The notes beneath the pieces are model-generated. The model saw only the letters and a list, made by a program, of their open reading frames with translations, ran no database searches and was not told the origin of the DNA. Both the position numbers and the translations under genes were made by a program. DNA of 37,230 nucleotides, from positions 1 to 37,230 of the forward strand of contig CANHUG010000003.1 in NCBI GenBank assembly GCA_947462995.1, in the 5' to 3' direction. Source of the stretch: Verrucomicrobiales bacterium (GTDB lineage: Bacteria; Verrucomicrobiota; Verrucomicrobiia; Verrucomicrobiales; V1-33). Of the stretch, positions 1 through 37,230 are shown piece by piece. Position 1 is the first letter of the stretch, and each line of letters begins with the position of its first letter.

Positions 1-1196
1 GCGCCGCCGCCGTCGAGGACGCGGTGGTCGAAGCTGAGGGTGAGTTCGGCGATGGTGTGTGGCTGGAAGGAGCGGGAGGGTTCGTCCCAGACTGGTTGTT
101 TGGCACCTGCGCCGAGGCCGAGGACGAGGTTTTGTTCCGGGAGGGGGATGGGGGTGGCCCAGAGGATGCCGAAGGTGCCGTAGTTGGTGATGGTGGCGAT
201 GCCGAGGCCGCGGGCTTCGGGCGGGAGGCGTCGGTCGCGGGCGGCGACGACGAGTTGATTGTAGTGGACGACGAGTTCGGAGAGGGACTTGCGGTCGACC
301 TCGCGGACGATGGGGACGAGGACGCCGTCGGGGACTTCGACGGCGAGGCCGAGGTCGATGGCGTGGGGGTGGACGATGCGTTTGCCGACGAGACGGCCTG
401 CGGCGGCGGTGTTTTCCGCGAGGGCGAGGGCGAGGGCCCGCATGGCGTAGAGGGCTGGGCCGGGTCTGGGTTCGGGCTGACGGCGGCGGTGGGCGAGGAG
501 CGGGTCGAGATTGACGGCGATGCCGACGGTGGCGAGTGGGCGGGTCCATGAGCGGCGCATGGAATCGGCGACGGCGATGCGCATGGGGCTGGCTGGCGTC
601 ATGCGGTGGGATTCGAGCTGCGTCATGAACGACTCGAAGTCTTCGACGGTGACGCGGCCGCCGGCGCCGCTGCCTGCGACGGCGGAGAGGTCGGCGGCGT
701 TGAGGCCGAGTTCCTGCATGCGGACGCGGAGTCGCGGGGAGATGTAGCCTGCGCCGGAGGCGTTGGCGGGGACGGGGAGGCCGGAGAGTGTGGGTTGGAC
801 CTCGCGGGGGCCGCCTTCGTGGATGGCGGCGGCCTGGTCGAGTTTGAAGTGGAGGTTGGCGGGTTCTTCGGAAGGGTGAGGGGGATCGGCGTGGTGGGCG
901 GCGGTGTCCTGAGGAGGTGGGCCGACGGGTTCGAGGCCGGCGCGGGCGGCTTCTTCAGCGGTGACGTTGAGGTAGCCGAGGGTGGCTCCGACGGGATAGC
1001 TGTCGCCGATGCGGCAGTGGAGTTCTGCGATGGTGCCACTGCAGGGGATGGTGACGCTCATGGTGGCCTTCTGGGTTTCGACCTCCATGATTTCCTGGTC
1101 AGCCTGCACGACGGCGCCGGGAGCGGCTTCGAGGCGCACGATGGTGGCTTCGGCGATGGATTCACCGAGTTGCGGCATGAGGATGGGGATGCGCAT
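1..1196 (-). CDS. 2-oxoacid dehydrogenase E2 (dihydrolipoamide acyltransferase), 3' end runs off the left edge
   Basis: Not in the ORF track because it is partial. Manual translation from ATG at 1196 gives MRIPILMPQLGESIAEATIV..., lipoyl motif VETQKAT, E3-binding GSGAGGRVT and catalytic LSFDHRVLDG at the window edge. Confidence 0.92.
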   Translation of the reverse strand, partial: MRIPILMPQLGESIAEATIVRLEAAPGAVVQADQEIMEVETQKATMSVTIPCSGTIAELHCRIGDSYPVGATLGYLNVTAEEAARAGLEPVGPPPQDTAAHHADPPHPSEEPANLHFKLDQAAAIHEGGPREVQPTLSGLPVPANASGAGYISPRLRVRMQELGLNAADLSAVAGSGAGGRVTVEDFESFMTQLESHRMTPASPMRIAVADSMRRSWTRPLATVGIAVNLDPLLAHRRRQPEPRPGPALYAMRALALALAENTAAAGRLVGKRIVHPHAIDLGLAVEVPDGVLVPIVREVDRKSLSELVVHYNQLVVAARDRRLPPEARGLGIATITNYGTFGILWATPIPLPEQNLVLGLGAGAKQPVWDEPSRSFQPHTIAELTLSFDHRVLDGGG

Positions 1197-1213
1197 GGGG
1201 AGAGGGGAAGGAG

Positions 1214-2179
1214 TCAGAAGGCGAGCAGCTCGCGGAGGGCGGTGGCGATGGCGGCTGCGGTGGGGCGGTGATTGGCCCAGAGGTTAGGGTGATAGGGAAT
1301 GGGGGTGTCGCGGGCGTTGAGGCGGCGGGGCGGGGCGTCGAGGAGGTGGAAACCGTCGGCGACGACGCGGCTGACGACTTCGGCGCTGACGCCGCCCCAT
1401 GGGAAGCTTTCGGCGACGGCGAGGAGACGGCCGGTGCGGGCGACGGAGGCGAGGATGGTGTCGGTGTCGAGGGGTTTGACGCTGCGGAGGTCGACGACTT
1501 CGATTTCCCAGCCGTCGTGGAGGAGATCGTCGGCGGCGCGAAGGCTTTCGTGGAGCATGGCGCTGCAGGTGACGACGGTGGCGTGGCGGCCGCCGCGGGC
1601 GATTCTGGCTTTGCCGATAGGGAGTCGATCCGTGGGCAGGGAGTCTGCCTTGAGGTGATAGTAGAGGAACTTGTGTTCGCAGAAGATGACGGGGTCGTCG
1701 AGGGCGACGGCGTCGAGGAGCATGGAGTAGGCGTCGCCGACGGTGGCGGGGGTGAGGACGATGAGGCCGGGGTAGTGGGCGTAGAGGCTTTCCATGCTCT
1801 GGCTGTGGAACGGGCCGCCGCCGCTGGTGCCGCCGCTGGGGAGGCGGATGACGAGCGGGCAGGGGACGCCGGTGCGCCAGAAGTGGGTGGCTGCCTGATT
1901 GACGATCTGGTTGAAGCCGATGCTGGAGAAGTCGGCGAACTGCATTTCGACGATGGGGCGCATGCCGCTGATGGCTGCGCCGACGGCCATGCCGACCATG
2001 GCGTCTTCGCTGATGGGGCTGTCGAGGACGCGGCCGGGGAAGTCTCGGGCGAGGTTCTTGGTGGCTTTGAAGGCGCCGCCGAAGGTGGCGATGTCCTGGC
2101 CGTAGATGAAGACGGACGGGTCGTCGCGCAGGGCCTTGGCCTGAGCTTCGCGGATGGCTTCCAGATAAGTGATGCTCAC
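1214..2179 (-). CDS. 2-oxoacid dehydrogenase E1 beta subunit
   Basis: ITYLEAIREA, GQDIATFGGAFKAT, DSPISEDAMVG, EMQFADF, GGPFHSQS, VDLRSVKPLD; directly upstream of E2. Confidence 0.95.
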   Translation of the reverse strand: MSITYLEAIREAQAKALRDDPSVFIYGQDIATFGGAFKATKNLARDFPGRVLDSPISEDAMVGMAVGAAISGMRPIVEMQFADFSSIGFNQIVNQAATHFWRTGVPCPLVIRLPSGGTSGGGPFHSQSMESLYAHYPGLIVLTPATVGDAYSMLLDAVALDDPVIFCEHKFLYYHLKADSLPTDRLPIGKARIARGGRHATVVTCSAMLHESLRAADDLLHDGWEIEVVDLRSVKPLDTDTILASVARTGRLLAVAESFPWGGVSAEVVSRVVADGFHLLDAPPRRLNARDTPIPYHPNLWANHRPTAAAIATALRELLAF

Positions 2180-2256
2180 GTCCCTTTACCCTCGCCCCGC
2201 GGGAGGCTGCGGTTCAAGCCGGAAAAGCGGGTCGGGGCGATGATCCGGGGGGTGGT

Positions 2257-2385
2257 GGCAGGGGAATGGAGAGGCAGAGGAATGCGGGTGGGGAGAGGAA
2301 GAGGCAGGGGAATGGGAGGCAGGGGAATGCGGGTAGGGAGAGGGAGAGGGAGGGGCAGGGGGATGCGGGTGGGGAGAGGGGGGAT
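2257..2385. repeat. Degenerate G-rich tandem repeat (GGCAGRGGAATG(CGGGTRGGGAGAGG) units)
   Basis: About five GGCAGRGGRATG starts; three are extended with CGGGTRGGGAGAGG. Confidence 0.7.
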
Positions 2386-2448
2386 GGTGGCATCGAGGCC
2401 CCCGTTTTGCGATTCGCCCGATGAGAATGGATGTCGGTTGGGGAATGA

Positions 2449-2484
2449 CGGGGAATGGGATAATCGGGCAGACCTCTTCGGGGG
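2449..2484 (+). repeat. Direct repeat copy 1 (CGGGGAATGGGATAATCGGGCAGACCTCTTCGGGGG)
   Basis: 34/36 identical to 3964-3999; the 29-bp core recurs at 4818-4846. Confidence 0.9.
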
Positions 2485-2485
2485 T

Positions 2486-2530
2486 CGGAAAGAAAGGGCG
2501 GCCAGAAACACTTAAGGTTTCTGACCGCCC
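2486..2530 (-). terminator. Intrinsic terminator of the micropeptide ORF
   Basis: Minus-strand RNA GGGCGGUCAGAAAC-loop-GUUUCUGGCCGCCC forms a 14-bp stem with one U.G pair (a C/A mismatch on the plus strand), followed by UUUCUUU. Confidence 0.8.
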
Positions 2531-2548
2531 CGCTAAGGTGATTCCACG

Positions 2549-2653
2549 TTATGCGGTGGATTCATCGGACACGTCATACTCCGGGCAACCTTTCTCGTCG
2601 GATATTTCTTCAGGGGGATCTTCAGGGGGATCTTCATCGTCGCTTTGGCTCAT
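2549..2653 (-). CDS. Putative 34-aa acidic micropeptide MSQSDDEDPPEDPPEEISDEKGCPEYDVSDESTA
   Basis: ATG at 2653, TAA at 2549-2551; A/C-rich leader (ACAAACCCAAAACCAAAACTCCCC-ATG); terminator 18 nt after the stop; below the ORF-track length cutoff. Confidence 0.55.
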   Translation of the reverse strand: MSQSDDEDPPEDPPEEISDEKGCPEYDVSDESTA

Positions 2654-2789
2654 GGGGAGTTTTGGTTTTGGGTTTGTATGTGGCTTGTCGCCACTCCTTC
2701 AATAACCCTTCAACGGACGCCTGCAATGCATTTTCTAGCGTTTAGTATGCATCAAGGCAACAATTTCTTGCAACGGAGATAATCCTTGC

Positions 2790-2814
2790 GCTGTACGGAT
2801 TTCATGCGTACAGC
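2790..2814. promoter_or_regulatory. Inverted repeat GCTGTACG-N9-CGTACAGC, candidate operator
   Basis: Perfect 8-bp arms ending 5 nt before the regulator ATG, in the divergent intergenic region. Confidence 0.5.
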
Positions 2815-2819
2815 TTCTG

Positions 2820-3914
2820 ATGAATCGATCTGAATTGACGGTTAAAGCTCTCCAGCTGCGCTACGGCGACCGTCGTCTTAAAAATTATGAAGTTGCTGAC
2901 GAGTTGGGACTGAAGGCATACGAGGTCTCTCGCTTAATCGACGCTGCGTGGAAATCTGGGGTTGTATCCATCCGAATAAATCAAGAAGGACTGGTCTCAG
3001 AAGACGATTTTGCCTCCGCTTTTAATCTAAATTGGGTCCGCTTTGTGGAAACCGTGGATCATTACACAGAACAGAAGAAGATCTTGGGTGAAGTGGCAGC
3101 TACCGAATTTGAACGCATAGTCCGCGCCGAGCCCCAAACGATAGCGCTTGGTGGTGGCGATAGTCTTCACCAAATGGTGCGGTCTCTTAAGTCTCGCTCA
3201 AGAGCCATTACGCTCGCCCCTCTCGCTCTCATTTGTCGGTCCATATATGGGAGGTCTTTCGATGGTGCGTTTGTTACCATGGAAGCAGCATCAATCTCTG
3301 ATCCAAGCCAATGCCGTGCGCGGGTTTGCGCCCTTCCGCCGTTATCTCCGGATAACGCAGAGGCGGCCATGCAGTTCACGGAGAGACTCTTTCACGAGAA
3401 TTCTGAAGTGAGGGCTGTTTTTCACGAGGCATTACACGCAAGCGCCATGTTTTTTGGAGTTTCCAATTACGGCGCCGAACCAGCCATTGCCGAAGCTCAT
3501 GAGCGAGTGGGCATTGGCAAGGCGGATATAAGCGCGATGCGCGCGGTCGGCCATTTAAACTTCTCTTTCTTCGATGAAAATGGGGCTGATGTGACGACAC
3601 TCCTTGCGAAGAAGAAAAAAATTAGAATATCATCCTCACCCAGTGATGCGCTTTACCCTGTAGACTCCAAAGATCGACATCCATTTCTTGCCGCCGTAAG
3701 TCTCGACGCCATCAAGAGAGCAGCAGAAAACAAAAAACGTGATGTTATTTTGGTTGCTGCGGGGGAACACAAACGCCATGCAATTTCTGCTGCGCTGAAT
3801 GCGGGCGTGGCGAACGCTGCAATAATTGACCTTGAAAACGCCCGGCAAATTTATCGGGAAAAGCTGCTTCGCTTCCAAGGAGTAGGACGCCTAGACAAGC
3901 CCGTGGGTCCTTGA
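2820..3914 (+). CDS. SorC/DeoR/CggR/LsrR-family transcriptional regulator (HTH + sugar-binding domain)
   Basis: N-terminal HTH (NYEVADELGLKAYEVSRLIDAAWKSGVVSIRI), IALGGGDSL, AVGHLNFSFFDENG, VILVAAGEHKRHAISAALNAGVANAAIID; lower GC than the flanks. Confidence 0.85.
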   Translation: MNRSELTVKALQLRYGDRRLKNYEVADELGLKAYEVSRLIDAAWKSGVVSIRINQEGLVSEDDFASAFNLNWVRFVETVDHYTEQKKILGEVAATEFERIVRAEPQTIALGGGDSLHQMVRSLKSRSRAITLAPLALICRSIYGRSFDGAFVTMEAASISDPSQCRARVCALPPLSPDNAEAAMQFTERLFHENSEVRAVFHEALHASAMFFGVSNYGAEPAIAEAHERVGIGKADISAMRAVGHLNFSFFDENGADVTTLLAKKKKIRISSSPSDALYPVDSKDRHPFLAAVSLDAIKRAAENKKRDVILVAAGEHKRHAISAALNAGVANAAIIDLENARQIYREKLLRFQGVGRLDKPVGP

Positions 3915-3963
3915 TCAATGCCCAAGAGGGGCATAAGTCGACAGGACGCTTCGGGCGGCGGTG

Positions 3964-3999
3964 CGGGGAATGGGATGATCGGACAGACCTCTTCGGGGG
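3964..3999 (+). repeat. Direct repeat copy 2
   Basis: CGGGGAATGGGATGATCGGACAGACCTCTTCGGGGG; two transitions relative to copy 1. Confidence 0.9.
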
Positions 4000-4033
4000 G
4001 ACTGATTCATCGGGCAGGTGGGCGCAAATGATT

Positions 4034-4705
4034 TCATCTATCGTTGGCCGATTCATCTTCACTATCCAATCCTGCCATTCCTCCGCCACCTCCTGCATCG
4101 CCGCCACCGCTGCGCTGTCCACCGCCCCCGGCGCGTCCACTACTGTCCTCGCTCCCGCCCGATTTGCTTTTTCCCCCGGAATTTTGCGGCCGGGTCGGTC
4201 CTTGTCTGGGAATTCGGAGATCTGTCGGGATGGGTTCGAGATCGAGAGCTTTGCGAATAAAATGCCGCAGCGAGATGACAAGGTCGTGTGTCGGTATATG
4301 GCGACCCTCCACCAGTTCCTGCGCGGCGAACGCTGCCAGACGCAGCTGTTCCTCTGTCCCGAGAAGAATGATGTCCGAGAGCGCCGATTCAACCGCATCG
4401 CGCATGCGCCGGCTCCGGTCCGAACTGGGGACGACTTCGACTCCCGAAGCACCGGGCAGCTGACGCAGTTCACGGAGGTGAGCAGGGTCCACTGAGAGAT
4501 CGCCTGTGAAAGAGCCTCCAAGCGTTTTGTAGGCGGCCATGAGAAGGCGAAGTCGCTCGTTGATCTGTCGGTTGGCCCGCTCGCGGCGCTGTTGGACCGT
4601 GGCCATTATCAGAAGGCGAATCCCCACTCCCATCACCGTCACCAGGGTGATCGCGAGGAGGGTGGAAAGAAAACCTTCGCCCGAGCTGAAATCGAGACTT
4701 TTCAT
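4034..4705 (-). CDS. Hypothetical membrane-anchored protein
   Basis: 223 aa; N-terminal hydrophobic helix, QQRRERANRQINERLR helical segment, Gly/Ser-rich tail; better protein-like composition than the overlapping ORFs. Confidence 0.8.
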   Translation of the reverse strand: MKSLDFSSGEGFLSTLLAITLVTVMGVGIRLLIMATVQQRRERANRQINERLRLLMAAYKTLGGSFTGDLSVDPAHLRELRQLPGASGVEVVPSSDRSRRMRDAVESALSDIILLGTEEQLRLAAFAAQELVEGRHIPTHDLVISLRHFIRKALDLEPIPTDLRIPRQGPTRPQNSGGKSKSGGSEDSSGRAGGGGQRSGGGDAGGGGGMAGLDSEDESANDR

Positions 4706-4817
4706 GTGGCCACTGTCATCGAGGCGGGATCGTTCTGAAAACGGGTTTTGAATTCATCAGGATCCACGATCTACGACTCCGACAAGGCGGAACGTGGGGT
4801 CAGGCGACATCAATGAT

Positions 4818-4846
4818 TGGGACAATCGGATAGACCTCTTTGGGGG
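4818..4846 (+). repeat. Direct repeat copy 3 (core only)
   Basis: TGGGACAATCGGATAGACCTCTTTGGGGG; 25/29 identical to each of copies 1 and 2, all differences are transitions. Confidence 0.8.
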
Positions 4847-4996
4847 ATTGGGGGGCCGCCGACCGGCGGGAGACAGATAGCCGACTGGCTGGCAGTAGGG
4901 CGAGCGAAGGGCGGTTAAAGCCGCGAGTTTTGTGGTTTGGGAGGGGTGGTTGTCGCATTCGGGCGGATTGATTCGATTCGCCAGCGTTTGTTCCCG

Positions 4997-5127
4997 TTAC
5001 CAGAGCACACCTTGCTTATACTCACGCCCTCTATCATCAACCAAGATGGAATCGACTCTCAGTTAATCCAGCTGACGAAGGAATGAGTGTGGTTGTGAGC
5101 CATCGATTTAAGATTCTTGTATTTCAC
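4997..5127 (-). pseudogene. Probable internally deleted gene-cassette remnant
   Basis: GTG start gives (M)KYKNLKSMAHNHTHSFVSWIN then TGA; an overlapping frame gives LRVDSILVDDRGREYKQGVLW-stop; AT-rich and just downstream of an attC-like site. Confidence 0.35.
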
Positions 5128-5146
5128 AACGGCGGAGTTGTTTAGG

Positions 5147-5203
5147 GGCGGACGTCAAGGCTCAGACGACGGCGGAGCCGTGGTCTGCGCCGTCGTATTC
5201 GGC
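5147..5203 (-). mobile_element. Degenerate integron attC-like site
   Basis: Minus strand GCCGAAT-acgacggcg-CAGACcACGGC-tcc-GCCGTcGTCTG-agccttgac-GTCCGCC: R''-like and R'-like ends around an imperfect hairpin. The upstream ORF reads into it (PNTTAQTT...), as cassette ORFs commonly do. Confidence 0.5.
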
Positions 5204-5535
5204 GCGTGCTTCTGTTTACGATGCAAGATATATGTCTGGCGGTTGTTCTCAGGAAAGGAAATCTCCTTATCTTCGTATCCACCGGCTCCGAGCAGGTAAG
5301 GCAGCCCGGGTGTCATGTCGTAGAGCGCAAGCCGACCTCGGGAGTCGGTGCTGTTCGCGGAGGGGGCGTCTCTTTGGAAGATCATGTTGCGAAGCAACAT
5401 CGGATAAGGTGCCCGCACTCCCGCCCCGCGGATGGGATTGCCGTGATCGTCGGTGACGACTATCGTCCGATGGGGAATCGAACGGCATCCGGCTACAGTT
5501 ATCGCGAGGAAAGTTAACAGTAGCAACTTGATCAT
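5155..5535 (-). CDS. Small lipoprotein, carboxypeptidase-regulatory/transthyretin-like beta domain
   Basis: Signal peptide with lipobox VAG-C; VVTDDHGNPIRGAGV...TDSRGR...AGGYE pattern. Confidence 0.7.
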   Translation of the reverse strand: MIKLLLLTFLAITVAGCRSIPHRTIVVTDDHGNPIRGAGVRAPYPMLLRNMIFQRDAPSANSTDSRGRLALYDMTPGLPYLLGAGGYEDKEISFPENNRQTYILHRKQKHAPNTTAQTTAPPSSEP

Positions 5536-5644
5536 CGTTTCTTGGGAGGACGGTTCGGATTAGGTGAAGTCGGGAGGGAGGCGTCGATGACAGGACAGGT
5601 GGTGTGCGAGCCTTTGGCTGAATCGGTTTTGATAGCCGGTGTGG

Positions 5645-6019
5645 TCATTTTGGCGTTGGCGTGAGAAGGTGAGCGAAGTTTTGGTCGGCGACCATGCGAG
5701 CGAACTCCTCTGGGCTAAGTGTGACGCCGGCCTGCTGTGCCCGCTGTTGGTTTGCAGCCCACATCCGGCGGAGAGACTCGTCCAAGGAGTCGTCGAGGTG
5801 AAGTGTGGATCGGAGAGTGGCACACCAATCTGTGCCACCACCGAAGACACGCTGAGTGGCAGACGCAGCCAACTGATCCTTGTCTGGCGCGAGGGTGCCG
5901 ATGGCGCTCAAGACGTAGTTCTCGAGCAGGATCAGCAGAGGACGGCCGTTGTAACGGCTAGGAGGTGATGATGGCTCGCTTGTCTTGCGGCGTCCGGGAA
6001 TGAAATCAAATAGGCCCAT
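5645..6019 (-). CDS. Hypothetical protein, 124 aa
   Basis: Likely start MGLFDF (ATG 6019); RYNGRPLLILLENYVL...LSPEEFARMVADQNF, all-helical and protein-like. Confidence 0.7.
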   Translation of the reverse strand: MGLFDFIPGRRKTSEPSSPPSRYNGRPLLILLENYVLSAIGTLAPDKDQLAASATQRVFGGGTDWCATLRSTLHLDDSLDESLRRMWAANQQRAQQAGVTLSPEEFARMVADQNFAHLLTPTPK

Positions 6020-6124
6020 GGTTCTTTTTCGGATGATATCACCAGGAGGGATTGCCGTCAAACTGGGGGGTGGGTTGGGTTATGTGGGGGGGAGACGGGG
6101 CGGGGATGGCTTGTTATGGGGTGT

Positions 6125-6286
6125 GGGGGACAGGAATGTCCCCCTCCTTTGGCGTGTGGGGATGAGGACGTGAGGGAGCACGTCCCTACCTGGTGCGTGG
6201 TGAGGAGGACCTTGGCGTGTGGGGATGAGGGGCTGGCAGGCGCACTTCGTGCGCAGGGAGAGCTGTAATTCTGACAGCAGTCCAGA
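6125..6286. repeat. Cluster of REP-like palindromes
   Basis: GGGGGAC-AGGAAT-GTCCCCC (6125-6144); GGACGTG-AGGGAG-CACGTCC-CTACC (within 6164-6190, GTAG-type on the minus strand); GCGCAC-TTC-GTGCGC; a 19-bp direct repeat TTGGCGTGTGGGGATGAGG at 6149 and 6212. Confidence 0.7.
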
Positions 6287-6337
6287 GCCTGCGGCTGCTG
6301 GTTCGGAGGGGGGCTTGAACGGAGAGGGGCCGATGGG

Positions 6338-7351
6338 TTAGGCCTGGTGTTTTTCCTGAGGAGGGGCGGGGCGGCGGCGGGATTCGGGGCGTGGGGCGAG
6401 TTGGGGTGCGGGGGTGGTGTGGTGGCCGTCGCGGACTTCGAGGAGGACGCGGGTGAAGTCTTCCATGGAGGCGACGCGGAGGGCTCCGATGCGGTTGAGG
6501 ACCTGGCTGTAGGCGTCGGCTGACTGGCCTCCGATGATGATGGGGACCTCGTCTGGGAGGAGACTGCGGAGACGGACCATCTGGTCGGGGAGGTCTGGGT
6601 CGTCGGCTGGGTAGATGATGCTGAGGGCGACGGCGCGGATGTTGTTCATGATGACGGCGCCGACGATTTCTTCTGCGGGGAGGGAGGGGCCGAGGTAGGT
6701 GACGTTCCAGCCGGATTTGCGGGCGAGGCCGGCGGCGATGGTGGCTCCCATTTCGTGGAGTTGGCCGGCAGGGGTGGTGACGAGGAGACGTGGGGCGGAT
6801 TCCGGGGTGTTGACCGGGCGGAGGGTTCTGGCGAGATAGTCTTTGATGGCGCTGGTGGCGCAATGTTCCTGGGCGGCGGTGATTTCGCCGCGTTGCCAGT
6901 CGGCTCCGAGCCGATGGAGGAGCGGGACGAGGAGACGTTCGAGCATGCCGGAGTGGCCCATGGCGAGCATGGATTCGTCGAGTGTGCGTTCGAGGGAAGG
7001 GATGTCGTAGGAGCGGATGGCTTCGATGGCGCGTTCTCCGAAGGTGGCGGCGTCGACTGGGGTGGAGAGACGGCCTTGTGGGAGGGGAGCGCCGGGGAGG
7101 TCGCCGAGGCGGTCGACCATGGAGCGGAGTTCCGGGGTGGGGAGACGGGCGATCTGGCCGATATTGAGGCCGGAGCGGGTGAGTCGGGCGAGCATGGAGA
7201 GCCGGTCGACTTCTTCGTCGGTGTAGAGGCGGCGCTGGGTGAGGCTGCGTCCGGGTTGGACGGCGGCGTAGCGTTTCTCCCACATGCGGACAAGGTGAGG
7301 GCTGAGCCCTGTGCGGAGGGCGACGGCCTTCATGTTGTGGAGAGGTTCCAT
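6338..7351 (-). CDS. MerR-family regulator with cobalamin-binding domain (CarH/LitR-like)
   Basis: Start MEPLHNMKAVALRTGLSPHLVRMWEKRY (MerR HTH, RRLYT); W-x9-EH (WQRGEITAAQEH); GQLHEMG; YLGPSLP; IIIGG. The track's 638-aa N-terminal extension is antisense of selB. Confidence 0.9.
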   Translation of the reverse strand: MEPLHNMKAVALRTGLSPHLVRMWEKRYAAVQPGRSLTQRRLYTDEEVDRLSMLARLTRSGLNIGQIARLPTPELRSMVDRLGDLPGAPLPQGRLSTPVDAATFGERAIEAIRSYDIPSLERTLDESMLAMGHSGMLERLLVPLLHRLGADWQRGEITAAQEHCATSAIKDYLARTLRPVNTPESAPRLLVTTPAGQLHEMGATIAAGLARKSGWNVTYLGPSLPAEEIVGAVIMNNIRAVALSIIYPADDPDLPDQMVRLRSLLPDEVPIIIGGQSADAYSQVLNRIGALRVASMEDFTRVLLEVRDGHHTTPAPQLAPRPESRRRPAPPQEKHQA

Positions 7352-7561
7352 GGGATTGGCAGGGGAGAACGCGGGAGATTGTGGAGGAGAATGGGTGATG
7401 GGGAGGCGGGATGTAAATATGAACCTGCCGTAGATGATTGCCGGGAACAACGACTGGGGGAGGGGAGGGGATGCTCCGAGAGCGCGGGTGGTGGGTCCGG
7501 GTTTGTGCTGATTGACGGAAAGGGGTGGAGGGATGGTGGGGCGGGGCGATAGAATGGGGGG

Positions 7562-9481
7562 ATGCGGGATTTCATTCTTGGGACGGCTGGGCACATTGAC
7601 CATGGGAAGAGCACCTTGGTGGAGCGGCTGACGGGGACGGATCCGGACCGGTTGCCGGAGGAGAAGGCGCGTGGGATGACGATTGACCTTGGGTTTGCGC
7701 GATTGGTGCTGGCGGATCCGGCTGGGGGGGAGTTTGAGGTTGGGGTGGTGGATGTGCCTGGGCATGCGGATTTTGTGAAGAACATGGTGGCTGGGGTGGG
7801 GCGATTGGATGCGGTGCTGCTGGTGGTGGCGGCGGATGACGGGTGGATGCCGCAGACGGAGGAGCATGTGCAGATTCTGGAGTATCTGGGGGTGAGGCGC
7901 GGGGTGGTGGCGCTGACGAAGGCGGATGTGGTGGAGGATATCGGGCGGGTGGTGGAGGAGGTGCGGGGGAGACTGGAGGGGACGGTGTTTGCGGGGATGC
8001 GGGTGGTGCCGGTGGCGGCGTTGCGCGGGGAGGGGCTGGGGGAATTGCGGGAGGAATTGGCGCGTGTGCTGGCGGGGGTGCCGGAGAGCGGGGAGGCGGG
8101 GAAGCCGCGACTGCCGGTGGACCGGGTGTTTTCGCCGGTGGGGATTGGGACGGTAGTGACGGGGACGCTGGGTGGCGGGGAATTGGGGCGCGGGGATGAG
8201 GTGGTGGTGCAGCCGTCGGGGGAGCGGGTGCATGTGAGGGGATTGCAGCGGCATTACCGGCCGGTGATGCGGGTGGGGTCGGGGAGTCGGGTGGCGGTGC
8301 AGTTGTCGGATGTGGGGGTGGGGGAGCGAGGGGTACGCGGGGTGGTGGGGCGCGGGGACACGGTGGCGCTGTTAGGGATGGGGGAGGCGCATGACACCTT
8401 GGATGCGTTGCTGGTGATGACGGCGCGCGGGGACGGCGGGGAGCGGCGGTTGCGGCACGGGCAGCGGGTGGTGTGGCACCATGGGAGTGCGGAGGTGGAG
8501 GCGCAGGTGCTGCTGCAGGGTGAGCGGGAGTTAGTGGCGGGTGGTCGGGTGGTGGCGCAGTTGAGGTTTGAGGAGAAGGTGTATGCGTTCAGCGGCGATC
8601 GGTTTGTGGTGCGGGATGCGGCGCGGCGGCGGACGCTGGCTGGGGGAGTGGTGCTGGATGCGGAGGCGGAGCGGGCGAGGTTCCGGGATCCGAGGTTTCA
8701 GGTGTGCCGTGCGGCGTGGGGGGAAGCGGCGGACTATGTGGAGCGGGTGGTGGCGGCGCTGCTGGAGCGCGACGGGGCGCTGGAGCGGAGAGGATTGCTA
8801 GTGAAGAGCCGGTGGAGTGCGGAGGAGATTGCGGGAGCGGGGATGGCGCTGGTGGCGAAGGGTGTGGCGGAAGTGGCGGGCGGGTGGCTGGTGGGGTCCG
8901 GGTGGTGGCGGGAGCGGGTGGGAGTGGCTGGGGAGATGGTGCGGGCGTGGCACCGCGGGCATCCTGAGCGCGTGGGGATGGATGCGGCGGAATTTCAGCG
9001 AGGGTTGGTGGCGCTGGTTCCGGACGAGCGGCTGGTTGGGGGATTGGTGGCGGCGCTGGCGGAGGTGGGGTTTATCCGGAGCGGGAGGTATGTGAGGCAT
9101 GTGGCGCATCGGCCGGAGTTGCCGGGGCCGCTGGTGGCGGCGGGGAAGCGATTGCGGTCGCTGCTGGCGCTGAATGCGGTGGAGCCGCCGGGGCCTGGGG
9201 AACTGGTGCGGGATGCGGCGGATCGGCAGGCGCTGCAGTTTCTGGTGGAGACTGGGGAGGCGGTGGTGCTGGATCCGAAGGCGGTGATTTCAGCGGAAGG
9301 GTTGGCGGTGCTGACGCGGCGGATTGAGGGGCAGTTGCGGGAGCGCGGGCGGGCGACGGTCGCGGAATTGCGGGACGGGACAGGGACGACGCGGCGGATT
9401 CTGATTCCGCTGCTGGAGCGGCTGGACCGCGAAGGCGTGACCGTGCGCGACGGTGACTGGCGGCGGCTGAGGGACGGCTGA
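7562..9481 (+). CDS. selB: Selenocysteine-specific translation elongation factor
   Basis: GTAGHIDHGKS, DPDRLPEEKARGMTIDLGFA, DVPGH, TKAD, PVDRVF...GTVVTGT; C-terminal winged helix TRRILIPLLERLDREGVTVRDGDWR. Confidence 0.95.
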   Translation: MRDFILGTAGHIDHGKSTLVERLTGTDPDRLPEEKARGMTIDLGFARLVLADPAGGEFEVGVVDVPGHADFVKNMVAGVGRLDAVLLVVAADDGWMPQTEEHVQILEYLGVRRGVVALTKADVVEDIGRVVEEVRGRLEGTVFAGMRVVPVAALRGEGLGELREELARVLAGVPESGEAGKPRLPVDRVFSPVGIGTVVTGTLGGGELGRGDEVVVQPSGERVHVRGLQRHYRPVMRVGSGSRVAVQLSDVGVGERGVRGVVGRGDTVALLGMGEAHDTLDALLVMTARGDGGERRLRHGQRVVWHHGSAEVEAQVLLQGERELVAGGRVVAQLRFEEKVYAFSGDRFVVRDAARRRTLAGGVVLDAEAERARFRDPRFQVCRAAWGEAADYVERVVAALLERDGALERRGLLVKSRWSAEEIAGAGMALVAKGVAEVAGGWLVGSGWWRERVGVAGEMVRAWHRGHPERVGMDAAEFQRGLVALVPDERLVGGLVAALAEVGFIRSGRYVRHVAHRPELPGPLVAAGKRLRSLLALNAVEPPGPGELVRDAADRQALQFLVETGEAVVLDPKAVISAEGLAVLTRRIEGQLRERGRATVAELRDGTGTTRRILIPLLERLDREGVTVRDGDWRRLRDG

Positions 9482-9501
9482 GGGCGGTTGAGCCGCGGGG
9501 A

Positions 9502-11349
9502 TTACTTGGAGGCGCGGGGGCCGCCGAGGATTTTCTCGATGCGGACGCCGACGGCGTCTTCGAGGGCCATGAGGGCCTTATTGTAGTCGGCGTGGGCGTC
9601 GGAGCGGCCGATTTCCATTTGCTGGGCGAGGTCGGCGAACTCGTATTTCATGCGTTTCGGGCGCGTGTAGTCGTTGATGTCGACGGTACTGGCTTCGAGT
9701 TCGGCGATGGATTTGGAGGCGTCGGAGGCCTGGTCGCGGAGGGCTTTTTCGTAGCCGTCGAGTTGGGCGGAGGATTCCTTGAGGCGACGGATGGCGAGGG
9801 AGATTTCGGATTCGATGCGCTGGCGGTGGCGGCTGATCTGCTGGGCCCACGATTTGGCTTCTTCGGCGAAGGCTTTGTCGCGTTTGTTGATGCCGAGCCA
9901 GTTGAAGATGGGGAGTTCGACGGCGACGCGGACGAGGAACTGGTCCTGCTGGCCGGTGCGGCCGTCCTGCCACTGACGTTGCCAGCCGCCGTCGACGAAG
10001 GAGGCGAAGGGGACGCGGGCGGCGCGTTCGACTTTCATGCGGGCGGTGGCGATGGCCTGGCGGGCGCGGCTTTCGAGGACATCGGAGCGGTAGATCATGG
10101 CCATGTCGGTGAGCCATGCGGGGTCGAGGGCGGTGGGGTCGACGACGCGGCGCGGGGAGCCTGGGCCTGCGAGGATGCGGTCTGGTGAGGAGAGACCGCA
10201 GAGAGCGCCGAGCCAGTCGCGGGTGCGGGAGACGTCGTTCTGGAGTTCGCGGATGTCGATGAGCGCCTTGTGGATTTCGATCCGGGCGCGGGCCTTATCC
10301 ATGGCGAAGGCCGGCTGGTTGAGTTTTTCGAGTTCCGCGTGGAAGTCGCGATAGCCTTCGCGGCGTTTCTGCTGGGTGGCGAGCTGGTTTTCGAGGGCGG
10401 CGAGGTCCTGGATGAGGCCACGGACTTCGCGGACGAGCTTGTCTTCGTCGGCGAGGTACTCGGCTTCGGCGAGGGAGATTTCTGCGGCGGCGCGTTCGAA
10501 GAGGGCCTTGCGTTCGACTGGGTTGGGGAGGTTGAAGCGGAGGAGCATGCCGAACTGGTCCTGATCGGTCCAGTTTGGGGAGGCGACGGATTCGTTGGAG
10601 CGGCTGACGAGGCGGCGCTGGACGGATTCGTTCTGGCCGTCGCGGCGGGTGGCGGAGCCGAAGGTATCGGATTCGGTGCGGGTGCGGGTGCCGTTGGCGC
10701 GGTCTTCGCGGACCTCGTACGTGTTGGTGGTGATTTTGTCGATGCCTGCGCCGGGGGTGACGCGGCGTTCGATTTCGCGGTAGCGGCGGACGGAGGAAGT
10801 GCCTGAGGAGAGGTCGCTGGTGGATTCGCCGTAGCCGAGTTCGCCGAAGGAGGCGAGGGAGGAAGTGGAGTCCGAGCCGTTGAATTGCTCGGTGGTGCTG
10901 ATTTGTTCCCGGGAGGTTTCTGTGAACGGGATGCGGACCATGTCATCATCCTGCCATGCGTAGCTGAAGCGGAGTTCCGGGTTTTTCCAGACGACGGCGG
11001 CGCGGCGCTGGGCGTGGGCGGCGATGATGGAGACGCGGCGGCGTTCGAGTTCCGGGCTATTGGCGATGGCGAGGAGGATGAGGTCGTGTTCAGCGAGGGG
11101 CCCTGCGGAGGGGACCATGGCGATGAGGGCGTCTGCGGAGGGGACCTCGGTGGCGGCGGGCGCGGGAGGGGTGGGGGCGGGGGCCTTGGGTTTGGCGGCG
11201 GCTGGTTTTGGGGTGGGGGCAGCTGGCTGTGGGGCTGGCTGGGCGGGCGCCGGCTTTTTGGGATGGCGTTTGAAGATTCCGGCGGTGGAGACGGCGGTGG
11301 AGGCGAGCAGCAGCGCGGCGGCACTCGCGGTCAGAGGGAATCGGGTCAT
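9502..11349 (-). CDS. TolC/outer-membrane efflux family protein with a large insertion
   Basis: Signal peptide from MTRFPL (ATG 11349), Pro/Ala linker, ALANSPEL-like (AIANSPEL), NPELRFSY, FNLPNP, YRSDV, VELPIFNW, terminal ALMALEDAVG. Confidence 0.75.
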   Translation of the reverse strand: MTRFPLTASAAALLLASTAVSTAGIFKRHPKKPAPAQPAPQPAAPTPKPAAAKPKAPAPTPPAPAATEVPSADALIAMVPSAGPLAEHDLILLAIANSPELERRRVSIIAAHAQRRAAVVWKNPELRFSYAWQDDDMVRIPFTETSREQISTTEQFNGSDSTSSLASFGELGYGESTSDLSSGTSSVRRYREIERRVTPGAGIDKITTNTYEVREDRANGTRTRTESDTFGSATRRDGQNESVQRRLVSRSNESVASPNWTDQDQFGMLLRFNLPNPVERKALFERAAAEISLAEAEYLADEDKLVREVRGLIQDLAALENQLATQQKRREGYRDFHAELEKLNQPAFAMDKARARIEIHKALIDIRELQNDVSRTRDWLGALCGLSSPDRILAGPGSPRRVVDPTALDPAWLTDMAMIYRSDVLESRARQAIATARMKVERAARVPFASFVDGGWQRQWQDGRTGQQDQFLVRVAVELPIFNWLGINKRDKAFAEEAKSWAQQISRHRQRIESEISLAIRRLKESSAQLDGYEKALRDQASDASKSIAELEASTVDINDYTRPKRMKYEFADLAQQMEIGRSDAHADYNKALMALEDAVGVRIEKILGGPRASK

Positions 11350-11543
11350 CGGAGAAACGGAGATGGTGAGCGCTGGGGAGACAGGAAAAGGGATGAGGAG
11401 GCTTGCGCGGAGGACGCGAAGCCGGGCGATGCAAGCAGGAAACCGGAGACGGTGCAAGCTTCACTTCCACGCGCCCGCAAACCGGATGATCCGGGTGGAG
11501 GATGATGTAGTGGGATGAAGCGAGTCTGAAAATGGGGAAAATT

Positions 11544-12029
11544 TCAGGAGGGGAGGGGCTGGAGTGAGGCGATGAAGCGGGTGGGGTCGTCCGGGGAGAG
11601 GACGGCGGTGCGTTTATTCCAGCGGAGGATGACGGCGCAATGGGGGTCGGTGACGAAGGCGCGGTAGGAGCGGAGGGAGCGGTTCCAGTACCAACCGGAC
11701 CATGAGAAGCAGCCGCCGATGCCGAAGGTACGGAGACTGCCGCGCATGGCGCGGGGGTCAGCGGTGGCGGCGGTGAGGCCGGTGGTGGGGAGCCGGACGT
11801 TCCAGAGGAGGCGATGGATGATGATGGCGTCCTTGGTGATGGAGTAGCGGCGGATGGTGGAGAGACTGCAGGCGAGGATGAGGGCGGAGAGGAGTGGGGC
11901 GGCCCATGGGAGGGCGGGGCGGCCGACGAAGGCTGCGATGGTGAGCGCGAGGGCGATGGCGATGCCTGTGAAGGTGACGGCCTTGAGGGTGGTGCACCAT
12001 GGAGCGCGGAATTCGGAGGGGAGCGGCAT
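11544..12029 (-). CDS. Membrane protein with bacterial PH-like domain
   Basis: Two N-terminal TM helices, then YSITKDAIIIHRL, SLRTFGIGGCFSWSGWY, VLSPDDPTRF. Confidence 0.75.
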   Translation of the reverse strand: MPLPSEFRAPWCTTLKAVTFTGIAIALALTIAAFVGRPALPWAAPLLSALILACSLSTIRRYSITKDAIIIHRLLWNVRLPTTGLTAATADPRAMRGSLRTFGIGGCFSWSGWYWNRSLRSYRAFVTDPHCAVILRWNKRTAVLSPDDPTRFIASLQPLPS

Positions 12030-12046
12030 GGATTGGGTGGGTGGGT

Positions 12047-12087
12047 GGAAAGAGAAGCGCCCCGGACGGGGAGACCGGCCGGGGCGC
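12047..12087 (-). terminator. Intrinsic terminator
   Basis: GCGCCCCGG...CCGGGGCGC stem followed by UUCUCUUUCC on the minus strand, just downstream of 12115. Confidence 0.7.
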
Positions 12088-12114
12088 GAGAGAGGAGAGC
12101 GAGGGTGCCCTTGA

Positions 12115-12456
12115 TTATTTGGTCGCTGCAGGAGCTGCGGCTACGGCTGCGGCTGGAGCGGTGACGACAGGGAGGGGCGGGGCGATGGCGTCTTTGATTT
12201 TTTCGAGGCCGCGGTATTGTTTACCGTTTTTCTCGACCATGCCGCGGGAGACGAGGTTCTGGAGTTTTTCGTAAGCGCGGAGTCGGAGCATTTCTTCGCC
12301 GCCGCTGACGGCGTTGCGGAGTTTGAGATTTTCGTAAACGGCTTCAAAAAGGTCATTGAACTCGTAGATTTTCTTCTTCATCAGTGCTGCGACCAGTTCG
12401 TCGGTAACGTGATCGGGCAAGCGGCGGGAAAACCTTGTTCGTTTTGTGGTAGCCAT
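12115..12456 (-). CDS. Small basic hypothetical protein, possible winged-helix nucleic-acid binder
   Basis: MATTKRTRFSRRLPD...RLRAYEKLQNLVSRGMVEKNGKQY; own terminator; Ala/Pro tail. Confidence 0.8.
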   Translation of the reverse strand: MATTKRTRFSRRLPDHVTDELVAALMKKKIYEFNDLFEAVYENLKLRNAVSGGEEMLRLRAYEKLQNLVSRGMVEKNGKQYRGLEKIKDAIAPPLPVVTAPAAAVAAAPAATK

Positions 12457-12585
12457 AGGGAAGGAGGGTAGCACAAGGTGACGATTTTGCGACTGTTTTC
12501 GTTAAAGCAGAGCAAGTATTCTCAGAACTGAAAAGGCTGAGTGGAAGCGGGAGATGGGGGCGACGAAGGGGAGACGGGTGATTTC

Positions 12586-13338
12586 TTACTTTTGGGAATG
12601 ATCAGGAGGAGTTGATGGTTTCGGGGTGCGTTTGGGGACTCGTTGGGGTGTAGAGGGTTTGGGGGATGGAGATGAGGATGGATTGGGGGGTGGATTGGAG
12701 GAGCTTGCTGGCGGGAGGTTTTCGAAGAAGGGGGAGGCATCTGAGCCGTCGTCGAAGGAGCCGATGCCGCGGACGCCTTCTGAGGAGACTTCGAAGGCTT
12801 CGAGGCTGCAGGGCCATGTGGATTTCTGGTATTCGTCGATGACGCGTTTCCCGAATTCCTGGAAGCCGCTGAAGTTGCGGGGGAAGACGTAGAGGGTGAA
12901 GCGGTCTGGTGCGAGGACGACGAGTTGATCGCCGAAGGGTTTACGGAACTGGGCGTGGAATTCCTTGCAGAAGAAGACGGAGGCGGTGAGGTGGCTTCTG
13001 GAGCGGAGGGTGGCGTAGAGAGGTTCGCCGGCTTCGTTTTTCTCGATGCTGGGGGTGAGGGAGCGGAGGTGGCGAGCGGCGGCGGCTTCGGCGTCGCGGC
13101 GGAATTTGTCCCATGAGAGGCCGGTGGCGGCGAATTCTTCTTTGGAGAGGTGGACGATGCCGAGGTCGTCTTCGCGGGCTGGGATGAGGACGGTGAGGCG
13201 GGCGCCGGGGATGGGTTTGGCTAGGGAGGTGCGGAGGGAGGCTGGTTCGACGGCGAGGCAGCGTGGTTCCCGGGGAGGTTTGTCGGGTGCGGCGGCGGCG
13301 AGAGAGGGGATGAGGAGGGAGAGGAGCAGGGCACGCAT
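12586..13338 (-). CDS. Secreted hypothetical protein
   Basis: Signal peptide MRALLLSLLIPSLAAA; globular core; Pro/Ser-rich tail. Confidence 0.75.
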   Translation of the reverse strand: MRALLLSLLIPSLAAAAPDKPPREPRCLAVEPASLRTSLAKPIPGARLTVLIPAREDDLGIVHLSKEEFAATGLSWDKFRRDAEAAAARHLRSLTPSIEKNEAGEPLYATLRSRSHLTASVFFCKEFHAQFRKPFGDQLVVLAPDRFTLYVFPRNFSGFQEFGKRVIDEYQKSTWPCSLEAFEVSSEGVRGIGSFDDGSDASPFFENLPPASSSNPPPNPSSSPSPKPSTPQRVPKRTPKPSTPPDHSQK

Positions 13339-13454
13339 GGTAGCGGGAGCGGGAGTGTGGGAGAGGCCCGGCTTACGGATGGCAGCTTCTGGTTTTTGGG
13401 AAAGTGTGAAGAGACGGCGGTTTATGGGGGTGAGTATGGGACGGGCTTGGTGTG

Positions 13455-13481
13455 GAGGACGTGCGGGAGCACGTCCCTACC
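13455..13481 (-). repeat. GTAG-type REP palindrome
   Basis: GGTAGGGACGTGCTCCCGCACGTCCTC; 26/27 identical to 6164-6190; lies just after the stop of 13489-16407. Confidence 0.8.
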
Positions 13482-13488
13482 TTGGCGT

Positions 13489-16407
13489 TCAGCGGCGGCG
13501 GCTGGGGCGGTCGTCGGAGTTAGGGCGGCTGGGGCGATTCCGTGGGGAGACGTCCTGGCGGGCGATGGTGACTTGGCGTTCCGGGGCGAAGCGCCGGGAG
13601 TTGGAGGATTGTTCTTTGGAGCGCTGGCGTTCTGCGGCTTCGCGTTGTTGTTCAGCGGCGCGTTGACGTTGCTCGGCTTCGCGTTGTTGTTCAGCGGCGC
13701 GTTGACGTTGCTCGGCTTCGCGTTGTTGTTCCATGGCGCGCTGACGTTGCTCGGCCTCGCGTTGTTGTTCCATGGCGCGTTGGCGTTGTTCGGCTTCGCG
13801 TTGCTGTTCAGCGGCGCGCTGACGTTGCTCGGCCTCGCGTTGTTGTTCTGCGGCGCGCTGACGTTCTGCGGCTTCGCGCTGTTGTTCCATGGCGCGCTGG
13901 CGTTCTGCGGCTTCGCGTTGTTGTTCGAGGGCTTCGCGGCGAGCGGCGGCGGCTTGCTGCTGGCGTTGGTTGTCTTCGGCTTCGCGGGCGGCTTGTTCTT
14001 TGAGGGCCTGTTGGCGTGCGAGGGATTCGCGGCGTGAGTTTTCGAGTTGGGCCTGACGTTCGTTGGCGGCGGCGGCGGCGGCTTGTTCGTCGCGGGCGCG
14101 GGCGGCGAGTTCGGCGCGTTGGCGATCGACGGCCTCGCGTTGTTGTTCAGCGGCGCGCTGGCGTTCGGTGGCTTCGCGTTGTTGTTCGAGGGCTTCGCGG
14201 CGGGCGGCGGCCTGCTGCTGGCGCTGGGTGTCGTCGTTGGCGTTAGCGGCTTGTTCGTCGCGGGTGCGGGCGGCGAGTTCGGCGCGTTGGCGATCGACGG
14301 CTTCGCGTTGTTGTTCTGCGGCGCGCAGACGTTCGGTGGCTTCGCGTTGTTGTTCGAGGGCTTCGCGGCGAGCGGCGGCGGCCTGCTGCTGGCGATTGGT
14401 GTCGTCGGCGGTGGTGTCGGCTTGTTCTTTGGAGGCTTGCTGGCGGGCGAGGGATTCGCGGCGGGAGTTTTCGAGCTGGGCCTGACGTTCGTTGGCGGCG
14501 GCGGTGGCGGCTTGTTCCTCGCGGGTGCGGGCGGCGAGATCGGCGCGCTGGCGTTCGGCGGATTCGCGTTGTTGCGTTAGGGCCTCGCGGCGAGCGGCGG
14601 CGGTTTGCTGCTGGCGATTGGTGTCTTCGGTGTCGCGGGCGGCTTGTTCCTTGGAGGCTTGCTGGCGGGCTGAGGATTCGCGGCGTGAGCTTTCGAGCTG
14701 GGCCTGACGTTCGTTGGCGGCGGCAGCGGCGGCTTGTTCCTCGCGGGTGCGAGCGGCGAGCTCGGCGCGCTGACGTTCGGTGGCTTCGCGTTGTTGTTCC
14801 GCGGCGCGCTGGCGTTCGGTGGCTAGCTGCTGGCGCTGGGTGTCGTCGGTGGCGGTGGCGGTTTGATCCTCGCGGGGTTGCTGGTCGGTGGGGGTGTTAG
14901 GAGCGGGCTGCGGAGCTGGCGCGGATGGGGCGACGGCGTCTGGTTTGGCTGGGGAGCGGTCGGCGACGAGCGGGCGGGTGGCGGGGCGCTGAGGTTTGGT
15001 GACGGGGGCCGGGGTGGAGTCGGGGGAATCGGACTCGGGTTCGGCGACGGGGATGGCGCGAGGGATGCGTTGAGGGGGTGCGCTGGCGGTGGTTGGGGCG
15101 TCTGGTTTCGGGAGTTGGGCGAGGGATTCGCGGAGTGTGGCGATGCGTGTCTGGCGATCGGCGACGCGGCGGCCGGATTCGGATTCGGTGGCGAGGCGAG
15201 CGGAGTTGAGCTGGGCTTCGCGGTGGGAGCGGAACTGGGAGGCGAGTTTAGGGGAGAGACCGGACGGGCCGCGGACGATGTCACGCGAAGGGAGTGGACC
15301 GGCGGAATGGGCGGGGCGTTGTGAGGCGTTCCATGGTGTGTGGACGGCGGGTGCGAAGCAGGTGAGTTTTTTGCCTTCGCGTTGCCAGCGGTGCGGGCTG
15401 CCGTCGTGGTTAGGGCGGAAAGGATCACGGACGAGCGAGCAGACCTCGATGTCGCGTTTGAGGCGGGAGCGGAGCCATGAGCGTTCCGGGCCGCCGCAAT
15501 GGACGCTGCCGCGGTTGATGACGAGGCGGGTGATGTCGCGGGAGTTGGAGCAGCGAAGCCGGTTGTGGATGGGTGCTTCGCACCACTGAAGGATGGGTTG
15601 GTCGAAGCAGCGGGTGGGGACGAAGCACCATGATTCGGTGGCGAGGCCCCATGATGAGGAGCTGCTCCATGTGCCGTTGTTGAGGCAGAGCGTTTCGGGA
15701 GGGAGCGGGCACCAACCGACGTGGGAATCGCTGCTGCGCCATGCGACCCATGCGGGTGCCCAGACGTCGCCGGGGATCCAGACCCAGCCGCAGCCGCGGA
15801 CGATGGCCCAGCGGCCGTAGTGATAGGTGGCCCAGCCGAAGGGTTCATCGGAGCACCATGTCCAGCCGGCGTCGGTGGAGGTCCATGAGCCGACGGAATA
15901 GGGACGCCATGAGGAAGCGGAGGCGGCCTGAGGTTGCCAGACGAAGCCGTAGTCGGCGCTTTCGAACCAGCGGCCGTGGGGTTCGAGTTCGTTGTAGAAG
16001 AGATTGTAGTCGGCGCGTGGCGTGGTGGGGACGTCGGCGGTGTCTTTGGAAGATTGCGAAGATTCAGAGGATTTCGGGAGCGTGCGGGAGTTGGCGGCTT
16101 CGGATTCGCGGAGCCAGAGGGCGCGTTCGCGTTCGAGGAGTTTTTCTTCGGCGGCGAGTTCGGCTTCGGTGGCGGCGAGTTTGGCTTCGGCGGCTTCGCG
16201 CTGGAGACGTGCTTCGGTGAGGGCGAGTTCTGCTTCGCGCTGGGCGAGGGCTTCGCTTTGGGCGGCGAGTTCTTCCGGGGAGGGGCCTTGGGGTGCGGCT
16301 GGGGGGGGAGCCGGTGGGGGTGGCTGGGAGGCGGAGGGCGTTGGGGATTTTCCGCAGCTGGCGAGGGCGAGGGAGAGTGCGGCGAGGGCGGGCAGAGGGG
16401 ATTTCAT
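13489..16407 (-). CDS. Lipoprotein with DUF6600-like Trp-rich domain and long Q/R/E/A repeat coiled coil
   Basis: Lipobox LAS-C; FYNELEPHGRW...WRPY...GWTWCSDEPFGWATYHYGRW...WAPAWVAWR...GWCPLPP; C-terminal EQQREAEQRQRA repeats. Confidence 0.85.
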   Translation of the reverse strand: MKSPLPALAALSLALASCGKSPTPSASQPPPPAPPPAAPQGPSPEELAAQSEALAQREAELALTEARLQREAAEAKLAATEAELAAEEKLLERERALWLRESEAANSRTLPKSSESSQSSKDTADVPTTPRADYNLFYNELEPHGRWFESADYGFVWQPQAASASSWRPYSVGSWTSTDAGWTWCSDEPFGWATYHYGRWAIVRGCGWVWIPGDVWAPAWVAWRSSDSHVGWCPLPPETLCLNNGTWSSSSSWGLATESWCFVPTRCFDQPILQWCEAPIHNRLRCSNSRDITRLVINRGSVHCGGPERSWLRSRLKRDIEVCSLVRDPFRPNHDGSPHRWQREGKKLTCFAPAVHTPWNASQRPAHSAGPLPSRDIVRGPSGLSPKLASQFRSHREAQLNSARLATESESGRRVADRQTRIATLRESLAQLPKPDAPTTASAPPQRIPRAIPVAEPESDSPDSTPAPVTKPQRPATRPLVADRSPAKPDAVAPSAPAPQPAPNTPTDQQPREDQTATATDDTQRQQLATERQRAAEQQREATERQRAELAARTREEQAAAAAANERQAQLESSRRESSARQQASKEQAARDTEDTNRQQQTAAARREALTQQRESAERQRADLAARTREEQAATAAANERQAQLENSRRESLARQQASKEQADTTADDTNRQQQAAAARREALEQQREATERLRAAEQQREAVDRQRAELAARTRDEQAANANDDTQRQQQAAARREALEQQREATERQRAAEQQREAVDRQRAELAARARDEQAAAAAANERQAQLENSRRESLARQQALKEQAAREAEDNQRQQQAAAARREALEQQREAAERQRAMEQQREAAERQRAAEQQREAEQRQRAAEQQREAEQRQRAMEQQREAEQRQRAMEQQREAEQRQRAAEQQREAEQRQRAAEQQREAAERQRSKEQSSNSRRFAPERQVTIARQDVSPRNRPSRPNSDDRPSRRR
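13618..14850 (-). repeat. Intragenic tandem repeats (39/42-bp units plus longer nested units)
   Basis: Repeated plus-strand GGCTTCGCGTTGTTGTTC blocks; protein units AEQQREAEQRQRA and NERQAQLE.SRRES.ARQQA.KEQA (x3). Confidence 0.9.
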
Positions 16408-16473
16408 GGAAAGCGGCAGGGAGGTGCGTGCGATGAGACGCAGGGCGCCTGCCGGATATTCAATCCGATGGGA

Positions 16474-17736
16474 TCAGAGTTGTCCGTTGAGGGCCATGGC
16501 GAGGATTTCCATGGTGTGGAGGGGTTTGGGGGCGTTTGGTTTGGGGCTGAGGTGGAGACGGATCTGGGAGAGACAGCCGATGTTGCCCATGGCGACGAAG
16601 TCGGCGGCGGTGGCGGCGATGTTAGTGGCCTTGAGGGCACCGAGGGCGGCGGCGGTTTCCGGTTCGTCGATGTTGTAGGTGCCGGCGCTGCCGCAGCAGG
16701 TATCGCCGTCTGATATTTCGCAGAGAGTGACGTCAGGGATCTGGCGGAGGAGCGAGCGAGGGGCGCTGCGGACGCCCTGGGCGTGGCTGAGGTGGCAGGC
16801 GTCGTGATAGGCGATGCGGAGCGGGCGGGATGGGGGTGGGATGGGCGGGAGGCCGAGGCGGAGGAGGTAGGAGGTGACGTCTTCGACTTTGGCGGCGAAG
16901 GCTGAGGCGGCGGATTCTTCCGGGCAGCCTTTGAGGATGAGCGGGTATTCGTGGAGGCCGGAGCCGCAGCCTGCGGCGTTGGTGAGGATGGCGTCGACGT
17001 TGTCGGGGAAGGCCTTGAGATTGCGGCGAGCGGCGGCGCGGGCGTCGTCGCCGGCACCGACGTGCCATGCGAGGGCGCCGCAGCAGCCTTGGGATTCGGG
17101 GATGACGACCTCGATTCCGGAGCGAGTGAGGACGGCGATGGTGGCGGCGTTGATTTCCGGGGCGAGGACCTGCTGGGCGCAGCCTGCGAGGAGGGCGACG
17201 CGGCCGCGGCGAGGAGACTGGGCGTGGTGGAAGGGGGCGAGGGGTTGAGCTGGCGGGAGGGAGGCTGGGAGGAGCTGGAGCATGGGGCGGAACGCCTTTG
17301 GCACGAGCCCGTGGAGCGGTTTGGTGGCGATGCCGAGACGGGCGGCGAGCCGGAATCGGTTAGGGAAGGGGAGTGTGGTGAGGAGAGTGAGACGCCGGAG
17401 TTTTTCGGTGAGGGAGCGGGAGCGGCGGTGATCGGACCATTCGCGGAACGGGCTGATGAGATCGCGGTATTTGACGCCGCTGGGGCAGGCGGTTTCGCAG
17501 GCGAGACATCCGAGACAGCTGTCGGTGTGGGGGAGAGCCTGTTCGAGCGGGAGGGAGCCTTCGAGGACGTCCTTGATGAGGAGGATGCGGCCGCGGGGGG
17601 ATTCGGCTTCTTTTCCGTGGACTTGATAGGTGGGGCAGGCGGGGAGGCAGAATCCGCAATGGACGCAAGTCTGGACGGCGTCGGCCATGGCCTGGCCGGC
17701 TGGTCCTGAGGAGAGGACGGGGATGGCTTGCTTCAT
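16474..17736 (-). CDS. glcF: Glycolate oxidase iron-sulfur subunit
   Basis: CVHCGFCLPACP, CLGCLACETACPSGV, two CCG domains (GCCGAL, TCCGSAGTYN), YHDACHL. Confidence 0.93.
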   Translation of the reverse strand: MKQAIPVLSSGPAGQAMADAVQTCVHCGFCLPACPTYQVHGKEAESPRGRILLIKDVLEGSLPLEQALPHTDSCLGCLACETACPSGVKYRDLISPFREWSDHRRSRSLTEKLRRLTLLTTLPFPNRFRLAARLGIATKPLHGLVPKAFRPMLQLLPASLPPAQPLAPFHHAQSPRRGRVALLAGCAQQVLAPEINAATIAVLTRSGIEVVIPESQGCCGALAWHVGAGDDARAAARRNLKAFPDNVDAILTNAAGCGSGLHEYPLILKGCPEESAASAFAAKVEDVTSYLLRLGLPPIPPPSRPLRIAYHDACHLSHAQGVRSAPRSLLRQIPDVTLCEISDGDTCCGSAGTYNIDEPETAAALGALKATNIAATAADFVAMGNIGCLSQIRLHLSPKPNAPKPLHTMEILAMALNGQL

Positions 17737-18818
17737 GGGGTTGAGAGCGGGAGGAATTTGCGGAGCGGGTCGAGAGCGGAGGAGACGCGGGCTTCCATGA
17801 GGGAAGCGTTAGGGATGCCGGGGCGGACGGGGCCGGGGCCGCGGAGGCGGAGACCGGAGAGGCCGAGATTGGATAGGATGGCGTCGAGGGCGGGGGCGTC
17901 GGGCGAGGAGATGAGGGCGAGATTTCCGGCCATGCTGTAGTGTCTGGCGGCACCGATGGAGGCGAGGGCGGCGTCGAGGTCGGGGATGCGGTGGAGCGTG
18001 GTGGGGACCTTGACGAGCGGGGAGAGGGCGTCGGTTCCGGGGAAGATGAGATCGTTGAGGGGATTCCAGAAGGAAGCGGCTTCGTGGTCGGAGAGGAGTT
18101 GGGCGGCTGGGCCGAAGGAGGCGGCGATGCGGTTGATGCGGGAGGCGAGGGCGGAGGCGTCGCCCATGAAGCGAGCGAGGATGCGGATGGGCGGGCCTGG
18201 GAAGATTTCGGCGGCTTCGACTTCCCATGTCTGGGCGGAGAGGTGGGCGATTTTTTCGAGGGCGTCGGGGAGAGAGGAGCAGGTGATGGCGATGGACTGG
18301 CGTGCTTCGGGGGCTGGGAAGACCTTGAAGGAGAGTTCTGTGAGGATGCCGAGGCGGCCGATGGAGCCGGTGAAGAGTTTGGGGAAGTCGAAGCCGGCGG
18401 CATTTTTGACGACCTTGCCGCCGCCGCGGACGATCTGGCCTGAGCCGTCGACCCAGCGGATGCCGATGAGGAAGTCGCGGATGCCGCCGTAGCGGAGCCT
18501 GCCGGGGCCGCTCATGGCGGCGGCGACGGATCCTGCGAGGGTGGCACCGGCGCTGGCGAGGGGAGGGTCGAAGGGGAGGTACTGGCCGTTGGCGGCGAGG
18601 AGGGAGGCGACGTCGCGGAGGGGGGTGGCGGCGCGGGCGGTGAAGGTGTATTCGGTGGGCTCGTATTCGACGATGCCTGAGAAGGCGCGGAGGTCGAGGA
18701 GGGTGACGCCTTCTGAGGGGGAGAGGGCGGGTTTGGTGCGGCCGGCGAAGGGGAGCACGCGGGTTTCGGCGCGGACGGCGTCGCAGAGTGCGGGTTCGTC
18801 GGGGGGATGGAGAATCAT
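17733..18818 (-). CDS. glcE: Glycolate oxidase FAD-binding subunit
   Basis: GIVEYEPTEYTFTARA, QYLPFDPP, GPGRLRYGGIRDF, GGKVVKNAAGFDFPKLFTGSIGRLG; overlaps the glcF start; start chosen at ATG 18818 behind AGGAG. Confidence 0.88.
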   Translation of the reverse strand: MILHPPDEPALCDAVRAETRVLPFAGRTKPALSPSEGVTLLDLRAFSGIVEYEPTEYTFTARAATPLRDVASLLAANGQYLPFDPPLASAGATLAGSVAAAMSGPGRLRYGGIRDFLIGIRWVDGSGQIVRGGGKVVKNAAGFDFPKLFTGSIGRLGILTELSFKVFPAPEARQSIAITCSSLPDALEKIAHLSAQTWEVEAAEIFPGPPIRILARFMGDASALASRINRIAASFGPAAQLLSDHEAASFWNPLNDLIFPGTDALSPLVKVPTTLHRIPDLDAALASIGAARHYSMAGNLALISSPDAPALDAILSNLGLSGLRLRGPGPVRPGIPNASLMEARVSSALDPLRKFLPLSTP

Positions 18819-18900
18819 CAGCTCCTGAATGGGGCTGAGGGGATGGGAAATCAAGACCTGCGTGGGCCGCAGGTGAGCGGATGGGGGGAGGCGGGAGAGG

Positions 18901-20388
18901 TCAAGGAGTCCAGCGCCAGCGTGGATCGCGGATGAGCTGGAGGGCGTCGCTGATGGAGATGGCGGCGTCGGCGCGGGAGGCGAAGGCGGCTTGGTGGGCG
19001 GCGAGGCGCTGGAGTTCTGAGGGGTCTGGGTCGTGGGGCATGGCGTGTGGGACGTTCATGCCGACGAGCATGGCGAGGTAGCCTTCGATGCCGAACTGGT
19101 CGTTTTCGGAGATGGAGACGGCCTTGGCGAGGAGGCTGGGGCCGTTTTCGGAGTAGAAGTCGACGATGTCCTGAGCGCCGTGGAGGGCGGTGTTAGAGCG
19201 AGCGTGTTGCCAGAAGGGAGTGTTGAGTCTGGAGTTGAAGCGGTAGTGGAGGGCGAGGAAGTCGCGGATTTCGTCCCAGCGAGCGGCCATGAAGCGGTTG
19301 TAGACGTCCTTGAGGTGAGGGCCGGGTTGACCGAGGGAATCGATGAGGGAATCTGCGATGGTGCGGCACTGGGCGCAGAGGATCATGAGTGCGGTGGCTT
19401 CGAGTGGTTCGACGAAGCCTGCGGCGTTGCCGACGGCGACGGTGTTGCCGATCCATGAGCGCTGGTAGCGACCGGAGCGGAAGTGGACGATGCGGGTGTT
19501 GGTGACGGCGGGGTTTTTGGCGCGGAATTCTGCTTCGGCGTCGGAGTCGGAGACGAAGGCGGAGGAGTAGACGTAGCCGCGATTGACGTGGTGTTCGTGG
19601 TCGATGCGCCAGCACCAGCCGTGGTCCATGGTTTCTGCGGTGGTGAAGGGGTCGATGGGTTCGTTGGGGAGACGTTCGCGCGGGCCGATGATGGCGCGGT
19701 CGCAGAAGAGGGAGTCGGAGAAGCTGATGAAGGGTTCAGCGAATTCGTTGCCGATGAGGCGGGAGTGGAAGCCAGAGGCGTCGATGAAGAAGTCTGCGTG
19801 GCGGGTGCCGCCGTTGCGGAGGCCGAGGGAGGTGATGGAGTCGCCGTGGCGCTGGACGGATTCGACGGTGTCGTCTTCGATGAGGACGCCGAGGGCTGCG
19901 GCCTGCCATTCGAGGTAGCCGACGAGTTTGATGTTTTCGATGTGGTAGGCGAGGCTGCTGACGGGGATGATGGGGCGGTTTTGGGGGTCGCGGACGAAGG
20001 CTTTGCGGCGGGCCATGAGGGCGGCGGAGAGACTCATGTCCTGCAGGGAGGAGGAGCAGTAGAAGCCGTTGTTGCGGGGGAGGTCAGTGAATCGAGAGGA
20101 GAACTGTGGGTCGAAGGTGTAGGGGAATTCACTGCGTTCGCCCCAGAGGAAGCGGATGCCGAGTTTCCATGTGGGTTGGGCGCGTTCGTAGAAGTCTTTT
20201 GGTGGGAGGCGGAGGTAGCGGTGGAGGTGGAGAGGGAAGAAAGGGGTGGTGCCTTCGCCGACGCCGATGATGCCGATTTCCGGGCTGCGGACGACGGAGA
20301 CGTCGAGGTGAGGGAGGATGCGTTTGAGGGTGATGGCGGCGATGAGGCCGGCGGAGCCGCCGCCGAGGACGAGGACCTTTTGGATCAT
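18901..20388 (-). CDS. Flavin-dependent halogenase (tryptophan halogenase family)
   Basis: GGGSAG, IGVGEGT, catalytic Lys region TWKLGIRF, DASGF, WCWRI (WxWxI), GFVEPLEAT. Confidence 0.92.
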   Translation of the reverse strand: MIQKVLVLGGGSAGLIAAITLKRILPHLDVSVVRSPEIGIIGVGEGTTPFFPLHLHRYLRLPPKDFYERAQPTWKLGIRFLWGERSEFPYTFDPQFSSRFTDLPRNNGFYCSSSLQDMSLSAALMARRKAFVRDPQNRPIIPVSSLAYHIENIKLVGYLEWQAAALGVLIEDDTVESVQRHGDSITSLGLRNGGTRHADFFIDASGFHSRLIGNEFAEPFISFSDSLFCDRAIIGPRERLPNEPIDPFTTAETMDHGWCWRIDHEHHVNRGYVYSSAFVSDSDAEAEFRAKNPAVTNTRIVHFRSGRYQRSWIGNTVAVGNAAGFVEPLEATALMILCAQCRTIADSLIDSLGQPGPHLKDVYNRFMAARWDEIRDFLALHYRFNSRLNTPFWQHARSNTALHGAQDIVDFYSENGPSLLAKAVSISENDQFGIEGYLAMLVGMNVPHAMPHDPDPSELQRLAAHQAAFASRADAAISISDALQLIRDPRWRWTP

Positions 20389-20401
20389 GGGGCGATGAGG
20401 G

Positions 20402-20439
20402 AAAAAGAAACCGGCCGTTCCATGGGATGGAACGGCCGG
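20402..20439 (-). terminator. Intrinsic terminator after the PEP-CTERM gene
   Basis: Perfect 13-bp stem CCGGCCGTTCCAT/ATGGAACGGCCGG followed by UUUCUUUUU on the minus strand. Confidence 0.85.
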
Positions 20440-20472
20440 GTGAAAGGCACGGTGATGAGTGCGGCCGGGGTG

Positions 20473-21237
20473 TTAGTTCCTGCGGCGGCGGGCGGCGAGG
20501 CCGAGGAGCGAGGCGGCGGCGAGGAGGGCGGAGCCTGGTTCTGGGACCTGTTCGATGACGATGCCGGTGATGCTGCCGCGGGAGTTGCCGGAGCGCGTCG
20601 GGGCGGTGATGGTGAGGGTGGCGGCGGTCTGGGCACCGGAGAGCCAGTAGTTGCCTGCCTGGGAGGCGGTGAGGAGACTCCACTGGGAACCTGTGGAGGC
20701 GACGCTGCTGGACATGGTGGCGTAGGCCTGGGAGGGCGCGCCGAGGACGGGGGTGCCGTTCACGGAGAAGTCGAGCGTGGTGTAGAGGGTAGCGGACTGG
20801 TCGCTGGCGAGGAGTCCATAGACCCTGTACTCCGGGTAAGGGATATTGGTGACGGTGAGGGAGATGCCGGAGTTGCCGTCATCGAGGTAACCGACGGCGA
20901 GGCGTGCCTGGTCGTCAGCGGTGCCGTCTGAATTCCACCATGTATTGGAGGAGTTCCATGCGATGGCTGCGGTGGTGGCTGAGCCGTTGCTGTCGACGAG
21001 ATTGGAGAGGGTGCCGGAGGCGAGGGAGCCGGCGCGTGTGGGGAGGATGGCGGACCCGGGAGGATTATTGGTGGTATTGAAGTTACCTGCGGCGATGCCG
21101 GTGGGGCCGACTGGAGCGGCTGGGTTGATCCAGCCTTGATTGGAGTCGTTTTCGGAAAAATTGACACCGATGGAGGCGGCGTCGGCGGTGGCGGCGGCTC
21201 CGAGGGCGAGGCAGGCGGCGAGGTATTCTTTTCTCAT
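20473..21237 (-). CDS. PEP-CTERM exosortase substrate (surface protein)
   Basis: Signal peptide; S/T/N/G-rich body; C-terminal VPEPGSALLAAASLLGLAARRRR. Confidence 0.93.
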   Translation of the reverse strand: MRKEYLAACLALGAAATADAASIGVNFSENDSNQGWINPAAPVGPTGIAAGNFNTTNNPPGSAILPTRAGSLASGTLSNLVDSNGSATTAAIAWNSSNTWWNSDGTADDQARLAVGYLDDGNSGISLTVTNIPYPEYRVYGLLASDQSATLYTTLDFSVNGTPVLGAPSQAYATMSSSVASTGSQWSLLTASQAGNYWLSGAQTAATLTITAPTRSGNSRGSITGIVIEQVPEPGSALLAAASLLGLAARRRRN

Positions 21238-21268
21238 GAAAGGGGATGCTGTTAAAATTTGAAATTAT

Positions 21269-21296
21269 TTTTTAATGAGGGGTGCTGTGGTGTCAA
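21269..21296 (-). promoter_or_regulatory. Putative sigma70 promoter of the PEP-CTERM gene
   Basis: TTGACA-N16-TAAAAA on the minus strand in an AT-rich gap. Confidence 0.45.
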
Positions 21297-21300
21297 GCGC

Positions 21301-22197
21301 TTACTGGGGCTGAGGTTTGGAGGCGTTGACCTTGCGGATTTGTTCCTGTTCGATGGCGAGGCGCTGTTCGCGGAGTTTGGAGTACTGGGCGCGTTTGGGT
21401 TCGATGGATTTGCGGAGCCCGTCTGCTTTTTTGAAGAAGGCGCGGCGTGCGGTGGCGGCGGCGTCGCCGGTGAGGCCTTTATTGATGACTGCGCGGAAGC
21501 CTTCCTGGGTGACGCGGTTGGCCTCCATCTGGAGTTCGCGGATTTCTGTGGAGAGCTTGACTTCCTGTTCGTAGATGGCGTCGACCTTGCCTTTGGCGGC
21601 GTCGGCGAGGTCAGCTGGGGAGAGGGGTTCCTCGGTTTTTTCTTTGACCTTGCCTGCGAGGGCTTCGTTGCCGCTGTCGGGGACGTAGTCGAGACAGTAT
21701 TTTTTGACCCAGCCGTCGGGGAGGTCGTTGGCGAGGATGCGTTTGACGCCGCCGTCGTGCTGGATGCTGACGAAGCCCTCGCCGAATTTGCTGATGCTGG
21801 CGGCTTTGAGGATTTCGCCGGAGGGGAGCGTGATTTCGGGGAACGTCTGTTGTTTGGCGTTGAGGCGGACTTCTTCGACGGAGGTTTCGAAGGATTTGAT
21901 AGCGGCTTCCCAATCCGCGTTGAGGGTGGCGAGTTCGTCGCGGAGGGAGCCGATTTCCTGTTCGAGTTTGACGGCGTCTTTGACTTCGGCCTCTTTGGCG
22001 AGATTGCGGAGGGGTTCGAGTTTTTTGGTGAGGAACTCGATATCGCTTTTCCGCTGGACGAGGTTGCCTTCGATGGTGCGGAGTTCGGTTTCGGTGCCGG
22101 TGTATTCTTCGGCGCGTTTGTTACGGTCCCAGAGGTAGAAGACGCCGCCGCCGAGGAGCAGCATGACGAGGAGAGTGCGGATGCCCGAGGTGTCCAT
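21301..22197 (-). CDS. Membrane-anchored coiled-coil hypothetical protein
   Basis: N-terminal TM helix; coiled coils flanking a small beta domain (ITLPSGEILKAASISKFGEGFVSIQHDGGVKRILANDLP). Confidence 0.8.
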   Translation of the reverse strand: MDTSGIRTLLVMLLLGGGVFYLWDRNKRAEEYTGTETELRTIEGNLVQRKSDIEFLTKKLEPLRNLAKEAEVKDAVKLEQEIGSLRDELATLNADWEAAIKSFETSVEEVRLNAKQQTFPEITLPSGEILKAASISKFGEGFVSIQHDGGVKRILANDLPDGWVKKYCLDYVPDSGNEALAGKVKEKTEEPLSPADLADAAKGKVDAIYEQEVKLSTEIRELQMEANRVTQEGFRAVINKGLTGDAAATARRAFFKKADGLRKSIEPKRAQYSKLREQRLAIEQEQIRKVNASKPQPQ

Positions 22198-22208
22198 GGT
22201 GGTGGTGG

Positions 22209-22580
22209 TCAGTTGGGCTTGGAAGCGGCGAGGGTTTCGCGGTTGGCGGTTTCGCCTGCCTTGAGGGTGGCGATTTTTTCTTGAACCTGGCTGCGGAGGT
22301 CGACGAGGGAGTCGCGTTCTTCCATGAGGGATTCTGCTTGTTTGCGGGCGTCTGCGGCGGACTGGCCTTCGAATTTTCGGAGGGAGGCGGATTCCTTTTC
22401 GAGTTCAGCGAACTGAGCGGAGAGGGTGACGAGTTCGGCTCTGGAGGTTTCGGTTTTGAGGGTGATTTCCTTGAGTTGGGCGTCATTGACTGCCGGGGAG
22501 CAGTTGGAGAGGCAGAGGCAAGGGATGAGGAGGAGGACGGACCTTGAGGAGCGTGGACTTGGGGAATCGGGGAGGCGCAT
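22209..22580 (-). CDS. Small coiled-coil putative lipoprotein
   Basis: Likely start MRLPDS (22580); hydrophobic stretch then LSN-C; heptad-rich remainder; 11 nt upstream of 22197. Confidence 0.65.
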   Translation of the reverse strand: MRLPDSPSPRSSRSVLLLIPCLCLSNCSPAVNDAQLKEITLKTETSRAELVTLSAQFAELEKESASLRKFEGQSAADARKQAESLMEERDSLVDLRSQVQEKIATLKAGETANRETLAASKPN

Positions 22581-22665
22581 GGGGTTGCAGGGGAACTGCC
22601 GATATGATGAGAACCGGTCAGCATCCTGCAAGGCCGCAGATGCAGCCTTGCCTTTAATCGTCCTG

Positions 22666-23988
22666 TCATTTTCCACCGTTTGCCATGCGGTCGAGGGTGC
22701 GGCGCATGATGGCGAGGGCGGTATTGATTTCGTCGGTGGAGACGTTGAGAGGAGGGAGCCAGCGGACGACGAGAGGGCCTGCGGCGACGGTGAGGAGGCC
22801 ATCGTTCATGAGGGCTTTGACTACGGCGAGGGAGGCCATGCCGTTGGAGGGTTTCCATGAGCCTGAGGCTTCGAGGGCGTCGGGGTTGATTTCGAAGCCG
22901 ATGAGGAGGCCGAGGCCTCTAGCTGAGGCGATGAGCGGGTGGTGCCATGCGTTGACGGTGCGGACGATGTCTGCGCCGAGGGAGGCGGAGGCGGCGCAGA
23001 GGTTGAGGCGTTTGATTTCGGAGAGGACGGCGAGAGCGACGGCGCAGCCGAGGGGGTTGCCGCCGTAGGTGGTGCCGTGGGAGCCTGGTCCGAGGACGTC
23101 GCAGAGGGGGAGGTGGTCGGAGGATGAGACTGGGCGGTCGCGGATCCAGACGGCGCCGAGGGGGAAGCCGCCGGCGATGCCCTTGGCCCAGCTGACGGCG
23201 TCCGGGGTGAGGTTTGGGGCGATGGGTTTCCAGCCGCACCAATGGCCGGTACGGCCGAGGCCGGACTGGACCTCGTCGAGGAGGAGGAGGGCGTTGTGGC
23301 GGCGGCAGAGCTGTTCGCAGGCTTGGAGGAATTCCGGGGAGGCGATGTGGATGCCGCCTTCGCCTTGGACGGGTTCGAGGAGGATGGCGACGGTGTCTTC
23401 GTTGAAGGCGGCTTCGAGAGCGGCGATGTCGTTGAAGGGGAGGTGGGAGAAGCCTTCGAGCAGGGGGCCGAAGCCGGTTTTGACCTTATCCTGGCCGGTG
23501 GCGGAGATGCCGCCGAAGGTTCTGCCGTGGAAGCTGTTGTTGAAGGAGATGATGCCGCGGCGCGGGGAGCCGTCGGCTTTCGGGGTGAGGTGGCCGAATT
23601 TGCGAGCGAGTTTGAGGAGGGCCTCGTTGGCTTCGGCGCCGGAGTTGCAGAAGAGGCACTTGCCGGGCGATTCCATGACGGTTTCGACGAGGAAGCGTCC
23701 GAGTTCGCCCTGGCCGCGGATCTGGTACCAGTTGGAGCAGTGGATGAGGCGGTGGCCCTGTTCGGTGAGGGCGGTGGTGATGGCCGGTGGGCAATGGCCG
23801 AGGGAGCAGACGGCGACGCCGCCGCCGAAGTCGAGGAACTGGCGGCCGCTTTCGTCGTAGAGCCATGAGCCTTCGCCGCGTTGGGGGGCGAGGGGGAGAC
23901 GGCCGTAGTTCGGGACGGTGTATTTTGCGAGGAGGTGGGCTGTGGAGGCGGAGGATGCCTCGGCGACCGCGGGGACGGGGAAGTTCAT
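22666..23988 (-). CDS. argD: Acetylornithine aminotransferase
   Basis: FCNSGAEANE, SFHGRT, EPVQGEGG, DEVQSGLGRTG, AKGIAGGFPLG, HGTTYGGNPL; downstream of argB; start MNFPVP. Confidence 0.93.
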   Translation of the reverse strand: MNFPVPAVAEASSASTAHLLAKYTVPNYGRLPLAPQRGEGSWLYDESGRQFLDFGGGVAVCSLGHCPPAITTALTEQGHRLIHCSNWYQIRGQGELGRFLVETVMESPGKCLFCNSGAEANEALLKLARKFGHLTPKADGSPRRGIISFNNSFHGRTFGGISATGQDKVKTGFGPLLEGFSHLPFNDIAALEAAFNEDTVAILLEPVQGEGGIHIASPEFLQACEQLCRRHNALLLLDEVQSGLGRTGHWCGWKPIAPNLTPDAVSWAKGIAGGFPLGAVWIRDRPVSSSDHLPLCDVLGPGSHGTTYGGNPLGCAVALAVLSEIKRLNLCAASASLGADIVRTVNAWHHPLIASARGLGLLIGFEINPDALEASGSWKPSNGMASLAVVKALMNDGLLTVAAGPLVVRWLPPLNVSTDEINTALAIMRRTLDRMANGGK

Positions 23989-24013
23989 GGGAAGGGGCGG
24001 CGGAGGTGGGGAA

Positions 24014-24913
24014 TCAGGGCACGATTTCGGTGCCGATGCCCTGATTGGTGAAGATTTCGAGGAGGAGACTGTGGGGGATGCGGCCATCGATCATGTGGAC
24101 CTTCTGGACTCCGGCATCGAGAGCGGAGAGGGCGGAGCGGACCTTGGGGATCATGCCGCCGGTGATGACGCGTTCATTGACGAGCCGTTCGACGCCGGCG
24201 CGGTCGAGGGAGGGGATGAGGGAGGCTGGGTCGGCGGGGTTGTGCATGACGCCGAGGACGTCGGAGATGTAGACGAATTTGGAGGCGCGGAGTTTACCGG
24301 CGAGGGAGGCGGCGGCGATGTCGGCATTGACGTTGAGGACGTGGTCGGTGCCTTCTTCGCTGGCGACAGGGGAGATGACGGGTACTTCCTCGCGATGGAT
24401 GGCAGCGAGGACCTCGGCGGGGCGGAACCCGTGGACGGAGCCGACGAAGCCGAGGTCGACGGGTTGACCGTCTTCGCCTTTTACGGGAGGGGAGCGGTGG
24501 CCGAGGAAGACGTCGCGGCCGCGGAGGCCGACGGCGCGGCCGCCGAATTGGCGGATGGTGTCGACGAGGTCGCGGTTGACGACGTTCTGGAGAGTATCTT
24601 CGACGATGGAAATGGCTTGAGCGTCAGTGACTCGCAGGCCGCCGACGAAGCGTGCGGGGAGACCTTTTTCGGCCATGGCTTTGGAGATGGCCTTGCCGCC
24701 GCCGTGGACGACGACTGGATTGATGCCGGCGAGTTCCATGAAGACGATGTCGCGGAGGAGGCCCTGGACGAGATCCGGGTCGTCCATGGCGCTGCCGCCG
24801 AATTTGATGAGGAAGGTTTGGCCGCGGAAGCGCTGGAGCCATGGCATGGCCTCGATGAGGACACTGGCTTTTGCGATTTGTTCGGCAAAACGTTCGTTCG
24901 TCGTCTGGATCAT
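24014..24913 (-). CDS. argB: Acetylglutamate kinase
   Basis: IKFGGSAM, VHGGGKAI, GLRVTD, NVNADIAA, GGMIPKV, IDGRIPHSLLLEIFT; start MIQTTNE. Confidence 0.96.
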   Translation of the reverse strand: MIQTTNERFAEQIAKASVLIEAMPWLQRFRGQTFLIKFGGSAMDDPDLVQGLLRDIVFMELAGINPVVVHGGGKAISKAMAEKGLPARFVGGLRVTDAQAISIVEDTLQNVVNRDLVDTIRQFGGRAVGLRGRDVFLGHRSPPVKGEDGQPVDLGFVGSVHGFRPAEVLAAIHREEVPVISPVASEEGTDHVLNVNADIAAASLAGKLRASKFVYISDVLGVMHNPADPASLIPSLDRAGVERLVNERVITGGMIPKVRSALSALDAGVQKVHMIDGRIPHSLLLEIFTNQGIGTEIVP

Positions 24914-25162
24914 GGGAAAGCTGGTGAGGAGGGGCTTTTGTAGCACAAGTGCAAGGGAATGCGGGCTGAAAAATGGGGAAGAAGGCGTGGGTGGCGTGGG
25001 CTGGGGAGGGGGGTGAGCCCCGATTCCGGGAGATTTTCCCGTTGCGTGGAGGCGGACTGTCTCGGAGGAAACTGTGCACATTTTGCGACGAACTTTGGAG
25101 AGCCGCCCCCCGCGAGCTGAGGAATCAGGGAGTTGCAAAGCTTCAAAATTTTCCGTCTTTCT

Positions 25163-25193
25163 GCTTGTGAAATTTTTCACAAGCTCATACGAT
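25163..25193 (+). promoter_or_regulatory. Rex-type operator TTGTGAA-ATTT-TTCACAA overlapping a putative promoter (TTGTGA-N17-TACGAT)
   Basis: Palindrome 25163-25184 with perfect 9-bp arms; matches the Rex consensus TTGTGAAN4TTCACAA (also fits CRP-family TGTGA-N6-TCACA). Confidence 0.75.
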
Positions 25194-25216
25194 CCGGTCC
25201 GCTTCTCCATTCACCC

Positions 25217-25873
25217 ATGGCCAATATCTTTCCTCGCTGGACGAATACGCTGCCGCTGAAGCTGCTGATTGCCCTCGGATTTGTCGGCGCAGCAGTTGCT
25301 GCAGGGGTGACATATTATGTCACCCAGGAGTATACGAACAAGGGTTACATGCCCTCGCAGCCGATACCGTTTTCGCATGAGCTGCATGCGGGTCAGGTGG
25401 GATTGGACTGTCGGTATTGTCACAGTTTCGTGGAGCAATCGGGGCATGCGAACGTGCCGTCTTCGAATACGTGCTGGAACTGTCACCAGCATGTGAAGAC
25501 GAACAGTCCACAGATTGCGAAGATCAAGGAGAGTGTGGAGACTGGGAAGCCGCTCCAGTGGGTGAAGGTGCACAAGGTGCCTGACTACGCGTATTTCAAT
25601 CACAGTGTCCATGTGAACAGCGGGGTGTCGTGTGTGAGCTGTCACGGGAAGATCAATGAGATGCCGGTGGTGTTTCAGGACCAGAGCCAGAGCATGGGCT
25701 GGTGTCTTGACTGTCACCGGGCGCCTGAGAATCACCTGAGGCCGCTGGACAAGATTACCAATCTGAACTGGACGGCGAAGGACGCTGGCCGGGAGCAGAA
25801 GGAGATGGGCGAGAAGCTCAAAGCCGCGTGGAAGATCAATCCTCCCGAGAATTGCGCCGGCTGTCACCGTTGA
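25217..25873 (+). CDS. actA: Alternative complex III pentaheme cytochrome c
   Basis: Start MANIFP; TM helix; QPIPFSHELHAG; five CxxCH (CRYCH, CWNCH, CVSCH, CLDCH, CAGCH). Confidence 0.93.
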   Translation: MANIFPRWTNTLPLKLLIALGFVGAAVAAGVTYYVTQEYTNKGYMPSQPIPFSHELHAGQVGLDCRYCHSFVEQSGHANVPSSNTCWNCHQHVKTNSPQIAKIKESVETGKPLQWVKVHKVPDYAYFNHSVHVNSGVSCVSCHGKINEMPVVFQDQSQSMGWCLDCHRAPENHLRPLDKITNLNWTAKDAGREQKEMGEKLKAAWKINPPENCAGCHR

Positions 25874-25936
25874 TTTTCCCAACCCCTGCAACCTGCTGAA
25901 ACTCAGCCCACGACCGCAGAAACTTTCCGGAACGCG

Positions 25937-28900
25937 ATGAAACGCATTTGGCACCATCCTGAAGAACCTAAGACTGGCAAACGCTTCTGGCGCAGCCTCT
26001 CACAGCTTGCGAAGACCCCTGCATCCCAGGAGTGGCTCGATCGCGAGTTTCCTGCTGGTGTGGCGGAGATGAAGGATGAGGCGGACGCGGAGACGAGTCG
26101 GCGGTCATTTTTGAAGCTGATGGGGGCGAGCACGGCGATGGCCGGGATGGCGGCCTGTCGGCGGCCGGAGTTGCATCTGACGCCGTATGCGAAGTCGCCG
26201 GAGTGGGTGATTCCTGGGAAGATTCTGTTTTATGCGACGGCGATGCCGCGGTCTGGCGGGGGTGTTCCGCTGGTGGTGCACACGCATGAGGGACGGCCGA
26301 CGCATTTGCAGGGGAACAAGCTGCATCCTGACAGCAATGGGGGGCTCGACAGCCAGACGCAGGCGTCGATTCTGAATTTGTATGATCCTGAGCGTGCGAA
26401 GGAGATTCTGAATTTCGGGAAGCCGGTGAAGACCGAGGATTTTCTCGGGTTTGTTGAGAAGAAGAAGGCGGAGTGGGCTGGGAAGGAAGGCGAGGGGTTG
26501 GCGATTCTGATTGATGAGACGGTGGCTCCGACGCGTGAGCGTCTGCTGGGTGAAGTGGCGAAGAAATTCCCTAAGGCGAAGGTGTACCAGCACGAGGCAT
26601 TTGGGGCGGTGAATGCGAAGCAAGCGTACGCGGCGGCATTTGGGCCGGGGAGTGCGGCGCTGTATCATTTTGAGAAGGCGGACCGGGTGTTTGCGCTCGA
26701 CTGTGATTTTCTTGGACTGGATCGGCTTGGCAACAAGTCGGTAGGTGAGTTCATGGCGCGGCGGAAGGCGGCGAGTCCTGAGGATGGGGCGTCGATGAAT
26801 CGGCTGTATGCGGTTGAAGGACGGTACACGCTGACGGGCGGGATGGCGGATCACAGGTTGCGGGTTCCGGCGAGTCAGACTCTGAAGGTGGCTGTGGATC
26901 TGGCGAAGGCTGTGGCGACTGCGACTGGGCATGCCGGGCTTGGCACTGCGGCAGGGGCGGTGAAGGTGGCAGGAGAGTTCAAGTTCCGCGATGATTACGC
27001 GGCATGGATCAAGTGTGCTGCGGATGACTTGGTGGCAGCGAAGGGCAAGTCTGTGGTGGTGGCGGGGACGGCTCACAGTGCCGGGATGCATGCGCTGGTG
27101 GCGCTGATGAACGAGGCGCTTGGAGCGTATGGGGCGACCATTGAGGTTCGGCAGACGGGTGTGCCGATCGTGGTCGGCGGAGTTGCCGAACTGATTGCGG
27201 CGGCGACGGCGAAGCAGATTGAAACGCTGATGGTGATCGGGGAAATTGACCCGGTGTTTGAAGCGTCTGCTGAGAAACTGGGCGAGGCACTGAAGACGGT
27301 GCCGAATCTGGTGGTGCATACGTTGCGGAATCGGACTGAGACGGCGCGTGCGGCGACATGGGTGGTGCCTGCTACGCATTACCTTGAGCAGTGGGGAGAT
27401 ACCCGTGGGTATGATGGGACGTATGCGGTGGTGCAGCCGATGGTGGCACCGCTTTATGCTGCGGCGATGAGTGATCTGCAGTTGCTGCAGGCGCTGGTGA
27501 CTGGTGAATCGCTTACGGTACCGGTGGCCCCTGCGGCGGCTCCGGTTCCGGGAGCCCCTGAGGATCCGGGAGCGGCAGCGAAGGCGGTGCGTGACACGTT
27601 CGGGGTGCTTGTGCAGGGGGCGGATGACGCGAAGTGGAACAACACCCTGCGCGACGGATTTGTTGCTGGGACGGTGTATCCGGCGGCAGGACCGTTCAAT
27701 GCGTCAGCGGCGGGCCAACTGGCGGCGGCGGCGGTTGATGTGGCGATGCCTCAGGGTGAATACGAGGTGGTGTTTGCGCCTTGCGCGAAGATTCACGATG
27801 GCCGCTATGTTAACAATGGCTGGCTACAGGAAGCGCCCGATCCAATTTCGAAGGTGACTTGGGACAATGCGGCGGTGATCAGCGTCAAGACGGCGAAGGA
27901 GTTGGGCATCAATCTGTTCAACGAGGATGCCGCGGACATGCTCGAGGTGGAAGTGAACGGCGTGAAGCGCTGGTTCCCGGCGATCACCGTGCCTGGTCAT
28001 GCTGACAACAGCATCCTGCTGACAGCGGGTTACGGGCAATCGGATCCCGGGGAAGTTGGGAATGGTGCCGGGTTTGATGTGTATGCGCTGCGTTCCTCGA
28101 AGTCGCCGTATTTCGCGGTGGGAGCGAAGGTTGCGAAGTTGAAGGCTGAGGTGACGGGTGATGCGCTAGCCGGGGTGGCGGGAAGGACTGAGATTCCTGC
28201 GGTTTATCCGGTTGGGGCGACGTCGGAGCACCACAGTATGTTTGGCCGCGCGCTGGTGCGGGAAGGCACAGTGGAGGACTGGAAGGGGAATGCTGACTTT
28301 GTCCTTGAGCAGGGCACCGACGGTCACCTTCACGGGAATCGGGAAGAGAAGTTTGCTGAGAACGCCTACAGCTTCTACAAGCCAGAAGGGGCGAAGGATG
28401 CGGATGGGAACCGGATTCCGCATCTGAGCGACATGACCCACCAGTGGGGCATGGTGATTGACTTGAACAAGTGCACTGGGTGCACCTCGTGTCTGGTGGC
28501 TTGTCAGTCGGAGAACAACATTCCGATCGTTGGGAAGGATCAGGTCCGGCGTGGTCGGGAGATGCACTGGATCCGGATGGACCGGTATTTTGCGACGGAT
28601 CTGGATTCGGACGCGGCGCTCAACAATCGTCGAGTCGAGCGGAATCCGTTCGATCCACAGGACAACGAGTGGAATGAAGACGAGATGGACGATCCGGAGA
28701 TGCTGATGCAGCCGGTGGCGTGCCAGCATTGCGAATCTGCGCCATGTGAGACTGTCTGTCCGGTGAATGCGACGGTGCACAGCGAGGATGGGCTCAATGT
28801 GATGGTGTACAACCGTTGTATTGGGACCCGGTATTGCGCGAACAACTGTCCGTTCAAGGCCCGCCGATTCAACTTCTTCGATTACAACAAGCGTAACCCG

Positions 28901-29458
28901 CTGGTGACCAAGAAGATCGGCGGTCTTGAGTTCAACAACCTCTATGCTGGTCCGGCGGGCGAGCGTGTGGACACGGAGTTGAGCAAGCTTCAGAAGAATC
29001 CGAACGTATCTGTCCGGATGCGCGGGGTGATTGAGAAGTGCACTTACTGCCTGCAGCGGATTGAGAGTGCGCGGATTGAGACTCGGGCTTCGGCGCGCAA
29101 GCAGAAGTCGCGTGCGACGGGGTCGGTGGATGAGACGATGGTCATTGAGGAGAAGGACCTCATGGTGGCGACGGACAGCATCAAAACTGCGTGTCAGGAA
29201 GCATGTCCGGCCGAGGCGATTGCCTTCGGCAACCTTAAGGACGAAAAGAGCACGGTAGTGGCGTGGAAGAATAATTCCCGGAACTATGAGTTGCTTGGGT
29301 ATCTGTCTGTGAGAGCGCGGACGACCTACCTTGCACGGATCAAGAATCCGAATCCGGCCCTTGTGGCAGCGTCGCCGCGCGAGGCGCGGAAAGTCGGCCA
29401 GGGTTCCAAGACCCGACACATTCATCTCGAGCACGGCGGTTCGCACGGCTCTCACTGA
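25937..29458 (+). CDS. actB: ACIII subunit B (molybdopterin-oxidoreductase-like plus Fe-S domain fusion)
   Basis: Tat motif SRRSFLKLMG...AACRRP; CTGCTSCLVAC, CQHCESAPCETVCP, CIGTRYCANNCP, CTYC...CQEACP. Confidence 0.95.
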   Translation: MKRIWHHPEEPKTGKRFWRSLSQLAKTPASQEWLDREFPAGVAEMKDEADAETSRRSFLKLMGASTAMAGMAACRRPELHLTPYAKSPEWVIPGKILFYATAMPRSGGGVPLVVHTHEGRPTHLQGNKLHPDSNGGLDSQTQASILNLYDPERAKEILNFGKPVKTEDFLGFVEKKKAEWAGKEGEGLAILIDETVAPTRERLLGEVAKKFPKAKVYQHEAFGAVNAKQAYAAAFGPGSAALYHFEKADRVFALDCDFLGLDRLGNKSVGEFMARRKAASPEDGASMNRLYAVEGRYTLTGGMADHRLRVPASQTLKVAVDLAKAVATATGHAGLGTAAGAVKVAGEFKFRDDYAAWIKCAADDLVAAKGKSVVVAGTAHSAGMHALVALMNEALGAYGATIEVRQTGVPIVVGGVAELIAAATAKQIETLMVIGEIDPVFEASAEKLGEALKTVPNLVVHTLRNRTETARAATWVVPATHYLEQWGDTRGYDGTYAVVQPMVAPLYAAAMSDLQLLQALVTGESLTVPVAPAAAPVPGAPEDPGAAAKAVRDTFGVLVQGADDAKWNNTLRDGFVAGTVYPAAGPFNASAAGQLAAAAVDVAMPQGEYEVVFAPCAKIHDGRYVNNGWLQEAPDPISKVTWDNAAVISVKTAKELGINLFNEDAADMLEVEVNGVKRWFPAITVPGHADNSILLTAGYGQSDPGEVGNGAGFDVYALRSSKSPYFAVGAKVAKLKAEVTGDALAGVAGRTEIPAVYPVGATSEHHSMFGRALVREGTVEDWKGNADFVLEQGTDGHLHGNREEKFAENAYSFYKPEGAKDADGNRIPHLSDMTHQWGMVIDLNKCTGCTSCLVACQSENNIPIVGKDQVRRGREMHWIRMDRYFATDLDSDAALNNRRVERNPFDPQDNEWNEDEMDDPEMLMQPVACQHCESAPCETVCPVNATVHSEDGLNVMVYNRCIGTRYCANNCPFKARRFNFFDYNKRNPLVTKKIGGLEFNNLYAGPAGERVDTELSKLQKNPNVSVRMRGVIEKCTYCLQRIESARIETRASARKQKSRATGSVDETMVIEEKDLMVATDSIKTACQEACPAEAIAFGNLKDEKSTVVAWKNNSRNYELLGYLSVRARTTYLARIKNPNPALVAASPREARKVGQGSKTRHIHLEHGGSHGSH

Positions 29459-29500
29459 TTATTCTCCTCCATCTCTTCAACTTCTCAGTTCCGCCAGCCT

Positions 29501-31003
29501 ATGGCCACCGCCGAAGCCCATGATCACCCGCCTGCAGGCGCCCCTTCCCGAGCGAAGGTGCTCCTCCGCGAGCCGCTGGTTCTCAATAACCGCAACTACA
29601 GCTGGATCACGAACAAGATCGCCAGTGTCATTGAGGAGCCTCAGCCGCTGCTCTGGTGGATCCTGATTGTTCCCAGTTTCTTCCTGACGCTGATCATGGT
29701 CGGGTGTTTCACGTACCTGATTTCGACGGGTGTCGGCGTCTGGGGACCAAATCAGCCGGCTGCGTGGGGATGGGACATTACGAACTTCGTCTTCTGGATC
29801 GGGATCGGTCACGCGGGGACGCTGATTTCGGCGATTCTGTATCTGACGCGTCAGAAGTGGCGGACCGCGGTGAACCGGTCTGCGGAAGCGATGACGATTT
29901 TCGCGGTGATGTGCGCGGGTTTGTTCCCGGCGCTGCACGTTGGGCGGGTGTGGATGGCGTGGTTTCTTGCGCCGATCCCGAACAGCAACCAGATCTGGCA
30001 GAACTTCAAGTCGCCGCTGCTGTGGGACGTTTTTGCGGTGTCCACGTACTTCACGGTGTCGGTGATTTTCTGGTTCCTTGGACTGGTGCCGGATCTTGCG
30101 ACGATGCGTGATCGGACGAAGCATCCGGTGAAGCGGACGCTGTATGCGTTGTTTGCGCTGGGTTGGAGAGGTGGGAACCGTCAGTGGCGGCACTATGAGA
30201 TTGCGTATGGGCTGCTGGCTGCGCTCTCGACCCCGCTGGTGCTTTCGGTGCACACGGTGGTTTCGTTCGACTTTGCGACGTCGGTGGTTCCGGGATGGCA
30301 CACGACGATCTTCCCTCCGTACTTTGTGGCGGGCGCGATTTTCGGCGGGTTTGCGATGGTGCTGACGCTGATGATTCCGGTTCGGAAGATCTACGGGCTG
30401 CAGGATCTTTTCACGATGAAGCACATCGACAACATGTCGAAGATCATTGTGCTGACGGGAACGATCGTCGGATACGCCTACCTGATGGAGTTGTTCATCG
30501 CGTGGTATTCGGGAAGCCTGTTTGAGTTCGATGCGTTCAAGTGGCGGATTCTGTACGGGCCGTACACGTGGGCGTACTACGGGATGTTCTTCTGCAACGT
30601 GATTGCGCCGCAGGCGTTCTGGTTCAAGAAGTGCCGCGAGAACCTGTGGGTGGTGATGGCTGTGTGCATGTGTGTGAACGCGGGGATGTGGTATGAGCGG
30701 TTCGTGATCATTGTGACGACGCTGACCCGTGATTTCCTCCCTGGAGCGTGGGACATGTACCATCCGAGCTGGGTGGAGATCTGGTCGTTCATTGGCACCT
30801 TCGGATTCTTCACGATGCTGTTCCTGCTGTTCCTGAGGTACCTGCCGGTGATTGCGATCGGGGAAGTGAAGGCGGTGCTTCCTGAGGCTGACCCACACTT
30901 CAATCCGAAGCTCAAGGAGCGGGATGCGGTGGTGCCAGCGCCGACTTACGATGGGGATTACGAGCACACTGGCGGCCGGGCGGCCGGAGGAGCTATTTCC
31001 TGA
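29501..31003 (+). CDS. actC: ACIII quinol-oxidising membrane subunit (NrfD/PsrC family)
   Basis: [61 protein letters not shown]. Confidence 0.95.
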
Positions 31004-31040
31004 AACCAATGCCTGCTGAACCTTTCACCGGATCACTGCT

Positions 31041-31595
31041 TTGAGCACACCACTGAAACGAGTCCACGGATACCTCGCTGAATTCACCAGCGTGCAGGAC
31101 GTCTACCATGCAGCCGAGAAGGTGCGTGACGCTGGGTTTTCCAGCTGGGATGTTCACTCACCGTTTCCGATTCACGGCTTGGACGATGCGATGGGGCTTC
31201 CCCGGAGCATTCTGCCAAAGTTTGTGTTTGTCGGGGGCATTACAGGGACGATGACGGCGTTCGCCCTGCAATACTTCACGCAGGTGATTGATTATCCGAC
31301 GGTGGTGCAGGCGAAACCTGCGAACATCTATACGATCCCGGCATTCTTCCCGGTGATGTTCGAACTGACGATTCTGTTTTCGGCGTTCACTGCGCTGTTT
31401 ACGTGTCTTGTGATGATGAAGCTGCCCCGGTTGCATCATCCGCTGTTCAACTCTGCGGCGTTTGCGCGGTTTTCGGATGACCGCTTTTTCTTGTGCATAG
31501 AGGCCCGCGATCCCCGGTTTTCGCTGGAGAAGACCAAGGCGTTTCTTGCCGAGGTAGGCGGGCAAAACATCGAACTTGTGGAAGACGAAGTCTAA
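31041..31595 (+). CDS. actD: ACIII subunit D (DUF3341)
   Basis: AEF...DVHSPFPIHGLDDAMGL, PAFFPVMFELTILFSA, DRFFLCIEARDP; TTG start. Confidence 0.92.
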   Translation: MSTPLKRVHGYLAEFTSVQDVYHAAEKVRDAGFSSWDVHSPFPIHGLDDAMGLPRSILPKFVFVGGITGTMTAFALQYFTQVIDYPTVVQAKPANIYTIPAFFPVMFELTILFSAFTALFTCLVMMKLPRLHHPLFNSAAFARFSDDRFFLCIEARDPRFSLEKTKAFLAEVGGQNIELVEDEV

Positions 31596-31616
31596 ACGGC
31601 TGATCCTGACTGACTT

Positions 31617-32324
31617 ATGCGTTACTTTTTCCTGGCTTTGCTTCTTGCAGGAGTGCTGGTGGTCGGCACCGCGGGATTCCGCGGAGACAAGTCGACCCGC
31701 ACGCCGATTGAGATATTCAACGACATGGACCATCAGGCGAAGCTCAAGCCGCAGGCATCGAGCCGGTTCCTTGGGAATGGGGCGTCGGCGCGCAAGCCGG
31801 TGGCTGGGACGGTGCCGATGGGTCTGAGCATTCCTGTGAAGGCCGCGGCCGATGGCGGGTATGCCAACTACGGGTTTTCTCACGGGGGCGATTACTACAA
31901 CACGGGGCGCCTAGGTGATTTCTACGGTGAGGGTTATCCTGAGCAGGTGGTGGTTGACGAAGCGTTTCTGCGACTTGGGAAAGAGCGTTATGACATCAAC
32001 TGTGCGGTTTGCCATGGCCGGTCCGGCAACGGAGTGGGTGTGACGAGTAAGTTCGGGGTACCGAACATTGCAAATTTCCATACTCCACCATTCCTTGATG
32101 CCAAGGATCCCGCGTATCGGGCAAATGGGTCGATTTTCGAGACCATTTCGAAAGGCAAAGGATTGATGGGATCTTATGGAGCGAACATTCCTGTAATGGA
32201 GCGCTGGGCGATTGTGGCGTGGGTGCGCACACTTCAGATGAGCCGCAGTGCACCACTTGCCGACCCTGCTGTTAAGGCGGCGTGGGATAAACTCAACCCG
32301 GCCCCGGTTACCGCGGCGAAGTAA
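31617..32324 (+). CDS. actE: ACIII monoheme cytochrome c
   Basis: DMDHQAKLKPQ, PVAGTV, CAVCHG, GKGLMGSY, ERWAIVAWVRTLQ. Confidence 0.9.
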   Translation: MRYFFLALLLAGVLVVGTAGFRGDKSTRTPIEIFNDMDHQAKLKPQASSRFLGNGASARKPVAGTVPMGLSIPVKAAADGGYANYGFSHGGDYYNTGRLGDFYGEGYPEQVVVDEAFLRLGKERYDINCAVCHGRSGNGVGVTSKFGVPNIANFHTPPFLDAKDPAYRANGSIFETISKGKGLMGSYGANIPVMERWAIVAWVRTLQMSRSAPLADPAVKAAWDKLNPAPVTAAK

Positions 32325-32341
32325 TCAACCATTTCTCTGAC

Positions 32342-33703
32342 ATGAGTCATCACGTTGAGGTTTCCGATCTCCCAGCCGACGGCGAGCAGCTGCAGGCGAG
32401 CAAATTTGCGCAGTGGAAGACCATCCTACTAGGGGCCGGCGGCGCTGGTCTGGCGATATCGCTCCTTCTGTTTCTCCTTGGAGGGGAGCGGGCGAATGCT
32501 TTTGCCTTCAGTTACCTGTTTGCATTTGAGGTGTTTTTCACGGTGACGGCGGGTGCGCTTTTCTGGGTTCTGCTGCACAGTGCGTCCAATTCTTCCTGGG
32601 GCGTGGCGATCCGCCGGGTGCCAGAGACCCTTGCTCAGTCGTTCGGGCTGCTGTTCCTGCTGGGACTGCCGTTGTTCACGCCGATGCTGCCGCTGGCTGC
32701 GAAGCCTGAGTGGACGAAGCACCTGTGGGAATGGATCGGGCTCCATCAGGATGTGCTGGCGCATCCATCTCCGGAAGCGCAGGGGTTGTCACTGCACGAC
32801 GCGCTGGGAGCGAATCATGATACCCTGCTGCTCTATAAGAAGTTTCCGTACCTGCACATTGGCTGGAACTTCCTACCTGGCTGGGACTACCGCTATCTGA
32901 TCATCTTTGTGTCGTTGTTCCTTGCCGCGCGCAAGATGCTGGGGCTGTCGGTTGCGCAGGATGCGACGGGCGACGTAGGTCCGACGTACAAGGCGCGCCG
33001 GTGGGCGAGCGGGTTGATGGTGGTTTTTGCTCTTTGTTCGACGTTTGCGTCGATCGACTGGGTTAAGAGCATGAACTACAAGTGGTTTTCGACGATGTTC
33101 GGTGTGAACGTTTTTGCGGGTTCGGCGCTGGCTTCGATGGCGGTGATCATTCTGGTGGTGGGTACGCTGGTGAAGACTGGGCATTTGAAGCACATTGTTT
33201 CGCCGGAGCATTTCCACCTGATGGGCAAGCTGATGTTCGCGTTCACGGTGTTCTGGGCGTACATTGCCTTCAGCCAGTTCTTCCTGATCTGGTATGCGAA
33301 CATCCCTGAGGAGACGCAGTTCTATGCGATCCGGAATACGAATGGATGGTGGTATGCGAGTCTTGGGCTGGTCTTTCTTCACTTTGCGCTGCCGTTCGTG
33401 CTGCTGCTCCGCCGGAACGCGAAGCGGGACGTCGGTTACATCATGGCCTGTGCGGCATTCATCGTTGGGGTGCACATCCTTGAGATGTACTGGATGGTGG
33501 TTCCAGAGCGGGGACGTGCGCTTTACGACTGGTCCTCTGCGACGGGTTCGGTGACGTGGATCCGGGATGTGGCTTTTGATGTGATTGCGCTGGTCACGTT
33601 TGCGGGGCTTTATGGTTTCGTGCTGCTGAAGAACCTTGCGAAACACAGTATTTATCCATGCGGTGACCCGCGGCTCGAGGAGTCGGTCAACGTGATGAAC
33701 TAA
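32342..33703 (+). CDS. actF: ACIII membrane subunit F
   Basis: About ten TM helices; DWVKSMNYKWFSTMFG, GKLMFAFTVFWAYIAFSQFFLIWYANIPEET. Confidence 0.92.
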   Translation: MSHHVEVSDLPADGEQLQASKFAQWKTILLGAGGAGLAISLLLFLLGGERANAFAFSYLFAFEVFFTVTAGALFWVLLHSASNSSWGVAIRRVPETLAQSFGLLFLLGLPLFTPMLPLAAKPEWTKHLWEWIGLHQDVLAHPSPEAQGLSLHDALGANHDTLLLYKKFPYLHIGWNFLPGWDYRYLIIFVSLFLAARKMLGLSVAQDATGDVGPTYKARRWASGLMVVFALCSTFASIDWVKSMNYKWFSTMFGVNVFAGSALASMAVIILVVGTLVKTGHLKHIVSPEHFHLMGKLMFAFTVFWAYIAFSQFFLIWYANIPEETQFYAIRNTNGWWYASLGLVFLHFALPFVLLLRRNAKRDVGYIMACAAFIVGVHILEMYWMVVPERGRALYDWSSATGSVTWIRDVAFDVIALVTFAGLYGFVLLKNLAKHSIYPCGDPRLEESVNVMN

Positions 33704-33708
33704 TTCCA

Positions 33709-34113
33709 ATGGCTGCTAATTCCATGCAAGAACATCCTGGAGATACCCTCGGCACCCGATTCCTCACGTTCTGGGGAGCGTTCGGGGCAATTGCGGCGGT
33801 GGCCGTGCTGCTGGCGGTTTACCGCTGGTGGGCGCTTCCTTCGGACGGAGCGACGAGTGATGGCGGGGCTGGGGCTGCCCGAGCGGAGATTGCGAAGGCA
33901 GTGGTGACGGAGCAGAATAAGGAGTACAGCACGGCAGCGGAGGTGGAGGCTGGAAAGACAGTGCGTCTGCCTGCGGATGCGATTGTGGGGTACGCTGCTG
34001 GAGTGCTGAAATCGCAGAAGCCCAGTCCGGGCCCCTTGAAGACACCTGAAGCGGCTGCCAAAGAAGCAGCCACGACGCACGATCCAAACCTTTCCAAGTT
34101 TGAAGGCAAGTAA
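33709..34113 (+). CDS. Single-TM hypothetical protein within the ACIII operon
   Basis: 5 nt after the actF stop; one hydrophobic helix and a short soluble tail. Confidence 0.75.
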   Translation: MAANSMQEHPGDTLGTRFLTFWGAFGAIAAVAVLLAVYRWWALPSDGATSDGGAGAARAEIAKAVVTEQNKEYSTAAEVEAGKTVRLPADAIVGYAAGVLKSQKPSPGPLKTPEAAAKEAATTHDPNLSKFEGK

Positions 34114-34146
34114 CCCGCAACCCGGAGCGATTCGAATTTTCCGCCC

Positions 34147-35637
34147 ATGAGTCAGGAAACTCCATCCCTGCCCCCCGGAGTCACCCCGGAGGATATTCTG
34201 CAGCGTGCTGCGATCGACAAGTCGACGCGCCTGCCGGTTCTGTTCTTTTTCACCAGTGGCGCGGCATGGCTGCTGGTGGCGACGTTACTTGGGTTACTTG
34301 CTTCACTGAAGTTTGTGGCCACTGGGGCGTTCAAGTATGAGGTGCTGAACCTTGCGCGGGTGCAGCCTGCGTTTGTGAACGCACTGGTTTACGGCTGGGC
34401 CTATCAGGCTGGGTTCGGGGTGATGATCTGGATCATGGCCCGGCTCTGCCGCACGGAGTTGAGGAATCCTGTGACACTGATTGTGGCGGGGCACTTCTGG
34501 AATCTCGGGGTGACGCTAGGAGTTGCGGGGATTCTGGGTGGGCAGGGTAATTTGCACATGAAGCTGCTGGAGTTTCCGGCGATGGTGTGGCCGCTGTTGC
34601 TGGTGGCTTACCTGCTGATCGTGGTCTGGCTGGTGGTGATGTATTCCGCGCGGCGTCCGGGCAGCGGGTACATCTCGCAATGGTATATCCTTGCGGCCTG
34701 TTTCACGTGGCCGTGGATGTATCTGGTGGCCAACGTGCTGCTGAATGTGTTCAAGAAGGCCGGGGTGGCTGGTCCGGTGATTGCATCGTGGTATGCGAAC
34801 GGGGTGACGTTCCTCTGGATGGTGCCGGTTGGGCTGGCGAGTGCCTACTTCATCATTCCGAAGATCACTGGGAAGGCGATTCACAGCTACAATCTGAGCA
34901 GCTTTGCTTTCTGGTCGCTTCTGGCGCTGGCTCCGTGGGCGGGTGCTCAGGAACTGATTGGTGGTCCGGTGCCTGCGTGGATCCCTGCGGTGGCGGGGAC
35001 GGCTCAGATTCTGCTGCTGATTCCGATGTTGGCGGTTTGCCTGAACCATTATCAAACGGTGCGCGGAGCGCACGATCTGGTGGCGGTGAGTCCGAGCCTT
35101 CGGTTCACGTTTTTCGGGGCGGTGGGTTATGTGTGCACGTGTGTGGCGTCCGCGGTGCTTGGGTCGATGTCATTGAGCCGGTATACCTTCCTGAGCTTTA
35201 CCCAGGATGGGGTGATGATGATGGGGACGTACATGTTCTTCACGATGGCGATGTTTGGAGCGATCTATTTTATCGTGCCGCGGATTACGGCGTGCGAGTG
35301 GGTTAGCGGGGCGCGGATCCGGCTGCATTTCTGGCTGTCGGCGTATGCGATCATCGGATTGTGTTCCCTGCTGCTGATTGCCGGGCTCTCGCATGGCTCG
35401 GCGATTGATGAGTGGGAATCGAGTTTCGAGACTGCGGTAATGTTTTCGAAGGGCTATCTGGTGGGACGGATCTTCCTTTGGATCTTCCTTGTCGCGGCGA
35501 ATGTCATCTTCATCCATCAGCTTGTCCTTATGGTCATGAACCGGGGCCGGAAGGCCGGGACGCCGACACTGATTCACCAACCTACGCCTTACGAGACGGC
35601 GGAACTTGTCATCACCACCGAAGGAGCAGAGGCATGA
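34147..35637 (+). CDS. cbb3-type oxidase subunit I (CcoN) homologue lacking the metal-ligand histidines
   Basis: About 12 TM helices with CcoN landmarks (LEFP, YISQWY, YFIIPK, IHSYNLS, FW, GAIYFIVPR, HFWL), but all His ligand positions are substituted. Confidence 0.85.
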   Translation: MSQETPSLPPGVTPEDILQRAAIDKSTRLPVLFFFTSGAAWLLVATLLGLLASLKFVATGAFKYEVLNLARVQPAFVNALVYGWAYQAGFGVMIWIMARLCRTELRNPVTLIVAGHFWNLGVTLGVAGILGGQGNLHMKLLEFPAMVWPLLLVAYLLIVVWLVVMYSARRPGSGYISQWYILAACFTWPWMYLVANVLLNVFKKAGVAGPVIASWYANGVTFLWMVPVGLASAYFIIPKITGKAIHSYNLSSFAFWSLLALAPWAGAQELIGGPVPAWIPAVAGTAQILLLIPMLAVCLNHYQTVRGAHDLVAVSPSLRFTFFGAVGYVCTCVASAVLGSMSLSRYTFLSFTQDGVMMMGTYMFFTMAMFGAIYFIVPRITACEWVSGARIRLHFWLSAYAIIGLCSLLLIAGLSHGSAIDEWESSFETAVMFSKGYLVGRIFLWIFLVAANVIFIHQLVLMVMNRGRKAGTPTLIHQPTPYETAELVITTEGAEA

Positions 35638-36398
35638 ACAGTCTGAAATCATTCATCCTGACCATGGGCGCCTGCGTCGGCGTGCCGACGATCGTCATGA
35701 CCCTTGTGCCGTATGGGACAGAGCGAGGCCGCAGCGCAGTGGCTTACCAATCGGTTCCTGATCCGGCGAATCCTGCAGCTCCTCCAAAGGATCCTGAGGA
35801 GATGAAGGGCTTGTACTACCCTGTGAATTATTCCGGGGATAGGAAGCGGGGGGAGCTGGTGTACATTCAGGAAGGATGTGCGCAATGTCACACTCAGGTG
35901 GTGCGTCCGGACTATGCTGGGATTGACCAGTTCAAGAAGGGCTCCGGGCGGGAGCAGGAGTATGCGAAGGATCAGCCGGTGGCGGTGCGTCAGACGCATC
36001 CGTGGGACTACATGCATGAGGATTTCGCGATGTTCGGGATCCGGCGGATCGGGCCTGATCTTGCGAACGCGGGCTATCGGTATCTCGACAAGGACGGGCG
36101 TCCTGATGCGGCGAAGGTGAATGCGCTGTACCAGCATTTTTATGCGCCGAGGTCATTGAGGGGATGGTCGACGAGTCCTTCGTTCAAGCACCTGTTCAAC
36201 GTGGTGAAGAAGGAGAAGCCTGAAGGCAGTTCGGATGCGCTGGTGATTCCTGCGAATCTGCCGCTGGAGGCGGGGATGGAGATCGTACCTACTGATGAGG
36301 CCAAGGCACTGGTCGAATACCTGCTCGGGCTGAAGAGAGACGCGCCGCTACCTGCGGCGATTGCCGGAACCCCGCCGCAAGTACCTGCGGCCAAGTAA
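35634..36398 (+). CDS. CcoO-like membrane-anchored monoheme cytochrome c
   Basis: ATGA overlap with the upstream gene; GELVYIQEGCAQCHTQVVRP, GIRRIGPDLANAG, ALVEYLLGLK. Confidence 0.88.
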   Translation: MNSLKSFILTMGACVGVPTIVMTLVPYGTERGRSAVAYQSVPDPANPAAPPKDPEEMKGLYYPVNYSGDRKRGELVYIQEGCAQCHTQVVRPDYAGIDQFKKGSGREQEYAKDQPVAVRQTHPWDYMHEDFAMFGIRRIGPDLANAGYRYLDKDGRPDAAKVNALYQHFYAPRSLRGWSTSPSFKHLFNVVKKEKPEGSSDALVIPANLPLEAGMEIVPTDEAKALVEYLLGLKRDAPLPAAIAGTPPQVPAAK

Positions 36399-36420
36399 AG
36401 CACCCGCGAATTTCAAGCAT

Positions 36421-37191
36421 ATGGCTTCTTCACCTGAGAACATTGACTACGCCCGGACTGCGAACGTTGCGAATATGCATGCGGCCGCGGCGCGCGAGCG
36501 AGAGGCGACGGCAGTAGGTGCCACGCCTGTTTCCCTTTGGGTCGTGGTGGCCACGGGGATTGTCACGATCATCGCTGGGGCGTATTTCGGGCAGAACACT
36601 GGTTCGGATGCCTCGATTGCCAACGTGAAGGGGTATCATTATGCGTTGCAGTACCCGGAGGGGAGCAGTGGTGGTGGGGCGGCGATGAGCGATGAAGAGC
36701 TCAGGCAGGATGCGAACTGGCTTGCCGCGGGCAAGGCGGTGTACAGTGGCGCTGGCAACTGTGTTGGGTGCCACCAGGCCAACGGCGAAGGGGTGGCCGG
36801 GCAGTTTCCACCGCTCAAGGGCTCGGATTGGGTGACTGCGAGCGACAAGCGTTTGATTGCGATTCTGCTTTACGGGATTGGAGGACAATTCAGCGTCCTT
36901 GGGAAGACTTACAATGGTCAGATGCCTGCCCAAGGGACGGCGCTGAACAATAAACAAATCGCCCAGGTTGCGTCTTACGTGCGTAATGAATGGGGTAACA
37001 AGGCGCCGTTGATCTATGACGATCAGGTGGCCGCCGTGAAGACTGAGATCGTGCGTCAGGCCTCTTGGACGCAGACGGAACTGGAAGCGGCGATTGCTGC
37101 TGATGCGGCCTGTGTGCCGTCGGAGTGGCCGGCGAAGATCGCGAAGGCCGCGGGAGGAGCGGCGGAGGCTGCACCTGCCGATAAGAAGTAA
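36421..37191 (+). CDS. Membrane-anchored class I cytochrome c
   Basis: Start MASSPE; TM helix; CVGCHQANGEG, FPPLKGSDWV, YNGQMP, IAQVASYVRNEWGN. Confidence 0.9.
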   Translation: MASSPENIDYARTANVANMHAAAAREREATAVGATPVSLWVVVATGIVTIIAGAYFGQNTGSDASIANVKGYHYALQYPEGSSGGGAAMSDEELRQDANWLAAGKAVYSGAGNCVGCHQANGEGVAGQFPPLKGSDWVTASDKRLIAILLYGIGGQFSVLGKTYNGQMPAQGTALNNKQIAQVASYVRNEWGNKAPLIYDDQVAAVKTEIVRQASWTQTELEAAIAADAACVPSEWPAKIAKAAGGAAEAAPADKK

Positions 37192-37230
37192 CCAATTTCA
37201 CCCTGAGACTGCTGCGCGTCACACCACGCA

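Follow-up and report, generated by a model that had tools for sequence, protein, structure and literature searches.

Three co-oriented repeats beside variable DNA in a Verrucomicrobiota genome belong to an interspersed family that is probably a TIRtron

TIRYT genes were described by Di Nocera et al. (2013, PMC3733652) as flanked by TIRs with a common GGGGWSAS motif; some of these TIRs make up repeat families whose members are paired or clustered. In a later study, Quentin et al. (2018, PMC6006769) equated TIRYT with TnpA-Y1 subclass 2.1 and noted that Y1 transposases work on the lagging-strand template; in their account of subclasses 2.1 and 2.3, no REP-like partner was found. Table 1 of that paper gives the motifs NH[YF]H, WE, and Y[IV]xLNP for subclasses 2.1 and 2.3 and characterizes 2.3 further by a beta3:alphaC insertion of about 55 aa, a long tail, a median length of 325 aa, and several diverged copies per genome. 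On repetitive extragenic sequences with a transposase in Verrucomicrobia, our literature search found nothing beyond PMC3733652.

A likeness in behavior is offered by the Neisseria NIME arrays, which consist of 20-nt dRS3 repeats in dynamic intergenic arrays with strain-variable copy number and alternative gene sets at syntenic sites; there, dRS3 has been hypothesized to serve as recombinase sites that promote exchange of adjacent DNA (PMC1797815). As that paper presents them, dRS3 repeats are dyad symmetric and have a proposed phage transposase or recombinase. The repeats described here have no sequence or enzyme kinship with dRS3, and no membership is claimed.

The window analyzed here is a stretch of 37,230 nt from a Verrucomicrobiota MAG that is 75.6% complete (G000). 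It contains three copies of a short repeat, which a sequence-only reading proposed as the sites of a candidate cassette system. We conclude, with a probability of about two in three, that nothing sets the copies apart from the rest of an interspersed, lineage-specific family of about 100 to 140 copies per genome, a TIRtron with a RAYT/TIRYT-like Y1 transposase.

Repeat copies and modules in the window

The features of the locus are as follows.

2250..2400, plus strand: G-rich degenerate repeat tract (GGCAGGGGAATGSGGGTGGGGAGAGG-type), directly 5' of copy 1 (repeat search and relatives' alignments)
2449..2484, plus strand: repeat copy 1, core GGCAGACCTCTTCGG at 2467-2481; reference for the repeat search
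2495..2531, minus strand: terminator-like hairpin of 15 pairs with a T-rich tail, serving the minus-strand micro-ORF; left end of module 1
2552..2653, minus strand: 34-aa acidic micro-ORF (MSQSDDEDPPEDPPEE...), from sequence, without Pfam match
2820..3914, plus strand: SorC/DeoR-type regulator, 364 aa (Pfam Sugar-bind PF04198, 3.1e-19)
3964..3999, plus strand: repeat copy 2, core 3982-3996; 94% (34/36) identical to copy 1
4034..4705, minus strand: 223-aa ORF whose N-terminal segment is hydrophobic as judged by eye; neither Pfam nor NCBIfam gave a match
4811..4846, plus strand: repeat copy 3, core 4829-4843, CTTTGG variant; 78% identical to copy 1
4862..4955, plus strand: short stretch past copy 3 alignable with relative G004; the unit shared with G004 ends about here
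4956..6213, no strand assigned: remainder of a low-skew variable island; ORFs 5155-5535, 5645-6061 (minus strand), without Pfam match
6214..6330, plus strand: repeat from another dispersed family, unrelated to that of copies 1 to 3; the variable region ends here on the right

A pattern search of the window with the 29-mer consensus matched 2456-2484, 3971-3999, and 4818-4846 without mismatch. Allowing as many as 3 mismatches brought up no further site in the window, and there were 0 matches in 100 shuffled sequences (expected, 0). The three co-oriented copies are real. Within the 29-mer all differences among them are transitions, and the third copy extends over 4811-4846. The claim that there is no other copy held within the window and failed for the genome, where the 29-mer has two more close matches (on contigs C296 and C136) and the core recurs about 100 times. 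A mini-hairpin at the end of the repeat is present as described; its stability is no better than that of shuffled sequence (z = -0.27, -0.72, and -1.23), and the hairpin was rejected as a defining feature. An Rfam search of 2000-6500 returned no match at E ≤ 1.

The contents of the two modules agree with the sequence-only reading: a terminator-like hairpin, a micropeptide ORF, and a SorC regulator in module 1 and the 223-aa ORF in module 2. The terminator-like hairpin (2531-2495, minus strand) ends 10 nt from copy 1. Module 1 is foreign in composition, with a GC content of 0.47 to 0.54 and a GC skew of about 0, against 0.65 to 0.73 and 0.18 to 0.58 in its flanks. The regulator gene has low GC and atypical codon usage and was not called as native coding; the other searched genomes of the order have no homologue, bar one match at 28% identity. 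In one metagenome contig (run X8), a 12-nt unit of the micro-ORF is duplicated once more, inserted behind 2606. The 6214..6330 repeat occurs 94 times in G000, always in the same sense and on the G-rich strand. Its contig depth among the X8 contigs is 520 to 640, versus about 10.

A strand-polar family of 23-nt units

The repeat unit in G000 is about 23 nt long, YAAKNR-GACAGACCTCTTCGG-GG, with the loop variants CTTCGG, CTACGG, CTGCGG, and CTCCGG. A profile search (E ≤ 0.01) found 106 copies on 35 contigs, compared with 1 in the reversed genome, and the 15-mer at up to 1 mismatch gave 97 matches on 38 contigs, compared with 3 for the reversed pattern. Most copies (89/106) lie outside called genes, while the coding fraction is 0.856. 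This is the many-copy, scattered distribution of an ordinary REP that the sequence-only reading had itself named as counting against its idea, and a dedicated three-site array was abandoned.

The 106 copies form 40 clusters, 24 of them multicopy, and all 24 are co-oriented. Many copies are 21 to 70 nt apart; others are solitary. Dense arrays do not read as CRISPR, since the array on contig C123 has irregular spacing (22 to 70 nt) and its "spacers" are themselves repeated rather than unique. The site also lacks attC-like structure. Integron cassettes offer the picture behind the sequence-only reading, with one site per module, a shared orientation, and small, promoter-independent cargo. The comparison fails for the site, which is unstructured here, and for the linked integrase, none of which was found in this 75.6%-complete genome; the sites here are also dispersed, about 100 in number, and spaced as closely as 21 nt.

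All copies but one (105/106) lie on the G-rich strand of their contig. Two unrelated repeat families are equally polar (94/94 and 21/21), and thus the polarity is not specific to the 23-nt family. The clade has a median absolute GC skew of 0.36; among the literature titles listed, none dealt with extreme GC skew in Verrucomicrobia. One ribosomal-protein operon is the basis for assigning the G-rich strand as leading, and on that assignment the G-rich strand would be the lagging-strand template.

The family is restricted to a lineage. A 12-mer is amplified only in G000 and its relatives G001, G004, and G007 (56 to 138 copies), with 15 to 51 copies in G003, G005, and G010 and no more than 8 in any other genome of the genus; controls gave 0 to 6. 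At one orthologous site, the array numbers 6, 3, and 2 units in three different species.

These data bear on the idea that the repeat is a host regulatory or structural element, either a protein binding site or a cUUCGg RNA hairpin acting in termination or mRNA stability, with its proximity to a transposase being incidental. Copies are intergenic, C-UNCG-G-like loops recur among the variants, and in the related genome G009 a TTGACA-like hexamer ahead of the transposase gene overlaps the core. However, besides the fold stabilities and the Rfam result given above, all four arrangements of neighboring genes occur (10, 8, 6, and 4 of 28 clusters), and orientation tracks replication-type skew, not transcription. 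Rapid change in copy number at orthologous sites and restriction to a subclade are likewise unlike a conserved regulatory site. We regard a host element as very improbable.

Association with a multicopy Y1 transposase gene

G000 encodes six intact paralogues of a RAYT/TIRYT-like Y1 (HUH) transposase of about 354 aa (352 to 354), which share 92 to 95% amino acid identity. The NHFH (HUH) and YIDLNP (Tyr) motifs are present in all six, and LWEGRY is found as well. Among the paralogues, dN/dS is 0.07 to 0.11 and dS is 0.33 to 0.58. The protein scores 40.5 bits against Pfam Y1_Tnp (cutoff, 23) and 66.9 bits against the NCBIfam REP-associated tyrosine transposase, the latter below the curated cutoff and with a gap of about 58 residues (70-128) in the match. 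It has at least 7,960 relatives.

The unit is associated with this gene. A family copy lies within 1 kb of 5 of the 6 transposase genes, compared with 80/2908 of all genes; for the paralogue on contig C36, the nearest 1.5 kb contain no copy at E ≤ 0.01. Of three G000 loci examined, two have the gene enclosed by a pair of inverted cores, C184 (18 nt, 89%) and C135 (14 nt, 93%); C100 has no such pair. At four of the six paralogues a degenerate copy lies 85 to 130 nt upstream in gene orientation, and on C184 the transposase gene itself sits between co-oriented copies.

The association extends to other species, in which the variant beside the gene differs. In G009, GACAGACCTCTT stands some 45 nt ahead of the start codon (ATG). 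Arrays of GGACAGGCCTTTT accompany the G003 gene and 1 to 7 tandem CATGTTACC units accompany the G013 gene, and these last two variants are dispersed only in the matching genomes: the G013 variant has 21 copies in G013 versus 0 in G000, and the G003 variant has 32 in G003 and 12 in G005 versus 2 in G000. Across the gene family, GGGACAG in gene orientation occurs within 200 nt upstream at 29/65 loci, compared with 0/59 and 2/62 further upstream and 4/65 for the inverted motif. GGACAG is found upstream at 37/65 loci, and downstream the inverted CTGTCC occurs at 13/50 compared with 0/50 for forward GGACAG. The G000 unit mostly reads (T/C)(G/A)GACAG and retains only GGACAG or GACAG. The unit matches the terminal repeat of the multicopy transposase gene.

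Other candidate partners were less satisfactory. The sequence-only reading had proposed a trans-acting recombinase and named Tyr or Ser recombinases and HUH transposases. Phage_integrase is represented by 3 genes in the 75.6%-complete G000, all on contigs that lack a copy, and the search for a resolvase there gave nothing; no Tyr or Ser recombinase is linked to the family in this assembly, and the HUH transposase is the best candidate. IS110 matches occur in 7 of 14 genus genomes, are unrelated to motif abundance, and are absent from G004, G007, and G003. The five other Y1 genes of G000 have no copy on their contigs. Y1_Tnp was found in 14 of 14 genus genomes, the motif-poor ones included; presence of the gene family alone thus does not predict amplification, and it was dropped as a discriminator. 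G004 has 56 to 59 copies, yet its 75%-complete assembly holds only one 80-aa fragment of the gene.

Compared with the TIRtrons of PMC3733652, the clade has a RAYT-like Y1 gene with flanking inverted repeats other than GTAG REPs and moderately abundant dispersed copies, both single and grouped. GGGACAG may correspond to GGGGWSAS, the latter as given in the text of that paper. The clade departs from TIRtrons in its fully co-oriented clusters and almost exclusive use of one replication-type strand, with no inverted dimers, in its six old paralogues with an insertion of about 55 aa and a long tail, and in its Verrucomicrobiota host. Gene size and copy number are nearer to subclass 2.3, for which repeats go unreported in the description in PMC6006769. 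The three motifs, the length, the 58-residue gap, and the six diverged copies agree with Table 1 of that paper, a comparison made by description.

The resemblance to REP/REPIN-RAYT systems lies in about 100 short intergenic repeats, a class 2 (Y---NP) Y1 transposase, and covariation of gene and repeat between lineages (PMC6006769). Here, in contrast, the conserved unit has neither a GT[AG]G foot nor a stable palindrome, and inverted doublets (REPINs), the replicating unit of those systems, do not occur. The transposase has six copies, whereas RAYTs are vertically inherited and, as PMC5581495 describes, single copy. IS200/IS605 elements share HUH/Tyr chemistry, recognition of ends on one strand, and lagging-strand action leading to a strand-oriented distribution, as outlined in PMC6006769. 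They differ in having Y---Q rather than Y---NP, a TnpA of about 150 aa, and near-identical copies with subterminal hairpins, in contrast to the diverged paralogues without a stable hairpin seen here. No tnpB was seen beside the six paralogues.

Breakpoints at the copies and turnover of adjacent DNA

Copy 1 has an orthologue in G001, G007, and G004, with flanks that are 91 to 96% identical. Homology to all three runs through the copy and stops a few bases 3' of it, with different DNA beyond. The G-rich tract at 2250..2400 is held in place in these relatives, and similar tracts are dispersed in their genomes, which give many short matches to window positions 2246-2390. In G001, another segment of about 640 nt, bounded by two copies, occupies the same place. 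The contig of a related strain (run X13) departs from the window at 3963, the base preceding copy 2, and the bounds of module 1 are exactly copy 1 and 3963/3964.

Module 2, including the 223-aa ORF, has a counterpart on contig C16 of G004 with 93.5% identity that begins at a copy in another context, the outside DNA differing on both sides. Copy 2 is the left boundary of this shared unit, and its right edge lies about 100 nt past copy 3, of which G004 has a degenerate version at the orthologous position. Copy 3 is in place in related strains sampled by other studies (two contig records bridge it), with T>C at 4841. Strains X9 and X13 have the rest of the island joined directly to module 2, and this part was not found at the DNA level in the five relatives searched. 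The adjacencies of E1beta, C148, and module 2 are contradictory between G007 and G004.

A homology block bridged gaps that contain a copy in 0/8 comparisons and gaps that do not in 35/54, in a test of three loci in kin genomes in which the copy-containing gaps were longer. The expectation that cargo boundaries in relatives coincide with repeats was borne out at the edge of copy 1, at the left edge of module 2, and at 3963, and not at the right edge of module 2 or of the island, where the variable region ends at the unrelated repeat at 6214-6330.

These boundaries could belong to a true cassette system, in which a trans-acting Y1 transposase moves a module whole, together with one copy, by way of a circle of single-stranded DNA that goes in 3' of a different copy. 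Such movement would fit the variable DNA that begins beside copy 1 in three relatives, the exact bounds of module 1, the alternative segment in G001, the second context of module 2, the transposase gene between co-oriented copies on C184, and the foreign composition of module 1, which was not found in relatives. However, module 2 is the one segment that was met in more than a single context, and no copy stands at its right end or at that of the island. Most copies are 21 to 70 nt apart or solitary and carry no cargo. The Logan contigs of X8, X9, X10, and X13, from which rare variants are dropped, contained no copy-to-copy or circle joint, so the predicted circular junctions were not seen in these four runs. 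The sole back-joint, from 4845 to 2249 in X8, mirrors a copy, 'ggatggaga', and a G-rich tract at G000 C234:4059 and thus derives from another locus. Contig cover was lacking for module 1 in X9, X10, and X13 and also for module 2 in X10, and these cases were not counted as absence. We consider a true cassette system unlikely.

Less unlikely, though still doubtful in our judgment, is that the copies are passive hot spots. They would be selfish or transposase-derived repeats in repeat-rich intergenic DNA that turns over by recombination, homologous or illegitimate, from one dispersed copy to another, by slippage of arrays during replication, and under relaxed constraint, with no site-specific cutting. 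Boundaries at unrelated repeats, namely, 6214-6330 and the 210-nt family that forms an indel at C18:8963-9338, are consistent with this, as are the many breakpoints without any copy and the variation of arrays by whole units that slippage would produce. A partly passive mode has been proposed for the Neisseria NIME arrays in PMC1797815. However, identities of 15 to 23 nt are short for RecA-dependent exchange. Full co-orientation, strand polarity, and the species-specific match to the gene end also argue for oriented, sequence-specific spreading, at least of the copies themselves.

In the TIRtron reading that we prefer, the transposase would recognize the unit and cut one strand at these copies while it is single stranded in replication. 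Through cutting, single copies and short tandem arrays would multiply in one orientation only, and each copy would become a preferred place for insertion, loss, or exchange of DNA directly 3'. This enzyme, rather than general recombination, would then drive the turnover of cargo. On this view the two "modules" are variable DNA between neighboring copies: module 1 looks like foreign DNA that was recently inserted between the first two copies, and module 2 is a unit with a copy at its start that recurs at another place in a sister species.

The cassette interpretation is therefore supported in part: the copies mark sites of DNA replacement, and variable DNA has boundaries at them, but the repeat is of the REP/TIR interspersed type and many of its copies are so near one another that no cassette would fit between them. 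As a "new cassette system" in its own right, the proposal does not hold. A more far-reaching version, to which we give little credence, is that the unit is a single-strand recognition and cleavage site and that any DNA between co-oriented units on the lagging-strand template can be excised and reinserted 3' of another unit. This would make the family a replication-coupled, nonintegron cassette system able to take up foreign genes, the SorC module among them. The subclade's burst of copies would be tied to unusually long-lived single-stranded DNA at the fork, which would also produce the extreme GC skew. If true, such long-lived single-stranded DNA would also account for the strict strand polarity of all interspersed families here.

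TIRYT and subclass 2.1/2.3 Y1 transposases are widespread and have no demonstrated substrate, and this clade supplies a clear candidate in the 23-nt unit, whose variants differ between species in step with the gene and whose strand polarity is near perfect, as single-strand chemistry would lead one to expect. It also supplies natural cases of foreign or relocated DNA starting at a unit. For annotation, the family explains assembly breaks at copies and gene-order differences beside them in this group. With a candidate substrate, a polarity, and natural cases in hand, the function of the enzyme is directly testable.

The repeats belong to a genome-wide family

Three same-strand repeats lie near the left end of the window. 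The sequence-only reading had proposed them as an array delimiting two cargo modules (module 1 between copies 1 and 2, module 2 between copies 2 and 3) of a candidate non-integron cassette system.

Repeats of search family D18 in the window
2449-2484, + strand: copy 1, the family reference
3964-3999, + strand: copy 2, 94% to the reference
4811-4846, + strand: copy 3, 78% to the reference

The 29-mer consensus of that reading was recovered with 0 mismatches at 2456-2484, 3971-3999 and 4818-4846 and had 0 matches in 100 dinucleotide shuffles. The described contents were also found: a terminator-like hairpin on the - strand (2531-2495) ending 10 nt from copy 1, a 34-aa acidic micro-ORF (2552-2653), a SorC-type regulator (2820-3914; PF04198, 3.1e-19) and a 223-aa ORF (4034-4705), for which Pfam and NCBIfam searches gave no match. 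The foreign composition was borne out, with GC of 0.47-0.62 and skew of about 0 in an island at window positions 2.5-6.1 kb versus GC of 0.65-0.73 and skew of 0.18-0.58 in the surrounding DNA. The proposed CCTC-TTCG-GGGG hairpin does fold, but its stability is not above that of shuffled sequence (z -0.27 to -1.23). The absence of other copies held within the window at up to 3 mismatches and failed genome-wide, where near matches occur on contigs C296 and C136.

In the whole assembly (4.02 Mb, 503 contigs, 75.6% complete, the window being contig C3), the 15-nt core GRYAGACCTCTTYGG occurs 97 times on 38 contigs with ≤1 mismatch, and the reversed pattern occurs 3 times. A profile built from the copies found 106 sites on 35 contigs (E ≤ 0.01), with 1 in the reversed genome, so the array is not private. 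The conserved unit is about 23 nt long (YAAKNR-GACAGACCTCTTCGG-GG). Copies lie outside genes in 89 of 106 cases, as judged by a rough in-house gene finder (2,908 genes, 85.6% coding), which overlooks atypical genes, the SorC gene among them, and mis-called the regulator/SelB region at 6341-9481. The copies form 40 clusters, and in all 24 clusters with 2 to 12 copies, the copies are co-oriented. Spacing is as short as 21 to 28 nt, and contig C123 holds 12 copies within about 440 nt, the intervening pieces being themselves repeated; such copies cannot bound gene cassettes. The dense arrays are also unlike a CRISPR, given the repeated pieces on C123, and an Rfam search gave no match. All four arrangements relative to neighboring genes occur (10, 8, 6 and 4 of 28 evaluable clusters), a spread that speaks against a role as dedicated promoter or terminator.

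Other features of the window were noted. Within the micro-ORF, 2586-2653 includes a 12-nt tandem unit (GATCTTCAGGGG-type) that encodes EDPP on the - strand, and a metagenome contig from sequencing run X8 carries one extra unit, inserted behind 2606. The large - strand gene at 13492-16407 contains long in-frame tandem repeats (13570-14900) with periods of 39 nt (9 copies) and about 168 to 261 nt (families D1, D2, D4 and D6). A MerR-HTH and B12-binding regulator with a CarH/LitR-like domain set (6341-7300, - strand; PF13411, PF02607, PF02310) is divergent from a SelB-like elongation factor gene (7562-9481, + strand).

Distribution and strand orientation

Counts of the 15-mer across 41 genomes of the order were high only in this genome, G000 (97), and in four others of the same genus, G001 (117), G007 (141), G004 (59) and G003 (25); the remaining genomes have ≤13, and reversed-pattern controls gave 0 to 18. 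The 12-mer GACAGRCCTCTT occurs 98, 138, 136, 56 and 51 times in G000, G001, G007, G004 and G003, 22 times in G005, 15 times in G010 and ≤8 times in the other 7 genomes of the genus (controls, 0 to 6). Copy number differs at one orthologous array, with 6 copies in G000, 3 in G007 and 2 in G004, and the spacers there are unrelated. Downstream of that array (G000 C21:9250-10050; G004 C26:23300-24000, locus L053) come a conserved terminator and a gene ending in a Gly/Met-rich tail; the left neighbor gene of the array in G004 differs from that in G000 and G007.

The G-rich strand of its own contig holds 105 of the 106 copies. With 4 G and 5 C, the core is not itself rich in G. The per-contig GC skew of G000 has a median absolute value of 0.36. 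Since skew is equal in genes on either strand (0.36 and 0.34) and in intergenic DNA (0.33), it is a property of the whole strand, of the kind made by replication. Within the window, the asymmetry covers 1-2400 and 6200-37230. Identification of the G-rich strand as the leading strand agrees with the ribosomal-protein operon on C106, which is encoded on the G-rich strand and is one data point only. The leading strand has the sequence of the lagging-strand template. Judged from fetched loci, G001, G004 and G007 also have strong skew, G003, G005 and G009 have a weaker one, and skew is about 0 or absent in G013, G008, G006, G011 and G012. This ranking equals that of repeat abundance in a small sample of kin genomes. 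Among the titles listed by a literature search, none was on the extreme GC skew of Verrucomicrobia.

Two unrelated dispersed families are equally polar (94/94 for the type at 6214-6330 and 21/21 for a 210-nt family), indicating that polarity belongs to the interspersed repeats of G000 generally and not to this family alone. The repeat at 6214-6330 is about 100 nt long and marks where the variable island ends on the right. Its 94 copies in G000 (≥60% of length covered) lie on 56 contigs in one sense on the G-rich strand; matches in G001, G004 and G007 are far above 150, and X8 depth is 520 to 640 over it versus about 10 for the flanks. The third repeat (C18:8967-9180, locus L037; about 210 nt, 21 copies, all polar) is an insertion/deletion difference from G007 contig C508.

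A candidate partner Y1 transposase gene

Each of the 14 genomes in the genus has Pfam Y1_Tnp matches, and their presence or absence is therefore uninformative. G000 has six paralogues of 352 to 354 aa (C184, C100, C135, C36, C338 and C26) with 92 to 95% amino acid identity. The protein scored 40.5 bits with Y1_Tnp (cutoff, 23) and 66.9 bits with NCBIfam NF047646 (REP-associated tyrosine transposase), under the curated 80, in a match interrupted by a gap of about 58 residues. None of the six is disrupted, all retain NHFH and YIDLNP, and the values of dS (0.33-0.58) and dN/dS (0.07-0.11) mark them as long-standing copies under purifying selection. At least 7,960 relatives were found, most on short contigs; several sources call them RayT or transposase. 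In its motifs, length, insertion and copy number, the protein agrees with the published description of TnpA-Y1 subclasses 2.1 and 2.3 (Quentin et al. 2018, PMC6006769, Table 1). For these two subclasses, the same authors report finding no sequences of the REP type.

A family copy (E ≤ 0.01) lies within 1 kb of 5 of the 6 paralogues versus 80 of 2,908 genes overall; the C36 paralogue has none within this distance. Contigs of three tyrosine recombinases and five other Y1 genes hold 0 copies, and no resolvase was found in the 75.6% complete assembly. Homology among the paralogues covers the ORF and about 60 nt upstream. Four of the six, including two on the C-rich strand, have a degenerate copy (GACAGGCCTCTT...) in gene orientation 85 to 130 nt before the ATG. 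Inverted core pairs bracket the gene on C184 (18 nt, 89%) and C135 (14 nt, 93%), and none was found around the C100 gene.

The repeat at the gene end varies with the dispersed repeat. In G009 (61% identity), both copies examined have GACAGACCTCTT some 45 nt before the ATG; the units upstream of the gene in G001 are of the GACAGACCTCTT type, and in G003, three to four GGACAGGCCTTTT units precede copy b. G013 (49 to 53% identity) has a different repeat, CATGTTACC, as one to seven tandem units in 5/5 copies; the units (loci L040 [C21:46400-50400], L043 and L039) are about 16 to 20 nt long and end in CATGTTACC, followed by conserved GGGAACTTGCAAAGAAAGGCGGTTGACTT. Dispersed RCATGTTACCYG occurs 21 times in G013, 0 in G000 and once in G011 (reversed-pattern control, 0), and dispersed GGACAGGCCTTTT occurs 32, 12, 2 and 0 times in G003, G005, G000 and G009. 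Other metagenome-assembled genomes have other short-unit arrays in the same place, such as AACAGGCCACACC (L064-L068) and GTATTACAA (L134).

Across 80 family loci from many Verrucomicrobiota, GGGACAG is the commonest upstream 7-mer. It occurs in gene orientation in the 200 nt before the ATG at 29 of 65 usable loci, inverted at 4/65, and further upstream at 0/59 (-1000 to -800) and 2/62 (-700 to -500). In the 300 nt past the stop, inverted CTGTCC was found at 13 of 50 loci and forward GGACAG at 0 of 50. The same arrangement is described for TIRtrons by Di Nocera et al. (2013, PMC3733652); their TIRs have GGGGWSAS in common and in some cases make up repeat families, single, as dimers or in groups. 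With this arrangement, the dispersed unit of G000 is best read, from sequence comparison, as the upstream terminal repeat of the Y1 gene family, which would have been amplified as solo co-oriented copies.

Copies at borders of variable DNA

Flanking DNA on the left (1-2317, E2/E1beta) and on the right (6227-9500, MerR/B12 regulator and SelB) is 91 to 96% identical in G001, G004 and G007, and the interior is absent from them except for module 2. A G-rich tract and copy 1 are at the orthologous place in all three. On its 3' side, G000 has module 1 and G001 has a different segment of about 640 nt that ends in another copy; in G007 and G004, a common stretch of about 95 nt leads to a second copy, past which the two differ. 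Among the 151 genomes of the order that were searched, no other one had the SorC gene, save for one 28%-identity match. Module 2 (3972-4745) is 93.5% identical on G004 contig C16, where it starts at a copy; alignment resumes past degenerate copy 3 to about 4955, and outside this unit of about 1 kb, both sides differ. Its left neighbor in G004 is orthologous to G000 contig C148. In all three relatives, identity stops within a few bases 3' of copy 1. The right end of module 2 is not at a copy. In Logan contigs of sequencing runs from other studies, related strains (about 97% identical) have 4158-5745 in one piece, indicating that copy 3 is stably in place. One contig of run X13 matches the window from 3963 rightwards and is unrelated before it, exactly at the start of copy 2.

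Four further G000 contigs were compared with G001, G004 and G007. Homology block ends adjoin copies on C22 (ends 18293 and 9525; copies at 18287 and 9538) and C25 (ends 16542 and 16548; copy at 16512), and clusters lie within gaps between conserved blocks on C21 (9487-9762) and C18 (5037 and 5281). One homology block spanned 0 of 8 intergenic gaps with a copy versus 35 of 54 without (Fisher p = 0.0007, five stretches); these are gap-relative comparisons from 3 loci in kin genomes in which copy-holding gaps are longer, so the test is indicative only. Unspanned comparisons without any copy numbered 19.

The junctions are compatible with the earlier proposal that the modules are bounded by sites for a trans-acting enzyme. 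A distinct cassette system is unsupported: the sites are a genome-wide REP/TIR-type family, most are without cargo, the one segment found in two contexts has a right end not at a copy, and no excision product was seen. A unit of 15 to 23 nt is short for RecA-dependent exchange.

According to these data, the repeat is interspersed and specific to its lineage, and it is the terminal repeat of a TIRYT/RAYT-like Y1 transposase gene in amplified form. Its orientation strictly follows the replication-type strand asymmetry, and copies are enriched at sites where sister species differ in gene content. The Y1 enzyme may cut the unit on the exposed lagging-strand template, the template on which IS200/IS605 enzymes act, according to Quentin et al. 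(PMC6006769). Cutting at the unit would then drive insertion or replacement of DNA 3' of the copies. In function, the closest behavior on record is that of the Neisseria NIME arrays and minimal mobile elements (PMC1797815).

Follow-up and report, generated by a model that had tools for sequence, protein, structure and literature searches.

A CcoN homologue without cofactor ligands encoded in an ACIII operon of a Verrucomicrobiales bacterium

The CcoN-like protein encoded within the ACIII operon of a Verrucomicrobiales bacterium has lost all residues that hold the cofactors in CcoN. Sequence comparisons indicate that it is a pseudo-enzyme under strong purifying selection and not a decaying gene: it is homologous to an enzyme, the cofactor residues are missing, and the gene evolves under purifying selection. 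As the loss is complete and the selection strong, the protein is probably a non-catalytic building block. On the broader scale, it is possible, although we would rate it slightly below an even chance, that within one bacterial class the catalytic subunit of an oxidase has repeatedly and independently been turned into a cofactor-free, conserved subunit of a hard-wired assembly of ACIII, cytochrome c and aa3 oxidase.

The window, that is, the whole analysed stretch of 37,230 nucleotides, is taken from the genome GCA_947462995.1 (contig CANHUG010000003.1, positions 1–37,230, forward strand). The gene order is actABCDEF, a small ORF, the CcoN-like gene, the CcoO-like gene, and the gene of a membrane-anchored cytochrome c. 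The features are as follows.

25133..25873, + strand: ActA-like multihaem cytochrome c, the first act gene; start codon uncertain
25937..29458, + strand: ActB-like protein, 1173 aa, with a TAT signal, molybdopterin-oxidoreductase-like and 4Fe-4S parts
29501..31003, + strand: ActC-like, NrfD-family membrane quinol-binding subunit (Pfam NrfD, 82.8 bits)
31041..31595, + strand: ActD (Pfam PF11821 ActD, 207 bits, cut-off 25.7)
31617..32324, + strand: ActE-like monohaem cytochrome c (Pfam Cytochrome_CBB3, Cytochrom_C)
32342..33703, + strand: ActF-like membrane subunit, ActC paralogue (no Pfam match; named by position)
33709..34113, + strand: small ORF, 134 aa, one N-terminal hydrophobic stretch (no Pfam or NCBIfam match)
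34147..35637, + strand: ligand-less CcoN homologue, putative pseudo-oxidase subunit I, 496 aa (from homology, alignment and model)
34372-34374, 34798-34800, 34930-34932, 34948-34950: former ligand codons, F76, N218, A262 and Q268, respectively
34951-34953, 35212-35214, 35218-35220: former ligand codons, E269, V356 and M358, respectively
35634..36398, + strand: CcoO-like monohaem cytochrome c, 254 aa (Pfam FixO, 42.7 bits)
36361..37191, + strand: membrane-anchored monohaem His/Met cytochrome c (Pfam Cytochrom_C, 51.5 bits; Cytochrome_CBB3, 39 bits)
37065..37230, + strand: A-type cytochrome oxidase subunit I gene, probable 5' part, truncated at the contig end (by synteny with locus L047)

The ACIII operon is recognised by ActD (PF11821), an ActB-type Fe-S/TAT protein, two NrfD-like subunits and c-type cytochromes, all in one string. 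The ActA-like ORF matches Pfam Cytochrome_C7, Cytochrom_CIII and c3_2 and a QrcA-like NCBIfam model (75 bits), and the ActB-like ORF matches Pfam Fer4 families and TAT_signal together with the NCBIfam models QrcC/DsrO-like and MoCo_extend_TAT. The ActF position, between ActE and the CcoN-like gene, is occupied in 78 of the 80 labelled related loci, the act label being missing at L048 and at the contig-end locus L094. The ActC query yields 147 matches, approximately two ORFs per related locus. In related genomes, actD precedes the CcoN-like gene by about 2.5–3.5 kb, with both genes on one contig and one strand. The small ORF has three homologues, all in the relatives at 97–98% identity (L045–L047). 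The TGA stop codon of the CcoN-like gene overlaps the ATG of the CcoO-like gene in ATGA at 35634-35637, and a Shine-Dalgarno-like GAAGGAG is situated inside the last codons of the former. Contigs from four RNA libraries span the CcoN-like gene and its borders (e.g. 32726-37230 in X5), with DNA carry-over possible; they carry neither level nor strand and are no proof of transcription. The likely true start of the anchored cytochrome c is an ATG near 36421.

The ORF of the CcoN-like protein is full-length and uninterrupted. The protein matches Pfam COX1 (PF00115) with 98.3 bits over residues 31–424, above the gathering cut-off of 34.8, and the NCBIfam ccoN model TIGR00780 with 95.7 and 95.4 bits, far under the cut-off of 583. 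The same genome carries a true cbb3 oxidase (CcoNO) elsewhere; its ccoN, on contig C4, scores 630 bits with TIGR00780. HMMER matches to the solved CcoN chains 9g6b_A (E 6e-19) and 3mk7_A (E 1e-18) extend over residues 40–418 and pair rlrPlhtN of CcoN with rvqPafvN of the CcoN-like protein, wYGHN with wYANG, yiWAGphh with apWAGaqe, and GhvhaG with GvmmmG. The MAFFT alignment of 281 homologues places F76, N218, A262, Q268, E269, V356 and M358 in the seven ligand columns. In 36 other rows the same columns hold H, H, Y, H, H, H and H, so the alignment is able to recover the ligands where they are present. Given this and the concordance of HMMER and MAFFT, misalignment as the source of the missing histidines is ruled out.

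In the numbering of P. stutzeri CcoN, we take the axial histidines of the low-spin heme b to be H60 and H347, the proximal histidine of the high-spin heme b3 to be H345, the CuB histidines to be H207, H257 and H258, and the cross-linked tyrosine of helix VII to be Y251. In the CcoN-like protein, the low-spin heme b sites are occupied by F76 and M358 and the heme b3 site by V356, the CuB histidines are replaced by N218, Q268 and E269, and the tyrosine by A262. As judged from the alignments, canonical binding of the low-spin heme, the high-spin heme and CuB is no longer possible and, since all seven sites are replaced, the protein should not work as an O2 or NO reductase of the conventional kind. 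The preliminary description had claimed as much from an alignment made by eye, together with an intact 496-aa homologue and translational coupling to the CcoO-like gene. These claims are borne out: the loss of the histidines and the tyrosine is reproduced by both programs at seven sites of seven, the intact ORF is recognised as a CcoN homologue by HMMER and by structure comparison, and the coupling agrees with the ATGA overlap.

The AF2 model of the CcoN-like protein has pLDDT 85.7 and pTM 0.89. Its best Foldseek match is CcoN 3mk7_A (TM 0.84/0.89), and the top seven matches are all CcoN chains with TM 0.83–0.89, whereas the ba3 and NOR chains have 0.64–0.83. Hence the predicted structure is the 12-helix heme-copper oxidase fold, the nearest structures being those of the C-family. 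Several replacements specific to the clade of the window protein are bulky (Gly to Trp at 445, Thr to Trp at 148, Leu to Tyr at 82, Ile to Tyr at 400, and Ala to His at 116), and these residues would fit filled cofactor pockets.

The dN/dS ratio (NG86) of the CcoN-like gene is 0.032–0.040 against L045, L046 and L047 (97–98% identical) at dS of 0.35–0.44, and 0.11 against L048; canonical pairs yield 0.010–0.12. Neutral decay, for which the preliminary description had proposed a dN/dS check among orthologues, is thus contradicted. None of the 115 close homologues of at least 430 aa (P0001–P0121) has the canonical ligand set, and the mean column identity among them (alignment A1) is 59%. Homologues are full-length down to 45% identity among the best 120 of 824 matches, and a full-length homologous reading frame is seen at all 80 loci examined. 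One in-frame stop each was flagged in three canonical genomes (G213, G180 and G252).

Within the clade of the window protein, conservation is 29–64% at five of the seven former sites and 97–100% at four histidines, H116, H301, H394 and H458. The VMMM run, suggested earlier as a hint of a metal or redox sensor, is confined to the window and its nearest kin: a homologue at 85% identity reads VFLT, and V356 and M358 are conserved in only 40–41% of the 115 close homologues. The methionine cluster is thus ruled out as a conserved metal site, and gives no basis for a metal or redox sensor; this part of the preliminary interpretation, which overall is partly supported, is therefore unsupported.

The CcoO-like protein scores 41 bits with the NCBIfam ccoO model, under the cut-off of 200. 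The CxxCH motif is present in all 80 CcoO-like ORFs and in all 73 third cytochromes found. The CcoO-like protein of the window retains CxxCH and RxGPDL, but the axial methionine of S-x-M-P is replaced by serine (alignment A2; HMMER against 3mk7_B and 9g6b_B). The replacement extends over the subclade, with histidine in L048 and cysteine in L049 and L052, which makes a simple relay through the CcoO-like heme doubtful here. Of 73 homologues of the third, anchored cytochrome, 72 retain the methionine of GQMPA, and, judging by sequence, only this protein looks like an ordinary carrier in the subclade of the window. The third gene has a single CxxCH, unlike CcoP of the cbb3 oxidases, which is dihaem; canonical ACIII-linked operons are similar in this respect.

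The predicted complex of the CcoN-like and CcoO-like proteins has a score of 0.86, the best of three controls having 0.00, with at least 97% contact agreement between the runs and pLDDT of at least 77 for the CcoO-like partner. Among solved complexes, 116 of 157 reach the mark for this score, as do 2 of 215 mismatched pairs, counts that are only rough here, since the author's own alignments were used. The prediction supports binding of the two proteins. At that, CcoN–CcoO complexes have already been solved, so the pass may reflect model memory and shows likeness rather than binding by this particular copy. The predicted CcoO-contact residues are not more conserved than the others but less (mean 0.63 versus 0.71; one-sided Mann-Whitney p 0.998).

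The survey of the locus covered 75 loci from 75 related genomes: 41 with the canonical ACIII-linked CcoN (L053, L054, L056–L084, L086–L095), 30 ligand-less, and 4 outgroup loci. In related families, most orthologues at the same operon position are canonical. The sequence evidence indicates that the CcoN-like protein descends from a genuine ACIII-linked cbb3-type oxidase, still canonical in most of these families. The tree of the loci requires five changes of the ligand state, and the starred branches force at least three. A single ancient loss, with all ligand-less rows in one clade, is rejected by the AU test (delta lnL 108, p 0.0018). Hence the ligands appear to have been lost several times independently, about five. 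In L051 and L055, basal in the clade of the window, both axial histidines of heme b are retained and the other five sites (CuB, tyrosine, heme b3) are gone; L050 and L052 retain the first histidine alone. In this lineage, loss of the binuclear centre thus seems to have preceded that of the low-spin heme.

The ligand-less clades cover many genera, and their rows are situated on long branches, those of the canonical proteins on short ones. A redundant canonical cbb3 oxidase does not explain the loss: a separate ccoN above the cut-off is present in 20 of 31 ligand-less genomes versus 27 of 41 genomes with the canonical operon (plus one split copy), that is, there is no association.

The preliminary description had also considered a scaffold for an ACIII–oxidase supercomplex, with any oxidase encoded to the right of the window as a possible partner, and what was found fits this idea. 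The final 418 bases of the contig overlap the end of contig C56 of the same genome at 98.3% identity, and C56 carries COX1. In L047, COX1 (400 bits) begins at the matching place and is followed by COX3, COX4, COX2, CtaA, CtaB and SCO1 (Pfam). The overlap with C56 and the synteny with L047 place an A-type cox operon next to the module of the window, on its right. Such an operon is also seen downstream in the ligand-less loci L046–L050, L052, L096 and L120–L123, with genes named by Pfam for L047. In L048, the module stands at the head of the cox operon with no ACIII upstream, and L085 has only a CoxII-like ORF downstream. No cox operon was found within about 10 kb downstream in L051, L097 and L098–L116; this includes all 18 ligand-less loci of the f7 clade (L098–L102, L104–L116). 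On the other hand, the canonical loci L053 and L054 do carry a cox operon downstream. Hence the ligand loss is not tied to an adjacent aa3 oxidase, a relation that holds only partly across the loci.

We consider it about an even bet that the cofactor-free pseudo-oxidase forms the structural centre of a cytochrome c module linking ACIII to the aa3 oxidase. The CcoN-like protein would be a 12-helix membrane platform that carries the anchored cytochrome c together with the CcoO-like subunit, and the platform would hold this module to ACIII, to the aa3 oxidase, or to both. Electrons would pass from menaquinol to ACIII, then to one or more c-type hemes, and then to the real oxidase encoded next door. 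One tight gene string would produce ACIII, the pseudo-oxidase, both cytochromes, and the aa3-type oxidase with its assembly genes. We infer the physical complex, the electron path and the absence of any cofactor from these data. The repeated loss of all cofactors from a protein that was retained in every case suggests that the subunit has a further, non-catalytic role in respiration through ACIII.

Several observations count against this structural-core reading. The dN/dS ratio as low as in working oxidases and the highly conserved membrane core seem to exceed what a passive anchor would need, the contact residues are less conserved, the CcoO-like axial methionine is lost, and the ligand loss is not tied to aa3. 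The four conserved histidines, in turn, count against the absence of any cofactor.

Alternatively, the emptied fold may have an active membrane job, either as a proton or ion path or as a module coupled by conformational change within a supercomplex that contains ACIII, loosely comparable to the antiporter-like subunits of complex I. At its boldest, the broader reading would have the fold gain an active role in the assembly, for instance in conducting protons or ions or in coupling. The very strong constraint in the window lineage agrees with this, as does the better conservation of the helices compared to the predicted subunit interface; further, the predicted helices contain polar residues that the clade conserves (Q87, H116, N196, Q268 at 97%, N452 and H458), several of them new relative to the canonical proteins, and other ligand-less clades have polar or charged residues at the former ligand sites (e.g. 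the patterns QQGRHQQ and AHSSRRW). However, the independent clades do not agree in what occupies the former sites, so there is no common new site, and the ligand-less pairs of the f7 clade have dN/dS of 0.18–0.42, which looks like relaxed constraint. We regard the active job as unlikely, although it is the strongest competitor of the structural core.

Binding of a heme or metal via other residues (H116, H458, or Met/Gln/Glu), with new redox chemistry or sensing, seems improbable. H116 and H458, conserved at 97–98% in the clade and absent from the canonical orthologues, would be the natural candidates, and there is an apparent swap in helix 12, where the canonical His452/Asn458 became N452/H458; low-spin hemes with His/Met or His/Lys ligands are reported for other HCO families in 10.1101/2021.10.15.464467. 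At the same time, H116 and H458 fall outside the canonical positions conserved at 95% or more, the sole set tabulated for the other ligand-less clades, and H301 is absent from 0 of 18 rows in f7, 0 of 4 in g23 and 0 of 4 other ligand-less rows. The low conservation of five former sites and of the methionine run also speaks against this option. It is still harder to believe that the gene is a relic becoming a pseudogene, open only by chance or due to operon polarity. The long branches of the ligand-less rows and the raised dN/dS in some ligand-less pairs (up to 0.42) point this way, but the low ratio for the window gene at substantial dS, the full-length homologues and reading frames, and the spread over many genera do not, and polarity would not constrain the amino-acid sequence.

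Compared to CcoN of the cbb3 oxidases (3mk7/5djq, 9g6b, 8smr, 6xkw), the CcoN-like protein has the same predicted 12-helix fold with many structural residues in common and a monohaem CcoO-like subunit encoded next to it, with a predicted interface between the two; it differs in the replacement of all six histidine ligands and the helix VII tyrosine and in its TIGR00780 score. The canonical ACIII-linked CcoN of related Verrucomicrobiae families forms one subfamily with TIGR00780 scores of 208–258 bits. It occupies the same operon slot (actB–F, CcoN, CcoO, cytochrome c), is 36–44% identical to the window protein, and shares with it the PTL motif after helix 12. Unlike the window protein, it retains all seven sites, evolves slower, and mostly has no cox operon downstream.

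An ACIII–aa3 supercomplex of Flavobacterium johnsoniae was reportedly described by Sun et al. in 2018, and we know of no CcoN-like or CcoO-like proteins reported in it. Unlike F. johnsoniae, a three-gene module derived from the C-family stands between the act and cox genes here. The likeness is that an A-type oxidase adjoins the ACIII genes; the idea in that system is direct electron transfer without a soluble carrier (PMC8498564). Losses of cofactor sites with the fold retained are known in the superfamily (10.1101/2021.10.15.464467): one active-site histidine is replaced in gNOR, heme c is missing from the fused NorC-like part of qNOR, and CuA from subunit II of E. coli bo3 or gNOR. In those enzymes, which remain catalytic, the loss is limited to a single ligand or affects a secondary subunit, whereas here the catalytic subunit has no ligand at all.

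A search of a literature library found no earlier description of a ligand-less CcoN. Repeated loss with retention of the protein provides a natural experiment, and the architecture of the ACIII–oxidase assembly in this phylum is a well-defined target for purification and cryo-EM. In genome-based oxygen physiology, the presence of ccoN is taken as a sign of high-affinity, microaerobic respiration, and a large and varied group of proteins annotated as cbb3 subunit I cannot be oxidases. The mislabelling anticipated in the preliminary description does occur: close homologues are labelled 'cbb3-type cytochrome c oxidase subunit I' in the sources. A test of the seven columns is a simple means to correct such annotations. 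The ligand-less form accounts for 30 of 71 ACIII-linked loci and for 122 of 126 full-length representatives of 50%-identity clusters examined. Reviews and primary papers list a cbb3-type oxidase for verrucomicrobial methanotrophs; if our reading is true, the oxidase so counted for them and for many other Verrucomicrobiota is no oxidase. Among genomes of the same class, four from methanotrophs carry no C-family homologue other than the ligand-less form.

The CcoN-like gene (34147–35637, plus strand) comprises 496 uninterrupted codons, as the preliminary description had it, and its stop codon shares the sequence ATGA with the start codon of the following gene, bearing out the proposed translational coupling to the CcoO-like gene. 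The ORF passes the Pfam COX1 profile at 98 bits; its score with the NCBIfam ccoN profile (TIGR00780) is 96 bits versus the cut-off of 583. In a phmmer search of all solved chains, the protein matches CcoN subunits only (E 6e-19 to 1e-15), and the positions aligned with the six histidine ligands and the cross-linked tyrosine of Pseudomonas stutzeri CcoN are occupied by F, N, A, Q, E, V and M. The MAFFT alignment of 281 homologues features HHYHHHH at the same seven columns in 36 rows, hence the missing ligands cannot be ascribed to an alignment artefact: comparison with validated CcoN does not restore the histidines, and the claimed loss extends to all seven sites. The AlphaFold2 model, built with 28 homologues as input, is confident (pLDDT 85.7, pTM 0.89). 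Its best superposition is with CcoN 3mk7_A (TM 0.84/0.89, rmsd 2.4 Å, 20% identity), the ba3 oxidases and NO reductases being clearly worse matches. Judged by sequence and predicted structure, the protein is a CcoN fold without the canonical ligands, and we rate it as a pseudo-enzyme member of the C-family. As foreseen, close homologues carry the public name "cbb3-type cytochrome c oxidase subunit I".

The surrounding genes are as follows.

Upstream of the CcoN-like gene: ActA-like multihaem cytochrome
Upstream: ActB-like TAT/Fe-S protein
Upstream: ActC, NrfD family
Upstream: ActD (PF11821, 207 bits)
Upstream: ActE, cytochrome c
Upstream: ActF-like membrane protein
33709–34113: 134-aa ORF between the ActF-like and CcoN-like genes, with one N-terminal hydrophobic stretch
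35634–36398, plus strand: CcoO-like monohaem protein, downstream of the CcoN-like gene
Downstream: N-terminally anchored monohaem cytochrome c

The 134-aa ORF has no family match, and no homologue of it was seen outside the three relatives whose CcoN-like proteins are 97–98% identical. The window contig stops at 37230. In a metagenome-assembled locus with 97% identity (L047) the string continues with A-type COX1, COX3, COX4, COX2, CtaA, CtaB and SCO1. Moreover, the last 418 bases of the window (36813–37230) coincide, at 98.3% identity, with the end of another contig of the same genome (C56, L001:3129–3546), which bears the A-type COX1. Thus the oxidase whose presence to the right of the window had been left as a possibility is an A-type one, and the CcoN-like gene, by overlap and synteny, is placed between the ACIII and aa3 oxidase genes. 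That the overlap is 98.3% and not 100% suggests that strain heterogeneity in the assembly broke the operon here.

In its final codons (35610–35637) the CcoN-like gene has GAAGGAG, a Shine-Dalgarno-like sequence for the overlapping downstream start, and similar E/G-rich tails end many homologues (3' ends in L045–L124). Hence the conserved C-terminus may partly reflect translational coupling and not protein function. Canonical and ligand-less forms alike have a PTL motif following helix 12.

Compared with the three closest relatives (97–98% protein identity), the gene yields dS of 0.35–0.44 and dN/dS of 0.032–0.040; the ratio to L048, a relative of 61% identity, is 0.11, and canonical CcoN pairs range from 0.010 to 0.12. 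In a word-index search, 824 homologues were found among 8000 scored candidates, and among the 120 matches listed (identity down to 45%) the ligand set is absent from all 115 homologues of at least 430 aa. For the window gene, neutral decay, the outcome that would have undermined the preliminary description, is thus excluded, and selection is strong.

The window protein and ActD were used to search 301 genomes of the phylum, of which 92 matched the former (E 1e-10 or better). About 18 kb were fetched around 75 hits, and the ORFs were labelled in jackhmmer searches for which the proteins of the window served as queries. The ACIII-linked loci share the order actB–F, CcoN-like, CcoO-like, cytochrome c, with the exception of one locus at a contig end. 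CcoN is canonical in 41 of the 75 loci and ligand-less, with many different residue patterns, in 30; the remaining four, from another class, lack an act operon and form the canonical outgroup. In a quick IQ-TREE analysis (79 rows, 455 columns, the seven site columns taken out) the tree requires five state changes, at least three of them forced by starred branches, and the ligand-less pair L097 and L103 sits deep within a canonical clade. A single clade of all 34 ligand-less rows is 108 log-likelihood units worse and is rejected by the AU test (p-AU 0.0018). While the long branches and the quick tree make the exact number of losses uncertain, this phylogeny indicates that canonical ACIII-linked oxidases gave rise to the ligand-less form on several occasions.

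Within the clade that holds the window, the ligands seem to have been lost in steps. L051 and L055, which are basal, retain both axial histidines of heme b, the CuB, tyrosine and heme b3 residues all being gone; L050 and L052 keep the first histidine alone, and the window none. Two metagenomic cluster representatives show intermediate states, P0127 (HHAQYHH), with three heme histidines and the first CuB histidine kept and the tyrosine and two CuB histidines lost, and P0123 (HHGQKLT). Both fit a loss of the binuclear centre before the hemes. When the cluster representatives at 50% identity were searched exhaustively, 1471 matched at E ≤0.001, and 269 of these reached E ≤1e-30. Among the best 150 hits, 4 of 126 full-length representatives are canonical, which is not a frequency, because the ranking is by likeness to a ligand-less query and rapidly evolving forms are divided among more clusters.

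The window's genome has a bona fide ccoN as well (G000:C4:33919–35328, locus L002; TIGR00780 630 bits). Its 884-aa frame suggests a CcoN–CcoO fusion, and 61 of the 301 searched genomes have similar frames of 716–919 aa. The TIGR00780 scores form three tiers: fusion-type true cbb3 (593–680 bits), canonical ACIII-linked CcoN (208–258) and ligand-less ACIII-linked CcoN (65–159). Ligand loss does not correlate with the presence of a separate true cbb3 (20/31 ligand-less versus 27/41 canonical genomes). All five tested ligand-less genomes without true ccoN have a strong COX1 elsewhere, hence a real oxidase is available in those five.

Exactly one CxxCH is present in all 80 CcoO-like ORFs and in all 73 third cytochromes found, the methionine of the latter being kept in 72. 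In place of the CcoO-like S-x-M-P methionine (window codons ~178–182), the window has Ser, L048 has His, and both L049 and L052 have Cys; the other 28 aligned rows keep the methionine. Thus, though the CcoO-like protein of the window retains CxxCH, the heme environment is also altered in its subclade, probably changing heme ligation and potential. The predicted CcoN-like/CcoO-like complex, part of the multimer check proposed in the preliminary description, passed (score 0.86, best of three controls 0.00), with at least 97% of contacts common to the runs and partner pLDDT of at least 77. Of 157 solved complexes 116 reached the pass mark, as did 2 of 215 mismatched pairs; these counts are only approximate here, as our own alignments were used. 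Since solved CcoN–CcoO structures exist, the pass shows likeness and may stem from the predictor having been trained on them. The predicted contact residues are no more conserved than the others.

We suggest that a cytochrome c module would stay bound to ACIII and/or the aa3 oxidase and that the CcoN-like protein would be kept as the membrane core of this module. The tie to aa3 in this clade is favoured by the cox operon following the module in the window, L046–L050 and L052, and by L048, where the module heads the cox operon with no act genes upstream. However, all 18 ligand-less f7-clade loci lack a cox operon beside the module, which, like the lack of correlation with true cbb3 and a constraint equal to that of working enzymes, counts against so simple a picture. 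An active role of the emptied fold, as an ion or proton path or in coupling, seems rather unlikely to us; a new cofactor site built on H116 and H458, histidines kept in the window's clade and new relative to the canonical orthologues, is improbable. In L048, the place of the ACIII genes upstream is taken by a divergent histidine kinase (Y_Y_Y, HisKA_3), a LuxR-type response regulator and htpG, encoded at 6966–9708 (minus strand) and possible regulators of the module-plus-cox operon.

Linkage of ACIII and cbb3 genes has been published for verrucomicrobial methanotrophs and Opitutaceae (PMC8498564, PMC6688271), and a survey preprint describes the active-site histidines as wholly conserved across heme-copper oxidase families bar gNOR, where one is replaced (10.1101/2021.10.15.464467). 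The literature check for degenerate ccoN paralogues, made in the full text of accessible papers, found no report of CcoN without ligands. Four methanotroph genomes of the same class (genus g23; L120–L123 in G111, G093, G279 and G132) have 3–4 pmoA genes each. Their ACIII-adjacent CcoN-like protein scores 28 bits with solved CcoN, lacks five of the six histidines (pattern SESSHFV, e.g. L122:7929–9392) and is the sole C-family homologue; no TIGR00780 match above 28.5 bits is found anywhere in the four genomes; CoxI-III-IV-II, an A-type operon, directly follows. The methanotroph papers, PMC8498564 and PMC6688271 among them, list a cbb3-type oxidase beside ACIII with no caveat in the accessible text. 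If g23 represents those methanotrophs, this listed enzyme is probably no oxidase.

Twenty runs labelled as RNA, of riverine and freshwater origin, contain 38–46% of the sampled words. Contigs from four of them cover the gene and bridge both borders, giving neither level nor strand, with DNA carry-over possible.

The 22 small genomes of genus g2, from the same order, have no CcoN-like match; 12 have a weak ActD-family match (34–68 bits), some within frames of ~400 aa, perhaps representing a remnant or else a diverged protein that contains ActD. A second ActD match away from the CcoN-linked operon is seen at G108:C7:241138–241638 and G060:C1:3970724–3971221 (genome:contig:positions), and on G258:C8, G270:C45, G012:C71 and G252:C1. 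Some of these lie within frames of 590–610 aa, suggesting that there is another ACIII-like cluster or that ActD exists in a fused form.
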